NCBI GenBank assembly: GCA_973895155.1 | Contig: OZ316891.1 | Span: 9,983,875 to 10,047,874 of the forward strand | DNA length: 64,000 nt | DNA from: Marsupella aquatica | Lineage: Eukaryota; Plantae; Marchantiophyta | Direction of reading: 5' to 3' | Part shown: piece by piece, positions 1-64,000 of the stretch | How the letters are laid out: each line of letters starts with the position of its first letter | Position numbering within the stretch: the first letter of the stretch is position 1 | Program-made: the position numbers and the translations under genes | Notes under the pieces: generated by a model | Database searches by the model: none | What the model saw: the letters and a program-made list of their open reading frames with translations, nothing else | Told to the model about the DNA's origin: nothing

Positions 1-425
1 GAGAATCTCCTCTCTCTCTCTCTCGTCTCTCGTCTCTCCTCTAGCCTCTCCTCTCCTCTCCTCGCCACTCTGTGCGGCGTTTGAGAGATCGAGTCGTCGT
101 CGTCGTAGAGCAAGATCTCGTGGGGCTCATGTCATTTCTTCTGACTTGCTCGCTCGTCCTTCAGTACTTCGCCTGATCCCCTCTCTCTCCTCTCTCTGCG
201 GCCGTCGAGCGATCGAGTCGTCGTCGAGCAGAGACCTCGTGGTTTCATTTTATTGTTCTGCTCGAAAGCACCACCGACTGACGACTGAGTGGCCTAGGCT
301 AGGCTACGCTTGGCTAGGCTCGACTGGACTGGACTGGACTGGAGTAGACTATAGTAGAGTAGGGTAGAGTAGAGGAGAGAGAAGTGCGCGCGGATCGGAG
401 GTTGTGCGACGACGACGACGACGGA
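1..425. repeat. CT-rich / simple-repeat promoter-5'UTR region with a diverged ~120-bp duplication
   Basis: (CT)n, (GAC)n, (GGACT)n and (GGCTA)n microsatellites. The motif GATCGAGTCGTCGTCG..AGCA.GA..TCGTGG occurs twice (~87-123 and ~211-242), upstream of the TPT gene. Confidence 0.6.
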
Positions 426-1403
426 GTTTGAACAGAAGTAGTTTCTCCTCCCGCGAAGAAGGGTCGTCTGCCGCGGTCGCTTGTACGTGAGTTGCCGGAG
501 ATCGCTGTGGTTTGGTGTAGATCGATCGGTTGGAGGAGGGAGGACGAGGAGGAGAACAGGTAGATCGATCTACGAGTTGGTCTGTGAAAGGAGCGAAATT
601 GGAGGATCCGTCGATTGATTGCTGTTCGTGTTATTCGTCGCGCTGAGTACTGGAGTTCGAGCTGTGCGTATCTGGTCATTCTTTTTGAAAAGAGAGACGT
701 TGACGGACGGAGGGAGAGGTTCGGCGATCGACTAGTGGGCCGGGCCGAAATAGCAGATCTGGATTGCGTCGTGGAGAGGGCTTGCGAGCAGGGGCCTGTG
801 CTGGCGTTGACGGAGTTTCCAATCAGGTGAGGGGCGATTTCCGCAAATGCAGTCCTTTGTAGTTAGGGGTTTCGTGCTGGCTAGCAGCTTGCTCTTTGCC
901 TATGTATGAAGGGGTTCAATTTGTCGCCAAGGCACGAAAGGCCTTTTTGGACCTGTGATTTCGATGAGTTACAGTTAATTGTATTTGCACTCCTCTACCG
1001 TTTCGTCTCGTTTGTTACCTACCCTCAACTTGGACCGCCTTAACATCTTCTTCTGTTCGATTGGGGAGAACCTGTTATCAAAGAGGTATCTTTCCTGCCT
1101 GCCACTTCTTCATCCGCTGATGTGGGCACACGTCTTGCTCGTCATGGGCAAATGTGTTGCAGGACTTGACAAAGATGAGCGCTGGCGCTTCAAATTGGTG
1201 GCTTTGAAGCCATATCTAGAGAGTTGCAAATCTGATCTGGGGCTAGTGATCGAACTCGCCTTCTTGATCCGCCTCGTCTGATCTTTAGGGGAGGCATTGC
1301 GCACGATACAGAGCAGTGGGTTTTGAGAGGGAAACAGGACCTTATTATTGAGTGAGTGGACTTATTCGAAAGGGGCCCGAGGTTTGTCGGTGAGGGAGCC
1401 AAC

Positions 1404-2462
1404 ATGGGCAAAGGAGATGCATCGAACGGAGCTCTGTACAAGAAGATCTTTGTGAGCTACCTATACGTTTCAATATGGCTTTTCCTCAGCTTTTCGGTCA
1501 TCATTTTCAACAAGTACATTTTGGACAGGAAGATGTACAACTGGCCCTTCCCTATCAGTCTAACGATGATTCACATGGGCTTCTGTTCTTCCCTCGCGTT
1601 TCTTCTCGTCCGCGTTTTCAAGCTGGTTGAGCCCATCGGGATGACACGGGAGATTTTCATGTCGAGTGTCGTACCCATCGGAGCTCTGTACTCTGTCAGC
1701 CTTTGGTTGTCCAATTCTGCGTACATTTATCTATCGGTGTCTTTCATTCAGATGTTAAAAGCTCTTATGCCGGTTGCCGTCTACTCCACCGGTATCCTGT
1801 TCAAGAAGGAATCCTTCAAGTCGCAGACCATGGCGAATATGATCTGCATCTCCGTGGGAGTGGGAATTGCAGCTTACGGGGAAGCAAAGTTCAATGGATG
1901 GGGTGTGTTTCTTCAGCTTGGGGCCGTGGTATTTGAGGCGACCCGATTGGTTCTCATTCAAATTCTTCTCACGTCCAAGGGAATCTCACTCAATCCCATC
2001 ACTTCCCTCTACTACATAGCTCCCTGCTGCTTTGTTTTCCTATCCATTCCGTGGATTCTGGTTGAGTACCCCATCCTCAAAGCGGCAACTTCTTTCCAAG
2101 TGGACTATCTCGTCTTCGGTGCCAACTCAGTTTGTGCTTTTGCTCTAAATCTGGCCGTGTTCCTGCTCGTGGGAAAGACTTCTGCTTTGACAATGAATGT
2201 CGCAGGGGTAGTGAAGGATTGGCTCCTGATTGCATTCTCGTGGTCGGTTATCATGGATCGCGTTACGACGATCAACCTTGTGGGTTACGGCGTGGCTTTC
2301 TTGGCTGTTTGTTTCTACAACCATTCTAAGCTGCAGGGCTTGAAAGCGAAGGAAGCTCAGAAGAAGGTTTCTGAGTCTGACGAAGAAGTTGGACTTCTGG
2401 AAACGAAATTGGAAAGAGAAGACGAAACTGCATTGGGCAGGAAATCGGATGAGCAGGCTTAG
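1404..2462 (+). CDS. Triose-phosphate-translocator-family nucleotide-sugar / sugar-phosphate transporter (At5g25400-like), single coding exon, 352 aa
   Basis: ATG in AAC-ATG-G context at 1404. Motifs [84 protein letters not shown] and about 10 hydrophobic segments. Probable 5'UTR intron (donor CAG|GTGAGG near 827). Confidence 0.95.
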
Positions 2463-3985
2463 ATTTGTCAATATAATATTTATGCTTCTTTCCTCGGTTG
2501 AGACCTCCTATTTAAAGCTTGCACGAAGCCCACCTCTCCACTCGCCCTCCAGCTAGTTCATTTAATGATTGACCGGGATCGATCAGTCGTTCCAGGGACG
2601 TCATGCTCACAAGAAAGTTATGACAGGAGGAGCAGCGAGTTATTTGTTCCAACCGGCAAAGCTTTCTGTTCTGAGGGTGAGTATTGCCGTGCTATCGGTA
2701 CGCTTGGATTACATTCCATCATTGATAGACGATGACTTAGCGGTACAGTGATACTTTTCTCGCAACTTACTCAATGCTACCTTTCATGACTTCCAAGGCA
2801 GAGTCTGCCAAAACATTTCTTCGCTGAGGTCAGCTTTTCCCCGCAGCTCTTTAAAATCAGCTGGACGGATGGTTCTAATCTTAAATTGCCATGTAGAGAC
2901 GTTTTGAAAAACAATGAAGCATTCCCAGTACGGAACTTACTGAAGGCACATTGTACGATTAAAATTCAGCATTGCAAAGGTTGTTAGCAGATGTTCAGTG
3001 TGATGTTATCATATTCACGGAGATGTTATGATCGTAAGTCCCTATGCATTTACCGCTCGATTTGTGCGTATGTTGAGTTGCCAATGCAGAAGGATTTGGA
3101 ATTCTGTGCATTGTTCGCTAGAAAGTTCACAGAAGGTCGATTTCTCTGGCATGACGTAAGGTCAGCCATCCATGTTCAAGTTGGGTCTGGTCGTTCTGTG
3201 AGTTCTGTTCATCCAGGCTAATGATTGCAGCGAGTAATAGATGCGGTTCACAGATTTTAGGTTTTCTTCCTGACGACCTTCTTTCGTTAGAGACCCTAAG
3301 CCCTTGCCTCTAGTGGATTCCATAATCCTCTTAAAGATCTATAAAACATAGGTACCCACATATTGGTCCAGATCAAACTTAAGTAGGGATCCTCGAAAGG
3401 ATCACGCGGGAACATTACTTATGCTACCAAGCTTGTCTCCGTGCATCCTCACGATATCCTTGGAAAACCTTGCAGCTCGGAAGATGGCTGTGAGCAAGCT
3501 GGTTTCCTAGTGATCATGTTTTCATGCCCAGATTTTCATGTCTGCAGCTGGTTTCCTAGCATCTGAACATCTTAGTAGTGTCTGTGAGAAAAAAAGGACG
3601 AACATCTTAGCAGTGGCTGGCTGTGAAGGAAAAGATTGAACTGACGTAGTAGTGGCTCTGAAGAATCGTACAGGTGGCTGTGAAGGTAGTTGGCTCTGAA
3701 GAATCTTAGGAGTTGCTGCAAAGAAAAAGGATGAAAATCTCTTGTGTTGGATTTGAAACAATTCACGTGCATTCAAGATCTGGGTCATTGTGCGGGAGCT
3801 AAAGACTGCGACAGATCTGGGTCATTGTGTGCCAGCCAAGACAGCTACAGTGGGATCCAGTTTATAATGTTCTTTCATATCAGTCTCTTTGGGCCCTTAG
3901 CAACTCCTGAAGTAATGGTAAAAAGGGGTTCCAAATCTCCAATCCAAATCTCCACACTATCTGCATACCCCCTTACCTGGGAGCT

Positions 3986-4140
3986 AAGCTTGTGCGATCT
4001 TGCTTGTTGTTTGTGGGAACTGAAGCACTCGTGCAATCTTGTTTGTTGTTTGTGGTAACTAAAGCTTGTGCAATCTTGTTTGTTGTTTGTGGTAACTAAA
4101 GCTTGTGCGATCGCGCTCAACTAAGCTTGTGCAATCGTGC
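3986..4140. repeat. ~37-bp minisatellite, ~4 copies
   Basis: Unit AAGCTTGTGCAATCTTGTTTGTTGTTTGTGGTAACTA repeated in tandem. Confidence 0.85.
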
Positions 4141-5731
4141 TGGCGTTTTCACATCCAGACTTTATAGGGCTTCGCTGTGAATTGTCTCTTGTTTTTTCAG
4201 TTTCAAGGTTTGGGATTCAATTTCAAGGTTTGGGACCTCTTGGGCTAATATCCTTGGCCCTTGCCTCAAGGAGGAGATCCTCAATGTTGACATGCCGGGT
4301 GATCTCCTGAGGGCCTGAAACTCAAGGACTCTCACATGCAAGATGCCCCTAATGCCCATTTCAGATTTCTCTTTGTATTTTTAGGTGCATTCTTGGACAA
4401 TAATGGCCCTTTCTATATTTGGATCACCTCTTTAAGGAATATTCTATTGTACTTTGCATATGCACGATGACCCTAATACCCTTCTTGAGTTTTCACTTTG
4501 TATTTGTTGGTGCATTCTTGGAGAATTATGCCCCCTAATGTCCTTCTTGATTTTCACTTTGTATTTTTTGGTGCATTCTGAAGAATCATGCCCCCATCAA
4601 GATTTGGATCACCTCTTTAGTAAGATGATGGAAGTTATTATTTTATTTGTACAGCCCTCGTTTGCTCGGGAACATCATCTTGAAAAGTGTCATGTAGAGA
4701 AAATATCATGCACATCTAATTTGCTGACCTCATGCTGTCAAGTGCGTAGCTTGCTTGAAATTGAAAAGCTGTTGAAGCAGGGGAAATCCAGGCCAACTAA
4801 TTAATCTAAGCCAGTGTACATTCGGTCCCAGCTTGCACATGTCTCGATGAAGTTTCCATTGGTGTCAGATCTTACTTGTAGTTTCCTTCGAGGTAAGCGA
4901 TGTGCAGAACTGCTAGGACACGAGACAAAACGAAATTCCTTTGGGAACTGTCGAACTGCCCACCTCTTCAGCGTAATTTCCTTTTGGCTCAAATTAGCTA
5001 CTGTAGTTAAATAATTCACCAGCTACAAAATAGCGAGGGCTTTATTGGGGATCTTGTCAAAAGTGGATGGTCATTACATGACTGCTGAACATGCTGGCTT
5101 CTGGGACCTCCCCCCCACAATATTGAGGCCTTGTGTGATTAGGGGAGAGTAGAACCTCTATACTGCAATTTGCATTCTAAATCTACCATTCATGAATTAC
5201 TCCATAGAGTGAAACCATAGACTATAATTTCTCTGGTAACAGAAAAAATTGATATTGAGATTATAGTGTGAATGGGGAATTCCATGTGGAGTATGGGTAC
5301 CTTACCTGTGCACAGATATTCTGGCTACTTTGTACTGACAAATACAGAGTGGTCTGGAAGATGTTTGCCCACATACCTTTTAGGACAGATAAAAAGAGTC
5401 AAAGATTGGAAATGTTTTACCTATGGAGGTGGGCTAAAGTTCGAGACAAATTAACAATCCACATCAGCATTTACTGGAGTCCTTTGTTAGCTATATAGTA
5501 TGGGTAGACACCATACCCGAATAGACACCAGTTCTTGTAAAGTCAAGTGCAGGTTTTTCCACTCATTATATGGTCCAGATTTAATCTTGGAGGGGATAGA
5601 AGGAGCAATGAGCCTCAAGTTCTTGTAAAATAGCCCTAAACAAGGAGAAGTCTTGTAGAGACAACCAGGAAACGACAGGACAACCTGACTAAGCTAGCAA
5701 TGCAATCAATTCTTGTAAAGCAGTTGTAGCA

Positions 5732-7628
5732 AAAAAAATAAAATTAAAAAAAAATTAAAAAAAATATATATACACATACTTTATACAGAAAAAGGCCAAA
5801 TAGAGTACAAAAGAATAAACAAGAGAGGTCCCAAGTGGACAAAACCAAACGCAAAAGAAGTGAGCAAAAGGAAACCCTAAAAACCAAGAAAGAGGAACTA
5901 AAAGAAGTGAGCAAAAAGAAACCCCTAAAAACCAAGAAAGAGTAACTAAAACTACCGCAAATGGACCGAGGTCCTCATCATACCTAGCAAATGTGGCAAC
6001 AAGCTAGTGGTCTACATCAAGTGTCGAAACTAGATCGGCAAGTGGGACAGGAATGTCCTCTAGGGGGGCTAGCTGCTGCGGAGTCACACTAGCACCCACT
6101 GTCAGAGATCGACGATAGACGGCCCGAGCTTGAGCACGCTGTAAGGTGACTGAAATGCGTTGGCGAAAGTGCGTGGTCAAAACAGATAGCGGGGGCCCGG
6201 TGGGACCCATCCGGCCGTGAACATCCCGAGCAGCTTGGTGAAGAAGCCCGTCGAACTGATGATGGAGACGCCCAAATATCTCAAGAGCAAGGGGCAAGAA
6301 GCTATCAGATGAAGCTCGTGCAACATATTTGGCCTCCTTCGTTGTTGCTGCTCGTGATGCTGCTGCCCCTGCCGTTGTTGCCGCTGTCCCAATGATGTCT
6401 TGGCGCAATGGGTTTGCCACCACTACATCTGCCAAAGTACGGTGACCGTCACGGACCATGGTAAGATCCACCCGTAACCGCTGTGATGGAGGTCCAGGTA
6501 ACTCGAGCACCACCTCCCGCCGCGCGCAGACCAAAGAGCCAGAGAGAACCTGAGCAGTCGCATCTCTCACAACGTCGTGAACAAAAATGGTTTCGCCGCC
6601 CAAACTGCATCGAAGAAGATGGACACCTGTGGCATCACAAGGCTTCCCACAACTGCAAGTAGGAGGTAAACCAGCAAGAAGTGGGTGGGGCAAGCCCATA
6701 CGAAGACGCATGGCTGTCGCAAACTCCGCTGAAGACATCCACAGGTGAGGAATGACTGGATCCCCCCGGAAGAAAGAATCCAAGCTCGGTCCGTGTTAGG
6801 TGCCTCGGTGAGGATGCTGGAAAGGGTGAAAGCGTGCATACGCCCAGCAAGGTCTGCCTGAAGACGGACGGGGTCCAAGGATAAAAACTCCTGGAATGAA
6901 GGTAACGCAGCTCGAACAGGATCGGGTAATGATGACCGCGCCGTGCGCAAATGAACCTGAAATGGGAGGGAACCCTCCTCGACCTCCATGAGGGATGAAA
7001 GTAAAAAAGGTCGATCCTCAGTAAGGAAACGATCAGCCAACAATGAGAAGGCGGCCGCCCACGCGCCCAAGAAGGCCAAAGGTGCAAGGCGCTCAGTGGA
7101 AGTAAGCCCAAAACCACCGTGAGAAATAGGAAGACTGAGTTGTCGATGAAGCCACGGAGATGAGAGTAAAGTACCTGGCCCTAAAAGAGAGGCCAAAGTC
7201 TCACGAATGGAGACATCAAACGCTCGGAGGTGTAGATAAAGATCCTCGGTAGGGGGATGTGTCCGAGCCAAATAGGACGCATGAGGGTGGATGCATCTCA
7301 ACAACAACCCAAATGCCGCCTGAGAGTCTGCTAACTTAGGGAGCATAGGAGTAGGGGCTAAGGCAGCCTGGAGAGCGTCAGCAATGAAAGATGAGCAAAA
7401 GGAGGCGGTACCGACTGGGGAGCCAAGGACCCGAAGACCGTCGGTAGGACGTAAGAACCCAGGGGGAAGCGCAAGATCAGAGGGTAACCCAGCTGGACTC
7501 CATGCACGACTCTTCACCGGCTGAACTCGTAAACCGAGGCCCAACAAATGGGTGGAAAGGGTGGCGAGGGCAGAAGTAACACCAACAGGTGGACCAATGA
7601 TGTGAGTGTCATCTGAAAGGGAGGTGGA
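5732..7628 (-). mobile_element. 5'-truncated CRE-like non-LTR retrotransposon (RT C-terminus + CCHC zinc knuckle + restriction-like endonuclease)
   Basis: RT motif ..SDDTHIIGP..LGLRVQPVKS..GLRVLGSPVG, then LSLPISHGGFGL, CSCG..C..HLLRC, HDVVRD, RVDL..LADVVV and KEAKY..FLPLALEIFG. Frameshift/deletion near 6770. TSD GTAGCA at 5726-5731 and 7629-7634. Confidence 0.85.
6004..7620 (-). pseudogene. Frameshifted RT-RLE ORF of the CRE-like element
   Basis: ORFs 6567-7802 and 6004-6783 overlap in different frames and together give the RT thumb, zinc knuckle and PD-(D/E)xK-type nuclease. Confidence 0.85.
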
Positions 7629-9125
7629 GTAGCAGTTTCCACAAAGTATACCGCCATAGTTGATCTTAGAGAGGATGAAAAGAAGCAATGGGGCCCCCAC
7701 CTCTTGTAACAAGGAGAAGTCTTGTAGAAATAAATAGGAAAGGGCAGGCAACCAGACTAAGCTGGCAAAAAATAAGATGAATTTTTGTAATGCCATCTGC
7801 ATTTCTACTCATTATACATCCAGATTTAGTCGTAGAGTAGATCGAAGAATGCTTCTTGTAAAGCCACCCTTAAAAAAAGGAGAAGTCATTTAGTAGATAG
7901 GACAACAAGACAAAGCAGGCAAAAAAGGGAAACGACGAAGCTGGCAGCCAGTCAACTACAGCACACTAGCAAAAGACATGACCTGCCAGGACTCTGGAGT
8001 CTGGACCCTAGATGCTCGCTTTTGGAATAATATTTTGTAGCGTACATTTGGCAGTAGGAACAAGGTGGAACACAAATTCAGCGTGTATTTTAGTGGAGCT
8101 AAATTCCACCTATCTAACTGAAAATGATTAGCCACTGCTGACAAAATTCACCATCGTTTTTGTCTTGGATTAGCTACCCACCTAGCCACATACTCAACAC
8201 CTAGAATCTAAGGGTTGTTCTTAAATCTAGGGAGATCCAACAATCCTAAACTAGTCTAGTAAAGTCTGCAATCAAATATTCTTAGCATCTTCTCCTCCAC
8301 CCAAGGACACATTAGCCACCTTGGGCAAAACGAAACATCAAAAATTGTCCTGCTCTGGACCCTAAATCAGCCTACTCAATGAGTGCAAAGTTTTTGCCAA
8401 ATTCCACCCCACTAGGAATATTCGCCACTTTTGGCAAAAGTTAACCACTTTCCCAATCACTTTAACCGCAGGCACCACTAGCCAGAATTTGACCATTATC
8501 CTTCAATCTCGGAAGATCTAACGCTAAGAAATAAGTATAAAAAAATTACAATAGATAAGTAATATTTTGTCACACACAGCCACATTGGCCACCCTGACGA
8601 AAAAGAAAATACATTAAATATTACCCTCCTCTGGAGTCTGGACCCTACATGCTCCTTGGGAATAATATTTCGAAACGTAGATTCGCAGTCAGGGGAATAT
8701 GGTGGAGTAATGAATGAAGGAGAGACAGCCAATCATGCCATCCAACGCCGTGGCGTAATATTCATTAGCATACCGACGCAATCATGCGATCCAACGCTGT
8801 AGCGTGATATTCATTGGCACAACCGACGCAACCATGCATCCATCCGTCCATCCAGGCTCGTACAAGTGTACCCGGGGCGTACTGTACCGGGACCGCGCTG
8901 TCGTAGGCCGACCGTATCGGGTGAGGAGCCGTTCTGTTCCGTTGGCAGTTTCTCCCGGTTATAAACGACCGGGCAGTTAGGATACAGTCCAGTTATTACC
9001 TTTTCGGGTGAGTTTCTATGCTTAGAACCTGCCCTCTGCTCGCTGCCCGCTGCCCGTTGGGTTTTTTTGTTTTTTCCCCAACTTGTTTGTTTTTCTTTCC
9101 GACAACGACAAACTTGAGACATATA

Positions 9126-10127
9126 AGTGATGGTCCCTAATTTGGAAAGAGTTGCTTCATGGACCCATTCGGTTTTGGGTCCATCATTAATTTAAGGTTT
9201 ACTACTTTCAAGTACTAAATATTGGACAATAGTGCTGCATGTTTTTGGTATTTACAAGTGTGCCACTATTTTTTTTTCTTGAAAGGAACATTTCACTCAT
9301 AAGAAATGTAAATCCCAATAAAACCGGGAGTAAAAGGCCAGACCACAACAAGATCGGAGACCAACAACCACTCAAAGACCAAACAAGTTCAGCCACGAGG
9401 GAAAAGGTAAAGGAAGGAGCATTGAAATGTAACCAGCCGTCACACCCCAAAGACACTCGAAAATGAGACCAGCAAATCCGAGGGCCAACTCAACCAAAGC
9501 ACAGGAAGAGATCAAGCCAAAAGACCAAGATCTGAACTACTGAGCTTGGATGAAATCCACAGGAGGATAATCCATTCGCCAAGACCACTAACACTAACTA
9601 CAATACTCCGCTCACAGCAAAACGAGAATGAGCTAGAGCATAAGACCAATCAACAGATCAAGGTGGATAAAAAAACCGATTGGTCAGAGGTCAACACTAT
9701 CATATCATCCTGCAGACTAAGCAATCTTCCAAGCTGACCAAAGTCTTGAATCATCCTCCCCACCAACTCCCATCGCCCACCATATCTCTCCACTGCCAAA
9801 CCTTGTTTCCATGCAATACGAATACACAAACAGAACTCAAGCCAAATCCTATGCTGAATCCCCACATGTGAGATACTTATTTTCCCTTTCTCCAATGAAC
9901 ATCTCGCTTTTCACAATTGTGTGCCACTATTTTGTATATGGACTACAAGTTCACTAACATAGCGAGGAAAACCTTATACAAAAAGTGTGACATATTTATA
10001 AATACAAAAAAACTAGTGATATAATTGTATATTTGAATATCTTTAGTGGCAGTGTACTTAAAATCTGTTAAGGTTTATCACTCATGGGTCCATCAAATCT
10101 AATTTTTTCATTTTGGGGTCCATCAAG
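9126..10127. mobile_element. Probable Tc1/mariner-type MITE (diverged ~45-bp TIRs, TA flanks)
   Basis: Left TA|AGTGATGGTCCCTAATTTGGAAA..CATGGACCCAT versus reverse complement of the right end TA|CTTGATGGACCCCAAAATGAAAAA..GATGGACCCAT. Confidence 0.5.
9273..9918 (-). mobile_element. 5'-truncated LINE 3' fragment with poly(A) tail inserted in the MITE
   Basis: 15-bp TSD GTGTGCCACTATTTT at 9258-9272 and 9919-9933. The T run at the left end is poly(A) on the minus strand. Degenerate Trp/Arg-rich coding remnant. Confidence 0.7.
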
Positions 10128-12143
10128 TATAAATACTCAAAGAACTTGTTGGGCAGGGAGAAAAATTCTGAAGGGGCAGATTTTTTTGAAAGTGATTTGA
10201 AAGGCTTAATTACATGATTTGCTTACTGTAGGGGAGGCCTCTTGGGCCTTTTCATTTGTTTTCTTTCCTTTATTGTGTCTCATCCCTAAAGTGCCCTTTT
10301 ATTTGTTGGCAATGCATCAGAGCTTAAACATGCGCTTTCTAGCCTAGAATTTGTTTGAGTTCCATCTGGATTGCTCTGTCAAGTGTTTGTTTTAAGGAGT
10401 TTCCCAGTATCCCAAGCCTCATCAGCCTATTAGTTTTTGCAAGGAGGACTGGGGACCTTATGAAACCATCTGCCAGAGGGGGGCGGTGATCTTTTCTCCA
10501 CCCAAGGTCTGATTTTTGGCAAGCAAGAGTTCTAGTTGATAACGACCAGGTAAAAATAGGAAACTTTGTGATAGTCAAATAGGATAGTCTGGGGTCAGAA
10601 TTTGGCAAATTTCTCAATAAAAAAACAATTCAGAAAGAAGGAGATTGGCGAGTGAGGGTGGGGCCCAGTGGGACAGGGTGGCGCCCTGGCTCCCTCAATG
10701 GTTAGAATATCTAGCAAGCTGGCAGAGGGTCAACTATGCTGTTTGGCAATTTTTTTTGCATAATTTCCCCATAAATCCACTCAGGAAAAGGTTTACTCTA
10801 GTAATTTGAGGTCAGAGTCTGGCAAAGTTTTTGACAAGTAAAAATGAACGCTACCTCTGTTGCACAATAATGGATACTTTCAGATTGCAAGAATCAACCG
10901 TACCTCAAAAAGTATCTTTAGACACGAACATACCTGACAGGCATGGCAAAACCCATCGTGTGATCTTGAGTGCAAGTTCCAAGTCCTACATTCCTCATGG
11001 ACGAAGTGCCCAGTTTAATATGTAAAAGAGAGCCAAAAAGTTGTGTGCAGCTTGCTTACATGTTACAATATTCTTGCATGACATTGTGTACTCCAGGTTC
11101 TTAACACGTTTACAACTTGCTTTCGACATGGATGATATTATAATGCTGCCAAAATATCAGACCAAAAAGAAATTGTTGGCGCGTTATCTGCCAATCGTGT
11201 ACTATACATGCCAATCGTGTACTGTACATGCATCAATTTTTTACTTTCCTGCTTGGTTGACGCAGTAGTCCAGCTGTAAATGAGCAATTTGGTGTCTGGA
11301 CGTCCAAAAACATTGTCTGCTCCAGGTCTTGATTAAAATCTCAGAGAATTAATAATTCAGACGTTTTAGTTGGTCAAACAAAGTTTTTGAGAATGACTGA
11401 GCGTAGAAGTCTCCCCTGCTGCATGAAATCCTAAGGCTTGAGATCAAAGACACCATGCATCCATTGTTTAATACCATCCCCGACACTCTTCACAACCAGC
11501 AAAACTAGGAAGGGGAGATGTCTTATTCTGGTTTTAGATAACAGCATCGCCATTGTTAGGAAACCTTCGTTGAGGTTAGCTCATTCTATTGATTGATAAA
11601 TTCACAATCATTGTCACTTGGGGGTAATTTATGGCTCCTCTTGGGACACCACATGGTGGGTTCTATTGACAAGAATAAAGACAATTTTTTGTTGTTGCAT
11701 TTGGTAGTCTACGATGGCCTCCTTGCTAAGCGGTACTGGAACTTGACACTAATTGCAACCACGAGGTCAATGTATCTAGGTGACCGACAACTAAAGACAA
11801 GCAGATCTGGGATCTTTGATCGAGAGGTCATACTGCCCTCCCAGGTCTGAGAAGGGAGACCGAACAGAGACTACAAGATGTCAAGTTGCACGACTCATCA
11901 CCGCCTTGTCAAAAACAAATTGGTGACGACGGCACGTAATTCAAGGACCACGCACCTACCACAACTATCATAACCAATGCCCTTCCGGACTACTTTGGCG
12001 GCAAATATATTCTCAACTTCAACTTTCAGCACATGGATACGAAGAGCCCCAAAGCCTGTCTCCATTTCGAGGCACTAAAATACAAATTATGTACTCGAAA
12101 CCAGAAGTCCTCATAGAAGGGATTGCCTCCTAGCCGCTGAAAG

Positions 12144-15100
12144 TCACTCCTCGCCAACTCTCTTAGCTCCAGCTTCCCTCTTGCCCAACCTTGAACGTCG
12201 TTGCTTGAACATGTGCCTGTAAAGGACTAAAAATAGAAGTGGGTAAACCACGAGAAGTCCCTGTTCGTAGGAGTAAACAGTAGGAGTAAACAATATTAGA
12301 GTCGGAACTGAAAGGTCTCTTTAAATTAGAAACTAGCTGATTTCTTAATAAGGTTCAGCTTCACTGGTCCATGATCCTCACAAAACCTACACTACTATTC
12401 AAAGAATTGGAATTGACAGACAAAGGATCCCCGATTGTCTACGAAACTGCGCCACTACAATTTTCCAAATGCATCGTCTCGTCTCCCAAGGTGAAGAAAA
12501 TGGAAGAAAGACTTAATAACACTGGATTAAGTTCGCAGCGGCACCAACAGTCTGTGGCTTAGAACAAAGATCTTAGATCGGAAGAAATGCCAAGAAATGG
12601 ATCGATAGGCTAACTCCATTCATTTAAGAGGATACCACATTAAATATCAACCGGCAATGGTAGGCAATGCAAGATGGACTCACGATAATAAAGGAGGAAT
12701 AGCTAATAGGAAGATAATCAAACAGCTTGACGCTCACTTCGCCATCTTTGAGTAGATCCAAGGCTGCATACATGGAAACCACTGCAAAATACCCACGTTG
12801 ATCAACTAAATTGGAATCAAAGCTTGTCGAAAATCCATCAAAATTGCTCTCGAGAAACTAGCAAATTCCCCTACCTTCAATCCTAGATTCCTAGATCAAA
12901 TCCTGAATTCATACTCTCTCCCCCTCATTCCACAAGAGGCCGCTACAGGTCAACTCCCAGGGCCTACTACAAGTCGTGCTCAAAGGAGTAGCTCACTTAA
13001 TAATCTCATACTATGTTAGAGTACGCTTTCGATGCTGTCCATCCCAAATAGAAATTCATTCTTAGAACATATTCAAAACAAACAAAATACGAGTAAAAAT
13101 TCAAAATGAACTTACTTTCCCCGTAGATGCCAGCTGGGTATAATACAATGAACATTGTGTACCTGAGATTACAACAACACATTATCATCTCAAGAAAGGA
13201 GGTTGCAAGCTGAGGGACTGGCCCTATACACCCATCCTTGAGTTTAAAACGAAGAGAACAGTATGTAGGGTTGTCATTCGTTTTTCGATCTAAGATTCTC
13301 GACATACCAGGTCGAACTTGCTAGTCCTAAGCTGTCAAACATGAAGGTCAAATAAATCAGCTCATACTCTTCGGGTTCCAATCTTTATTGGTTTCTGACG
13401 ATAAACAATTCACCTGTCCAGATAAACTACCTTCCTGACCCATGCAGATGATTCACAGAACAGGGAGAGATTAATGAATGAAGCTGTAAAGAAAATTTGG
13501 GCTATGAAATAATAAATTGCGAGATACTGCACGAGAATGTTCACTATCGTATGCAGACCTGAAGTAAATATAGTAGTAACCCTAGCGCCGAAAATCGTAG
13601 AGAAGTTTACCTCAGCCAAGTTAACCATTTTGGGCATACTCCCAGGCCACTCAACCCATATTGTGGATACCGAACAATCTGTTGAAAGTGATCAGTTTCA
13701 ATTTAGACCCAAAGAAAAGATCTGAGCTGCAATTGAGAAATAAAACAATAGAAATAAGTGCAGGATACATGACGGATTGACCGTCATGACTCGCATCAAC
13801 CGAACCTGCAAATCAGTCTTGCCACATAAACTGAGAAAGCACTGAATATAAAATTCACACATAACAAATGCACAAAGCGGTTCCAGACCCTCACAATGAC
13901 AATGGATTTATATCCATATACCGATCCGGTCCTCTCACACAGAAATAATTATCTAAAGATCTAATGATCCCTTTTCATGTATGCATTTATAGAAGACCTT
14001 ATTCACGGAACTCCATCCTTTCAAGAAACAACAGCAGTTAAGCTCTCTGAAAAGATCTCATATATTGAAGTATATCTTGACAGAGTGTAGCAGACAGACT
14101 AGACATGTTCTTGAATAACGCAAATTAAACAATTTTCTTAGCATTCCCATTACTAAAAAGGGTTCCTGGAGAGCTGTGGTAAATTAACAGACTTTTTGGT
14201 CCAATAGGTCACATTCTGTGTGAGAGGTGAGAGGCCATTCTTGACAAACCTCTGTGGTAGCCCATGCTGCAAAAGTGACGAAGACGCTAAAATTCGTTTG
14301 CACCTAGCTTACATAAGAGATCAATGGAAGAATGTTGTTAGATTGATGATAACAGCTTCCGTGAATTTAGGTGTCTCATGATTCCAGCCTTTGCATTGAA
14401 CCTTGAATCAACACCTCAAATTCCTTCGAAAAAAGCAGGGCACAGCCATCCAATTCTTTTATTAACATAAACAGCAAATACTGAACGGCCGCAAATTTTG
14501 AGAGACAGCCATACCTTAGGCAGTCTGTCAATGATGGATAACAGGACATGGGTCCGTCCTGCCCACTGCATTAAAGCAGTCTTGGGATCACTGCGTACTA
14601 ATCCTGTCGATTACGACTGATGTGAGTTGTCATAAACTAGGTTCACACTAGATTTACCTTCAGGTAGATAAAGGACTTAGATGCGTGTTCAAGTAACTCC
14701 ACAGAAACAAACCGAAATTTAAAACGTTTGCAAAATTGATATGGGAGGACTAGCGGGGGATAGCACAATGTACCAAGCCCTGCATGCAGGACTTCTAAAA
14801 CGGCTATCACTTGCAGCTTACCTGCACAAAGCACATTCTCTAAATGAGTACTCAGGTATGCGCGACACGATTTGGAGTACACTGTGGAGAGTTAGGACTC
14901 ATTATCAAACCACTTAATTCTGACATGACCTCCCACAAAATCCGGTAAAAACATGTATACCACTTTTGGCCGGTAGATTACGGACAAGAGAATGGCGTCA
15001 TGGTAGCGGGTTCAATTTGAGTCACAAGCTACCTCTCTGCTTATTTATTTCGTTAGCTACCTCTCCTTTTGTTCATTTCGTTAGACGAGAGTTGAATACC

Positions 15101-15963
15101 GTGGAAGAAAAGTATTTTAGGAAAGTGTTCAGACAAAATCCGAACTTAAAAGTAAAACACAGTAACTGAACGGTCAGTCATAGCATCTCATTATCTACAC
15201 AAGAGCTCCAAATCTCTCTATCAACAAAGGAACCTCTTGAGATTTTAAGATCGTCTAAGAGTCTAATTTGGGAAGTCCTGCGAGTCAATGAAAACAAGAT
15301 GAGGCCATCGTAAGTTTTAACTGCAGCTTCAAAAATCCAGATGGAATAAAACCGTTTTGCAGGGGCACGTACGTACAATGCCACCGACAGCAGCATATGT
15401 CGATCGGTAGTCTTTTGTTTCAAAGAGATTCTGCAGCATTTTAAGGAAAACATAGGACCTGCACATAGTGAACTCCAAGAGGTTCAAAAACTTATCAGAG
15501 CAGACCTCGGAACCTCTTTGAGAATTTGGGTGCATGTGTTAGAGAACTCTTGAAGATGTATACTTCCAAATGAGATGCAGATTGACAGTGCAAAATGATT
15601 TTAGGAATGGGCGGTTGATCAAATGATCATCAAGGAATAACTCGCAGACCCAATAGCTGCCACAGCTGAATCAAGATTTTTCACTTTACTTCCTTTTTAA
15701 GTACACATCTACAGTGCGAGAAGCTAGCTCGAGGGCCAGAACAACAGTTTTTTCTAGCTGGACGATTTTCTTTCCGATGGACTGGGCCAGTGGACATCAC
15801 ATGGCAGCTCAGTGCTGTTCTGTTTTCTGCAATATTCTTCTCAATAGTACACAGCGAAAGGCAGAACAGGAAGACTTCTTACATACCAGCCAAGGAATTG
15901 GGCCATGTTGTAGGCCACGAGGTATGATACAGTCAAGCGATTTTCAGACGCCTTACGCGCCAT
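12144..15963 (-). CDS. Very-long-chain (3R)-3-hydroxyacyl-CoA dehydratase (PTPLA/HACD, PAS2-like family), 9 exons, 227 aa
   Basis: Exons 15963-15887, 15458-15373, 14821-14774, 14603-14515, 14303-14250, 13678-13611, 13162-13116, 12781-12684 and 12260-12144, all GT-AG, total 684 nt. Translation MARK..YLVAYNMAQFLGW..LQVIAVLEVLHAGLGLVRS..MQWAGRTH..AWATTEIVRYPQY..WLTWLRYTMFIVLYPAGIYGEM..LYRHMFKQRRSRL*. Confidence 0.93.
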
Positions 15964-16235
15964 TGAATCCTACTGTCCAAACTGTAAAGCTGGTGTACAA
16001 AGCTCTTCTACAGCGACAACTCTGCTTGCCTCTGCGAGCAACAACGCAACAGCGAGAAGAAGCTCGTCGCCCCCTTTGACCACAGCGAGTCTTGAGGCCT
16101 CACGAAACGCAGAATTCGAGATGGGCTCTCTGCATTTGTGGCTATGGGCAGTCCATGAAGTGTTGAATAATCTCCTCTGGTCGACCCGCCGTCTCGGGAA
16201 TCTTTTACAAGGAAACTCGTTTCTATGAAAGGCTA

Positions 16236-16510
16236 GGCAAAGAAATGCACCTGAGCTTAGCTTTTGTATGAGAGGGGAGTAGGCAAAGAAATGCACCTGA
16301 GCTTAGCTTTTGTATGAGAGGGAAGTAGGCAAAGAAATGCAAGTGAGGCTAGCTTTTGCATGAGAGGGGAGTAGGCAAAGAAATGTTACTGAAACTAGCT
16401 TTCATATGAGAGGGGAGTCAAATATAAATGGAAAGTGAGACAATAAAGTTATTGACTCATTGTGATGAGAGAGGAGTCAAATAAATGCAAGTGAGACAAG
16501 AAAGTTATTG
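16236..16510. repeat. 46-bp minisatellite, 4-5 copies, just upstream of the HACD gene
   Basis: Unit GGCAAAGAAATGCACCTGAGCTTAGCTTTTGTATGAGAGGGGAGTA at 16236, 16282, 16328 and 16374, decaying rightwards. Confidence 0.85.
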
Positions 16511-18423
16511 ACACATTGTGGCCATGCTGTGGTTGCCACAATGTGCTTGTTTCAACTCTTGTAGGGTATGCAGGTGTTGTGCAGGAATGAGTTGGAAAAC
16601 TTAAGTCGAACATAATGGAGGAGAGATATTTAAATACAAGTATGAGCACATGTTGTAGAATGTCCATGGGATGCAAACCTTCATAATGTGCAGGGGTTTA
16701 AAAACTACATGTATAAACAAAGTAATGCAATAAGTTTGAAGACCCCTTGGTTATGTAAGCTTGTTTTATTGAATTATATGGAGCCATGAAGAGCTGCACA
16801 TTGGAATAGATAGAGGAGAGGAAAAATATTAAATGTAAGGTTTAACATGAAGTGAATTTTAAAGGTAATTAAGACAATTTCATTGAAGACAAATAGGAAT
16901 TCATTCATGGTAAGGCTGAGGGTAATTCTCCATGCAAAATGTTTCCCTTGGTACCTCTATGTGTTTACTACATGTAACATTCCATATAGTTCATGAAAAA
17001 TATTACTTGTCCATAGTATTTCAAAGGTCTTTATTGTGCAACAATACTCAAAGGTGCATTGCACAAAAAAGTCAAGGTGAGGTAAAGAATTTGAAGTGAG
17101 GCAGAGCAGTGTTGTCAGCTGGACCGTGTCATCTATGCAATCATGTTTGTGCAAAAACATCTAGTCTGTGCAATCATGTTTGTGGTACATAAGTTTCATT
17201 GTTCTGGTTTGGTGCTTGTTGCAAAAATGTTATCACTTTAGTCAATGTTGTTGTTGGGAAAATGCTGTTGTCAAGCAGGGTGAAGGTAAAGGCACAAGGA
17301 TAAATAGTTGAAGACGGCCACAAATTTGTGGAGTCCAACTGTGGTCATGTGCCAGGAAGAAGTATTTGCATGGAGAATTACCCTCATGCAAATTTTCTCT
17401 TATATATATATAATTTAAATTTTCATCTAATAAATATTTGCTAAAAGTTTTTTTCATTCTTTTTTCATTGCAGGCAAGTGTGGGCAGGCGCAAAACAACT
17501 CTTTCAGGAGACAGGTCACATGGGAGGGGTCAATGGTTTGATATAACAATGCCAAAAAAATCATTTTTGATGATTGGTCAGGACTGGCTCCTGCTTTTGC
17601 CCCATTTTGTAAGGAGACATCCCACCTTGTTGGCCGGAGAGCTTATTATAGTGTTTGATATATACCTGCCCAACATTTTAAAAAAATATTGTTGACAGTA
17701 AATGATAGGAGAGCTTATTATAGTGTTTGAGATATATACTTGCCCAATATTTTTGCATGCAAAATATCGTTGACAGTGAATGATGTTGAGAGTACGTATT
17801 GTTGAGCACAAGTGAGGGACACATGTCCACCATCACAATGCTTGTGTGTTGCGATAGTGAGATGGCCAGACACTAAAGACATGGAGTCCACAAAGTTGGT
17901 CTGGCAAGTGAATTCTGGCAAGTGAACTTCAAGGAGTGTGCAAGCAGGGTAGAAAATGTCATGATAATTGAATGGCCATGGATTCTTCCTGCCAGAATGA
18001 CGTTTCATCATGGCCAGCAAGAGTATCGTGGCCAATGGGATGAAACTTTTAAGCTTGAATCGGTTCAAGCTACTGATTAAAAAAATTCCATATCTAGACA
18101 TCTTTACTGATGATCTTACTCACGGACTCCGAAACTTAGACTTTTCCAGGTACAGTAGACACTTCTCATCGAGATACTTTGTTTGTTAAAAGCATTAATC
18201 ACAGGAAGCGTGCATTGATAGATTCTTTTGATAACTTTCCACATAGAAGTGCATCCATTGTAGATTTCACCAGAGCTCTCGGCTGTCATATCCACCATCG
18301 AAAGTTGCAGTATTTGATTCCAGAGTACAGGAAGGATTTTTTACTATGACATAACATTAAATTATAATATACAGACAGCACTGCTTGCAGGCTTGCACAA
18401 CCGCAGTGCAACGCAAACAAACA

Positions 18424-21400
18424 TTAGGATGAATTGCTGGCTAGAGAGTTTGCGTGTTCTAGTCGAAGCTGTGCTCGCTCTTCCGGAGTTACAGATACAT
18501 TCCACTTGCTGAACTCAGATATGTCCATACCTTTGAACTTAGCAAGCTGGGCAAAATGTGCTCTTTTATCCTCTCCTGGAACTTGCCTCGTGGACTGAGT
18601 TGAGATATTGGTACTAGGGGCTTCAGCCTTGTCTGGTCGTCTGCCGTCTGGTGGTCTAATTTTTTGAGATTGTCTCGTCTTTCTACTCTGTTTTCCAGGC
18701 GACTGTTCAGCATCGACTTTCTTTTCCTGTTTCTTTGGCCTCTTCTCTAACTGTGTCGTACATTTCACTCTCGTTTGTGCGTTTAGAACAGGAGGGCGCA
18801 GATTCACAACATCTTCATTCCGATGTGAGTATTTCACACCTGTAAGAGAATCAAGAAGTATCAGAAGTTGTGCATACATGGCATGGCCTAAATAAAAATG
18901 TCACCCTGTACAGTTAACTCAGCGAGCAAGAAAGCTGGGTTACTACCTGAGGTTCTAAGGTTTGCATGAAGTAAGATAATTAATCATTGAAGAGATATAC
19001 TAACTATTGAACCGGAAATGACATCCTAGAGGTCATCTGACTATTCACCAAAGGCTCTAATATAGTGATCCAGAAACCTATCCAGAAAGTGAGAGTTGTT
19101 CCAGTTTATAACGAGACAAAAGCCTCAGATTTCCATTCTAATGTTGTTTCTTGCGACCACAAGACGAGAGTAAATGCACAACTCACCCGCTTCAAATAAA
19201 TCTTTCTGAGTCCTCCTTCTGTCCCCTTCATTACCTCCTTGATGTTGTTCCTCTGTGGCTACTTGTGGACTACCTGCACATTGTTCGAGTAGGTTACACA
19301 CAGTACTGATGACTCTGGTTGAGTCTAAACAAGTCTTCTATGTTGTAGCTAGGATACAGAATCGTTGAGGTAAAGAACTACTTAGCCTTCTCCTCAACGA
19401 CCCACTGCTCATGACTCGCAAATGATTCTTATATTGCCATTGAAAGAAATTGCACCACTACTGTTGCCGATACACGAACCGACCTTGATCATGCAATTAT
19501 AAGTAATATAATGCACACTTAACATCAAGGCCAGGATGGGTTTGAGGTACAATTACCAGTATTGTCGGTTTCGTCGCAGGTGACATAACCGGGATGGTCA
19601 GTCTCAGAGTCAGAATCTTGCGCTCCTATATTTTCAACGGGTGATGCTTCATCCAAAGCTGCCAGTTTTTGGCCTCGTATGAACCTTTCCTCATGGTTTT
19701 CAATAATTTCCTCAGCAAAGAGGTCTTCAGAGATATCACGAAAGAGATTACTCAAGCCGAATAGTTCACCCTTGTGTTGTTTTGAACCCTATATCCAATA
19801 TAATCATAGCAGGACTTAATTTTGCAGTCTAGTTTCTTCATAAGATTGTAAGTTCAAGTGCAGAATTCTTGGCTTTCACTTCAACAACGTCTACACATTC
19901 TCTCCTCCACTGCTTCACCCAGACAAAACCATTGGCGTTGAAAGGTATTTCTTGACTAGAAAACAACTACCTCAAAAGTTTCATGCATCATCTCTTACAA
20001 ATTACATAATTGATTTCCAATACCACAAGAAAAGCGAACCTGGAAAGTCAGGTGGTCAAATCATACCTGTACCCCCTCAAAATAACGCTTCTCTGTTGCA
20101 CCAGCCATAGCAATGTTGAAAAGCTGTTGTTTGTAAATTTGCCGGGTGTAAACAAGCTCCTCCAGAGTCCCCTCTGCAAGCAAGCGGAAAACTGTGACAT
20201 GTCGGTTCTGCCCGAAGCGGAACGACCGATCTTGAGCCTGAAGGTCATGAGCTGGATTCCAATTCGGATCAAAAATCACAACCCTATTGGCACTTGTAAG
20301 ATTGAGTCCCAATCCCCCTGCACGTGTTGAGATAAGAAATATCTGCTCCAAACAAAGAAGCAAAATGTGAGTTGGTTGACTGACCAAGCCGACAGGAAAT
20401 CCATCTTGTGGCATTTAATCTCCAGATGTGAGAGCGGGGGGTCAAAATAGAGAGTAGACAAACTTGACAAGTGGCATCAATGTAGCCTTCATATAGACCC
20501 CTATATCGTCGTCCTAACACCGCCCTACAGTAATCCGTGGAAGCTACGATGCAATTATCACCTGCTTACTCGGGCTGTGGTTGAAGTCCTCCACCAGAGC
20601 CTGCCGTGAATTCATGAGAATTGTTCCATCTAAGCGAGAAAAACAGTAGCCCTTACGAATCAAAAACTTTTCAAGAATATCCAGCATTCTGCAGATTGGA
20701 CAGATTTCATGTTTTATATCAGAGAGGCCCAGCCTGGCAACCAAAGGTTGAAAATGATTTGCATTTGATTCTTATAACAAACAAATTGCATTGTACCCTG
20801 GAGACAACTTACCTGACAGAGTCACTAAAGAGGAGAACTTTGTCTCCTCGTGGGATCCAGGACCCAAGAAGCCTCTCAAGTACAGCCATCTTGCCGCAAT
20901 GCTGGGAATCACTAAGGCCTAAGAAACTCTGTTCTTGCTCAATACCACCAACAACATCAGCTTCCTCTCCAAATGCCATACGTGCAAACTTGTAGTCCTT
21001 GTCTTGCTTTTCTGGATCATCTTTCGGGTTGGGCTTGATTAGCTCCAAGTGGTTGCTCAACTACCAATTAAAAAGAAAAACATATTAGCCACACTAGAAG
21101 TTAAGTCCATATTTCCTGAACATCAAAGCCAGACATAGAAAATCAAAAAACACTTCAGATACAGTTGAAGAAAAAGGATGGCGATTGATGAGGAGCCATA
21201 CCAGCTTAAGCTTGTTTAAACAAGGGAGTATCAAGCAGTATGGACAACCGTCACAGCCATTATCAAGACTGTCTTTATGCAGAGCCGGCCAAAGCACTCC
21301 ATTAGGTACAGTCCGATAGCAGCATTCTGCCCTAGTTAAAGGGCTCCCGCAGGAACAGGGCAGTCCTTTCTTCTTCAGAGCCTGGTAATCAGGGCTTTGC

Positions 21401-23344
21401 AAAACTCGTCTATATACACTCTTCTGAACAGAACTCATAGGGCAGAAGACAACGTTATCCTCTTTCCCTTTCATCAGATGCCCGATGGTCTCTGTTTTTG
21501 TCCTCCTCAAAAGATATTTCTCAAGCCGCAAAGTTAGATGTTTTTTGCGATCCTCAGCAATCGTGACAGATCTCTGTGGAGCACTGATACGTTGGCCCTC
21601 AGCTATAGGGCTTGCATAGTACTCCCTGAAATGGTCTCTGGTTCCCAGGCAGCCTGGTGTGGCCCAATCAAAGACATTAAACAATTCCATATACTTGTTC
21701 TGCATTACCGTGCCTGTTAACCCGTAACGCCTCTTTGTTGGGAGTTTCAAACACATGATGTAAAATTGAGACTTGTCATTCTTCAATCGGTGGGCCTCGT
21801 CAACTACCACACAATCCCACTGCAACTTACAAAACTCGTCACCGTAAATGCGAAATGTGTCGTGACTTGTGAGGACAATTTCCAAGTCTTTGGCAACTAC
21901 CCTTGCCAATACAGTCTCCCTTTGCAGTCCATGGCAGATTCCAACCTGAAACTCACCCCATGCATGGAACTCTTGCTCCCAATTCTGAACCACGGACGTT
22001 GGGCAGATGATGAGCGCAACCTTTTCGCACTTCTGCTTCTGGACGCCAACTTTGGCTGACATCGATGAGAGGAGTAATTCTTTCCCGTCTGAGTCCTTTC
22101 GCAGAATGGCTGCGAGAAAGGCTATGGTTTGGATCGTCTTCCCCAGTCCCCTGTTCCCAATCAAATCAACATTGTACAACAACGTCTAAGGTTAGCTTCA
22201 ACAAGTGTCCGTTGAACCCAACATATGCATAGATCAAACCAACCAGGTGACAACCTCATCGAAGAACAGGTATGAACAAGAGAATAATTTAAGCATTACT
22301 TCAAGCAATGTATACTGAGCGGATCAAGGCAATTGAGACAATGGCAAGCTAGTGAAGAACGATGAAATCAAATGGAAGTGTAAAAGAGATGCGTTTTGCA
22401 CGGCCTAGTTAAGAAGACAGCATCAAGAAAGCCTCGACATCAAGAAAGCCTCGACATCAAGAAAGCCTCGATACATGGGAACTGTAAATATTTCTGGATG
22501 TAGCATGTAAAAACCAAGTGGATGAGGACTAAATTTACATGTCATCGCCCAAAATGCCACCAATGTCCTTTCTGTACTGATTATACAGAAAGACCACACC
22601 CGGACGCTGGTGCTCAAGTAGCCGTGAATTGATTGAGGCCGGCACCTGAATGACCTCTTCTACACCATCTGAAGTACCCTCTCCGGGCGGTGGCCAAAGC
22701 TGGAGAGGTTCAAAAGGACCTTCAGGTAGGGGTGGAGTGGAAAGACCAGCTTCGCTATCCAATCCTAGCTCCTCATCCTCCCCTGGTTCGGAAGTTGGGG
22801 AGCCCTCCTCGACTTCATCAACGGAGAGAGTGAAATTTGGAGGAAAATTCTTTCTCTGGAAACTATGAGTTGACAAAAGGGATGATCCATTTCTTCTCCG
22901 CTTATTAGGTGAATGATAGCTACTTGAAGCAACGCCACTTGTCTCTATCCTGCTCTCATTCAATCTCCCAAAGTCCTCTTCAGCCCAATTGGAATGTAAG
23001 CCTGTTCCATTGGAACTCTCAAAGAACGAGCTCTTCTTTCCAGACCCATTCCCTTCCTCAAGACGTATAGTTCTCTCCAACTCAGATGGAATCGGCGGTG
23101 AGATAGTGATCCTGGATTGGGAAGGCCGCGCTTTGTTTCGGTCACGGTCAGACCCGGACGCCACCAAGGAGGCTACCTTATCTTTGAGACTCGTCTTAGG
23201 AGGCTTCCTCTCTTCTCCACCAGTTGCTGCCAATGACGATGAGCTGGGCCGAGGTTGAGAAAAGAGTGATTCGCTGTTACTGGCAGAAGAACATTTCTGC
23301 ATCGGACAGCTTTGAACATACTCCTTGAAAGCTTTGTAAGACAT
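18424..23344 (-). CDS. SWI2: SWI2/SNF2 helicase Switch2 / CHR9 (ERCC6L2/RAD26-like), 8 exons, ~1046 aa
   Basis: Exons 23344-22539, 22150-21202, 21060-20813, 20688-20562, 20342-20067, 19788-19557, 19273-19187 and 18839-18424 (3141 nt, GT-AG, frame consistent). Motifs GGILGDDMGLGKT, VVVDEAHRLKN, LTGTVMQN, LISTRAGGLGLNL, FDPNWNPAHDLQAQDRSFRFGQ, EKRYFEGVQ..KGELFG and GVKYSHRNEDVV. Confidence 0.93.
22422..22472. repeat. 17-bp tandem triplication in Switch2 intron 1
   Basis: CATCAAGAAAGCCTCGA x3. Confidence 0.85.
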
Positions 23345-24149
23345 TTTTTTATTGGTCCTCGTTCAACTCTCTCTCCTCTCCTCAAGCTCCAGAACTTCAC
23401 TTCCAAAGCGGAAGTCATGTGTTGTCCAAGGAAAAGGGAGATAGGACCATTTCCTGATGAACCCAGCAAATTGCAATTACCCTGGCAAACACGATTCGGC
23501 TTCGATAACAGGCGACGTAATCATCAGAGCCATCCCCTGTCCATCCCAATCCAGCTTCCTTTAGAGATCACCTTGTGCCATCAGAATGAATTTTTGGGGA
23601 AAACGAACTGAAAACTAGCAAGCCCTAATCCACATTCAATCAGATGCGACCTTCTTCTCCTGCTCGAGGGCCCTTTCTTCCGTCCATTTCAATCAAATCT
23701 GTTCACGTTGACAACTTCAATCCAGCTTCATTGAGAGTACCCTTCTCTTCTATTTCCCTTTTCCCTGCTACAGCGATTCGGTTCCTCTCTATCACCATCG
23801 AGTGAGGACCCATTCTGGGCCGCAATCAAAAAATGTACAGAAACATAGTCACAGAGAGTTTCAAACTTGCACAACAGCTCCAGTTGGCGGGAACTTGCTC
23901 CATTACACATCCCGAGCTTGATATAGCATGTTCATCTTGGAACATGCCTCTTTTTTTTCCATATATATAGCATGTTCATCTTGGGACATGCCTCTTTTTG
24001 ACTTGTAGTGATATGTAATTTATTTTATGATAAAAAAAGTAAATACATGTAAAGTGTCAATAAATCAATATCTGTTAATTAATTAAGAGTGAGTGACATA
24101 ACACACAAAAACATAAGATTACTAGCTCAATACCCGTGCGTTGCATAAA

Positions 24150-24325
24150 AGAAGTCATGTCGGCCAAGATGTCGTTGAGAAAAAAAGATGTCGTGTCGGC
24201 CAAGAGGTCGTTGAGAGAAAATATGTAGTGTCAGCCAAGAGGTTGTGGAGAGAAAAAGATGTTGTGTCGGCCAACAGGTCGTGGAGAGAAAAGATGTAGT
24301 GTCGGCCAAGAGGTCGTGGAGAAAA
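24150..24325. repeat. 35-36-bp minisatellite inside the Helitron (left part)
   Basis: Unit GTCGGCCAAGAGGTCGTTGAGAGAAAAGATGTAGT; the array continues after the Copia element. Confidence 0.9.
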
Positions 24326-24648
24326 TGTAGAGGTTAACTCAGTCTTGGGTTGAACCATGGTTAGTATGTTAACTGGGGTTAGAGTAAACCCTAGTTAAAG
24401 AGTTGGTCCTTATCTCTTCAACTTCTATGTGGTGTGAGAACACGCAAGAGAGTTCTCAAGAGAGAACACACTGATATAGCAAGAGATGAGAGCTTGAAGA
24501 GATGAGAGCTATGGTGATGCTTGAGTACACACATAACCGTTAATAAAGCTTTGTATTCCCGTGGACGTAGCCAACCTTGAGGCGAACCACGTAACTATTG
24601 AGCACGTGTATATTTGGAGTGTTCTTCCTGATCTGATTTCTCCCCACA
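24326..24648 (+). repeat. 5' LTR
   Basis: TGTAGAGG...CCCCACA, direct repeat of 30047-30369. Confidence 0.97.
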
Positions 24649-24650
24649 AT

Positions 24651-24662
24651 TGGTATCAGAGC
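24651..24662 (+). promoter_or_regulatory. Primer binding site complementary to initiator tRNA-Met
   Basis: TGGTATCAGAGC begins 2 nt after the 5' LTR. Confidence 0.92.
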
Positions 24663-25820
24663 TCAGATTTTTTCAGTCGATTAGGAACTCCATAGAACTT
24701 GCTTCAAGCAAAGCGAATAGCGGATGATTTCCTCTTCAAAGCGGAGCTATTGGAAGAAGATCGAACTCAATCTTCTCACAAGTGTGGAGCACACAACCAG
24801 GGGCTCATTTCAGTGAAGCAATGAAGGCCTGAGGTCAAAAACAGAAACAATTGTAAGTGACGGTTTTCAAATTACGTTATCGGGCAAGAGATAAGGTCAA
24901 TTTCTCAGATCAATCTTTTTGATTGTTCTATCGGGACTTGAAACTGAGACACGCTTGAGCGCCTCGTCTTTCTAGACGTTTCGATATCAACATCGCTGGA
25001 TTTCGTCAAACGGTTGAGAAGTAATCTTAATTTCAATTCTTGTTTTTTTGAGCTCGAAATTTTGGCTATGGCGGATAACTTAATATCAGTCACTTTCATC
25101 GAATTGTTTCTCCCTCATTACTCCACCGTTTTGCGAGTTATTTATATCAATCTTGATGCCCTCGAAGTCTAGTTTCTGAATCTGAAATCAGAATTGGATT
25201 TCGTCAAAAACTGAGACGGGAATTTGAGTGAATCCGCCGAGGGGTACTTTCTGCCGCGAGTAGTCGCGACTTCCGCGGACGCGCGAGGAGGTCGAAAACT
25301 TCGAGGAGGCCTTTCTAGGGCTCGACAGGGCTCGGGCAGGGGGAAGTGCCCCCTGTGAAGTCCCCCACAGGGGCTGTACAAGGGCGGACGGAATTTCCCG
25401 AAAAGATTCTTTTCCAGAGGCTTGAATTTTTACCGAAGGTCAAAGATTCCGAATGGCAACTAAAATCGGATCAACTTCAACTTTTGGAGAGGCGTACTTG
25501 GGGAAGCTAGGCAAGTATTGGTGCGTTCAATTCTGAAAAAGTATACTAGTGGAATCTTTGGCATAAGAGATTCCCTCGAGGGGTAATTATTTCATCTTTT
25601 ACCCCCCTTCGGTCGGAGTAAAAATTCTCGGCACTTGAGAGTCCATTTGACAAACCGTTTTCAGAATTCGGAGCGTTACCTTGTGGGCTATGCATAGGAG
25701 TGATCAGTTTCAAAATTCACCAACTTTCAATTTTGGCCTTATTTTCACACCCCACATCTGAGCATTCGACGTTTATTTCTTGTCGGAAGGCAACTCCACA
25801 CTACATTTGGCATTCCAGCG

Positions 25821-28800
25821 ATGGCGACTACTAGGATTGGAGGTCAACGGTTTGAGGTGGAAAAATTTGATGGTCGGATGGACTATACAATGTGGGAACG
25901 TAACGTGAGGGATGCACTTAGGGCGATGGGCCTAGGCAAGGTACTAAGATCTCAACCCAAGGAGATGGAAGATGATGATTGGCATGATCTCCAGGATCAA
26001 GCGGTAAGTATTGTTGGCATGTACGTGAAAAACAATGTGAAGAAGCAGTTCGAGGAAAAAGCAACACAAACGGTGACGGACTTGTTTCAAGCATTGCGCA
26101 ACAAGTACTACAAGGAGATGTCAAACCGAATATATGCAAGCCTGAAGCTCATGCAATTCAAAATGGCTGATGGAGTCAAGATTCAAGATCATATCGATCA
26201 GTTCAATGATCTTGTGGTTGACCTAGAAAATTTGGGGGAGCATTTGAGCGAAGAAAAGAAAGCCTTACAACTCTTGAGCTCACTACCACCTTCGTACCAA
26301 TCTTTGTCTCGAGTTCTTCTATTCCGTGATAAGACAACTATATCCTACAATGATGTGGTGAGTGCCCTGTTGACCGATGACATGCAGTCTAAGTTGGTTT
26401 CTTCAGCTCATCCTACCTCAACCTCATCATCAACAGCACTGTTGGTAGAAAGAGGCAAATCAAGGGAGCCATCTCATGAAAACAAAAGGTTTAACCCACT
26501 TCCCATGGAGCGAGGAAGGTTCCACGACCGATCTTTTGGTAGGAGGAGGTTTAGATCCAGATCTAGATCTCGATCCAAATCACCATCCAAGTCTACTCGT
26601 GAGATAAAGTGTTGGAAGTGTGACAAAGTGGGCCACATGAAGAAGGATTGTCGCGTCAAAGACACATTCAAGGAAGTTGTCGGTTCTTCAGCCCAAGTAG
26701 TTGTTCGAGAAGAGGATAGTGAAGGATTTGCATTGTGTACCACTTCCCAAGTTGAGGATTGTCAATGGATCTTGGATTCCGCTTGCTCATATCACATGTG
26801 CTATATGCGTGCATTTTTCTCATCCTACACTCCTATCAATGGATCTGTTTTGATGGGAAATAATCATTCTTGCAAAGTTTTAGGGATTGGATCCGTAAAG
26901 ATTCAACTACCCGGTGGCAAGTACTGTACTCTATCAAATGTCAGACACATTCCAGAAATGTGTAAGAATTTGATTTCTCTTGGCTACTTGGATGCGAAGG
27001 GTTATCAATGGAGTGCAACTGATGGGGTGTTAACAGTCACGCATGGATCAACTGAAGTTCTTATTGGCAAGAGGAAAAGAAACATCTATGTCTTGGAAGG
27101 CACCACACTTCTTGCCGAAGTCAATTTGGTCACATCTCAGGAGGAGAAAATCAATTTATGGCATGCTCGGCTTGGTCACATGAGTGAAAAAAGTTTAGAA
27201 ATCCTACACAAGCGACATCTCCTACCAGGATTGCAAGCATGCAAGTTGAGTTTTTGTGATCATTGCATTGTCGGCAAGAAAACAAGAACTCCATTTCCGA
27301 CTGCCATTCATCATTCTAAAGTTGTACTTGAGTATATTCATTTCGATGTGTGGGGTCCTGCTCCGATTTCCTCACATTCAGGCAAACAATACTATGTATC
27401 GTTTATCGATGATTACTCAAGGTTTGTTTGGATTTATTTCATTGCCCATAAGTTTGAAGTGTTTTCCATCTTCAAACAATGGGTAGCTCAAGTTGAGACA
27501 CAGACTGCAAAGAATGTGAGATATCTACGATCAGATAATGGTGGTGAATACACCTCTAGCGAGTTCAACACATATTGTGCAAATAAGAGAATTACTCATC
27601 ATCTCACAACTGTGTACACTCCTGAGCAAAATGGTGTTGCTGAGCGACTCAACCGCACATTGTTGGAGCGAGCACGGAGCATGTTGAGCCACTCTAAATT
27701 GCCATAAATCTTTTGGGCGGAAGCTGTCAACATAGTTGCTTATCTCGTAAATCTCTCTCCTAGTCGGGCAATTACTTACAAAACCCCCTTTGAGCTATGG
27801 CACAATCGACCTGCTGATTATTCAAAGCTTAAGGTTTTTGGCTATGAAGCATATGCACATGTTCCTAGCAACAATAGGACTAAGCTAGATCCTAGAGCCC
27901 AGAAATGCATTTTTCTTGGTTATCAGCGTGAAGTTAAAGGTTATCGGTTGTGGGATCTAGTTGATTGCAAGTTACTTGTTAGTCGGGATGTATCCTTCAA
28001 TGAAGAAAAATCATTGAAGGAGGGGGAGATAGATCAATTCCCTACTACTAACAAAGAGCAATCTCCTCCTCTAGAGGATTTAAGAGGAGAGGATGTGTCA
28101 AATGAAGAATATGTTGACACTACTGTAAGGCAAAGCACACTACAATCAGATCAGCCAGAGTCTTCAGTGCGAAGAGGAACTCGCAAACGTCAAGCCCAAG
28201 AAAGGTATGGAACTTGGCTTCCTTCTGATCAAGTGGATTTGGATGAAGAATCTATTGATGCATTGGTGATAGAAGATGGAGATCCATCCTCATTTCGAGA
28301 GGTCCTAGCTTCTATGGAGAAGCAACAATGGCAGGCGGCGATGCGCATGGAAATGAAATCACTTCATGATAACAAGACTTGGGAACTCACAAGTCTACCT
28401 AGTGACAAGCAGGCTGTTGACAACAAGTGGGTGTATAGAAAGAAAGATGGACCCACGGAGGATGCTGAGAAGATATTTAAGGCTCGGTTGGTAGCCAAGG
28501 GTTTTACTCAACAGAAAGGTATAGACTACAATGAGGTTTTTTCACCCGTAGCAAAGTATTCAACAATACGTTTGCTATGTGCTCTTGTAGTTTTATTTGA
28601 TCTAGTTTTAGATCAAATGGATGTTGTCACGGCATTCTTATATGGATCGTTGGATGAGGTGATTTACATGAGGCAACCAGAGGGTTTTGTGCAAAAGGGC
28701 AAGGAAAATTTGGTATGCAGGTTGCTAAAATCCTTATATGGATTAAAGCAGAGCCCAAGGCAGTGGAACAAGCGTTTTGATGAATTTTTGAAATCTCTTG

Positions 28801-29852
28801 GATTTGTGCAAAGCGTGTACGATCCATGTGTTTACATCAGGCGTGTGAACAACACAGATTTTAAGCTTGTCATCCTTGTACTTTATGTGGATGACATGCT
28901 CATTGCAGCACAGGATAGGGGCGAAGTTGATAAGCTTAAGGCCCAACTCAGTTCTGAGTTTAAGATGAAGGATTTGGGCACAGCCAAGAGGATCCTAGGC
29001 ATGGAGATTGTCAGGGATGTTAACAAAGCCAAACTTTGGCTGACGTAGAAAAGATATGCAGAGAAGGTACTCTCAAAATTTAACATGGCAGATGCTAAGG
29101 CTGTGAGTGTTCCTTTGGCAAGGCATTTCAATATTTCTGCAGCATTTTGTCCATCGGATGCGACAGAAAAAGGTTTGATGCCCAAAGTTCCTTATGAAAG
29201 TGCTGTGGGTAGTTTAATGTATCTCATGGTATGCACCCGACCAGACATAGCTTATGCCGTTAGCAAGGTAAGCAGATATATGGCAAATCCAGGAAAAGTT
29301 CATTGGGAAGCAGTGAAATGGATTTTGCGCTACATCAGAGGTTCCACTAAGAAGGGTTTATTGTTTGATGCAAGTTCAAACAATATGAAAGTGCTTCAAG
29401 GTTATGTGGATGCAGACTACGCAGGTGATCTGGATAAGAGAAGATCGACAACTGGATATGTATTTACACTTGCTGGTGGATGCATTAGTTGGAAGTCTAC
29501 TCTCCAAAAGTGTGTTGCAAAGTCTACTATGGATGCCGAGTATGTAGCGGCAGTAGAAGCAGCATCAGAGACCATTTGGTTGAAAAAGCTTGTCACGGAG
29601 ATGGGCTTATCACAAGATTGTGTCTATCTTCATTGTGACAGTCAAAGTGCAATTTACACTGCCAAGAATCAGGTGATGGATGGTAGGGTAAAGCACATTG
29701 ATGTCCGCTATCATTTCATCCGACAGACATTATCGGATGATGAGTTTGAGCTTGTCAAGATTGATGGAAAGCTTAATCCAGCGGATGCTTTTACCAAAGT
29801 ATTAGACTCCAATAGTTTTTCAAGGCATTGTAATTATTTACAAATATTGTAA
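25821..29852 (+). pseudogene. Copia gag-pol polyprotein, one frame with two premature stops (27705-27707, 29046-29048)
   Basis: CWKCDKVGHMKKDC zinc knuckle, WILDSACSYHM protease, WHARLGH / LRSDNGGEY / QNGVAER integrase, FKARLVAKGF / QMDVVTAFL / LYVDDML RT, and YVDADYAGD / KHIDVRYHFIR RNase H. ORFs 25821, 27948 and 29085 share one frame. Confidence 0.95.
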
Positions 29853-30046
29853 ATATAGAGTTAACCAAGAAAATGTCTCTATATGAGTACTCCATCCGAT
29901 GGCTTATCGGCTACGGCTTAGTTCTAGTTAACCCTTGCATTAGGGGGAGGGTCTTTGGGCCCTACTGTCTTGAACTTCCCGCGGAGGAACTTGTAAGGAA
30001 AAGACAATGTTATGAACCCTCCCAAGACGTGAGTCAAGGGGGAGTT

Positions 30047-30369
30047 TGTAGAGGTTAACTCAGTCTTGGGTTGAACCATGGTTAGTATGTTAAGTGGGGT
30101 TAGAGTAAACCCTAGTTGAAGAGTTGGTCCTTATCTCTTCAACTTCTATGTGGTGTGAGAACACACAAGAGAGTTCTCAAGAGAGAACACAGTGATATAG
30201 CAAGAGATGAGAGCTTGAAGAGATGAGAGCTATGGTGATGCTTGAGTACACACATAACCGTTAATAAAGCTTTGTATTCCCGTGGACGTAGCCAACTTTG
30301 AGGCGAACCACGTAACTATTGAGCACGTGTATGTTTGGAGTGTTCTTCCTGATCTGATTTCTCCCCACA
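30047..30369 (+). repeat. 3' LTR
   Basis: Direct repeat of 24326-24648, preceded by a polypurine tract at ~30036-30044. Confidence 0.97.
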
Positions 30370-30374
30370 GAAAA

Positions 30375-30870
30375 AAGATGTAGTGTCGACCAAGAGGTCA
30401 TGGAGAGAAAAGATGTTGTGTCGGCCAAGAGGTCGTTGAGAAAAAAGAAGTCGTTGAGAAAAAAAGATGGCCAAGAGGTCGTTAAGAGAAAAGAAGTCAT
30501 TGAGGAAAAAATTTGTCATGTCGGTCAAGAGGTCGTTGAGAAAAAAGATGTCATGTCGGCCAAGATGTTGTCAAGAAAACAATTGTCATGTCGGCCAAGA
30601 TGTCGTTGAGAAAAAATATGTCGTGTCAGCAAAGACATCATTGAGGGAAAAGATGTCATGTCAGCCAAGACATCGTTGAGGAAAAATACCCGTGCATTGC
30701 ACAAAGATGTCCTTGAAGTCATTTTGCTAAAGATGTCATTATGTGAAAGATGTTGATAAGAAAAATGTGTCATTTTGCCAAAGATATCATGAAGTAAAAG
30801 ATGTTATAAAGAAAAAAAAGTGTCGTTTCATCCAAGTTGTCATTATGTGAAAGATGTTATGAAGTAAAAA
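30375..30870. repeat. Continuation of the Helitron minisatellite (right part), progressively degenerate
   Basis: Same GTCGGCCAAGA(G/T)GTCGTTGAGAAAAA unit. Confidence 0.85.
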
Positions 30871-31609
30871 GTAAAGGAGAGAAGGAGCAAGTCTTTTTCT
30901 TTGTTTGTTTTTTACCCAAAATGCCCTTGCATTTGAATGGCGACCACTCTATACATTGGCGCAATGTTATATTATCGGTTTAAGGTTTAAGGTTTTAGGG
31001 TTTAGCAAAGATGACCATTTTATCGCTATCCTTTCAATCCCCGTGCGTTGCATAAAAGATGTTGTTTGGTTAAAGATGTTGTTGAGAAATAGCTCATGGT
31101 GCAAAAGATATCATTGAATAAAAAATTGCACAAAACTTTTTGTTGAATGAAAGATATCATTGTGCAAAATACTGGCCACGGCAGCCACAAAAGTTCCCTT
31201 TTTCTTTTTTCTCCTTGCACAAAAAAATTCTTTGAATAAAAGACGTCATTGCACAAACCACTGGCTATGACAACCACAAAAGTATAACAAAATGAGAGGT
31301 GTTTTTCCCCCCTTTAAACTTTTTTCCTCTTATGTTCCTTGTAAACCTTAACCTCCCCCTTTTCCCCATTTCACCATCACTCCACTCGCTCGCCGCCCCC
31401 TCCCTCCCCACCTGTGCGCGACTGGAGCCCTTCGAGGGGCTGCCCTACATTGCAAGTGTGCCCCTCGCCAGACAACTTGCCATCAACGTCCGTGTCATGC
31501 GTTTCACTATGTCTTTGGGCCTTATTACTGTTGTTTTTTGGCATTGAAAATGATAGTGCAAATGACTCTAAAAATCACCACAAATATTGCACTAGAAGAA
31601 ATCGAGCCA

Positions 31610-31830
31610 TTCTGAGACCCAGCCTTACATGACTTGTGTGAGACCTTTGAAAATAAGTGACTCCAAGGTTTAGGGTGTCATCTTTGTTACATCTTCTTGA
31701 CTCACTTTTGGTGAAGTTCTGGGAAGTCATGTATTTAACTATTGGGAAAGTTGCTTCTGTAACTGAGTTAAGGCAAGTATATTGAAGTTATATAAGTGAC
31801 CATGACTTACATGATTTCCTTGCCCAATAC
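31610..31830. repeat. Left subterminal repeats of the CACTA element
   Basis: Clustered TGACT/AGTCA/GTGAC motifs in both orientations. Confidence 0.6.
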
Positions 31831-32544
31831 ATATGATTTTGGATCCATCATATTAATCACATTATGTCATGCAATTATATATAGTTACCTCCCTTTGCTT
31901 TAACCATCACTGAGTTGCTCTTTATTGTTCCCCTGTAAGAAAGTATACATGACATTTTTACCCTAATTGAAGTTTAGGTAAGTAGGGCAAATTTGTGATT
32001 CTAGCTAGACAAGAACCAACCAAATTTAAGTTAACATTCATGTACACGGCCGCAACTGAGTTCAAAAAGGTGTGAAAATTTGTGCCATGCCCCCAAAAAT
32101 AATGATGCACCCTAAACCCTAATACTCTACATACATAGTTACCTTAAAAAAGTCACCACAACCAATTAGTGGTACTTGTCACATACTGCTCACACACATA
32201 TTAAAACTCACTTCATCCCCTAACTCATTTTAAAAATTTGCTCTGCATATATACCCCATAATTAGCCAATATCAAATGGAACCCCCTTCATATGGGAATA
32301 TTGAAGGGCCCAATTTAGGACCTCTTTTTCCTTAAGTGCACAATGCAATGCCGTTGCATCAATTTCTCTATCGGAAGCCCTCTTCCAATGAACCATGTTG
32401 CGCAATTGCAAGTTGATACAACTGGCAATAGCTTTTGCCCTAAACTTTTGACTGCCAAAAGCTTTTGTGGAGGGACTTGGAGAAAGAGAGAGTGCGCCCG
32501 CAAAGTGAGAGTCTTGTTGTTTCATGAGCGGGAAAGTTTTCACA

Positions 32545-34421
32545 CACTAGTAGAAACCGGGGCAATTTATATGTCAAGGCTAGGGGGTGGCTGGGTTTTC
32601 ACTAAAGGGGGTTTAGGGGGGGTTTGATGTCAAGGGTCGGGGGTTGCATGTTAAGGGGATGGGGGTTTAGGGACCATTGGATCGTCAGCATCCATCCCCC
32701 CCGGTCCATTCTTCATCCATTTAACCCTCTTTTGCCAATGACTCCAAATGTCCAATGGGTTTTCAGAGGGTTTATGCTTGAGGAGGGTGAGTTTAAGGGT
32801 AGGTGTTGTTTTTTGCCATCTGGGTGACTTAGGATATTTATCTAACCCAATGACTATACCCAAAATACCCAACTAAAAGCCCCCCCCCCAAAAAAAAAAT
32901 GCATGCACCCTTGGTCTTAGTTACCGTTTAATCCTAACTGTGAACTTACGTCTAAATGTGTTAGGTGCTTGCAGAATGCCTATGAACGAGTCCTTCCAGT
33001 CGACTCAATGTTTAGGGTAAACGGATTTTGTAAAGGAAAATTGCACAAAGTGTCGACGGCTACCACCAGGGTTTTCCTTCACGTTTCTGCAAGGGAATCC
33101 AAGGCCAAACACTTTGCGCCCGATAATGCACTTTTCCTCAGTTGCTCTCGACTCTTGCACCTGATTGCACTCAGTCAATACATTTAGCGCTTTTGGAGGT
33201 GGGATTTCATGTCATTGCGTAGGGCTTGGAGCTTCGACCTTTGCTATATGACCCATTGTCGACTGCAATCTCACTATAGGGTTTAGGTGGGCCCTAAATC
33301 TTACATTCGTCTTTCCTGTGGTGACAACGCGGGTGCTAAGGTGTATAGGAGCAAGGTTGTCGGGAGGTTTATCGCGGATGACTGGCGATTGGTGAGGCCT
33401 ATTTGCATTCATCTCCACTATCATTGGGTACCCGAGATACAACGATCGACCTTCTATACAGAGGCGAGGAAGTGACGAGAACCTACAACTCTTTGCGGGA
33501 ATGCGTGGTCTTCTGCTTACCTGATTGCCCTCATGCTTGACTGTAAATACATTAGTAAAGTTTTGCTTTGGCTCAACTTTGGTCTTTTTTGGCCTTGCGT
33601 GACTGCGCTCACTTCTCTCGGTTTCCAGTGTGCAGTTGGCTAAAGACCTGGATGTCATGCTGTGAGCGCAAGCTGCTAGTAGTTGTCCATAGCTTGGGGA
33701 AAGCGGTGGGGACTGAGGCCACAAAGGAGTTTGACCTGCGCTTTTTTTTCTTTGCAGCAAGAGCGAGAGTGAGACGAGTTGCAAATTGAGTTTCATTGAG
33801 CTACTGCCCTGGGCTTGGCGGAGGTCCTACACTCTTGTGTCGCTCACTTGTTCAGCTGCGGTGGGAGCGGGCTTTTGGTAGTAACCTGTTCAGTTGCAGT
33901 GGGAGCTGACAACTTTGGTGGCTGTGGTGTTGAGCTTCTGAGGAGGGCAAGCAACTGCGTGATGTGCCCTTGAGTGAATGTCTCTTGGAGGAGCTGCGAA
34001 GTGGTGAAAGGGGAAGGAGGTGAGCTCGGGCCTGGAAGCAATGTGCTTCTCCAACATTTTTGCACAATGCAATGCTGCTCAATCGTTTATCCTTCCTCTA
34101 AAGTTGAGTGTGACGCATCGACCTTTGACGGGAGTATCTGCATTACAGTTTGCTACATACGGCTGCTCTCTATATGGCAATCGCCAATAGCTAGCGCAAT
34201 GGAGGGTTCGACGTCAACTTTGAGTCATTGATCAGTGCACACTACATCGCTCTCCCTTTGCTAAACCCTTTCTTTTGGCTTGGTTCTTGGTGCCTTTGGC
34301 ATAGGAGCGACGTTATTGCTAATCAACTCCCGAATCAACTTTGGAGGTGCGGGTTAGAAGGGGTTGGAGAGAGGAGGTCCAAACCAAGAATGCCCTTCAC
34401 CGTCAACGGTTTCTACTAGTC
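32545..34421. mobile_element. Possible nested non-autonomous CACTA remnant
   Basis: CACTAGTAGAAACCG at 32545, with a perfect 14-bp inverted copy (CGGTTTCTACTAGT) at 34407-34420. The terminal base and TSD do not match. Confidence 0.5.
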
Positions 34422-36782
34422 CCGGCCATGCAGCTGAAAGTGCGCTTCTTTCAGGTGTCGTAGCATTCTGCCAGCCGGGTGCTTGGACTGTAGAGAAGAG
34501 CAACCACAGTCATTCAGTTCTTCTCCTAGCTGAGCTGCGCATTGTCAACCATCGAGCGCTGCTGCGCGCTAGCTGTGAACCCCAAGAGGAGTTGCGACAA
34601 GGAGGAGATGCAACCAAGAGGAGATGCGACGAAGAGGAGATGCGACCAAGAGAAGCTGCTGCATCCCACATTGAGTTGGACATTGAGGTAGGGATGTGAG
34701 CTACGCACTTTCAACCATCAAGCAACCACCAAGCTCGGCAGCGCTCTGGGATTTGTTGGCCACAACAGACAAAGCGGAAGACAAAGGTGAGTGTTCATGC
34801 ACCGTTAGAGTAACCGCAAGTACTCTATTACATGCCTCATTGTTCTCTATTACATGCCTTGTTCTCCCGCCCACTGTTTCCTGCGATTTTCTTTCTTCCA
34901 TAAGAGAATGGTGATTTCTTCTTCTATCAAACAAAACCCCACCCAACCACCACACAAGAACGTGGGGTGCGCGCTTCTTAATCCTCCTCAAACTGGCCCA
35001 TTGTTCATTGAAACCCCACATATTACCCACCGGCACCAAGGGTCCAGTCCCAACCCGTCTTCCGCTCCCCACCATCTTCACTCTCTCGCGCATCTATCTC
35101 CTGAACGGCGTCGCTCTCCCTTAGACGCAGAATGCTCCGCTGTGATATTGCCTCCAACTTTTCTAGTGCAGTCTAGGCAATTAGATTGCTTTTGCGAAAA
35201 CTGCCCTTCTTAAAAGTGAGCAATACTAATAAGCCCCGGGGGTGGAGCGTTTGTTACGATGGCCGTGGACCTACCGTGGGCTATGGTAGAACACTCTATT
35301 GTCTATGATGATTATGAATCTGCTTGAACTGCGAGTGGATGTGCTTTAAGGCAAACTTGTCGGAGAAATTAGAATGGGGGGACGGAGCTGTCAGTGCTTA
35401 GGTTGTGGCATTTTTGAGATTGTCAAGAGTAATCTGTGATCTCATTTCTAAATGGTTTGAGCTCCTCTGATGTGCATAGGAATCGGGCTGAGGAAAGCTT
35501 TTGGGAGCTATCATCGGAACTAGCTTTCGATCTATTTCTGCTACTTTTGAATTGGTACTTGGGAAGGCTTTGTATCGTTAAGCACTACAAGATTCACAAG
35601 CCAGACCTGCTTGCTAGTATGAGGGGCTTTGAAGGAATGTGTGGCCAGGGCTGATTAAGTATGGATTAATTTTGCATTGCCTGAGATACTGAAATTGCCA
35701 CCCGCTTTGTTTCAATGCCTTTGATATTAATTGTTAATATCTCAAGAGGGTCGTCAACTAAGCTGAAAGGAGTCAAAGCTAACTACAAGCTAGCAAATAC
35801 AGAGAATGCTCCCAAGTCGAGTCAGGAGGAAGTTACTAAAACTAGACCTTCACAACTCTCGAAACTGGAAAGTGAAATTCAGCGTGAGACACGTAGCTGA
35901 AGGCCACAAGGATAACTATATGGCCACGCTGTCCCCCATTCAAGTCCAAAGTCCTCTTCAGATTGTCTGAACTCCTATTGAATGTATTGAATAATTATTT
36001 CATCACAGAAATTTTCAGAACAAACACGGAAGCACCAGGGGGCTGAGGATTGGATATTGAGGCTGAAGACATTGAGGTCATAAACTAGGTGTGGTTCGGG
36101 TGACAATGTTAGCAACTGATGCTTCTTCAGGGGAACTTCCCATGTGCAGTTTATCCACACATGATTGACTTTGGTTCTTGCTGTTTTTCTTTTGGTGTAC
36201 TCTTGAGTTTGGTGTCACTCTATCCTTTCCTGTAGCCTCGAAATAGGAACACACCTGCTTAGTGGTCCCCAATCGCCCAATGATTTATAATGACTGTGTC
36301 TAGGTGATGTATGCATTGCGTGTTCATTCCAGAAGAATGAATATGTACACTTTGCACAAACCTGGACAGATTTTGAATGTTATTTATCTGAGTTTCTGTT
36401 TGTGAGCTCTGACTTGGAGCCTTAACATTTGTGTTTCTGTGGGGCTGAGCAGAGTTTGTTCCGTCTAGAAGCTGCTGTACTGAAGTGATCAGCCTCCGGC
36501 TTGGAGGTGAATCTTCAATTTTTTGTGGATCCGAGTGACTTCTGTCCAGCTGAGTTTTGCTTTGTCGGGACGATTGTGTTTGGCTAAGATGCTAGATTGT
36601 GGCTTGTCTTCTTGCTTCCAGCTTGTGTATTTTCAATTAATAGAAGTTGGGAACGAAGTGATAATTGAATTTCCTTATATTAAGCATCTTCACCTAGAAA
36701 CTCAATACATAAACTCCAGGATTCCCTCGGGACATAAAATGAGCCAAATTGTCTCAAAATTGGGAACTTGCACCCGCACTAC

Positions 36783-37125
36783 TCAAACAATTGTGTTGGG
36801 CTTGGTGGCCTTGTAAGTCTTCTTTAGCTTTCGCAATGGAGGTTGAATCTTGCAGTACGTCAAGGGGAACTTGATCTTTGAATCATGGAACTGCTTGGTA
36901 CTTTCTCGCTTGCACAGAGAGACAGGGACTGCCGTAGTCTTCATGATCTGGATGCCAGGGAACCGAACTCTATGACAAGAAGCCATCTCATCATACATCT
37001 GCTCTGCAGCTCCGTTTCTTGTGGTATCACAATATTCCTTGTACATGTTGTGATAACCTGTACGACTCTGATACGTGGACCCAGATACCGAAGTTCTTAA
37101 TTGTGGTGGGCTTCTTTTCGAAGAT
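36783..37125 (-). pseudogene. RPL18a: Captured terminal exon of 60S ribosomal protein L18a (eL20)
   Basis: After acceptor CCAG|: [15 protein letters not shown], a 1-nt frameshift, then [57 protein letters not shown]. Confidence 0.9.
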
Positions 37126-38133
37126 CTGGTAGACACATTATTCAGCATTTGCTAACTTCGAAACTAGAAGGGTAACACATTAAACAACAGAGAAACTCAC
37201 AACATCCTCCTTTGGTCCTTCAGAGTCTGTACTTTGATTCTGAAGTTTGACTGAGTTTTTGTTTACTAAAAGAATGTGACTGTGTAAGAGTTCCGTTTGG
37301 CAGTGGATTGGTTGAAGCACTTCATGCTAGTGTGTTGTCCACAGCTCTTCAACCAGCTTTCGTCTTCCTTGTCTTTCACCACTTACGATGACATCAATTC
37401 AGCTAAGACCATAGAAGGTTCCAAAGCATCTAACTTGTAAAATCGCATTCTGTTACATCAAGGACTAAGGTGTTGGGTGCCAAAGGAGACAGCACAACAA
37501 ACACGCTGAAAAGACTTCAGGACTGGGTTCAACAAGGTAGTGAAGGTGCTTAGAGCCATAGTAAGTATGCATTCTGTATCTTTCTCTGTTGATGTGAGCT
37601 TGTGCATAATGGGAGTTGTAGTTGGCAAGAGTTCCAAATATGAATAGATCCAGAAGTATGTGATCATGTACTTGCTCTATAAAGTTCTGAAGATATAAGC
37701 ATTTTCTGTTAGACCAGGCAACTTGGGAGTTGGTAAGTGTCACCTGCATCTGAGGGGCTACACCGGGGCATCAGTGGAGGTTCACTTGCACAACACGACA
37801 ACCAGTGAATTTTCTCTCTGCTGCAACCTGCAAGGTGAGACTTTCGGTCTTTCTGGATGAAAAAACAGGAGTTTAATATGATTGATATACATGTCCGTCG
37901 AGAATATGGGTTTATCACCAAGCTCTTTGTCTTAGGAAACTCATAAACTCATAATCAAATATGTACTATGCACGTTTCATGCTATGTGTATACTATGACC
38001 TGTAGTTGGAACCAAGACAATGAGTGGGAACTGATTAGTTTAGGTGGTTGCTGTTGGCGAGGCAAGTCGACCTCCTGCTCACCTTGCTCATCAAAGGACG
38101 TGAACAGAGGACATCACAACGAAAGCAACACTT

Positions 38134-38583
38134 ATGGTGAGGACCCGCAACGCTGAACATGTGCGACTTGCACGCAAGGCAGAGATGTTGCGCCTTGAGT
38201 ATGTTAGACTTGGGATCCTTCCAGCCCAGTCTGCATGGTACTTTGAGTACCCTGTTGTTTCCAGGAACAACTACAGCCGGCCTCTACCTGCTTCAGTACC
38301 CTTCCCGACATCCTTGGTATTTGTGTCTCTTGTACATGACCCGCCACAAATTAGGTGCCAAGGGTGTGTACACAGTTGCCAATATGACTGTCCTGCCTGT
38401 AGGGCTTCTGGCCCAGAATTGGATGACCGTTCTCTTGGATGCCGATTTTTGCATAGAGCACAATGTATCATCTGGAACCACTCGCCATCCTGCAGTGTGC
38501 CTGGTGATGTCACTTGTCCTGCCCTCCCAGACCCCACCACCGGTGACTTTGGTGTCTACACATGTTTGGATCACATGCTCTAG
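38134..38583 (+). CDS. Cys/His-rich hypothetical protein, 149 aa (CACTA cargo ORF-A)
   Basis: ATG-initiated intact ORF with a basic N-terminus and CxxCxHxCxxxCxxC..C..H..C..H..C..C..C..H. No family recognised. Confidence 0.5.
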   Translation: MVRTRNAEHVRLARKAEMLRLEYVRLGILPAQSAWYFEYPVVSRNNYSRPLPASVPFPTSLVFVSLVHDPPQIRCQGCVHSCQYDCPACRASGPELDDRSLGCRFLHRAQCIIWNHSPSCSVPGDVTCPALPDPTTGDFGVYTCLDHML

Positions 38584-39198
38584 AGGACCACTTGTCACAC
38601 CGCATGCACAGACCAGATACCATTGACCTATAGCTTAACACTGTGACTTCAACACAGAGGATATTTACTTAAAATTTTGATGTATGAACAATTTTGGGTC
38701 CAGGGTTTAGGGTCAACAGTACATAACTTATATCCTATTATGCCTGCACTAAGCAAAATATCCTAATTTAAGAGGCTAGCAAACTCGCATAAAAGTCTCT
38801 ATTGAAAGACTGCTTTCATGACTGCTTTAACCTGGTGAACATTGCAACGTTGAATGAATTAATGGGCCATGTGATAATATGCAAAATGATTTATGCCTCA
38901 CTTATTTGTCTCAACCACTATCATAACCTATTTAGGATGTATAAATTTCAACCCTTATGACACTGCTTCATACCAATCCTCTTCGAAGAATGCCTGTTTT
39001 ACATGTCATGACTATTGTATGTGATTCAAATGCATGAAATGTTGTTGCAGATCTCCTTTGGTGAATCATAGCCACAATTAAAATTGAGGTGTTGGTGGAG
39101 AAATTGTATTAGGGGATCAGTTTTGTGTGTGGGCTCAACATACCAAAAGTATGTGTGCTCTGCATCCTTGTGTGGCCATTCCAATTCATTGCAGTAGC

Positions 39199-39342
39199 AA
39201 ATGCCTTTGTACCTTAAATGCTAAATATATTTTACTTTATGTGCAGTCTGCTAAATTGTAGAGTCTATCTAAATGCCTTTGTACCTTAAATGCTAAATAT
39301 ATTTTACTTTCTGTGCAGTCTGCTAAATTGTAGAGTCTATCT
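39199..39342. repeat. 72-bp tandem duplication containing a splice-acceptor-like motif, directly before the PHD ORF
   Basis: 39199-39270 and 39271-39342 differ at one base; each contains TTTTACTTT.TGTGCAG. Confidence 0.9.
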
Positions 39343-39353
39343 CATGCGCAGGC

Positions 39354-40034
39354 ATGGCACGGCCTAAAATTCAAGCCAAAAAGCGTGTGACAGAGGTGAG
39401 AAACACAGGTGTACTTGGGGCAGATGCTACTAACTTCTCTGCAAGTCAGATTTTCCAGAAGGCAGCTCATTGTTGTGCCATTTGTGACGATGGTGGGGGC
39501 CTGGTCATTTGTGAGGGCCCTTGCATGAGGCATTTCCACCTCAACCCGGAGTCTGACCTTGCTGCAGAAAACAACTGTCCAGGGGTGGGCCTCCCGTCAA
39601 CACACCAAGGAGACTGGATGTGCACTGATTGTTTGGAGAAGCAGGCTAAGTGTGCACAGTGTGGGAAGTTGGGGTCCTATGAGGGCTCTGTTGATGCTGC
39701 AGCAAATGTTAGGAAATGTCCAGACCGTTTTTGTGTGAGATTTTTCTGTTTTGAGTGTTTGCCTGCTCATGCCACAGCTTGCCCACTTCATAGGTGCAAG
39801 GCATGTGGTGAGCATGATGATGACTACTGGACTGACATAGTCCACTGTGCTAGGTGTCCCACTATGTGGCACTATCATTGCCTGAAAGATCATCAAGCAG
39901 AGGGTTATGCTTGTGACAGAGAAATCTATGATCACTCTGCACATGGTGTTGATCGATGGATATTTTATTGTCATCGCCATGCCATTGATCCTACCTCGCG
40001 CACTCCTGTGAGAGATCACATATCTTGGCTGTGA
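39354..40034 (+). CDS. Stand-alone EDM2/NSD-type composite PHD-finger protein, 226 aa (CACTA cargo ORF-B)
   Basis: CAICDDGGGLVICEGPCMRHFH..C..WMCTDC..KCAQCGKLGS..C..C.RFFC..C..CPLHRCKAC..CARCPTMWHYHCL..IFYCHRHAID...TPVRDHI follows the EDM2 PHD pattern as recalled, including the terminal YC..H.ID...TPVRDH motif. Confidence 0.88.
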   Translation: MARPKIQAKKRVTEVRNTGVLGADATNFSASQIFQKAAHCCAICDDGGGLVICEGPCMRHFHLNPESDLAAENNCPGVGLPSTHQGDWMCTDCLEKQAKCAQCGKLGSYEGSVDAAANVRKCPDRFCVRFFCFECLPAHATACPLHRCKACGEHDDDYWTDIVHCARCPTMWHYHCLKDHQAEGYACDREIYDHSAHGVDRWIFYCHRHAIDPTSRTPVRDHISWL

Positions 40035-40626
40035 AGCTGAACATTGTACATGCACAGTGCACCTGATGTGGATGTACTATTTTTTGAGATTGCAGAGATT
40101 CCAATTTTGAAAAGGAGTTGGGTAGGCGAGTTTATATAGGCAGCACTTATCTTGTGCTCTGGCGTCAGTGGCTGGGTACATGCCTATACAAACTTATCCT
40201 TACAAGCCTTCTTGGAAGTATTTAGGCTAAGTGGTCATTTTCATAAACACTTTCATTAGACTGCTAAATTAAAACAGGACTTCTAAGTTGTAAGCGTATA
40301 AATTATCAGGCATGCAATTAATCAAATTGCCCTATAAGTTTGTCATTGAATGTATCCTCCTTTACAACAAAATATGTATGTGCCATGACAAGTTGGTTGC
40401 ACTTCATTTCACCACGGATATGGATTTTGTAGTATATATTCAAACAATGTCCTGCATCCGTGCAGGTGCCTAGTACGTATTGTTCACATATCCCTTGTAC
40501 CTATCAAAATCGGACCTGAGCACCAGTGGGCCAGATCAACTCAAAAAGCAGGAATTTTGTTGTCCTTGTATTGTCAGGTGAACCCATTCTTCCAAAATTC
40601 ACTGTCATCACGTAGAGTGTGTGTAC

Positions 40627-41499
40627 ATGGAGCCTGGTAAACGTAGAAAGTGTGACCACCCAGCAGTGTTTACAGGGGTCAGAGCGATTTTGGTCCATGG
40701 CCAGCATGGGTTGACCAAAGTGCATTGGCCAACTGTACAGAAACGATTCTCTGAGCTCCATGGCACTGTAGTTCAGGACATCACTCCAGAGACTACACAT
40801 GTTGTTGCAGGGACATGGCTATCAGTGATAAAGAAGTGGTCATGGTCCTACATGAATTCTGCAATTACTAAGCAAGGCCTAAAAGTAGTTGAGGCCTCTT
40901 GGATCACAGATTCCATAGCACATAAGATTGTACAGGATACTGAGCAATATGAGTTGTGGGAGGATGAAGAAGCTACTGCATCAGCTTGGGCTGAACAAGA
41001 AGTCTGGGAAGCAAAGGCACGGCTTGCTGATCTCCAATATGGACCTGTACTCAACAAAGGACAGAGCTCTACAAGGCTGAAGTGTATGTTGGCTGAGGAG
41101 ACGAAGCAACCAACCCCCATTCTGAAAGGGCTGAGCATGGTATTTGTGGAGGCGGGAATTGGAGAGGTTAAGTGCAAAGTGTACAAGTCCACAGTGCTTG
41201 ACCTAGGTGGGACAGTGGAGGAGAATATAACAGAGGACACCACTCATGTCATTACTAAGTCATATCCCAAAGCCTGCCGCAAGTTTGGGAAGGGAGACAT
41301 TCGCTTTTATGTCATGTCCCATAATGTGTTTGTGGTTTCATATGCTTGGCTTGTGGAATCAGTAGCAGCTGGGAAGCGTCAAAACCCAATGGACTATGAT
41401 CTTTTTGAGGCCTGGCCACGGAAGGGTCAGGATCCTTACAGAGAGGACTATGAGACAACAAGTGAGGAATGGGTCATTAGCGATTCTGAATCAGAGTGA
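40627..41499 (+). CDS. Tandem BRCT-domain protein, 290 aa (CACTA cargo ORF-C), Pol lambda/Pol X-like BRCTs
   Basis: Two repeats: FTGVRA..HGTVVQDITPETTHVVA..VVEASWITDSI..YEL and LKGLSMVFVEAGIG..LGGTVEENITEDTTHVI..VVSYAWLVESVAAGKRQNPMDYDL. NLS-like KRRK at the N-terminus and an acidic tail. Confidence 0.88.
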   Translation: MEPGKRRKCDHPAVFTGVRAILVHGQHGLTKVHWPTVQKRFSELHGTVVQDITPETTHVVAGTWLSVIKKWSWSYMNSAITKQGLKVVEASWITDSIAHKIVQDTEQYELWEDEEATASAWAEQEVWEAKARLADLQYGPVLNKGQSSTRLKCMLAEETKQPTPILKGLSMVFVEAGIGEVKCKVYKSTVLDLGGTVEENITEDTTHVITKSYPKACRKFGKGDIRFYVMSHNVFVVSYAWLVESVAAGKRQNPMDYDLFEAWPRKGQDPYREDYETTSEEWVISDSESE

Positions 41500-41904
41500 G
41501 GAGTAGTAGCATCAGTTTGGACACAAGTTTTTTTGTATAAATCAGATCATTGAAATAAATGTGATCTTTGAACTAATGTACCTTGTTATGGTTGGTGGCA
41601 GTTGGGCTTATTTTACTGTTGGCGGATTGTTGTTTCCTGCTGCCTGGGGGTGTCACTGTAAACGTACATGCAGAGGCGGTACATTTGAGGACAGCGGAGG
41701 AGGTGGTGACACCCTCCAACATTTAGGAATTTTGTGTCATTCACTTGACAATAGGTACACTACTTGCGAACCTGTTTTTTTCTTTTGGGGTGGTTTAGGG
41801 TTTGTGAGAATTTAGTACACGTTATGTTAACTCTTTTGGCAGATACAGTCAGGGATATATGGAACACAAATACCACCATTAGGCATCCTTGTTCACTGCT
41901 GTCC

Positions 41905-44900
41905 ATGACTGCAGAGCTCCCAGTCTGTTACAATGCACCCTGGTCACCACCCTCCCAGACCCAGCCCAGGGCACAGGCACTGCCTTTGCATCATCCCACA
42001 AGGATATCACGCCATGATAATAAGCTTTGGCAGCGTGAAAGGTTACGAACCAGACTTTCAGGAGCCAGTAGGATGAGATGTCCTTGTGCAATCTGCCAAG
42101 GATCCTGTACCAGGGGTCTGAATGAGGTTTGGCGGCATATCGCGGTTCATGGAAGAGATCCACGACATCGAGTTTGGAATGATCCTGCAGAGGAAGATTC
42201 TTCCGACGAGGAGTGGAGGTTAGAATTTGATGCTGCCAATGCTGCAAGACGGGCAAGTGAGGTTCTGCCTGGTGCATTTGAAAATGTTGTAGCTGGTCTC
42301 TGTGGGTTGTCAGCTCTCCAACGGGATGGTGCTCAGGCAGCACCACGTGACGAAAGAATTCATGTGGAAGAGATGGTGAGAGACATCTTCCAAGACTTGG
42401 ATGCATTTCATGATGGGCTGGACAATGAAGAGGATACGGCTGCAGATGCAAGTGTGCCCCCTGTCGAAGAGCCTCTTGATGAGTTTGAGATAGGGCAGGA
42501 AACCCCTGGGCATGATGGGATGTTTGGCTCTCCCCTGCAAATACAGGAAGGCAGGAAGTCTTTGTACCCCGGTAGCAAATGTTCTAAACTGGGATTTGTC
42601 ATCATGTTCCTGAACATTTGCGGCAACCACAATGTCCCCAACGTTTTGGTTTCTGAGTTGTTGGCATTCTTGCGAACAACTGTGCTACCAGATGGTAATA
42701 TTTTGCCCAAGAACATGTATGAGGCAAAAAGATGCATATCTAATCTTGGATTGAACTATGATTCGATCCATGCCTGTCCTGATGGGCATGTTCTTTTCAG
42801 AAAGGAGTATAAAGAATCGTTGACATGCCCTAAGTGTGGGAAGCACAGGTATCAGAACTCAGGAAAGTCTATGGTTCCCGCCAAGGTACTTCGTCATTTT
42901 CCACTCATTCCCAGACTTCAGCGGATGTTCAAAAGCCGTGCCATCTCGGAGATGATGACTTGGGCAACTAACAAGAAAAGTGATGATGGGCTACAACGAC
43001 ATGCTGCAGATTCAAGGCAATGGAAACTCATAGATGAGATGTATCCCGAATTTGCTGCTGAGCCGAGGAATGTCAGACTTGGGCTGTCATTGGATGGGGT
43101 AAACCCATTTGGAGACAAGAACAACAAATTTTCGTGCTGGCCTGTAACTATTTTGAATTATAACCTTCCTCCTTGGATGACTACAAAGCAATTTTTTGTT
43201 CTGATGGTCCTACTGATACCAGGGCCAGACAGTGCTGTATCTGCCAACATAGATGTGTTTCTGGCTCCCCTAGTGGAGGAATTGAGAAAGCTTTGGGAGG
43301 AAGGAGTTCTCACATATGATGTCCTACAGAGGCTTGGGAGGTTAAACCCATTCATCCTTAGAGCCATTGTCATTCTGACTATAGCTGACTACCCAGCCCA
43401 TGGGATGATATCAGGCCAAAAAAAAAAAGGATATTGTGCTTGTACTATCTGTGGGCGCAATGTCACCAGTGAGTACTCCAGAGCCCTGCAGAAAGTGATA
43501 TACATGGGCCATCGTCGTTTTCTGAAGGCAGATCACCCTTACAGAGAAAGATAGGCACTGATTGCACACTTTGGCAATGAGATTGAGCAACGTGGACCCC
43601 CGGCACGAGTGACCAAAGAGGAGATCAGGCAGTGGGGAGCACTGAGGGATGACTATATCAAACGAGGGGGCAGGGAAGATGGAGTGAGTGATCCAATAAA
43701 GCGATATGGTGTAAAAAGACTGAGCATATTGGACTTGGAGCTCAAGTACTGGAGGGTAAGCCTCTTGGAGTTGATGCTAATTGGGATACATGTTTTGGTT
43801 CAGAGCATGTGCATTCATTTCGAAGAGAGAGACTAAACTTGAGGCATTTCTTGACGCTTTTGCATTGCAACGATGCAGGAGTTTGAGCCAAGCAAACATA
43901 ACATTGATGTTATGCACATTGAAAAGAATATTTGTGAGTCTACTCAGATTCTTGTGTGGAGAGAAAGACACTGGTTCAGTGAGATTGGATCTTGAACAGA
44001 GGGGAATGAAACCCCATCTTTGGTTGAGGCCACATGCCCACAGAGCTGAGGTGCTCTTGAAGTACCAAGCGCCCTATGTTCTGACAAACACAGAGTGGGA
44101 ACTATTTGTGCAGAGGTTGAGTTCTTTGAAGGTTCCTTCAAACTATGGCAGTGCTTTCAAGAAGCATATCATGACTAGAAAGCTTGGTAGTATGAAAAGC
44201 CATGACTACCATATGTTGATGCAATAGGTGTTGCCTTTATGCCTGAGGGGCCTGTTGCAGAAGCCTGTTCGTACTATGATCATGCGACTCAGTGATGTGT
44301 TTCGTCGTATTTGTGTGAAGGTTTGGGATGAAACACACTTCCCACAACTGACAGAAGATGTCGCTCAGGTGCTGTGTGACCTGGAGATTTATTTTCCTCC
44401 CGCATTTTTTGATGTCATGACCCACCTACTTGTCCATGTTGTGGAAGAGCTACACCAATTTGGGCCTGTGAATGCTCGTTGGTTGTACCCTTTGGAACGG
44501 TACATGAAGCTACTCAAAGGTCACGTGAGAACATATTACAAACCTGAAGCAAACATGGCTAAAGGTTACATCAAGGATGAGACTCTGGGATTTCTGACCG
44601 AATACATAGCACAATATGAGCATGTGAAGACCAAGGTGTGGAATTCTGATGAGGAGGAAGGGGTGATAGGTGAAGTACTGGAAGGGGCTGCAACCACAAA
44701 GAACCTGACCATATCTATGAGAGACTTGGCACATGACTTTGTATTGCACAACACTGTGGTGATGGAACCCTGGATACAGTGAGTGCATACATGTGCTATA
44801 ATCCAGTTCATGAGCTTAAATGTTGTGTTCGTGTGGTTTTCTCCTTCAGCCTGTTCATGTTTACCCAAGCTAATGCTGTGTGGTTGTTCGTTCAGGGAGT

Positions 44901-45661
44901 ATGAGTCATTGAAGGCGGCCCATCCCACTGCAGGAACAACTTTTCCAGGTTTCATGGAGTGGATCAGAGTGGCAATTAGAGAGCATCACGAGACCCACCC
45001 AGACATGGATGCAGATGTTTACCTACTGTCTAATGCCCCTAGCCTGAAAGTGAAGACTTACAAACGGATGAGAGCATATGGGAATCACTTCCGAGTGAAG
45101 GATGGTGACAGTGCCTACAGGGTGACGAATGACTGCGGGCTCATCACTGTATTTGAGCAACAGAGCCACAATCATGACAGGGCCTGGATGGAGATGGGAT
45201 ATGTGGGAGAATTAGTTGACATATGGGCTCTGGACTATGGGGCGGTGTCCAGTCCTGTGATTCTTATGAAAGGTTCATGGGTGCGGCAGGATTGGCTTGG
45301 TAACAGGGCTACCATGAAGAGAGACAACGACGGTTTCTTGCTGGCCAATTTCAGAGGGAAATTGCCCGAATGGTCTGAGCCATTTGTGTTTCCTAGTCAG
45401 GTGGAGCAAGCTTTCTTCCTGGATGTGGAAGACTCCCCAGGTTGGCATGTAGTGTGTCATAAACAGGCCAGGCAACGTCGGATGGAAGGATCAAACCTTG
45501 AGTTTTATTTACACTCTCATAGTGCCTTTGATCGTCGGCGTTCAGACCAAGTGCCTGTAGTTCATGATAGCGGGGACTTCATTCCTGTGACAAGGGTAGA
45601 TGCATTTGCTGAAGGAGGCGAATTCAGAGATGCAGATGCCAACAGTGTGCCTGTGCCATGA
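41905..45661 (+). pseudogene. CACTA transposase TnpD (Transpos_assoc + Transposase_21 + DUF4218 + DUF4216), disrupted
   Basis: RCPCAIC..RHIAVHG, IHACPDGHVLF, LRHFPLIPRLQRMF, RNVRLGLSLDGVNPF, YNLPPW, TIADYPA, DVMHIEKN, KSHDYH, RWLYPLERYM and EPFVFPSQVEQAFF. Premature TAG at 43552-43554 and 44225-44227, frameshift near 43940, introns at ~43756-43878 and ~44779-44895. Confidence 0.93.
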
Positions 45662-45817
45662 GTAATGTGAATTGTTTGCATGGACATTAGTGAGGGGAAG
45701 GATGTGTAATAAAGTAATTCTGAAGCAACACAGATGTATGGATGGATGCCTGGTGATTGTGGTTGCATTGTGTTATACGGGGTGACCATAGATGACATGT
45801 TTTTGTGGTCCAGTAGG

Positions 45818-48800
45818 ATGGAACAGAGTGACACAGAGATGTGTGAGTATGAAAGGAAAGCTATGGAACAACGAGCATACGTGAAAGCCAAAATCGCAGA
45901 ACTGGATCTGGAAAAGGATGTGGCTGAATTGTAAGGGAAGGATTCTCAACTACACCCCTCCGCTGAGTTTGTGTGACATGAATAGTTCAATGTGGCACTG
46001 AAATTGTGACTGTATTCTCATATTGGAATGTCGCAGAGCCACAGCATTTTCAAAGAAACAAAAGGAGTACGCAAGAAGGGTGACCAGCACTATCTCTGGG
46101 CCTGTGCGTCGGAGTGACAGGTTGAGCAAGAAGGTCGTACCTACAATGGTAGAATGTGGAGATGACATTGATGCTGCACAGGTGGGTGCAGACACTAGAC
46201 AAGAAGATGTAGATGATGAGTATTTTCCAGAGGAAATGGATGAGGATGGGGGTTATGAAGATAAATACATTGCAGAGCAGCCCCAAAAGAAACATGTAAG
46301 TAGTTTTCCCAACAAGGTTTTGAGTTAAAAACTCTTGTTTAGAGGTTTCATATGTTCAGTACTACACATATGTACCTTGCTTAGTTCCTGACATTGTAGT
46401 TGGTGATGTGATGCAGCGTCTTGCCAGTTCTGTTTTGCCTTCAAAGCCTGTGCATGCACCATACCAGCAGGGGGGCTGACCTCTGATCAAGGTTGGCGAG
46501 GTGGTAGTAGTGGTAGATCCCAGGCTGGTGCCCAATACTATGGCAGGGGGCAAGCTCTAGGTTATGCCCGTGGTAGAGGCAGAGCAGGTCCAAACCCACA
46601 ATCTCGTGGGTATGGACGTCCACCTCAACCATGGGGATGTGAGTATATATCTATATGCCAGTTCTTTGTGAAGGCATGGCACTCCTGAATTTCAGACTGC
46701 ATATCAATTTTTGACATTGTTTGGGATGTATTGGATTCAGACAACATGAAATTCTGTCCACCTGCCATTGCATGCAGATTCTGCCCAACCTGATTGGGCA
46801 AATGCTAGTAATGATCAGTTCCAATGTCCACAAGGACAGACATGGGTTGAACCAGGTTGGGAGGATGGTGGTGGGTCGTGGAATGAACAAGGTTGGGAAG
46901 GTGGTGAAGGTAATTGGCAGGGATATCAAAATTCAGTACCTACAAACGCTGGAAGAGGAGCAGGTAATGTCTGATCTTGTCAGCAATGGAAGAACTCATT
47001 ATATGTGGAGTCCATTCACGTGGGGGGGACTCTGCACATGTATAATGATAGAAAATGTATGTGTGCAGGTTGGACAGTCGAACCATCAACTCAAGTATTC
47101 ACTAATGCCCCTATGCAGATGCAGCACGGAAGGGGGACAGGTATGTCGGTGAATGTTCAATTGTTTTCCTACAGTTTGTACTTAGTTTTCAGTACATATG
47201 TTTGCACACACATACCTAGAAAGTGACATCATCCGGCCCCTGTACTAGGCTGGACAGGTGGTCCAGGGTCGCAACAATTTCAGAGTGCAGTCCCTGCATA
47301 GGCATCTACAGGCAGAGCTACAGGTATGTATGTTTGAAGAATTTTTCTTGAAGTGAAGCATTGAATGTTACCGTCATCCATTCTGCTATATGTAGTTCTC
47401 AAGCATGAATGGCATTGTATTTTCCCAGGTGGCTTCAGAACCCCAGGTAGGGTGAATGAAGGGGTGGCCAATACAACGCCCAGTACTACCGAGAGCAGTG
47501 CACGAGGGGAGGTGACAAAGAAAGGGAACGTAAAGTTGAATGAGAGACAATGGGTGGATGCTGAGTGTCCTCGCAAGAACCGATGGCATGCTGATTTGAA
47601 AGCTGAAGTATTGCGTTGGTTAGATGTGAGTGTTATTAATTTTAAAAAACAGCATCCAAAAGATTGGAAGACTGTATGTGAAAATGTTGCTGCCAAATGG
47701 AATTATGTGGGCAGTGATGATGGCGTGGACATAGGTTGCCTAGAGAGTACAGCAGGTAAAATTATCAAGCAAGAGAGGTGGAGAATGCATAAGGCTTGGA
47801 AGGAAGGTGGGGAGAAGCCAGATATGCCTCCACCAGCCAGTTGTGATGATAAAGTGTGGGCAAGGTTAGTAGCTTATTTTGTAACAGATGCTTCAAAAAA
47901 GAAGAGTTCACAGATGACCGAGGCTAGGTTGAGTGTTCAGAACCCTAATCTGACAGGAAGGACCGGCACTGCACCGACAGCTAAACGTTTGGTAAGAATG
48001 AATGGCCTAGCTATGTAATTTATGCTACACTATGTACTATTTTTTAGTGTAAACCCATACATGTAAACTTTCTTTTTTAGTGTACGTTCCCTGAATATTG
48101 ATCGATAACTTGTGTTTGCCATGCATGTGCAGAAAGCCCAATTGGGGCAAAGCCCTTCAAAAGAAGAGTTGAGGGCTGAAATTGTGAACACCCAGGCTCA
48201 AGAGGGTGCATCTGAATCCTCCAAGCATGTAAGTTATATGAGTTCTGATTGGTAATTGAATGACCTGCGTTGAATTTCAGGTGTACACTGTATATAACAT
48301 TGATTGTGCATATATTGCCCAACATTTCATATGGAGTGATTGAACCTATACCCCTGTGTCATGTAGGGAGGTGGATCTTCACTTACAGAGATAAGTGGTC
48401 GTTTGAAGGCTGTCGAAACATGTCTTCCAGAGATCAATGAACGTTTGAATTCATTGACTGACTTGTTCCATGTGAACTTCAAGACATTAATGGAAGCTGT
48501 TGTGTCGGTGAGAGATAAAATTGATTCCAATTCTGCAGGAGTTCCACCATCACCACTTGAGGTGGCAAAGTCGATGCACTCTTCTGGCATGCCAACGACA
48601 TGTAGGCTTGAAGGTAAGGCCTTTACAACTGTGTGGGATATGATTATTAAATGTATAGTTTGAATTGACATTGTTTGTTGAATGTGTTATTTTCAGTAAC
48701 ATATATTGTGGTTGTTGTGTCCATAGAGAATAAGACAGGTGCTACAGAGAAGAAGTATGAGAACTTGGCAAATACTCGCTGTAATTTAGAGGCAACAAAG

Positions 48801-49523
48801 TTGCAGTCTGTACAAGCAACTTGTTTGACAGAGGGCAGTCAACCATGTTTGGATGAGGATGACATTGGCAAGGGAGTGGATGATATCAATGTTGGGGCAA
48901 ATGAGGATATCAGCAAGCATGACAATGATACCATTGAGCCAGATTCATGCTATGTAGATCTTGACTCCATTGCAGAGATAAATGATTTGCAGAATGTATC
49001 ATTCTCAATGACAGGTGTGCCTCTTGTTGAGATAAATCCAACCAAAGAGTTAGTTGGTATGACACTCCCAGGTGATGAACCTGCTACTGTGACAGTCCTA
49101 ACAGAGGAACCTACTGAGCCTAGCTTCACTACTGTGAAGAGAGGAAGCATGCGCACACGAAGCAAGTCTGCTGGTGGGAGCAGAGCCACGTCAAAGGTTT
49201 CATACAAACCTCCAAGAACAGTGCTGGCAGAAAGATCTAAGGTGGAAGTGGGGAAAGCACCTAATGCTGAGGGACAAAGTGGCTTGTTAGCTGTTGATGA
49301 GAGTGGAACACGAGTAGGATTTGCCAGAGTGCAGGTTGGTTCCACAACGTTCCATGGCAAGAGGATTCCCCCAGGTTATTCAGTAGTGTTAGTCACATTA
49401 CTAGTGAAACCTAAAGCTGTCCTTCCCATTCCAAACACAAATGATGATCCTCCTCAAAAGACACTTGGAGATGCTGCAGGTTCTTTGGTATTATGGCCAA
49501 GCAAGTTCATAGAGGATCCATAA
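45818..49523 (+). CDS. Multi-exon TnpA-like (Ptta/En/Spm-type) second CACTA gene; exon structure only partly resolved
   Basis: Exon-like blocks with GT-AG ends. ERWRMHKAW..PPPASCDDKVWARLVAYF..KKKSSQMTEARLSV..TGRTG at 47430-47990. C-terminal FHGKRIPPGYSVVLV..LPIP..TLGDAAGSLVLWP, typical of the Tnp1/TnpA C-terminus. Confidence 0.75.
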
Positions 49524-50019
49524 CAATGTCATGCCATTATTTGTTTGTAGTGTGAGTCATGTTATGTAGATTTTAGATGTCAAGAAGCAGTACAAGAATC
49601 ATGTCCTCTTGGAGATTCATAGTATCATGCATGTGCTTTCAGTTATCTCATCCTACAGTCATCAATTATGAGTTCCTGTTTTGTCTAAATTACATTGATC
49701 ACATTGTAAACTATTCCATTGGAATTCAAATGATCTTCATTTTTTAGCAAGATTGTGATTGTGTTTAATTCTTATGAATGTTTTATGTAGGATCTGCTTA
49801 TATGATGCTTTGTTTCATGTGGATGTCATTCATGCTATGTTCATTTCTTGTATTCAATGTGTTATATTTCTAAAGTTAGAACATCAGGTTTCTATGTATT
49901 GTAATGTCGAGTGCTCTCTCTCCTTATGAACTGTCCCTCTGTGTTCATTAGTCATGGTTATAACTTGCATGTGAACCTTATTAGTTATAAACATGAGTAT
50001 ATAGAGTCCCAAATGGTTC

Positions 50020-50360
50020 TACTGTGTGACGCGGGCCAGGGTCTCCATTGGTCTCTCCTATGACACTAAATAGTCACACGCTAGTCGTTGTTGAATGCGG
50101 GTAAGTCATGTATGTGACTTACGATGTGACTCGCTGAAGTCATATTGCAGTCACGTCGAAACAAGGCTAGACTCCACAATAAAGTCACAGATCAGTCACA
50201 AATGGGTATCAAGCAAGTTGCAAAGCCCAATATCAATAGTGACTTCCATTTTTTGGTCTCAACTTTTGCAACTCCAAGGGTCACAGCGTGGGTCAAGTCA
50301 CGTTGAGTCACAATGAAGTCACATGAGCCAAAATGAGTCATATATTGCGGTCTCAGTTCA
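50020..50360. repeat. Right subterminal repeats of the CACTA element
   Basis: More than a dozen AGTCAC/GTGACT/GGTCAC motifs in both orientations. Confidence 0.75.
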
Positions 50361-51399
50361 CCTCGGATTCTTCTAGTGTTGGGAGAACAATTTTTTATTT
50401 ATCAAGTGACTAAAATATTATTAGCAATTAAACTCCTCTTATCACTATTATACAAAACTATGTTGCACATAATATTGAATATGTAGAATACTCTGAGTAT
50501 GTACAATACGGATCATGGAGGCCTGGAGGGAGTATCCTCCTTGATCCTCGTGCATTGATTATCGTGCATTAATTAAAGTCTTTCACTTTTTGGGGGTGTC
50601 TCGTGTGATTATTTGGCTTGTCTTGGACAATGGTGTAACTTTTTGTGTCACACTAAACTCAATCCACATTTTGATTTTATTACTTACCTTTGATCACATT
50701 TTTAAATTTTTATGCCCTTCAAATTTGAATGACGACCACTCTAAAAAGTGGCGCAACTGTGTATTATACTTTAGGATGACTAGTAAAGTACAAAGGTACT
50801 AAAGAGTTATGCACATACATTACAGATTTTCATTTGATTCTAGGTAATAAGAGTCAACTCAATTAAAACCATAAATTTTGTAAAGGAAACTACAGGGGAA
50901 CCTAGTACACCAGATGGGCACATTGTTTAAATTCATTTCTTTCACTCTCATGAGAAAAAAGAGAATTCACTAAGGAGTGATTGAAAAGAAAAGATTAAAC
51001 CTTTATGAGGGGAGCCAAATACATTCAAATAACTTCAAATTCACTAAAATTGAAAGGGGTACAAAAGTTAATTCAAAATCATATTAAATAATACAAATGA
51101 TTCACCTTGGTAAGGCACATTAAAATCAAGATACTTGACACAAAATATGAATAAGACAAAATCTGAAAGGTGGATCACCATTCACCATATATTAATTGAT
51201 TACCCTTTCAAGCCTAAACCGCTCTACTAATTAAAACTGGTATAATCCCATAATCCAACATATTATGCTCAAATTTATTTTTTTGCTCCCCAAAATTCTC
51301 TGTTTTGTCACCCAAAATTAATTAAATTCATGGGTCACCCCGTTGTTTCCTTGCATAATTAGGGGTATTTTAATTAATTATCTTTGTTGGAGTTAGCCC

Positions 51400-53780
51400 T
51401 CCACACATATACCCGAGCACAACATCGAGATCTCCCAACAAGACCTCCATCAGGCATTGCAAAACAAGGCCTCCAACCCAACATCAAGGTCCCAACACAA
51501 CATCAAGCCCAGAGCGCAACATTGAGCCCCTAGAAGAGAGCACAAGTAAACGGCTTGCCTCCTGTAACACACTGCCCTGACTAATGAGGGTAGGTGAGAC
51601 TTTGGCAGCGAGAGCAGCCAAAAGAGCAATGGCTCGCCCTAACTGCTAATTCAACAGCCAGATCAGCGGCTTGCTCTCACTCCCTCCTCCAACTCATCCA
51701 GTTGCCCATAAATTGGCCAATTAAGAGAGACTAAATCAATTTAGTGCTTGCCTACAAGACAAAATAGGTCACCAAGTTCTAGGATGAGACCCGATATGAG
51801 AAATCTATTTCTTGCAAGGGTTTTTGGTATTTACCTAAATTTACATTCAAAAGAACAGGTAGTCAGGCTAGTACACATAGTATATCTCGAGTGGTTCAGT
51901 GGCTGTTGCCTACTATAGCTCAATTTTTCCAACCCTTTATTTGGAAGCCTGGAACATGGCTTTGCCCAAATCCCTCTGAAAATCACCAGTGGTCCCACTA
52001 AGATCACCGCAAGAAATTGGTCAGATTTGGCAATGGAGATTCAGACAAAGGAGTTCTGGCGCATTTCCTTGTCTTTTTGTATCATGAATCGCCAAGATAC
52101 AAACATGTCCTGACCAATTGTCCATCGATCACAAATTTAATTTTTTTGGGGGTCAGATGTGTAGGGTGACCACCAAGCGAGCCAAATCTGCCACTTACCT
52201 ACACCAATTTGCATTTGACAGCCATACATTTTCCGGGGCTATCATGGGGACAGTCACCTGTAAACCTGGCAGCTATCACCTGGAAATGCAAGTTATGGCC
52301 CCAAAAGGCACACCACTAGAGATGCTCTGACCCGGTATGCTCATCTTCCCCCTCCAATGTGCCAGCTAAACCTAGTAAGCTTCTTTTCTAGCACTTGATC
52401 AAGAAGTGTAACACGGAGGCCAAATAAACCAATTATATGCTTTTGCACCACTGAATTATTGAACTTCATGGGTAATTGTATATTCTATGTGGACCATCAG
52501 ATCTTGTACAATCAAATGTGGACTGTCAGATCTTGGCAAAATTTTAAGAGTCTACCTTCTAAACTGGCAAAAAACCAAGCAAGAAATAATAATAATTCCC
52601 TTTGCATTCTTTGCAGGAAGTCTTGATGACTGCCAACTGGCAAAAATTTGCCTGACCGCTCAAAGTTCCTGCAACATATTACCTCTCTCTATGAATATGA
52701 ATATAAATGTTATATCCTCTCCAACATACCCAATCCCAGAGTAGGGACAGGGTTCAATAGGGATACCCAGCAAATCTGCCACCAACAATTAGTCCCCTCA
52801 ATTCACAAGTAAGGACTGCAAGAGGAACTGCATTGTCATCATCATGGTCACCAACTCTTCTTATCTCGAGCTTAAACTCCTCCAGGACTTTACACAACTC
52901 TTCAACAACTCTTCCTCAACCTCCAGCCCACCTCCAGCTCAGGCTTCCACTAATAAGGCTTTAGAGAGCACCATTACTATCAAGTGCAGGGGGGGCAATG
53001 GAAACTTGAAAACAAAAAGGTTACCAAACAGAAACCACCAAAAGAGGTGGTCTGGTGGGACAACTCAAGTGGCCAGGTGTTTGAGAGTTGGGATTGCCAG
53101 GTGTCAAGTCCAGGTCCCACTTCTGTCACATTTGTGGGGGAGATTTGGTGTGTGTAGGGCAAATGCCTTGCAAGTCACTTGGCGATGAAATAATTGCATT
53201 TAAAAAATGAGGTGGTCTAAGGGTCGGTTCATACCAGGCTTCTTTTCCCCCTTAAATTAGTTTTCCAGTCACACCAACCTCACCTAATTGACATAGTGGA
53301 TAAAATAGGTCCTGTCAAATAAGATTTGGATAGGGCCCAAAAATGCCATACAATGATTGGGTTTTCCAACCCAAAAGTGGACCCCTAAGTGCTCCTCTCT
53401 AGTGAAATGCATCTAGGAAAATCTGTGGCGAAGAAGCTTGGTGAAACTAACACTTAATGACTTTAGCCCCCTCCTCCTGTAAAACCCCCTAACTTGGAGT
53501 GTACCCACGACCACCCACCCTCATCTACCTCTACCCTTGAGGCACTTTACAAGTTTCTGCGTGTGATCACCACAGCCTGAGCGGGGAATTCACTTTTAAT
53601 TATAGTATAGGCATTGTTTTCCTTTTTGATCTTGAATTTGGGCATTATCCATTTAACTATGGCACTGTTTTCCCATTTAGTATCAATGAAGCGTTCTGCG
53701 AGATTCTTCGTGGTAAGGAACTGTGGATCAATCTTCTGCAACAATAATGCCACCAAACTGCATTGTAAGTTTTTTTGATT
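51400..53780 (-). mobile_element. Highly degenerate L1-type LINE (ORF1, APE endonuclease, start of RT remnants)
   Basis: Broken motifs on the minus strand: ORF1-like stretch at 53547-53756, zinc-knuckle remnant at ~53170-53210, ..ELRGL at ~52795, IC(L)QEL at ~52670 and ARL at ~52180. Many stops and frameshifts. Confidence 0.45.
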
Positions 53781-53809
53781 GTAAACGCTAATTGCTGGTC
53801 CTCAAGTAG

Positions 53810-54320
53810 TGCAAATCAAGAGGTAATCAAAGAACCCAATCATACTAATCAAGAAGTAATCAAAATTGCGAATCAACAGATATTAAACCAATAGACCCTA
53901 TTAATGAAATACTAAATAGGAATTGCCAATCAAGAGTTAACCAAATATGCTAATCAAGAGATGTTAAACCAATAGCTGATAGTCAAAAACTGCTGACAAA
54001 ACCTGCTAATCAAGAGGTAATCAAATATACTAGTCAACATATATTGAGCCAACAGCTGTTAGTCAAGAAATGGTTAATAAGAGTTGCTAATCAAGAGTTA
54101 ATGAAAGATATTAATCATCAGACGTAAAACAATATATAGTTGTTAGTCAAGAAATGCTAAATAAGAGTTGCTAATCAAGAGGTACATGTAGATGCTAATC
54201 AACCGTTACCAATAGCTCCTAAACAGGAACTGCTTTATATAAAATCTGGTAATCAAAGATGGACATCAACAGATATTAAACCAACAATTTCTAGTCAAGA
54301 GCTGCAAATCAAAGATACCA
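53810..54320. repeat. Degenerate tandem array rich in CTAATCAAGAG / TTAAACCAATAG motifs
   Basis: More than 15 AATCAA/AGTCAA cores with a larger ~75-80-bp period. Confidence 0.7.
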
Positions 54321-57048
54321 AGAAAGAATCAGATTCTCTGGCCTTATAGAATCATGCTCCCGTGAACTTTCATGGAAGAGCATTCCTAGGAATTAATTAC
54401 AAAAACTAGAATTATCTGCTTTCAAATGTAAAAGTTATTTGGAACTTAGCTGAACACATGATGAACTTTTAGAAGGTGGTGGGATCAGCTCAAGTCAAGA
54501 TTACTTTTTGCCTAGACCTAGAAGAGTACCAAATTGGTTTTAGGACTCTATCTAGCAACAAATTTAGCTTTGAAACAGTTGGAGAAAAGATGACAGAACT
54601 GGCTTCAGGGCTAGTTGTCTTGCCTGAATGTATACCACAGTTGGGTTAGCTGAGACCCACCTTGTGTTCTAGACTTCCAAATAATCGCACAGCTACAGTG
54701 GGGATGGTTGACCACCTTTTGCGCACTGTGGCCTTTACCATATGACTGATTGTGATGAGAAGCTAGACTTAGGGTCTAGGCAAAGCCTCTAGAAGGCAAC
54801 TCTAGGGCCCTACCAAAATTTCTATGGATGGAAAGAAGGATTTAACATTATGAATGTCAAAATGATGATCATGAACAAACAGGCATCAGGCTTGTCTTGA
54901 AAAGGGGGAAAAAGAAAAATTGCTGGTGGACCAAGCGGTCTTTTGTTACTCAAGACTAGCCTGATGCCGGGCCTTGGACCAAGCTGTCTTTTGTTACTCA
55001 AGACTAGCCTGATGCAGGGCTTTGGTACAGCAATAATTGCAGACGGCAAAAAAAGGTTACTTTCATTTCCCACACCCACTTGCTTGGCTAGAGTCTAGAG
55101 GCTTCACTCTATACCATAGCACTTACTCTAGCTTCTCTTCACGCTCGTACAATAAGATGAGTAACCAAATAACTTTATTGACCAAAATTCAATTGATTAA
55201 AATGCTGATTCTTGACTTCTACCAGTTTCCTTTTCGTAGTTGATTCGGCAGATTTCTGTTTATTTATCCTCGTTGAATGGTAGGGCTGGATCCAAAACTT
55301 ACAAGCTTCTCCGTGTTGATGTTCTACTTACTCACTATTAAAGGACGTGTTTAGTTTGATGTAAATATTTTGCACGAAACGCATGATCACTGAACCCAAT
55401 AATCATTCTGTAACTCAGTTGAAAGACAGGAATATAATCAATATCAAATGATGAGGTCTTGAATTTTACGGTTAGACATAATGTGACAAACTGAACGAGC
55501 AAGTAACTGGAAGAAAACACAAGCTGTACTAAATAAAGAGAGTAATACTGTTGCAAGTACTGGCATGGGCTCACAATGAGAGAAGAGAAGAGAAGAGACG
55601 AGAAGAGATTGTCTATTATAGCCAGCACTGAGTATTTTCACTGCCTCGCCAACCGAAAAGTTTGCTTGTGGCACTGGTATACAAAGCGCCATCTTCATGT
55701 CCATGCTTGGAATCATGTTGGGAATTTCGAGATTGTTTAGGAATAAAGTTACCCTGAGAGCAACTCTACACACTTGCGTCTCCAGTTGTCAAAAAACATG
55801 TGCTCAAATCTTCCATATCATATTTGTGTATGTAGCCCACTAAGAAATTAATTGCACACATATTTTTCCCCTCCTGTATACAAATCTAGCATGCCATACA
55901 TGTTCACCAAGAGTGCGACTCTAGAGGCATGTGACTCCAGCTGTATAGAAATCTATTTTGTCATATAGATGATCAGTTGACGAGCAGCAATTTTCCATCG
56001 TATAAAGAGAGATAATGAAAATTAACACCTTATAAGTCCACTGGCCTGATCTGTCTCCTTTAACATATCAATTGCACATGTTTCTTGCAATAGAATGGAT
56101 GGAAGTTACTAAGATGATCTATAGTTCCGTGATTGGCAACTTTCAGGTCGTCCGTTCTCCAATAAATGGAGATAGGCTCTGAGATGCCCAAGCCACACTA
56201 GTGCCAATAAGGCTTCTTAAATTCACCAAATACTGGCTTGATCTCAAAGATCAGAAACTACGCAATGAGGTAAACCCATTGAGCTAGACAAGCTGAACCG
56301 TATAGTCGATAGAGGGCCATAAACTGAGTGTGCAAGGTCTGTGAAATATGGGAAGTGCCCAATCAACGGCTGGCAAAAGAAAACCGAGCAATGGCGAGGG
56401 CTTTCCCAATTCCGGTGCACTAGAGGGATTTGCTACTACCAAAAAGTTGAAATTGAAAGAAGATCTGTTGCTGTTATCCACAGACTCATGCAAACTAGGC
56501 AGCTAAGTCAAGCCAATACGATCAACCCATAAAGAGTTCTCAAGGTCAACGCAACGACACCAGTACGGAAAAAGTCCCCATAGAATACAAACAAACCAAA
56601 CAAGGCAGCTCTCCTTTCAAGTCGTCCTACAGAACACATGGCATACTAGCACCTTGTTGCATGTAAGGTTGATGTAAATCTTTTGTGACTTGAACTATGT
56701 CAAAATTGGATGCTTGATGCTTGGATTCCAAATTAGGCATCAACGTACATCTATGCAGAGGAGAGATCAGTTACAAGTTCAAAAACAATGTGAGGTTGGA
56801 GATTGATGCTATTATGCAACGGATACTGGAAGCCTATTTGCAATAACAGCAATGCAATTTCTGCTTTGGAAAAAGCCTTGTGTATAGCCCATTCAAGACA
56901 AGGATCGTTTGTACAGGAGATTGTGCAAGTCTAGCAATAAATTGCGTCAAGTAGCGCTCTACAGCAGGAAGCGAGGTCACGAAGAAGAAGATTAATAAAT
57001 TTATGAATGATACCCATAAACTGAGCACGAAGGAATCACCTAAAAAAC

Positions 57049-60000
57049 TTAGAAGGTTTGTGAAGTGTGGAGATTTACAGGCACTTTGAGCGCTGGACTG
57101 TCGGGGTTTAGCAAGTCTGCAAGGCCCCCGGAACTTCCAACCAGAAAAGTCGATTTATCCTGTTTTGATGAGCTCGCAGACAGTACTGTCATCACGTTGT
57201 CGTTTAGAATTTCTAGAACTTCTGGAGCACGATCTCTACAGCCTCGTGACATGCCTACGTCCACCCTCACTGCTTTGTTGTCACACACGCCATTTATTCC
57301 ACGCAACCCCTGTATTGTGTGACCCATCACCATGCGTTTCGCTCCCGGGACTTTACGCAAGGTGGCTTCCAAATCTTTGCAATTGCAACTACTCGCTTTC
57401 TCAACTGAGAAAGCCCGCACCCACACCAAGGAGTGTGATCCACGAAGGCATTTTGGTGCACGCGATTTACCCCTGCCTTCCATCCACTTTTTTGATCGAC
57501 GATTGATCTTATCAAGACCATAATCGATGTGATTTGGCAAAATCCCTCCATGAACGAACAAATTTCCACCAACAATAAGCACCATAGGATGTGGGGCCAG
57601 AAACCTAGAAGTAATAGGACCCCCCGGTCTGAGTGCTGCAATCCTTCCGTTCCAAACCTTCATGAGTTTGTCGTCAGGCAAGTTTTGGAAGAAGTCATTA
57701 GGCTTTTCTAGTCCCGTACATCGCTCCTTCAGAGCCTTGCCCATTTGGTACCTGCAGTGGATTGTAAGAGACGACATTGATTGCCAACAATAGACAGGTC
57801 TCTCTAGAATGTGTACTATTTGTGTACAAGCACTCAAGTAATGTTTTCAGTAACTAAATTATTTGCTAATTGCACCTGGAATTGTCTTAGCCAGTACATG
57901 TCATACCAGCCATACTCAACCCCCACCCCCACCCCCACAAGAAAAAAGTGAAACAAAACCCGGGTAAGTAAAGCACTTGCATACCAGGTAGCCCAGCGTT
58001 GAAATTCATCTACTCCTTCAGGTGTTACATACTGGAAGTTACCCTCGGCGTTCATGATTTCATGGTTCCCATTCATGATATGCACATCACCACCAGCTCT
58101 GCGAGCCTCTCTTTTCAGTTTTTCCAGCAGATAGATGATTTTAATCTCCTCGCCGCCCCTGTCGAGTAAGTCTCCAACCTGTAATAATCCAATAGAATCA
58201 CTCGTGCTGGTCAGGCCCAGTTATAACTCTTCTTTGCAATCCAACTTTCTCAACATTTTCCCTCCTAGTACACAGGCATACAAACCAATCTCGAAGTTAA
58301 GAAGCTCCAATCCATCACCTTTTCGATCCGATTGGCCCTCCTTTCTGAAGTGCAAAATCCTGCTTTCTATCTAGGGGCTAACGCACACGTCTGTAAACCA
58401 CGGATATTGAGAATCTGCTCAAGCCATAACAAAAATCGTTCCATTCACTTCGGAAGGGAGTGTGAGCGGGTAGTGGGCGTTTGGAGGGTGGACATATTGG
58501 GACATCATAACATGGAAATGGATAGTCCAATTTGCAGACTTGATGCTGAGCACAAGATTCTCAAAACCTTTTCACTATAGCAAAGTTTCTGAGAGGCTGA
58601 TACTTCAATAAAAAAGTTCAGTGGAGCTACTGCACATTAAACGATCTACCTCAAAATTGCCAAGTAAAAGCAAACATATGAATCTTAACAGTAGACTGCC
58701 CTGCAAAATGCCATTAAAACATTTCCAACTGCAAACAGATACAGTAGCAACCAGAGCTATATAGAAGCCACTCCCTAGAAGTCGAAATTCATGTAGAGCT
58801 CGAAGATCAATCTTGAGAGATAGATTCACGGAAGCCCCAAGAGAATTTTAATTCATGGGCAAGAACAAGGAGCATAGGACAACAAGGGCTTTTATAACAA
58901 TCTCATTGGTTGTTGAATTGATCATGGTCGTGACTAAGATGCCAAATGACCCATGTCTTCTGAATGAGTATAATATGAGTCACTCTCAAGTACTCAAGTA
59001 GAGAGCCTCTTATGGTTGACTCGGGGTTTGAGTGAAAACCCAATTGATGATGTTTCCGGACTAACCAGACTATGCTGTGCAGGTTTGGCACTTCAATCGA
59101 CACTTAAATAATGGGGATTTCAATTTAGAGGGGAAAAACAGGTTCCTGCTATCTGTACATCTGGCCACCCTTAAACTGAGTTGTGAGTTTCAAATGATGG
59201 ATGGAGCAGGTAATTCGAACCTGACTGGATAACAACTTGTAAGTTGCATGCAAGATGCGAGTGTTACATATTACTAAATTACTAAGTGGAGTTTTCAACT
59301 ACTTTTGATAAGACAACACGTAATAATTGTGACGAGGACTCTTCAGCTATCGTTTGGTGGTTGCCCAGAACCATCTTACTCGACCGATCTTTCCCTCCGT
59401 GCCTTATTTCTATTACTCTAGCAACATACTCTAGAATGCGTGACTCAGTTAATTAAATTTGATCCGGGTCTCAACAGCTCTTGAACAAAATTTTATTGGC
59501 TGGATCATTTCCGGGAGTGTATAAGACTAGCTACTAATACTCTAACTTGGCCCAAATCCCCCCGTCCTGCCAAATATGTTTGATGGTCCTGGCCCAACGA
59601 TCGAACATCGATTCCTTTCCCTACAGTGGAAATCCCAACTTGGAATATTGCTAGCATTGAATCTACCACACAAAGCAAAACAGGGCAGCAAGTTCAACAA
59701 CCAGTGACTGCAAGCAATTGGTACAGCCGTTAGTAGGATGCGGGAAAGATTCACCGAAAAGCTGACACAGTCCAAATCAAATTAAATTTGCTGTTACTGA
59801 TACTTTGCAGCAGTCGCCACTTCTCTTTGACGTGTGCCAAGGAATACGACAAATGAGAACACTAAATCGAGTTGCAATCTCAGTTTTGTGCAACGGATCT
59901 TCGGGAAGCTGGACATTTAACTAGCGGACCAAGTCTCATATTACACACAGGAAACATATGAATAATGCACACCCAGAGAATTGGATTTCAGATGCACCAA

Positions 60001-60385
60001 ACACAAGATGCAAATGGCATTTTTTACCACGTGCTGTTGCTACTGACACAAATAGATGCTGGTTTCGGATATACCATACCTGAACAACTACGGTCTCTCC
60101 TCCGATCCATCGCTCCCTATGATCCATCACCGCCGCAATTAGAAGAGCTTCCTTTGCTTTATTGAGGTCTCCATGTATGTCTCCAATTGCGATCAGGCGA
60201 TTTGGAGCTGGGTAACTGGTTCGTACAGCTTGCTTATCTCGTGATTTTGAACCACGCTTGGCATTATTTGATTCAGTCGGCTTGGGGCCAAGGAACTGCC
60301 CTCCAACAGTATAGTCAACAAATGTGTCAACAAATGCTGAGAACACAGAAGGAACCTCAGGACAATCTTCATTTGGGCTGCTCAT
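57049..60385 (-). CDS. SLP2: Shewanella-like protein phosphatase 2 (PPP family), 3 coding exons, 400 aa
   Basis: Exons 60385-60080, 58178-57985 and 57751-57049 (1203 nt). SAFVDTFVD N-terminal motif, IAIGDIHGD, VQVGDLLDRG, MNGNHEIMN, RIAALRPGGP, FVHGG, MVMGHTIQ and RVDVGMS. Confidence 0.93.
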
Positions 60386-62424
60386 TTTGCTTGTATTCCA
60401 CAAAATGAAAAACCTACAGTAGCTGGACGGGGTCAACTCCCTCTCATTGCCCGCAATCCCAAGCCTTTATGGCAAGCTCCGTCGCTTATCTTCAAGCTGA
60501 AAAGTAAAACCTTGCAGATCAGAATGACGCCATTCTCCCAGTTGCTCAAGGTATGATAAGAGGCAACCATTTCAATTGTCAAAACCGTACGTGAGTTCGA
60601 GTAAATTTCTTTAATTATAAGATACAGAAGCACGGAAAAGGACAGAATAGATGCAGCTTCTAAGGACGCAAATATCCCAATTGTTGAAGGCATGAGGAGA
60701 GGCGAAATCATTTCAAATTTCATATTCTTACCTGATTTTGAGTAGTCCTTTGATTATCGGAGGACATTGTGCAAACCTCAACCTAGCGAGCTCTGCATCA
60801 ACCCGAAACCTTCCAATTCAGCCAGTCAGACCAATCTCCTTCAAGGCTGATTGATCATTCTATGCCTTGCTACTCACGTGGACGCTCAAGGCATAACATT
60901 CTGACGATGTGAATCTTCCAATTGATCAGTACTTCCGACGGGTTCAGCGTTGCCATCAAAAAAGAGAACAGACGATTTAGGGGTTCAGTCAGTCCGCCCA
61001 ACAAGACGACGTCAACGGTTCGTGAATTATCTTCTCGGAAGAGGAGAGCCGGTCAATCGGATCCCCGCGCCGCAACTGTTGACTGCAGCACCGGATCTAT
61101 TCTCGGATGTGACCCGTTCGGTTCTGCACTGGACGAAGGAAGAGCCAGCCAGCGTGACCGGCTCACTGCCATAGCAAGTAGCTTTCCTTTTGACTTGAGA
61201 AATGCACCTGGAGGGGCCTGCGGGCAGATACTTATAGCTCGCAGTAGTGTCAACAAACGCAATAGACCACATCGCAAGCATAGAATCAGCTTTTCTTGTG
61301 CCAGGTTCTAAGGTTTTCGATGTCGTGAATATTATTGGTTTCTCACTTGTGACGTTATATTTCATGTCGTTGCTTCTATCCTGAACTACAGAACGAGTTA
61401 ATACGGGGGAAAGTTTTGGATGGGAAGGAAACGATGTTGCAATCGATATAACTAAACCTCCTAATAGCTCGAGAACTACTGTCCTGTGAAGAGAGTTGAA
61501 GGGAGTAGTAAATTTGAGGGTTTAGTGCCTCCCAATTTACAGAAAGCATCAAGCTCCTGTTGTGAAATCAATCAAATCCTGTTGAAGCCTTCGCACAACC
61601 CCTCGTAAGATGGGACCTGGGACGAGATACAGGCTGGCAACTCATTGTGAGGAAATGGGAAAGGCGTTGGATGGGGAAGGGGGTCGGCAATTACCGCAAA
61701 TGTGATAGGTCGTAGAGTATTAAAAAGTCTTTGAAGGCAAAAATAAATTGAAGTCGTAATAAACTCACTCACTTAGCTCAAGTGCTTGAGGCAACGCGCG
61801 AGCTCTCCCCCTTCCCCGATATCACAGCAAATTGGAGTAGGATTTTCCGTGGATGCAGTCCTAAACGATTGGCTAGACTGGTCCTACCAACAACAATAGT
61901 ACAAATCCAGAAACGTATAAATGCAGAAGCGATCTGCCATCCATTACCGTAACTCTGGGCCCATTGACTGAAGAGGCAGACATTAACCCGAGCCACCAAC
62001 CAACATGACCGATAATGCACAGATCATTGACGGTCCTCGGCTCAGCTTTCATGAAATAGAGTTTTGTTTTCAATAATTGTAAGAATCAGTTCTTCTGCCA
62101 CTGTTACAGCGCATTATTATCCCGGCCTGCAAGAATTGGAGTGCAATCAATGCTCCTTACATATCTTCGACCCAACAGAATTTACTCCCCGCAACCTTGT
62201 TCATTGCATTTGCCAACCAATGCGTGTATCTGCTTTCCATTGGCAGGAGAGAATTATAAGCCCATTTCACTTTCAACGACGAAAACTCCAGAAATACACA
62301 AACAGCCCTCGTTCCCAACAAAATACAAGGCAAACTTGTTTCCCAACGCGATTACTCCAGCAGGAATGCTAACTACAAAACGTTACTCGTCTACTTTTGA
62401 CACTCACGCATCTAGCTTCATCTC

Positions 62425-62800
62425 TAATAGCCTGATGAGATCTGTGAGGTCCTGCAATACCTCAGGAGGGGAATAATAGCCTGATGAGATCTGTGAGGTC
62501 CTGCAATACATCAGGAGGGGAATGTTTATCTGACTGATGCTACTTTATATCGACTCTCCTTAGATTGCTTGTTTCCAAATTGCCGTCCACGTATCGACCT
62601 TCCTTTAAGTTATACAGAAGACTAGTTCCAATGCCCAATTTGCTTCCATAATGATAGTCTCAGACTTTGAGCCAAGCGTTCGACGACCAGGCTCACACAA
62701 GAGAAGAAGACTAGTTCCAATAGCCACTTTGCTTCCATAATGACAATCTCAGAATTGAGCCAAGCGTTCGACGACCAGGCTCACATAAGAGAAGAAGTAA
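62425..62800. repeat. Two local tandem duplications (~49 bp and ~90 bp)
   Basis: TAATAGCCTGATGAGATCTGTGAGGTCCTGCAATAC..CAGGAGGGGAA x2, and AGAAGACTAGTTCCAAT..CCAAGCGTTCGACGACCAGGCTCACA x2. Confidence 0.85.
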
Positions 62801-62949
62801 TGATAGAGTGAGCCAGAAACTCCTCCCAACCAACACTCCATATGATCCCCAACAAGCGTATGATTTATAGGGCCCCTTTTCCATTAGTAATGATATAACG
62901 ATGGAGGCAAATCGTGACCCCACAAGTTTGGGAACCCAGTTAAATTTAA

Positions 62950-64000
62950 ACTATGATAATCCCTGCCTTGAGCTAAGTGTACAAAAAAACCTGACGAGTC
63001 CCCCTACTTCGCACAGGAGAAGAAAGAACAATTTGAGTGAGGCAATTACTCTTGAAGCCAATATCCTGCCGACCAAGTTTCTTGAACGAACAATATTCCC
63101 AGCCTCGAGTCAAGTATCCTCATTGCACCCAGGATGAAAACGCGAGGAGGAAACGAAGATAGAGTAAAACAAAACGCTCAGGACGACCGGCCTTATCCAG
63201 TCCAACCTCTTCGTTTTACCAACTTTCCCATTGCTCACAGATAGCCAAGCTTTTAAACTCCGCCTCATACATCGCGAAATAGATCTCTCTCAACAGCTCT
63301 GGCTGCAGCAGACGAAAATCCTGTGATTTACCATAACACTTCTCAGAGATACGTTTCAGGATAATAATACCATCTACAAAGTTTTTCCCAGCATCACATC
63401 CTCTGCAAGTAATAATTCATCCGTTTCCTCTGGCACATGTTTCAAACAAAGCATCACTCGTGTTCTTCCAAATAGGTTATCCACACGAGCAATTCCAAGT
63501 GGAGCCCCGCCCATCCTGCGCTCAGAGGAACCGAAATAGCCTGTTGAATCGACCTTCCTCCACAATAAATCCTCTAGTAGTGCAACTTGTCATTATCCAT
63601 TCACCCGAAGGCATCCAAACGACGATATAGAGTAGAAAGCGTTTCGTGACCATGTCAATACACGCCGTTAGGAAGCCCTTACTGCAGTCAGAAAGTTTGC
63701 TATTGGATGCAATATAGACGTCATATAAGCAAATACTGAACTCCTGAGATCATATAAACGCACAGAGAACTCCAGTTCCTTCGAAGATATCCCGTTGGAT
63801 CTATGTTAGATATATCTCGATCCTAAAGATGTGCCTCCGGAGTAATCTCCATCTATCGCGTACTGCTTCTTATCCCGTCCAAGCGAACCCAGCTCAAATT
63901 CTCCCCTTCCACCGAAACTTCAAATCTAATCCAGATCCTATCATCAGGACAAACGAAGCCCACTGTACGTCAAGACCTGAGCCACCTGATAACCACAATT
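62950..64000 (-). mobile_element. Possible degenerate L1 3' region (zf-RVT-like remnant)
   Basis: Minus-strand LLWRK..YF..ER..MG..G.C..E...LF..C-like pattern at ~63430-63570, broken by frameshifts. Confidence 0.3.

Follow-up and report, generated by a model that had tools for sequence, protein, structure and literature searches.

The window analysed here, a stretch of 64,000 nucleotides from the liverwort Marsupella aquatica (contig OZ316891.1), raises the question of why a CACTA transposon would hold three further genes ahead of its transposase, and whether these are captured passengers or genes kept by the element. A preliminary description of the window had placed such an element, with matched terminal repeats and a target-site duplication, at 31590..50378, and this holds: the ends read CACTA at 31590 and TAGTG at 50378, and the terminal inverted repeats match at 23 of 30 positions. 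The 3-bp target-site duplication typical of CACTA/EnSpm elements is seen in the TTG on both flanks and in empty-site-like joints; the boundaries are supported by contigs of run X2 that join ~31587-31589 to 50381-50419, versions of the flanking repeat resembling an empty site. The further hallmarks of CACTA/EnSpm, namely CACTA...TAGTG inverted repeats, a TnpD-type DDE transposase and subterminal repeats, are also present. This copy is itself inserted within another repeat.

31587..31589, no strand: 5' target-site duplication TTG, with its partner at 50379-50381
31590..31619, plus strand: 5' terminal inverted repeat beginning CACTA, matching the 3' end at 11/11, then 23/30 positions
31629..31870, no strand: 5' subterminal GTCAY repeats, at 22.5 per kb (other parts: 3.3-5.9 per kb)
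50026..50341, no strand: 3' subterminal GTCAY repeats, 44.6 per kb
50349..50378, minus strand: 3' terminal inverted repeat closing with TAGTG, paired with the 5' end

The GTCAY repeats are predicted TnpA-binding sites and likely act as such. Inside the ends lies a variable 5' region that is rarer in the family than the rest, with depths of 188-1077 (run X1) and 445-2191 (run X2) in bins 31947-36475 against 2039-6777 and 7544-32882, respectively, in 37770-50062. Pfam matches came from 2 of the 60 segments tested, a strong one to RPL18a and a weak one to DUF7134. Family cover climbs in the bin starting at 37770, and a donor-like GT there could possibly mark the 3' end of a common non-coding leader exon.

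31947..37700, no strand: variable 5' region with Pack-type captured pieces
36783..37148, minus strand: captured RPL18a fragment, antisense (PF01775, E 3e-17)
37835..37836, plus strand: donor-like GT (AAG/GTGAG)
38134..38583, plus strand: ORF1, 149 aa, Cys/His-rich, with relatives at 56% and 55% identity
39199..39342, plus strand: 72-bp tandem duplication doubling the strongest acceptor-like site upstream of the PHD ORF
39354..40034, plus strand: stand-alone EDM2-type PHD module, 226 aa (tree, alignment, predicted fold)
40627..41499, plus strand: two-BRCT protein with an acidic tail, 290 aa (two BRCT stretches in Pfam, E 2e-13)
41905..45661, plus strand: TnpD transposase, ~3 exons (PF02992, E 1.7e-66, and DUF4218, E 1.9e-28, both above cut-off)
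45797..45934, plus strand: charged ORF of 45 aa, lying after TnpD and before the TnpA-like gene, no Pfam match
46020..49523, plus strand: TnpA-like/ORF2 gene, multi-exon, limits approximate (PF03004 match)

The TnpD domains that had been proposed to follow the Cys-rich, PHD and BRCT genes were found, together with the motifs DGVNP, IADYPA and CxxC, but the TnpD of this copy is broken by stops at 43552 and 44225 and a frameshift near 43935. The TnpA-like gene matches PF03004 below the curated cut-off (E 1.5e-4, 22.3 bits against 28.7), and its position and exons fit.

ORF1, the PHD protein and the two-BRCT protein, hereafter the cassette, are intact and co-oriented upstream of TnpD, each with its own ATG and stop and a basic N-terminus (5-6 Lys or Arg among the first 20 residues), as first described; three such ORFs appeared in none of 1000 resampled sequences. 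They are also CpG-poor like the transposase, with observed/expected ratios of 0.40, 0.25 and 0.23 (ORF1, PHD, BRCT), TnpD having 0.29-0.40 and the RPL18a piece 0.55. The ORFs are not confined to one copy, as family-wide read cover of the cassette and its spacers is at least that of TnpD in runs X1 and X2 and far above that of single-copy contigs. One 1381-nt contig with a depth of 186 links the BRCT gene to the TnpD start at ~95% identity. Among the indels in 37900-43000, all 12 of those listed (of 33) fall in spacers; some contigs have gaps or unaligned stretches inside cassette ORFs (e.g. joints 39553-39626 and 41002-41117). Full-length stand-alone relatives exist for every cassette ORF, at 37-82% (PHD), 54-60% (BRCT) and 55-56% (ORF1) identity. 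A synonymous excess of 8/15 (p=0.023) is weak, as the count is too small and the TnpD control, with 4/15, failed. The cassette genes are likely kept by selection on the element.

Judged by tree and alignment, the PHD protein is a derived module and not an EDM2, and belongs to an EDM2-type clade that is both old and separate. The protein consists of 226 aa of PHD only, without the RFD, acidic and methyltransferase-like (ELP) regions. Pfam gave NSD-type PHD matches under curated cut-offs, and the comparison with a named Selaginella EDM2 gave 32% over 198 columns (E 2e-24), with the atypical 2.5-PHD module present. Named EDM2 and an EDM2 paralog of liverworts (e.g. Marchantia MARPO_0005s0286, C-terminal PHD module), whose homologous module includes the C-terminal TPxRDHI, share 32-33% identity with the PHD protein, and the best long EDM2-like proteins 28-33%, the compared proteins being from genomes other than that of the window's host; near-identity to host EDM2 was looked for, and 33% was the highest value among the long proteins. 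In the tree, the stand-alone PHD proteins fall together in a deep clade of their own (support 100/100, stem 1.64) among EDM2-like and not NSD-like rows. The liverwort paralog is sister to this clade in the best tree with support of only 39/34, and its group has a Trp in PHD3 in common with the PHD protein (9/10 and 6/6 sequences versus 7/127 others). Short EDM2-like proteins of grasses, a group named after the tree was seen, were rejected as sister (p-AU 0.004). In contrast to EDM2 and the liverwort paralog, PHD2 of the cassette has a His-to-Cys change and a deletion of ~20 aa. Relatives as distant as 37% identity retain the start, stop and length, and 52 columns do not vary across six sequences; derived changes are common to members across the clade, and the predicted fold is confident (pLDDT 87), with H3-binding PHD proteins as its neighbours. 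Along with the multi-copy cover and the divergent full-length relatives, the age of this clade supports the long residence that had been suggested for the module.

The acid aligned with AIRE Asp312, which contacts H3R2, is retained in 17/18 sequences, the K4-binding Asp of AIRE aligns with a His in 16/18, and the acidic run before PHD1 of EDM2 is lost (mean 0.8 acids versus 3.9). Because this acidic patch is lost, reading of H3K9me2 is uncertain, and together with the His it would suggest that the mark read may differ from that of EDM2, or be none.

The third cassette protein may resemble the BRCT of plant Pol lambda, a candidate donor. Its best PDB matches are RTT107, BRCA1 and LIG4 (E 0.001-0.004), with Pol lambda 2jw5 at E=1, and it is without a catalytic domain. 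The two repeats likely arose by internal duplication. Set against BRCA1-type phosphopeptide-binding tandems, which are packed and have an S/T-G and Lys pocket, their linker is ~53 aa long, and the residue preceding Gly varies (H, P, S). Atlas matches were all below 0.9 and generic, and the AlphaFold model, of low confidence (pLDDT 35.6, three sequences), was left out of the interpretation. Of the 16 Cys/His of ORF1, 10 do not vary among three sequences; searches with it gave no Pfam family above cut-off, no usable Atlas match and a single PDB match at E 2.2.

Transposable elements are known to have accessory factors taken from the chromatin proteins of their hosts. Maize En/Spm and Arabidopsis ATENSPM have, as here, CACTA ends, a 3-bp duplication, subterminal repeats and TnpD followed head-to-tail by a TnpA-like gene in the accounts of PMC4158355 and PMC13547354, but are described with two ORFs, whereas here three further conserved genes precede TnpD. 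VANC/KAONASHI of VANDAL Mutators are likewise accessory factors, whose likely origin is a chromatin regulator (MAIN-like, according to PMC13547354) or protease (Ulp1, according to PMC13317346) of the host. VANC, however, belongs to another superfamily, no Pfam match ties the cassette ORFs to it, and its activity is demonstrated, whereas that of the cassette is predicted. TET+ EnSpm/Plavaka elements of fungi also carry an accessory gene of epigenetic type, suggested to act against silencing (PMC12730594), although that gene encodes a DNA-modifying enzyme, in contrast to the non-catalytic reader and adaptor domains of this plant element. Rehavkus is another DNA transposon encoding a PHD finger (PMC6446971), there fused to a MULE-like transposase of animals, whereas the CACTA here has an EDM2-type gene that stands alone. 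No CACTA with PHD and BRCT was found in the literature searched, with Repbase and bryophyte genome supplements outside that search.

The reading that best accounts for the locus, held at somewhat less than even confidence, is a selected accessory module in which the PHD protein would read histone tails and so help the element to be expressed where chromatin is silenced, and the BRCT pair would engage the break repair of the host. In Arabidopsis Spm1, TnpA is described as demethylating the termini only, while H3K9me persists (bioRxiv 10.64898/2026.08.24.746577). Here, TnpA could bind the subterminal repeats and open the ends, with the long interior remaining H3K9me-marked. The PHD protein would bind histone tails, mark or shield the element's own silenced interior, and favour full-length transcripts extending to TnpD and TnpA, 4-12 kb past the putative leader, as EDM2 does for heterochromatin-containing host genes. 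EDM2 PHDs are reported in PMC7472560 to bind H3K9me2 and the AAE complex to promote distal polyadenylation; an AAE-like effect would need partner contacts, as the PHD protein is without all other EDM2 domains. Each cassette ORF could form a terminal exon of its own, or the ORFs could be tandem genes independent of one another. Perhaps the BRCT pair is an adaptor to end-joining or gap-filling proteins during cut-and-paste, as the BRCT of plant Pol lambda binds Lig4/XRCC4 in the account of PMC4444747, and ORF1 might bind zinc and act as a partner, its gene tending to accompany that of the PHD protein. A more specific version, doubtful as a whole, would have an old CACTA lineage of seed-free plants, likely liverworts, in which a host EDM2 paralog was domesticated as a factor for read-through of heterochromatin and a duplicated BRCT of a repair polymerase as an adaptor for end joining, with five proteins made from one leader and alternative terminal exons.

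The counter-silencing proteins VANC and TnpA of plant transposable elements work via DNA motifs and demethylation. If true, a histone-reader lineage derived from EDM2 and owned by the element would be a different route, and transcription of an element with a heterochromatic interior would become directly testable. A BRCT adaptor of its own would, if real, let the element influence repair of its own breaks, and the three-gene system would then control both silencing and repair of the transposon.

Chromatin-steered insertion has an analogue in the chromodomains of chromoviruses, and the same element anatomy could serve it here: PHD would anchor the transpososome in a chromatin state, BRCT would bring it to repair foci, and the module would govern where the element inserts, not how it is expressed. 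An altered histone pocket fits a new specificity, the copy sits in another repeat, and accessory factors are stated in PMC13547354 to modulate integration. PHD and BRCT are, however, not fused to TnpD, and one insertion site shows nothing, and we consider this reading rather unlikely. Slightly less probable again is that these catalytically empty copies compete with host proteins, PHD titrating EDM2-type partners and BRCT blocking end joining so that repair of donor sites uses the sister chromatid, which would raise copy number. Both proteins are interaction domains without the host catalytic parts and the family is high-copy, yet blocking repair or EDM2 in general would burden the host.

It is improbable that selection maintains the three genes on unrelated grounds or for the benefit of the host, with the distant relatives being host genes and only the subfamily of 31590..50378 carrying them. 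In run X6, cover of ORF1 and PHD exceeds that of BRCT and TnpD, so that the cassette genes are not always together, which would suit host genes. Against this, several PHD relatives are truncated or out of frame, as copies of transposable elements are, and in run X7 PHD-like pieces reach depths in the thousands beside TnpD-like pieces, albeit without physical linkage. Moreover, an NCBI record was found for none of the 15 stand-alone PHD relatives looked up, compared to 9/9 long EDM2-like proteins; the small cassette genes seem absent from public annotations, probably through repeat masking. A JGI scan with the PHD alignment reduced 221 pattern matches to 11 loci, all host-like EDM2/PHD genes or unrelated, among which ORF1, BRCT, TnpD and TnpA had no match. 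Searches of viral contigs gave 0/128 for BRCT and 0/42 for PHD, and of prokaryote genomes 0/74.

Passive Pack-CACTA capture of neutral host fragments, intact by chance, is largely refuted and very improbable: the element does hold a passive RPL18a piece, and the excess of lesions in TnpD (3, against 0 in 2004 bp of cassette) is not significant (P about 0.18), but a recent capture does not fit a deep PHD clade of its own, so distant from EDM2 and the long EDM2-like proteins, in which ORF limits are conserved and common derived changes retain a confident fold.

Returning to the selected module and its possible terminal exons, a home-made acceptor-site score, expressed as the share of null sites, gave its sole clear signal at BRCT (2%), followed by PHD (13%), ORF1 (44%) and TnpD (61%).

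The three genes that precede the TnpD transposase form a real accessory cassette that is conserved in a CACTA family, and a CACTA cassette of this kind is apparently undescribed so far. The element and its cassette are laid out as follows:

31590-50378: CACTA element with termini CACTA...TAGTG and TTG on either flank
38134-38583, + strand: ORF1, Cys/His-rich (149 aa), no interruption, basic N-terminus
39354-40034, + strand: PHD ORF, EDM2-type (226 aa), no interruption, basic N-terminus
40627-41499, + strand: BRCT ORF with two BRCT repeats (290 aa), no interruption, basic N-terminus

The matched inverted repeats and target site duplication claimed in the preliminary description were recovered: the first 11 nt of the termini are a perfect inversion (23/30 matching overall). 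GTCAY motifs are dense at the element ends, with 22.5 and 44.6 per kb versus 3.3-5.9 per kb elsewhere. Its three intact same-strand ORFs likewise hold, and three comparable ORFs occurred in 0/1000 resampled sequences. They are also as CpG-poor as it had stated, with observed/expected ratios of 0.40 (ORF1), 0.25 (PHD ORF) and 0.23 (BRCT ORF) versus 0.29-0.40 for TnpD; the RPL18a piece of the element has 0.55. TnpD strongly matches PF02992 and DUF4218, and the TnpA-like gene has a PF03004 match below that family's cut-off. TnpD carries two stops and one frameshift, absent from the preliminary description, and the window copy is therefore defective. A charged ORF of 45 aa (45797-45934, +) between TnpD and the TnpA-like gene is a possible fourth small accessory product.

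Searches for relatives, confined to proteins of near-equal length, gave five for the PHD ORF among 123 candidates (82, 75, 53, 37 and 38% identity; 217-245 aa), which align with it over their full length and share 52 invariant columns, two for the BRCT ORF among 1238 (60% and 54%) and two for ORF1 among 23 (56% and 55%), with 10/16 Cys/His of ORF1 invariant. With a PHD profile, 564 proteins scored E<=0.001, of which the best 150 were examined; the sorted set held 19 short, stand-alone PHD proteins plus that of the window, and 135 others. None of the 15 stand-alone relatives checked had an NCBI record. Across 151 rows (4 short ones left out), a quick tree grouped the 16 stand-alone rows together (SH-aLRT 94). 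A careful tree of 38 selected rows placed 11 stand-alone rows in a 100/100 clade with a stem of 1.64, nested among EDM2-like and not NSD-like rows. The exact placement of this clade is unsure because the query profile was built from the same family and branches are long. Three derived features are common to the stand-alone proteins: a His-to-Cys change in PHD2 (13/13 scorable rows vs 2/129 others), a spacer of 7 aa (median 27 in others) and loss of the acidic run upstream of PHD1 (0.8 vs 3.9 acids). A Trp in PHD3 is found in 9/10 stand-alone proteins, 6/6 of a paralog group and 7/127 others; five of these six paralogs were looked up, and 5/5 are from liverworts. Since the tree joins the two groups at 39/34 only, a liverwort host and donor is a lead, short of a result. 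The liverwort EDM2-like paralog (P0019, P0022, P0024, P0030, P0035) ends at the PHD module and has no methyltransferase-like region; it is a donor candidate. Short PHD-only EDM2-like proteins (L002-L007, P0038, P0040, P0048, P0059), likely from grasses, represent a second, independent EDM2 reduction; a common origin with P0038 and P0059 was rejected (p-AU 0.004, post hoc).

A single comparison of one BRCT repeat with the other (96.8%, E 2.6e-10) gives a better match than is seen with the chains in the PDB (lowest E 0.001), which suggests that they arose by internal duplication. The match to human Pol lambda reaches only E=1; the repeats may resemble the BRCT of plant Pol lambda. Structure prediction gave no confident model for the two-BRCT protein. 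The PHD protein was predicted confidently (pLDDT 87, pTM 0.80), with PZP and PHD-C5HCH histone readers as structural neighbours; the best VIA match, NSD2 PHDvC5HCH, has a modest score (Z 5.6, rmsd 2.6 over 75 residues). In AIRE PHD1, Asp312 contacts H3R2 and Asp297 binds K4, according to the relevant passages of PMC2685098. Aligned to this domain, the PHD protein retains an acid at the Asp312 position (17/18 proteins) and has His at the Asp297 position (16/18); EDM2-like proteins have an acid one position upstream of the latter site in 104/124. Binding of the H3 N-terminus is plausible, and histone specificity is probably altered.

Part of 37600-45700 was present in 9/11 listed public sequencing runs (7 studies, 6 coded organisms), and contigs of 7 of the 11 were aligned to the window. 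The run richest in this part may come from the plant that the window itself derives from. Summed contig depth, which is not copy number, was 2039-6777 (run X1) and 7544-32882 (run X2) in every bin of 37770-50062 including spacers, with cassette bins at least as deep as TnpD bins, versus only 188-1077 and 445-2191 over 31947-36475. This contrast shows that the form common in the family includes the cassette, and that only a minority carries the 5' cargo region. Empty-site-like contigs of X2 had depths of 34-45. A contig of run X6 (1381 nt at depth 186) spans 40745-41667, showing 44 differences, and then runs on into 41664-41998; thus, a subfamily about 95% identical retains BRCT immediately upstream of TnpD. 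The ORFs are therefore not confined to this copy, a possibility raised earlier. Of 33 indels in one set of contigs, the 12 shown all fall in spacers, and in another set 0/12 indels shown (of 109) lie within the three ORFs. Decayed or very divergent cassette copies exist as well, as seen from 38 gap letters in a low-depth X2 contig across the PHD region and from contig joints within ORFs (39553-39626 and 41002-41117). None of the contigs listed bridges ORF1-PHD or PHD-BRCT. ORF1 and PHD have deeper cover in X6 than BRCT and TnpD, and hence may occur in further subfamilies as well. Run X7 has PHD-like and TnpD-like pieces each at depths in the thousands without linkage. Synonymous changes were 8/15 of the cassette substitutions shown (neutral 0.26, p=0.023) and 4/15 in TnpD, a count deserving little weight because the window copy's own decay dominates it. 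The RPL18a piece (36476-37122) reached an X2 summed depth of about 10,000, locally up to about 28,000, and many element copies may thus carry one; a one-base deletion in it at 37078 is common in X2.

The cassette is very probably a selected, long-resident module. In Arabidopsis, Spm1 activated by TnpA is reported to lose methylation at its termini only while H3K9me stays (bioRxiv 10.64898/2026.08.24.746577), and the relevant passages of PMC7472560, PMC7529245 and PMC10852260 describe EDM2 PHDs as binding H3K9me2 and the ASI1-AIPP1-EDM2 complex as promoting full-length transcripts across heterochromatin. From these analogies, an EDM2-derived module would have a plausible use for a CACTA element, and the favoured role of a long-resident cassette, at somewhat less than even probability, would be to support element expression. 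In plants, the BRCT of Pol lambda is a binding partner of Lig4/XRCC4, and the polymerase is tied to excision-site repair and T-DNA integration (passages of PMC4444747). A role of such a cassette in targeting is unlikely. That it works as a decoy is slightly less probable again. Outside of selected residence, it is improbable that the genes are host genes or unlinked cargo. Neutral capture is very improbable; near-identity of the PHD protein to the EDM2-type proteins compared was not found (32% to named Selaginella EDM2, 33% to a Marchantia paralog whose PHD module is C-terminal).

For expression of the cassette, 1296 AGs were scored, and acceptor-like sites ranking in the top 1% precede the PHD, BRCT and TnpD starts by 36, 50 and 63 nt, with a clear signal in the null test for BRCT only; no strong acceptor-like site was found for ORF1. 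A donor-like site lies at 37835, AATAAA follows both BRCT and TnpD, and short upstream ATGs occur between acceptor-like site and start in PHD and TnpD. Arabidopsis EN/SPM families use alternative splicing or else tandem genes (relevant section of PMC13547354), and either layout could apply here.

No description of PHD plus BRCT in a CACTA element, and no paper on EnSpm, PHD and EDM2 in bryophyte transposases, was found in the full-text literature searched, with Repbase, subscription journals and genome-paper supplements outside its scope. Only unrelated literature matched BRCT and PHD as DNA-transposon accessory proteins, the EDM2 and CACTA matches listed were all unrelated by title and abstract start, and none of the matches listed mentioned 'BRCT domain'. 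Term look-up gave zero mentions of PHD and BRCT in PMC13317346 and PMC13547354. Precedents are VANC derived from MAIN-like proteins (PMC13547354), Ulp1 carried by MULEs (PMC13317346), TET carried by fungal EnSpm (PMC12730594) and PHD in Rehavkus (PMC6446971).

Elsewhere in the window, a Copia-type LTR retrotransposon (24326-30346; 300-nt LTRs, 98% identical) is inserted within a 35-bp tandem repeat array, and in-frame stops break its gag-pol frame. Long reading frames at 6004-7808 (-) resemble a non-LTR retroelement fragment, and a perfect 22-nt inverted repeat at 16917-17386, with arms 426 nt apart, is MITE-like.

Follow-up and report, generated by a model that had tools for sequence, protein, structure and literature searches.

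The ORF analyzed here lies in a window of 64,000 nt (the whole stretch of DNA under study) from Marsupella aquatica. It is a real, selected and transposon-borne ORF for an EDM2-like triple-PHD protein, which by its domain architecture is not EDM2. The features of the ORF and of the CACTA element around it are collected in Table 1.

Table 1. Features of the PHD ORF and of the surrounding CACTA element (positions within the window)
Feature	Positions	Strand	Remarks
Left target-site duplication TTG	31587..31589		empty-site joint 31586->50379 in runs X1, X2 and X3
Left CACTA terminal inverted repeat	31590..31619	+	30 nt, 77% complementary
Captured ribosomal protein L18a fragment	36783..37148	-	Pfam PF01775, E 3e-17; lower-depth 5' part; Pack-CACTA style
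Cys/His-rich ORF, 149 aa	38134..38583	+	AG acceptor 38004-38005; high-depth core
72-bp tandem duplication upstream of the PHD ORF	39199..39342	+	joints skip one unit; depth dip
CAG splice-acceptor-like site	39349..39351	+	2 nt before the ATG; consensus match only
Stand-alone EDM2-like triple-PHD ORF	39354..40034	+	226 aa; no coding intron; ends TPVRDHISWL-stop
H3-tail-like motif, residues 2-10	39357..39383	+	A, R, K, A, K
PHD1 (C41-C93)	39474..39632	+	C4HC3; H-x12-C spacing atypical; Pfam and ligand alignment
PHD2 (C100-H146)	39651..39791	+	fifth ligand Cys, not His; spacer 7 aa versus mostly 25-27
PHD3 (C148-H209)	39795..39980	+	EDM2-type end motif TP.RDHI comes next
Tandem-BRCT ORF, 290 aa	40627..41499	+	stand-alone
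TnpD-like transposase	41824..45661	+	Transpos_assoc, Transposase_21, DUF4218, DUF4216
TnpA-like exons	47365..49523	+	weak Transposase_24 match, E 1.5e-4
Right CACTA terminal inverted repeat	50349..50378	-	
Right target-site duplication TTG	50379..50381		

Architecture and identity of the PHD ORF

Three PHD fingers of the EDM2/NSD type, with 24 zinc-ligand (Cys/His) positions, make up nearly the whole ORF. All 24 positions align with those of the atypical PHD repeats of the EDM2 family, and with one exception, a His-to-Cys change, the conserved ligands are present. The Pfam families PHD-1st_NSD, PHD_NSD and PHDvar_NSD were matched at residues 39–93, 96–140 and 148–180, respectively, all three under the curated cut-offs. 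The strongest evidence for identity came from a pairwise BLASTP comparison with a named EDM2 of Cryptomeria (P0158), to which residues 41–223, including the TP.R.HI motif, are 33% identical (pairwise E value 5e-30). At a cut-off of E <= 1e-3, 1.84 billion representatives yielded 249 proteins in a phmmer search with the ORF. Within the best 150 of these 249, the top seven were short stand-alone relatives, and most of the others were longer and also carried this triple PHD; the matches checked by name were EDM2, EDM2-like or unnamed PHD proteins. NSD2 reached only 18.5 bits with the single ORF sequence, compared with 79.8 bits for the Cryptomeria EDM2 P0028 (the two values come from different libraries), and the family profile matched NSD2/3 with E values of about 1e-11 (7e-12 for NSD2). 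The EDM2-type identity that had been claimed in the original prediction was thus upheld, and the possibility that the best matches would be unrelated PHD proteins was refuted by the phmmer results.

Structural comparisons were less specific. PHD clusters like those of NSD came up in the ESM Atlas with the ORF as query, the best (0.92) from Streptophyta. AlphaFold gave a model of middling quality (pLDDT 73, pTM 0.65), with residues 1–26 and 40–46 below 50, and fold searches with it mainly returned PHD, PZP and NSD PHD-C5HCH matches at low scores, e.g., a weak match to NSD PHD-C5HCH with a VIA Z of 3.8, an rmsd of 3.2 and 75 aligned residues. PHD1-3 of NSD2 and NSD3 resemble the ORF in their triple-PHD pattern and by weak structural matches, but the SET and PWWP domains of NSD proteins are missing, as the Pfam, PDB and profile searches gave PHD matches only, and the EDM2-type end motif of the ORF is left unmatched. 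A solved structure of the EDM2 composite PHD was not found in the PDB searches.

With EDM2/ELP1 of Arabidopsis and other land plants the ORF shares the atypical composite PHD, the spacing of the ligands and TP.R.HI as the end motif. It differs in length (226 aa versus about 1,200–1,400 aa) and in the absence of the RFD, of acidic domains and of the ELP methyltransferase-like domain, as well as in its H3-like leader, the missing acidic flank, the intronless structure and its location inside a transposon. The domain list and the AAE role of EDM2 are taken from PMC7529245. With its stop right behind the PHD cluster, the ORF has neither the C-terminal ELP methyltransferase-like domain nor the acidic domains and the proline-rich end; the DNMT1-RFD-like domain (PF12047), which is present in 9 of the 30 phmmer matches scanned, was not found in the ORF by Pfam.

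The ORF had been described as almost exactly the PHD cluster. This holds for its end, with the stop right after TPVRDHISWL, but not for its start, where a leader of 40 aa with nine conserved initial residues precedes the cluster. The claimed lack of coding introns was corroborated, because the ORF is colinear with its full-length relatives and thus no coding intron is needed. A donor-like GTGAGA site near the 3' end raised the question of an exon of a longer gene; this is unlikely, because the residues past the site and the stop are conserved. The same stop column is shared by the window ORF, P0001, P0002, P0004, P0005 and P0011.

The CACTA element and its predicted transcript

The ORF is enclosed by a CACTA element of 18.8 kb (31590 to 50378), with CACTA sequences at both termini (the criterion is that of 10.64898/2026.08.24.746577). 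In three of four public sequencing runs, contigs join 31586 directly to 50379 and represent the empty site, so the insertion is polymorphic. The terminal inverted repeats, the TTG duplication, TnpD and TnpA and the empty-site contigs together confirm that the ORF is part of a transposon, as had been proposed.

The order on the plus strand is Cys-rich ORF, PHD ORF, tandem-BRCT ORF, TnpD and TnpA-like exons. TnpD was identified by Pfam matches (E values of 2e-66 for Transposase_21 and 2e-28 for DUF4218), and in the present copy it is broken by in-frame stops and a frameshift. The Cys/His-rich ORF gave no real Pfam match and no ESM Atlas match, so that no family was found; it is possibly an accessory gene. 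For the tandem-BRCT ORF no named homologue was found, and two full-length relatives with 60% and 54% identity stem from Logan contigs. Its nearest solved relatives are Rtt107, BRCA1, ligase 4 and microcephalin, all of them weak matches (E values of 1e-3 to 0.1).

The splice-acceptor-like site just before the start codon of the PHD ORF makes a spliced 5' UTR likely. As an AG acceptor-like site lies upstream of each ORF of the element, alternative splicing from a shared leader is suggested. The tandem duplication between the Cys-rich and PHD ORFs is likely to be specific to the present copy.

In the core of the element (about 36500–50378) the contigs are deeper and more varied than over the 5' part. 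Depth does not equal copy number, but the core evidently represents a multicopy family, and the PHD ORF lies in this core, outside the lower-depth cargo part. The observed/expected CpG ratio is 0.23–0.40 in the core versus 0.79 in a host gene, which fits a long-methylated family. The flanks of the ORF contain 14–17 stops per frame upstream and 7–9 downstream.

The region also holds several other repeats. The 5' part of the element contains, at 32545–34420, a second, nested pair of CACTA-like inverted ends, and public contigs break exactly at 32544. A matching 3-bp duplication was not seen at this pair, which is possibly a nested non-autonomous element. Outside the element, a 45-nt direct repeat (82%) is found on both sides (30931–30975 and 50723–50767), and the element may therefore have inserted into older repeated DNA. 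At 24147–30870, ORFs of a Copia-type LTR retrotransposon (25821–29852; family judged by eye from the translation) are fragmented, with a 35-nt tandem array on either side (24147–24325 and 30369–30686; the two arrays are similar). Two overlapping ORFs on the minus strand at 6004–7802 look by eye like a remnant of a non-LTR retroelement, and Pfam gave no match for the longer of them. A transporter gene in the flank shows 94% identity to one from Calypogeia fissa and 80–85% identity to those of Marchantia and Riccia, which makes a leafy liverwort the likely host.

Relatives, origin and selection of the ORF

The short stand-alone relatives have lengths of 217–245 aa and identities of 37–82% to the PHD ORF; the eight that were checked for their source come from Logan or JGI contigs. 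In the trees, which were calculated with complete cores and left out truncated matches, they form one long-branch clade apart from all the EDM2-like proteins that were included, with a support of 1.0 (12 of 141 cores) and of 100/100 (11 of 51 chosen rows). None of the 141 cores in the tree from the all-length representative search placed a long protein inside this clade. The predicted stand-alone product was supported.

Three shared derived features set the clade apart. The fifth ligand of PHD2 is Cys in 12 of 12 clade members, versus His in 124 of 129 EDM2-like proteins. The spacer comprises 7 aa compared with mostly 25–27 aa in the EDM2-like proteins, a deletion of about 20 aa. An acidic residue is missing from the eight positions before PHD1 in 21 of 23 clade members but in none of the 129 others. 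The zinc ligands are otherwise conserved across the relatives, as the original prediction would have it: of the nine full-length relatives in the alignment, six retain Cys or His at all 24 positions, counting one His-to-Cys swap, while P0004, P0007 and P0011 have lost one or two ligands.

It had been assumed that the ORF retains the reading specificity of EDM2, whose PHD domains recognise H3K9 methylation (PMC4980392). This cannot be assumed, because the PHD2 ligand, the deletion of about 20 aa and the acidic flank all differ. In a canonical PHD finger the acid before the PHD binds H3K4, and with the loss of the acidic flank before PHD1 the specificity of EDM2 cannot be carried over to the ORF. 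Given the missing acidic residues, histone-tail binding could even have been lost.

The affinity to EDM2-type proteins was confirmed. In the best tree the clade is not nested among the EDM2 orthologues but lies outside canonical EDM2 and attaches, with weak support (81/89), beside liverwort paralogues without the methyltransferase-like domain, its nearest neighbours in the tree. In AU tests neither canonical EDM2 (p-AU 0.086) nor the moss paralogues (0.33) were rejected as sister group. The view that the host counterpart is always long did not survive, as short PHD-only or methyltransferase-less paralogues occur in Marchantia (Mp4g03050, P0046, 280 aa), rice (Os03g0266600, P0044 group) and wheat (259–339 aa, P0039 group), and thus the stand-alone form alone is not unique to the transposon. 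Like the ORF, these short or methyltransferase-less EDM2-like proteins, with Mp1g03210 and Calypogeia CAM6087769.1 among them, terminate with the PHD cluster or shortly behind it, but the short host paralogues retain the PHD2 His and the acidic flank, both of which are absent from the ORF. Mp4g03050 is 33% identical to the ORF and is annotated as a host gene, as are the other short paralogues. The short proteins of Marchantia, rice and wheat are possibly the donor lineage or domesticated forms. The best BLASTP identity of the ORF to the hosts compared was 33%. The ORF probably goes back to an ancient capture of an EDM2-like gene of a plant.

The transposon context was established for the window's own family only. 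Several clade members are truncated or frameshifted, and high-depth partial matches were found in run X6, which stems from another organism. The short contigs, the many broken members and the X6 matches are indirect hints that the distant relatives may be repeats as well. A metagenome scan for the DNA context of the relatives (alignment A4) left none of 112 matches confirmed; a single metagenome match to P0156 (19 residues, marine) was treated as spurious.

The variation among the copies is purifying, and we conclude from the variant counts that the ORF is selected. In four runs, 14 synonymous and 17 non-synonymous variants were found at 31 ORF sites, among 40 of 168 listed. The resulting pN/pS ratio was 0.32 (binomial P = 0.002), although the counts are small, come largely from few haplotypes, and the numbers of sites are uncorrected. 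Neither a change in a ligand codon nor a stop was present at the 31 sites. All 12 listed indels fell outside the ORF, despite the fact that it makes up 61% of the stretch (P about 0.001 when counted as 7 clusters), while low-depth contigs with gaps in the ORF do exist.

An H3-tail-like N-terminus and the possible role of the protein

After its start Met, the protein reads A-R-x-K-x-x-A-x-K, in which A, R, K, A and K are taken to correspond to positions 1, 2, 4, 7 and 9 of histone H3. The strict spacing was found in 8 of 20 clade leaders, versus a mean of 0.03 and a maximum of 2 in 20,000 shuffles; this test overstates independence, because the leaders share ancestry, and the motif was chosen post hoc, with the sequences already in view. 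(The 20 do not include P0011 and P0024, in which the leader is missing, or P0155, which is nearly identical to P0007.) The strict motif was absent from the 129 EDM2-like proteins, which together comprise 113,545 residues. R and K were used to register 15 leaders; positions 7 and 9, which played no part in the registration, were A and K in 10 of 15 cases each. In most of the distant members, conservation was higher in residues 2–10 than in residues 11–29 (e.g., 7/9 versus 2/19 and 6/9 versus 2/19), and the ratio of synonymous to non-synonymous variants was 4:1 in codons 2–11 versus 1:6 in codons 12–29.

The motif follows directly after the start Met in most members of one subgroup. It is not universal: the intact, full-length P0002, P0003 and P0006 have no strict motif, and the P0155/P0156 group has a looser form only. 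Among 304 other proteins (174,349 residues), 9 occurrences of a relaxed form were counted, Mp4g03050 of Marchantia being one of the carriers, with R.K..A.K upstream of its PHD cluster. A phmmer search of the PDB with residues 2–22 gave no match at E <= 10, and thus the likeness to H3 is a resemblance at the motif level and not a significant alignment. Complex prediction between the PHD cluster and the 30 N-terminal residues gave a score of 0.02 (no alignment was used), from which no conclusion is drawn. The H3-like motif, which had been missed in the original prediction, appears to be a new feature of this ORF family; a histone-mimic tail on a PHD protein is plausible but unproven, and the basic N-terminus may be a nuclear localisation signal or a DNA-binding tail only.

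We tentatively favor the explanation that the ORF is an intact, selected accessory gene of the CACTA element, whose product would counter silencing of the element with its triple PHD and its H3-like tail. The protein would be made separately from a spliced transcript, and the PHD cluster would dock at copies of the element, with nucleosomes or a chromatin partner as its target. Removal of the Met would leave a tail that may be read as H3 residues 1–9 by host K4/K9 readers or writers, and would thereby compete with or divert them. The triple PHD has no evident DNA-sequence specificity, and therefore a preference for its own element is unexplained.

VANC of VANDAL, TnpA of Spm and TET/JBP of fungal DNA transposons are anti-silencing or accessory proteins that are likewise encoded next to a transposase, retained by the element and aimed at chromatin. 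PHD or chromo domains are known in other groups of transposons. Anti-silencing proteins of plant transposons are exemplified by VANC (PMC10398659), which is sequence-specific and binds non-coding regions, whereas the ORF has a host-derived histone-reader fold and is likened to VANC by its proposed role. The short H3K4-like motif of influenza NS1 and the H3-like motif of SARS-CoV-2 ORF8 likewise occur in selfish elements (PMC13165374; on histone mimicry see also PMC11738798); the motif described here would differ from the viral mimics in that it is encoded by a transposon, is N-terminal, covers the spacing of K4 as well as that of K9 and belongs to the same protein as a reader. Further background is given in PMC3632883 and 10.1101/2024.09.22.614159.

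Several other explanations have to be weighed against an anti-silencing role. The PHD and BRCT proteins might instead tether the transpososome to a chromatin state or link excision to repair, with no role in silencing. Chromatin readers guide the integration of retroelements. The two ORFs are neighbours that immediately precede TnpD, conserved full-length relatives exist for each of them, and the nearest solved relatives of the BRCT protein, all weak, are DNA-damage proteins. As such an adaptor would leave the H3-like tail unexplained, we regard it as rather unlikely. Clearly unlikely in our judgement is a scaffold in which the fingers bind proteins of the element itself, the basic N-terminus serves for nuclear localisation and the likeness to H3 is due to chance. 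The loss of the acidic residues before PHD1 and the incomplete distribution of the motif, together with the occurrence of its relaxed form elsewhere, would agree with it. However, conservation extends to positions without charge (A/S at 1, A at 7), and a localisation signal would presumably need neither this nor the exact placement after the start Met that is seen in most of one subgroup.

The original prediction had also considered help for the element's own long transcript. The protein would then bind H3K9-methylated chromatin and recruit or displace ASI1/AIPP1, so that the transcript could escape premature polyadenylation; EDM2 with ASI1 and EDM3 suppresses proximal polyadenylation (PMC7529245 and PMC9292364). 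The ancestry is clearly EDM2-type, and the choice of the 3' end should matter in an element with four or more consecutive ORFs, each behind an AG acceptor. This mimicry of the EDM2 pathway is nevertheless improbable, considering the missing RFD, acidic and ELP domains, the identity of 33% to EDM2, the clade-wide changes in PHD2 and in the acidic flank of PHD1, and the position outside canonical EDM2 in the best tree, even if nesting there retains a p-AU of 0.086. The model of read-through at H3K9me2 and its AAE context, moreover, stems from Arabidopsis and rice, whereas the host here is likely a leafy liverwort. In Marchantia about half of the transposons carry H3K27me3, and H3K9me2 was outside the eight marks profiled (10.1101/827881). 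That the ORF is neutral Pack-CACTA cargo, a captured fragment without function, is very improbable. Gene capture of this type is well known (PMC13317346), a fragment of host L18a is present in the same element and several relatives are broken. But no close donor was found among the hosts compared, where BLASTP reached 33% at best, the ligands and the stop are conserved across 37–82% identity, and the ORF lies in the high-depth core while the L18a cargo lies in the lower-depth part. The pN/pS ratio, the lack of ligand and stop variants and the location of the indels outside the ORF likewise argue against neutrality.

If the H3-like tail does act as a decoy, this would represent transposon histone mimicry as an anti-silencing strategy, of which no earlier description was found in the literature searched. 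The known anti-silencing proteins of plant transposons act mostly via sequence-specific DNA binding, and a host-derived histone-reader fold kept under selection, possibly together with a histone mimic, would extend the conflict to the recognition of histone tails. The chromatin of transposons in liverworts differs from that in flowering plants. In this ORF the EDM2 composite PHD also occurs in a naturally minimal form, and because the protein is small, intronless and easily expressed, the idea is directly testable. In the literature searched (titles and the beginnings of abstracts, with subscription papers and Repbase mostly outside), no CACTA/EnSpm element with PHD or BRCT and no transposon histone mimic was found. 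Recent work on gene capture and on the products of transposons (including 10.64898/2026.08.24.746577 and PMC13317346) does not mention PHD, EDM2 or BRCT in the main text, and the supplements could list such ORFs.

A broader form of the anti-silencing reading, a two-part chromatin weapon of a liverwort CACTA element in which a remodelled EDM2-type reader and a decoy of H3 residues 1–9 would act together with the tandem-BRCT protein as a partner, is doubtful on present sequence evidence. Irrespective of this, the presence of a stand-alone tandem-BRCT gene in a transposon is worth a separate study.
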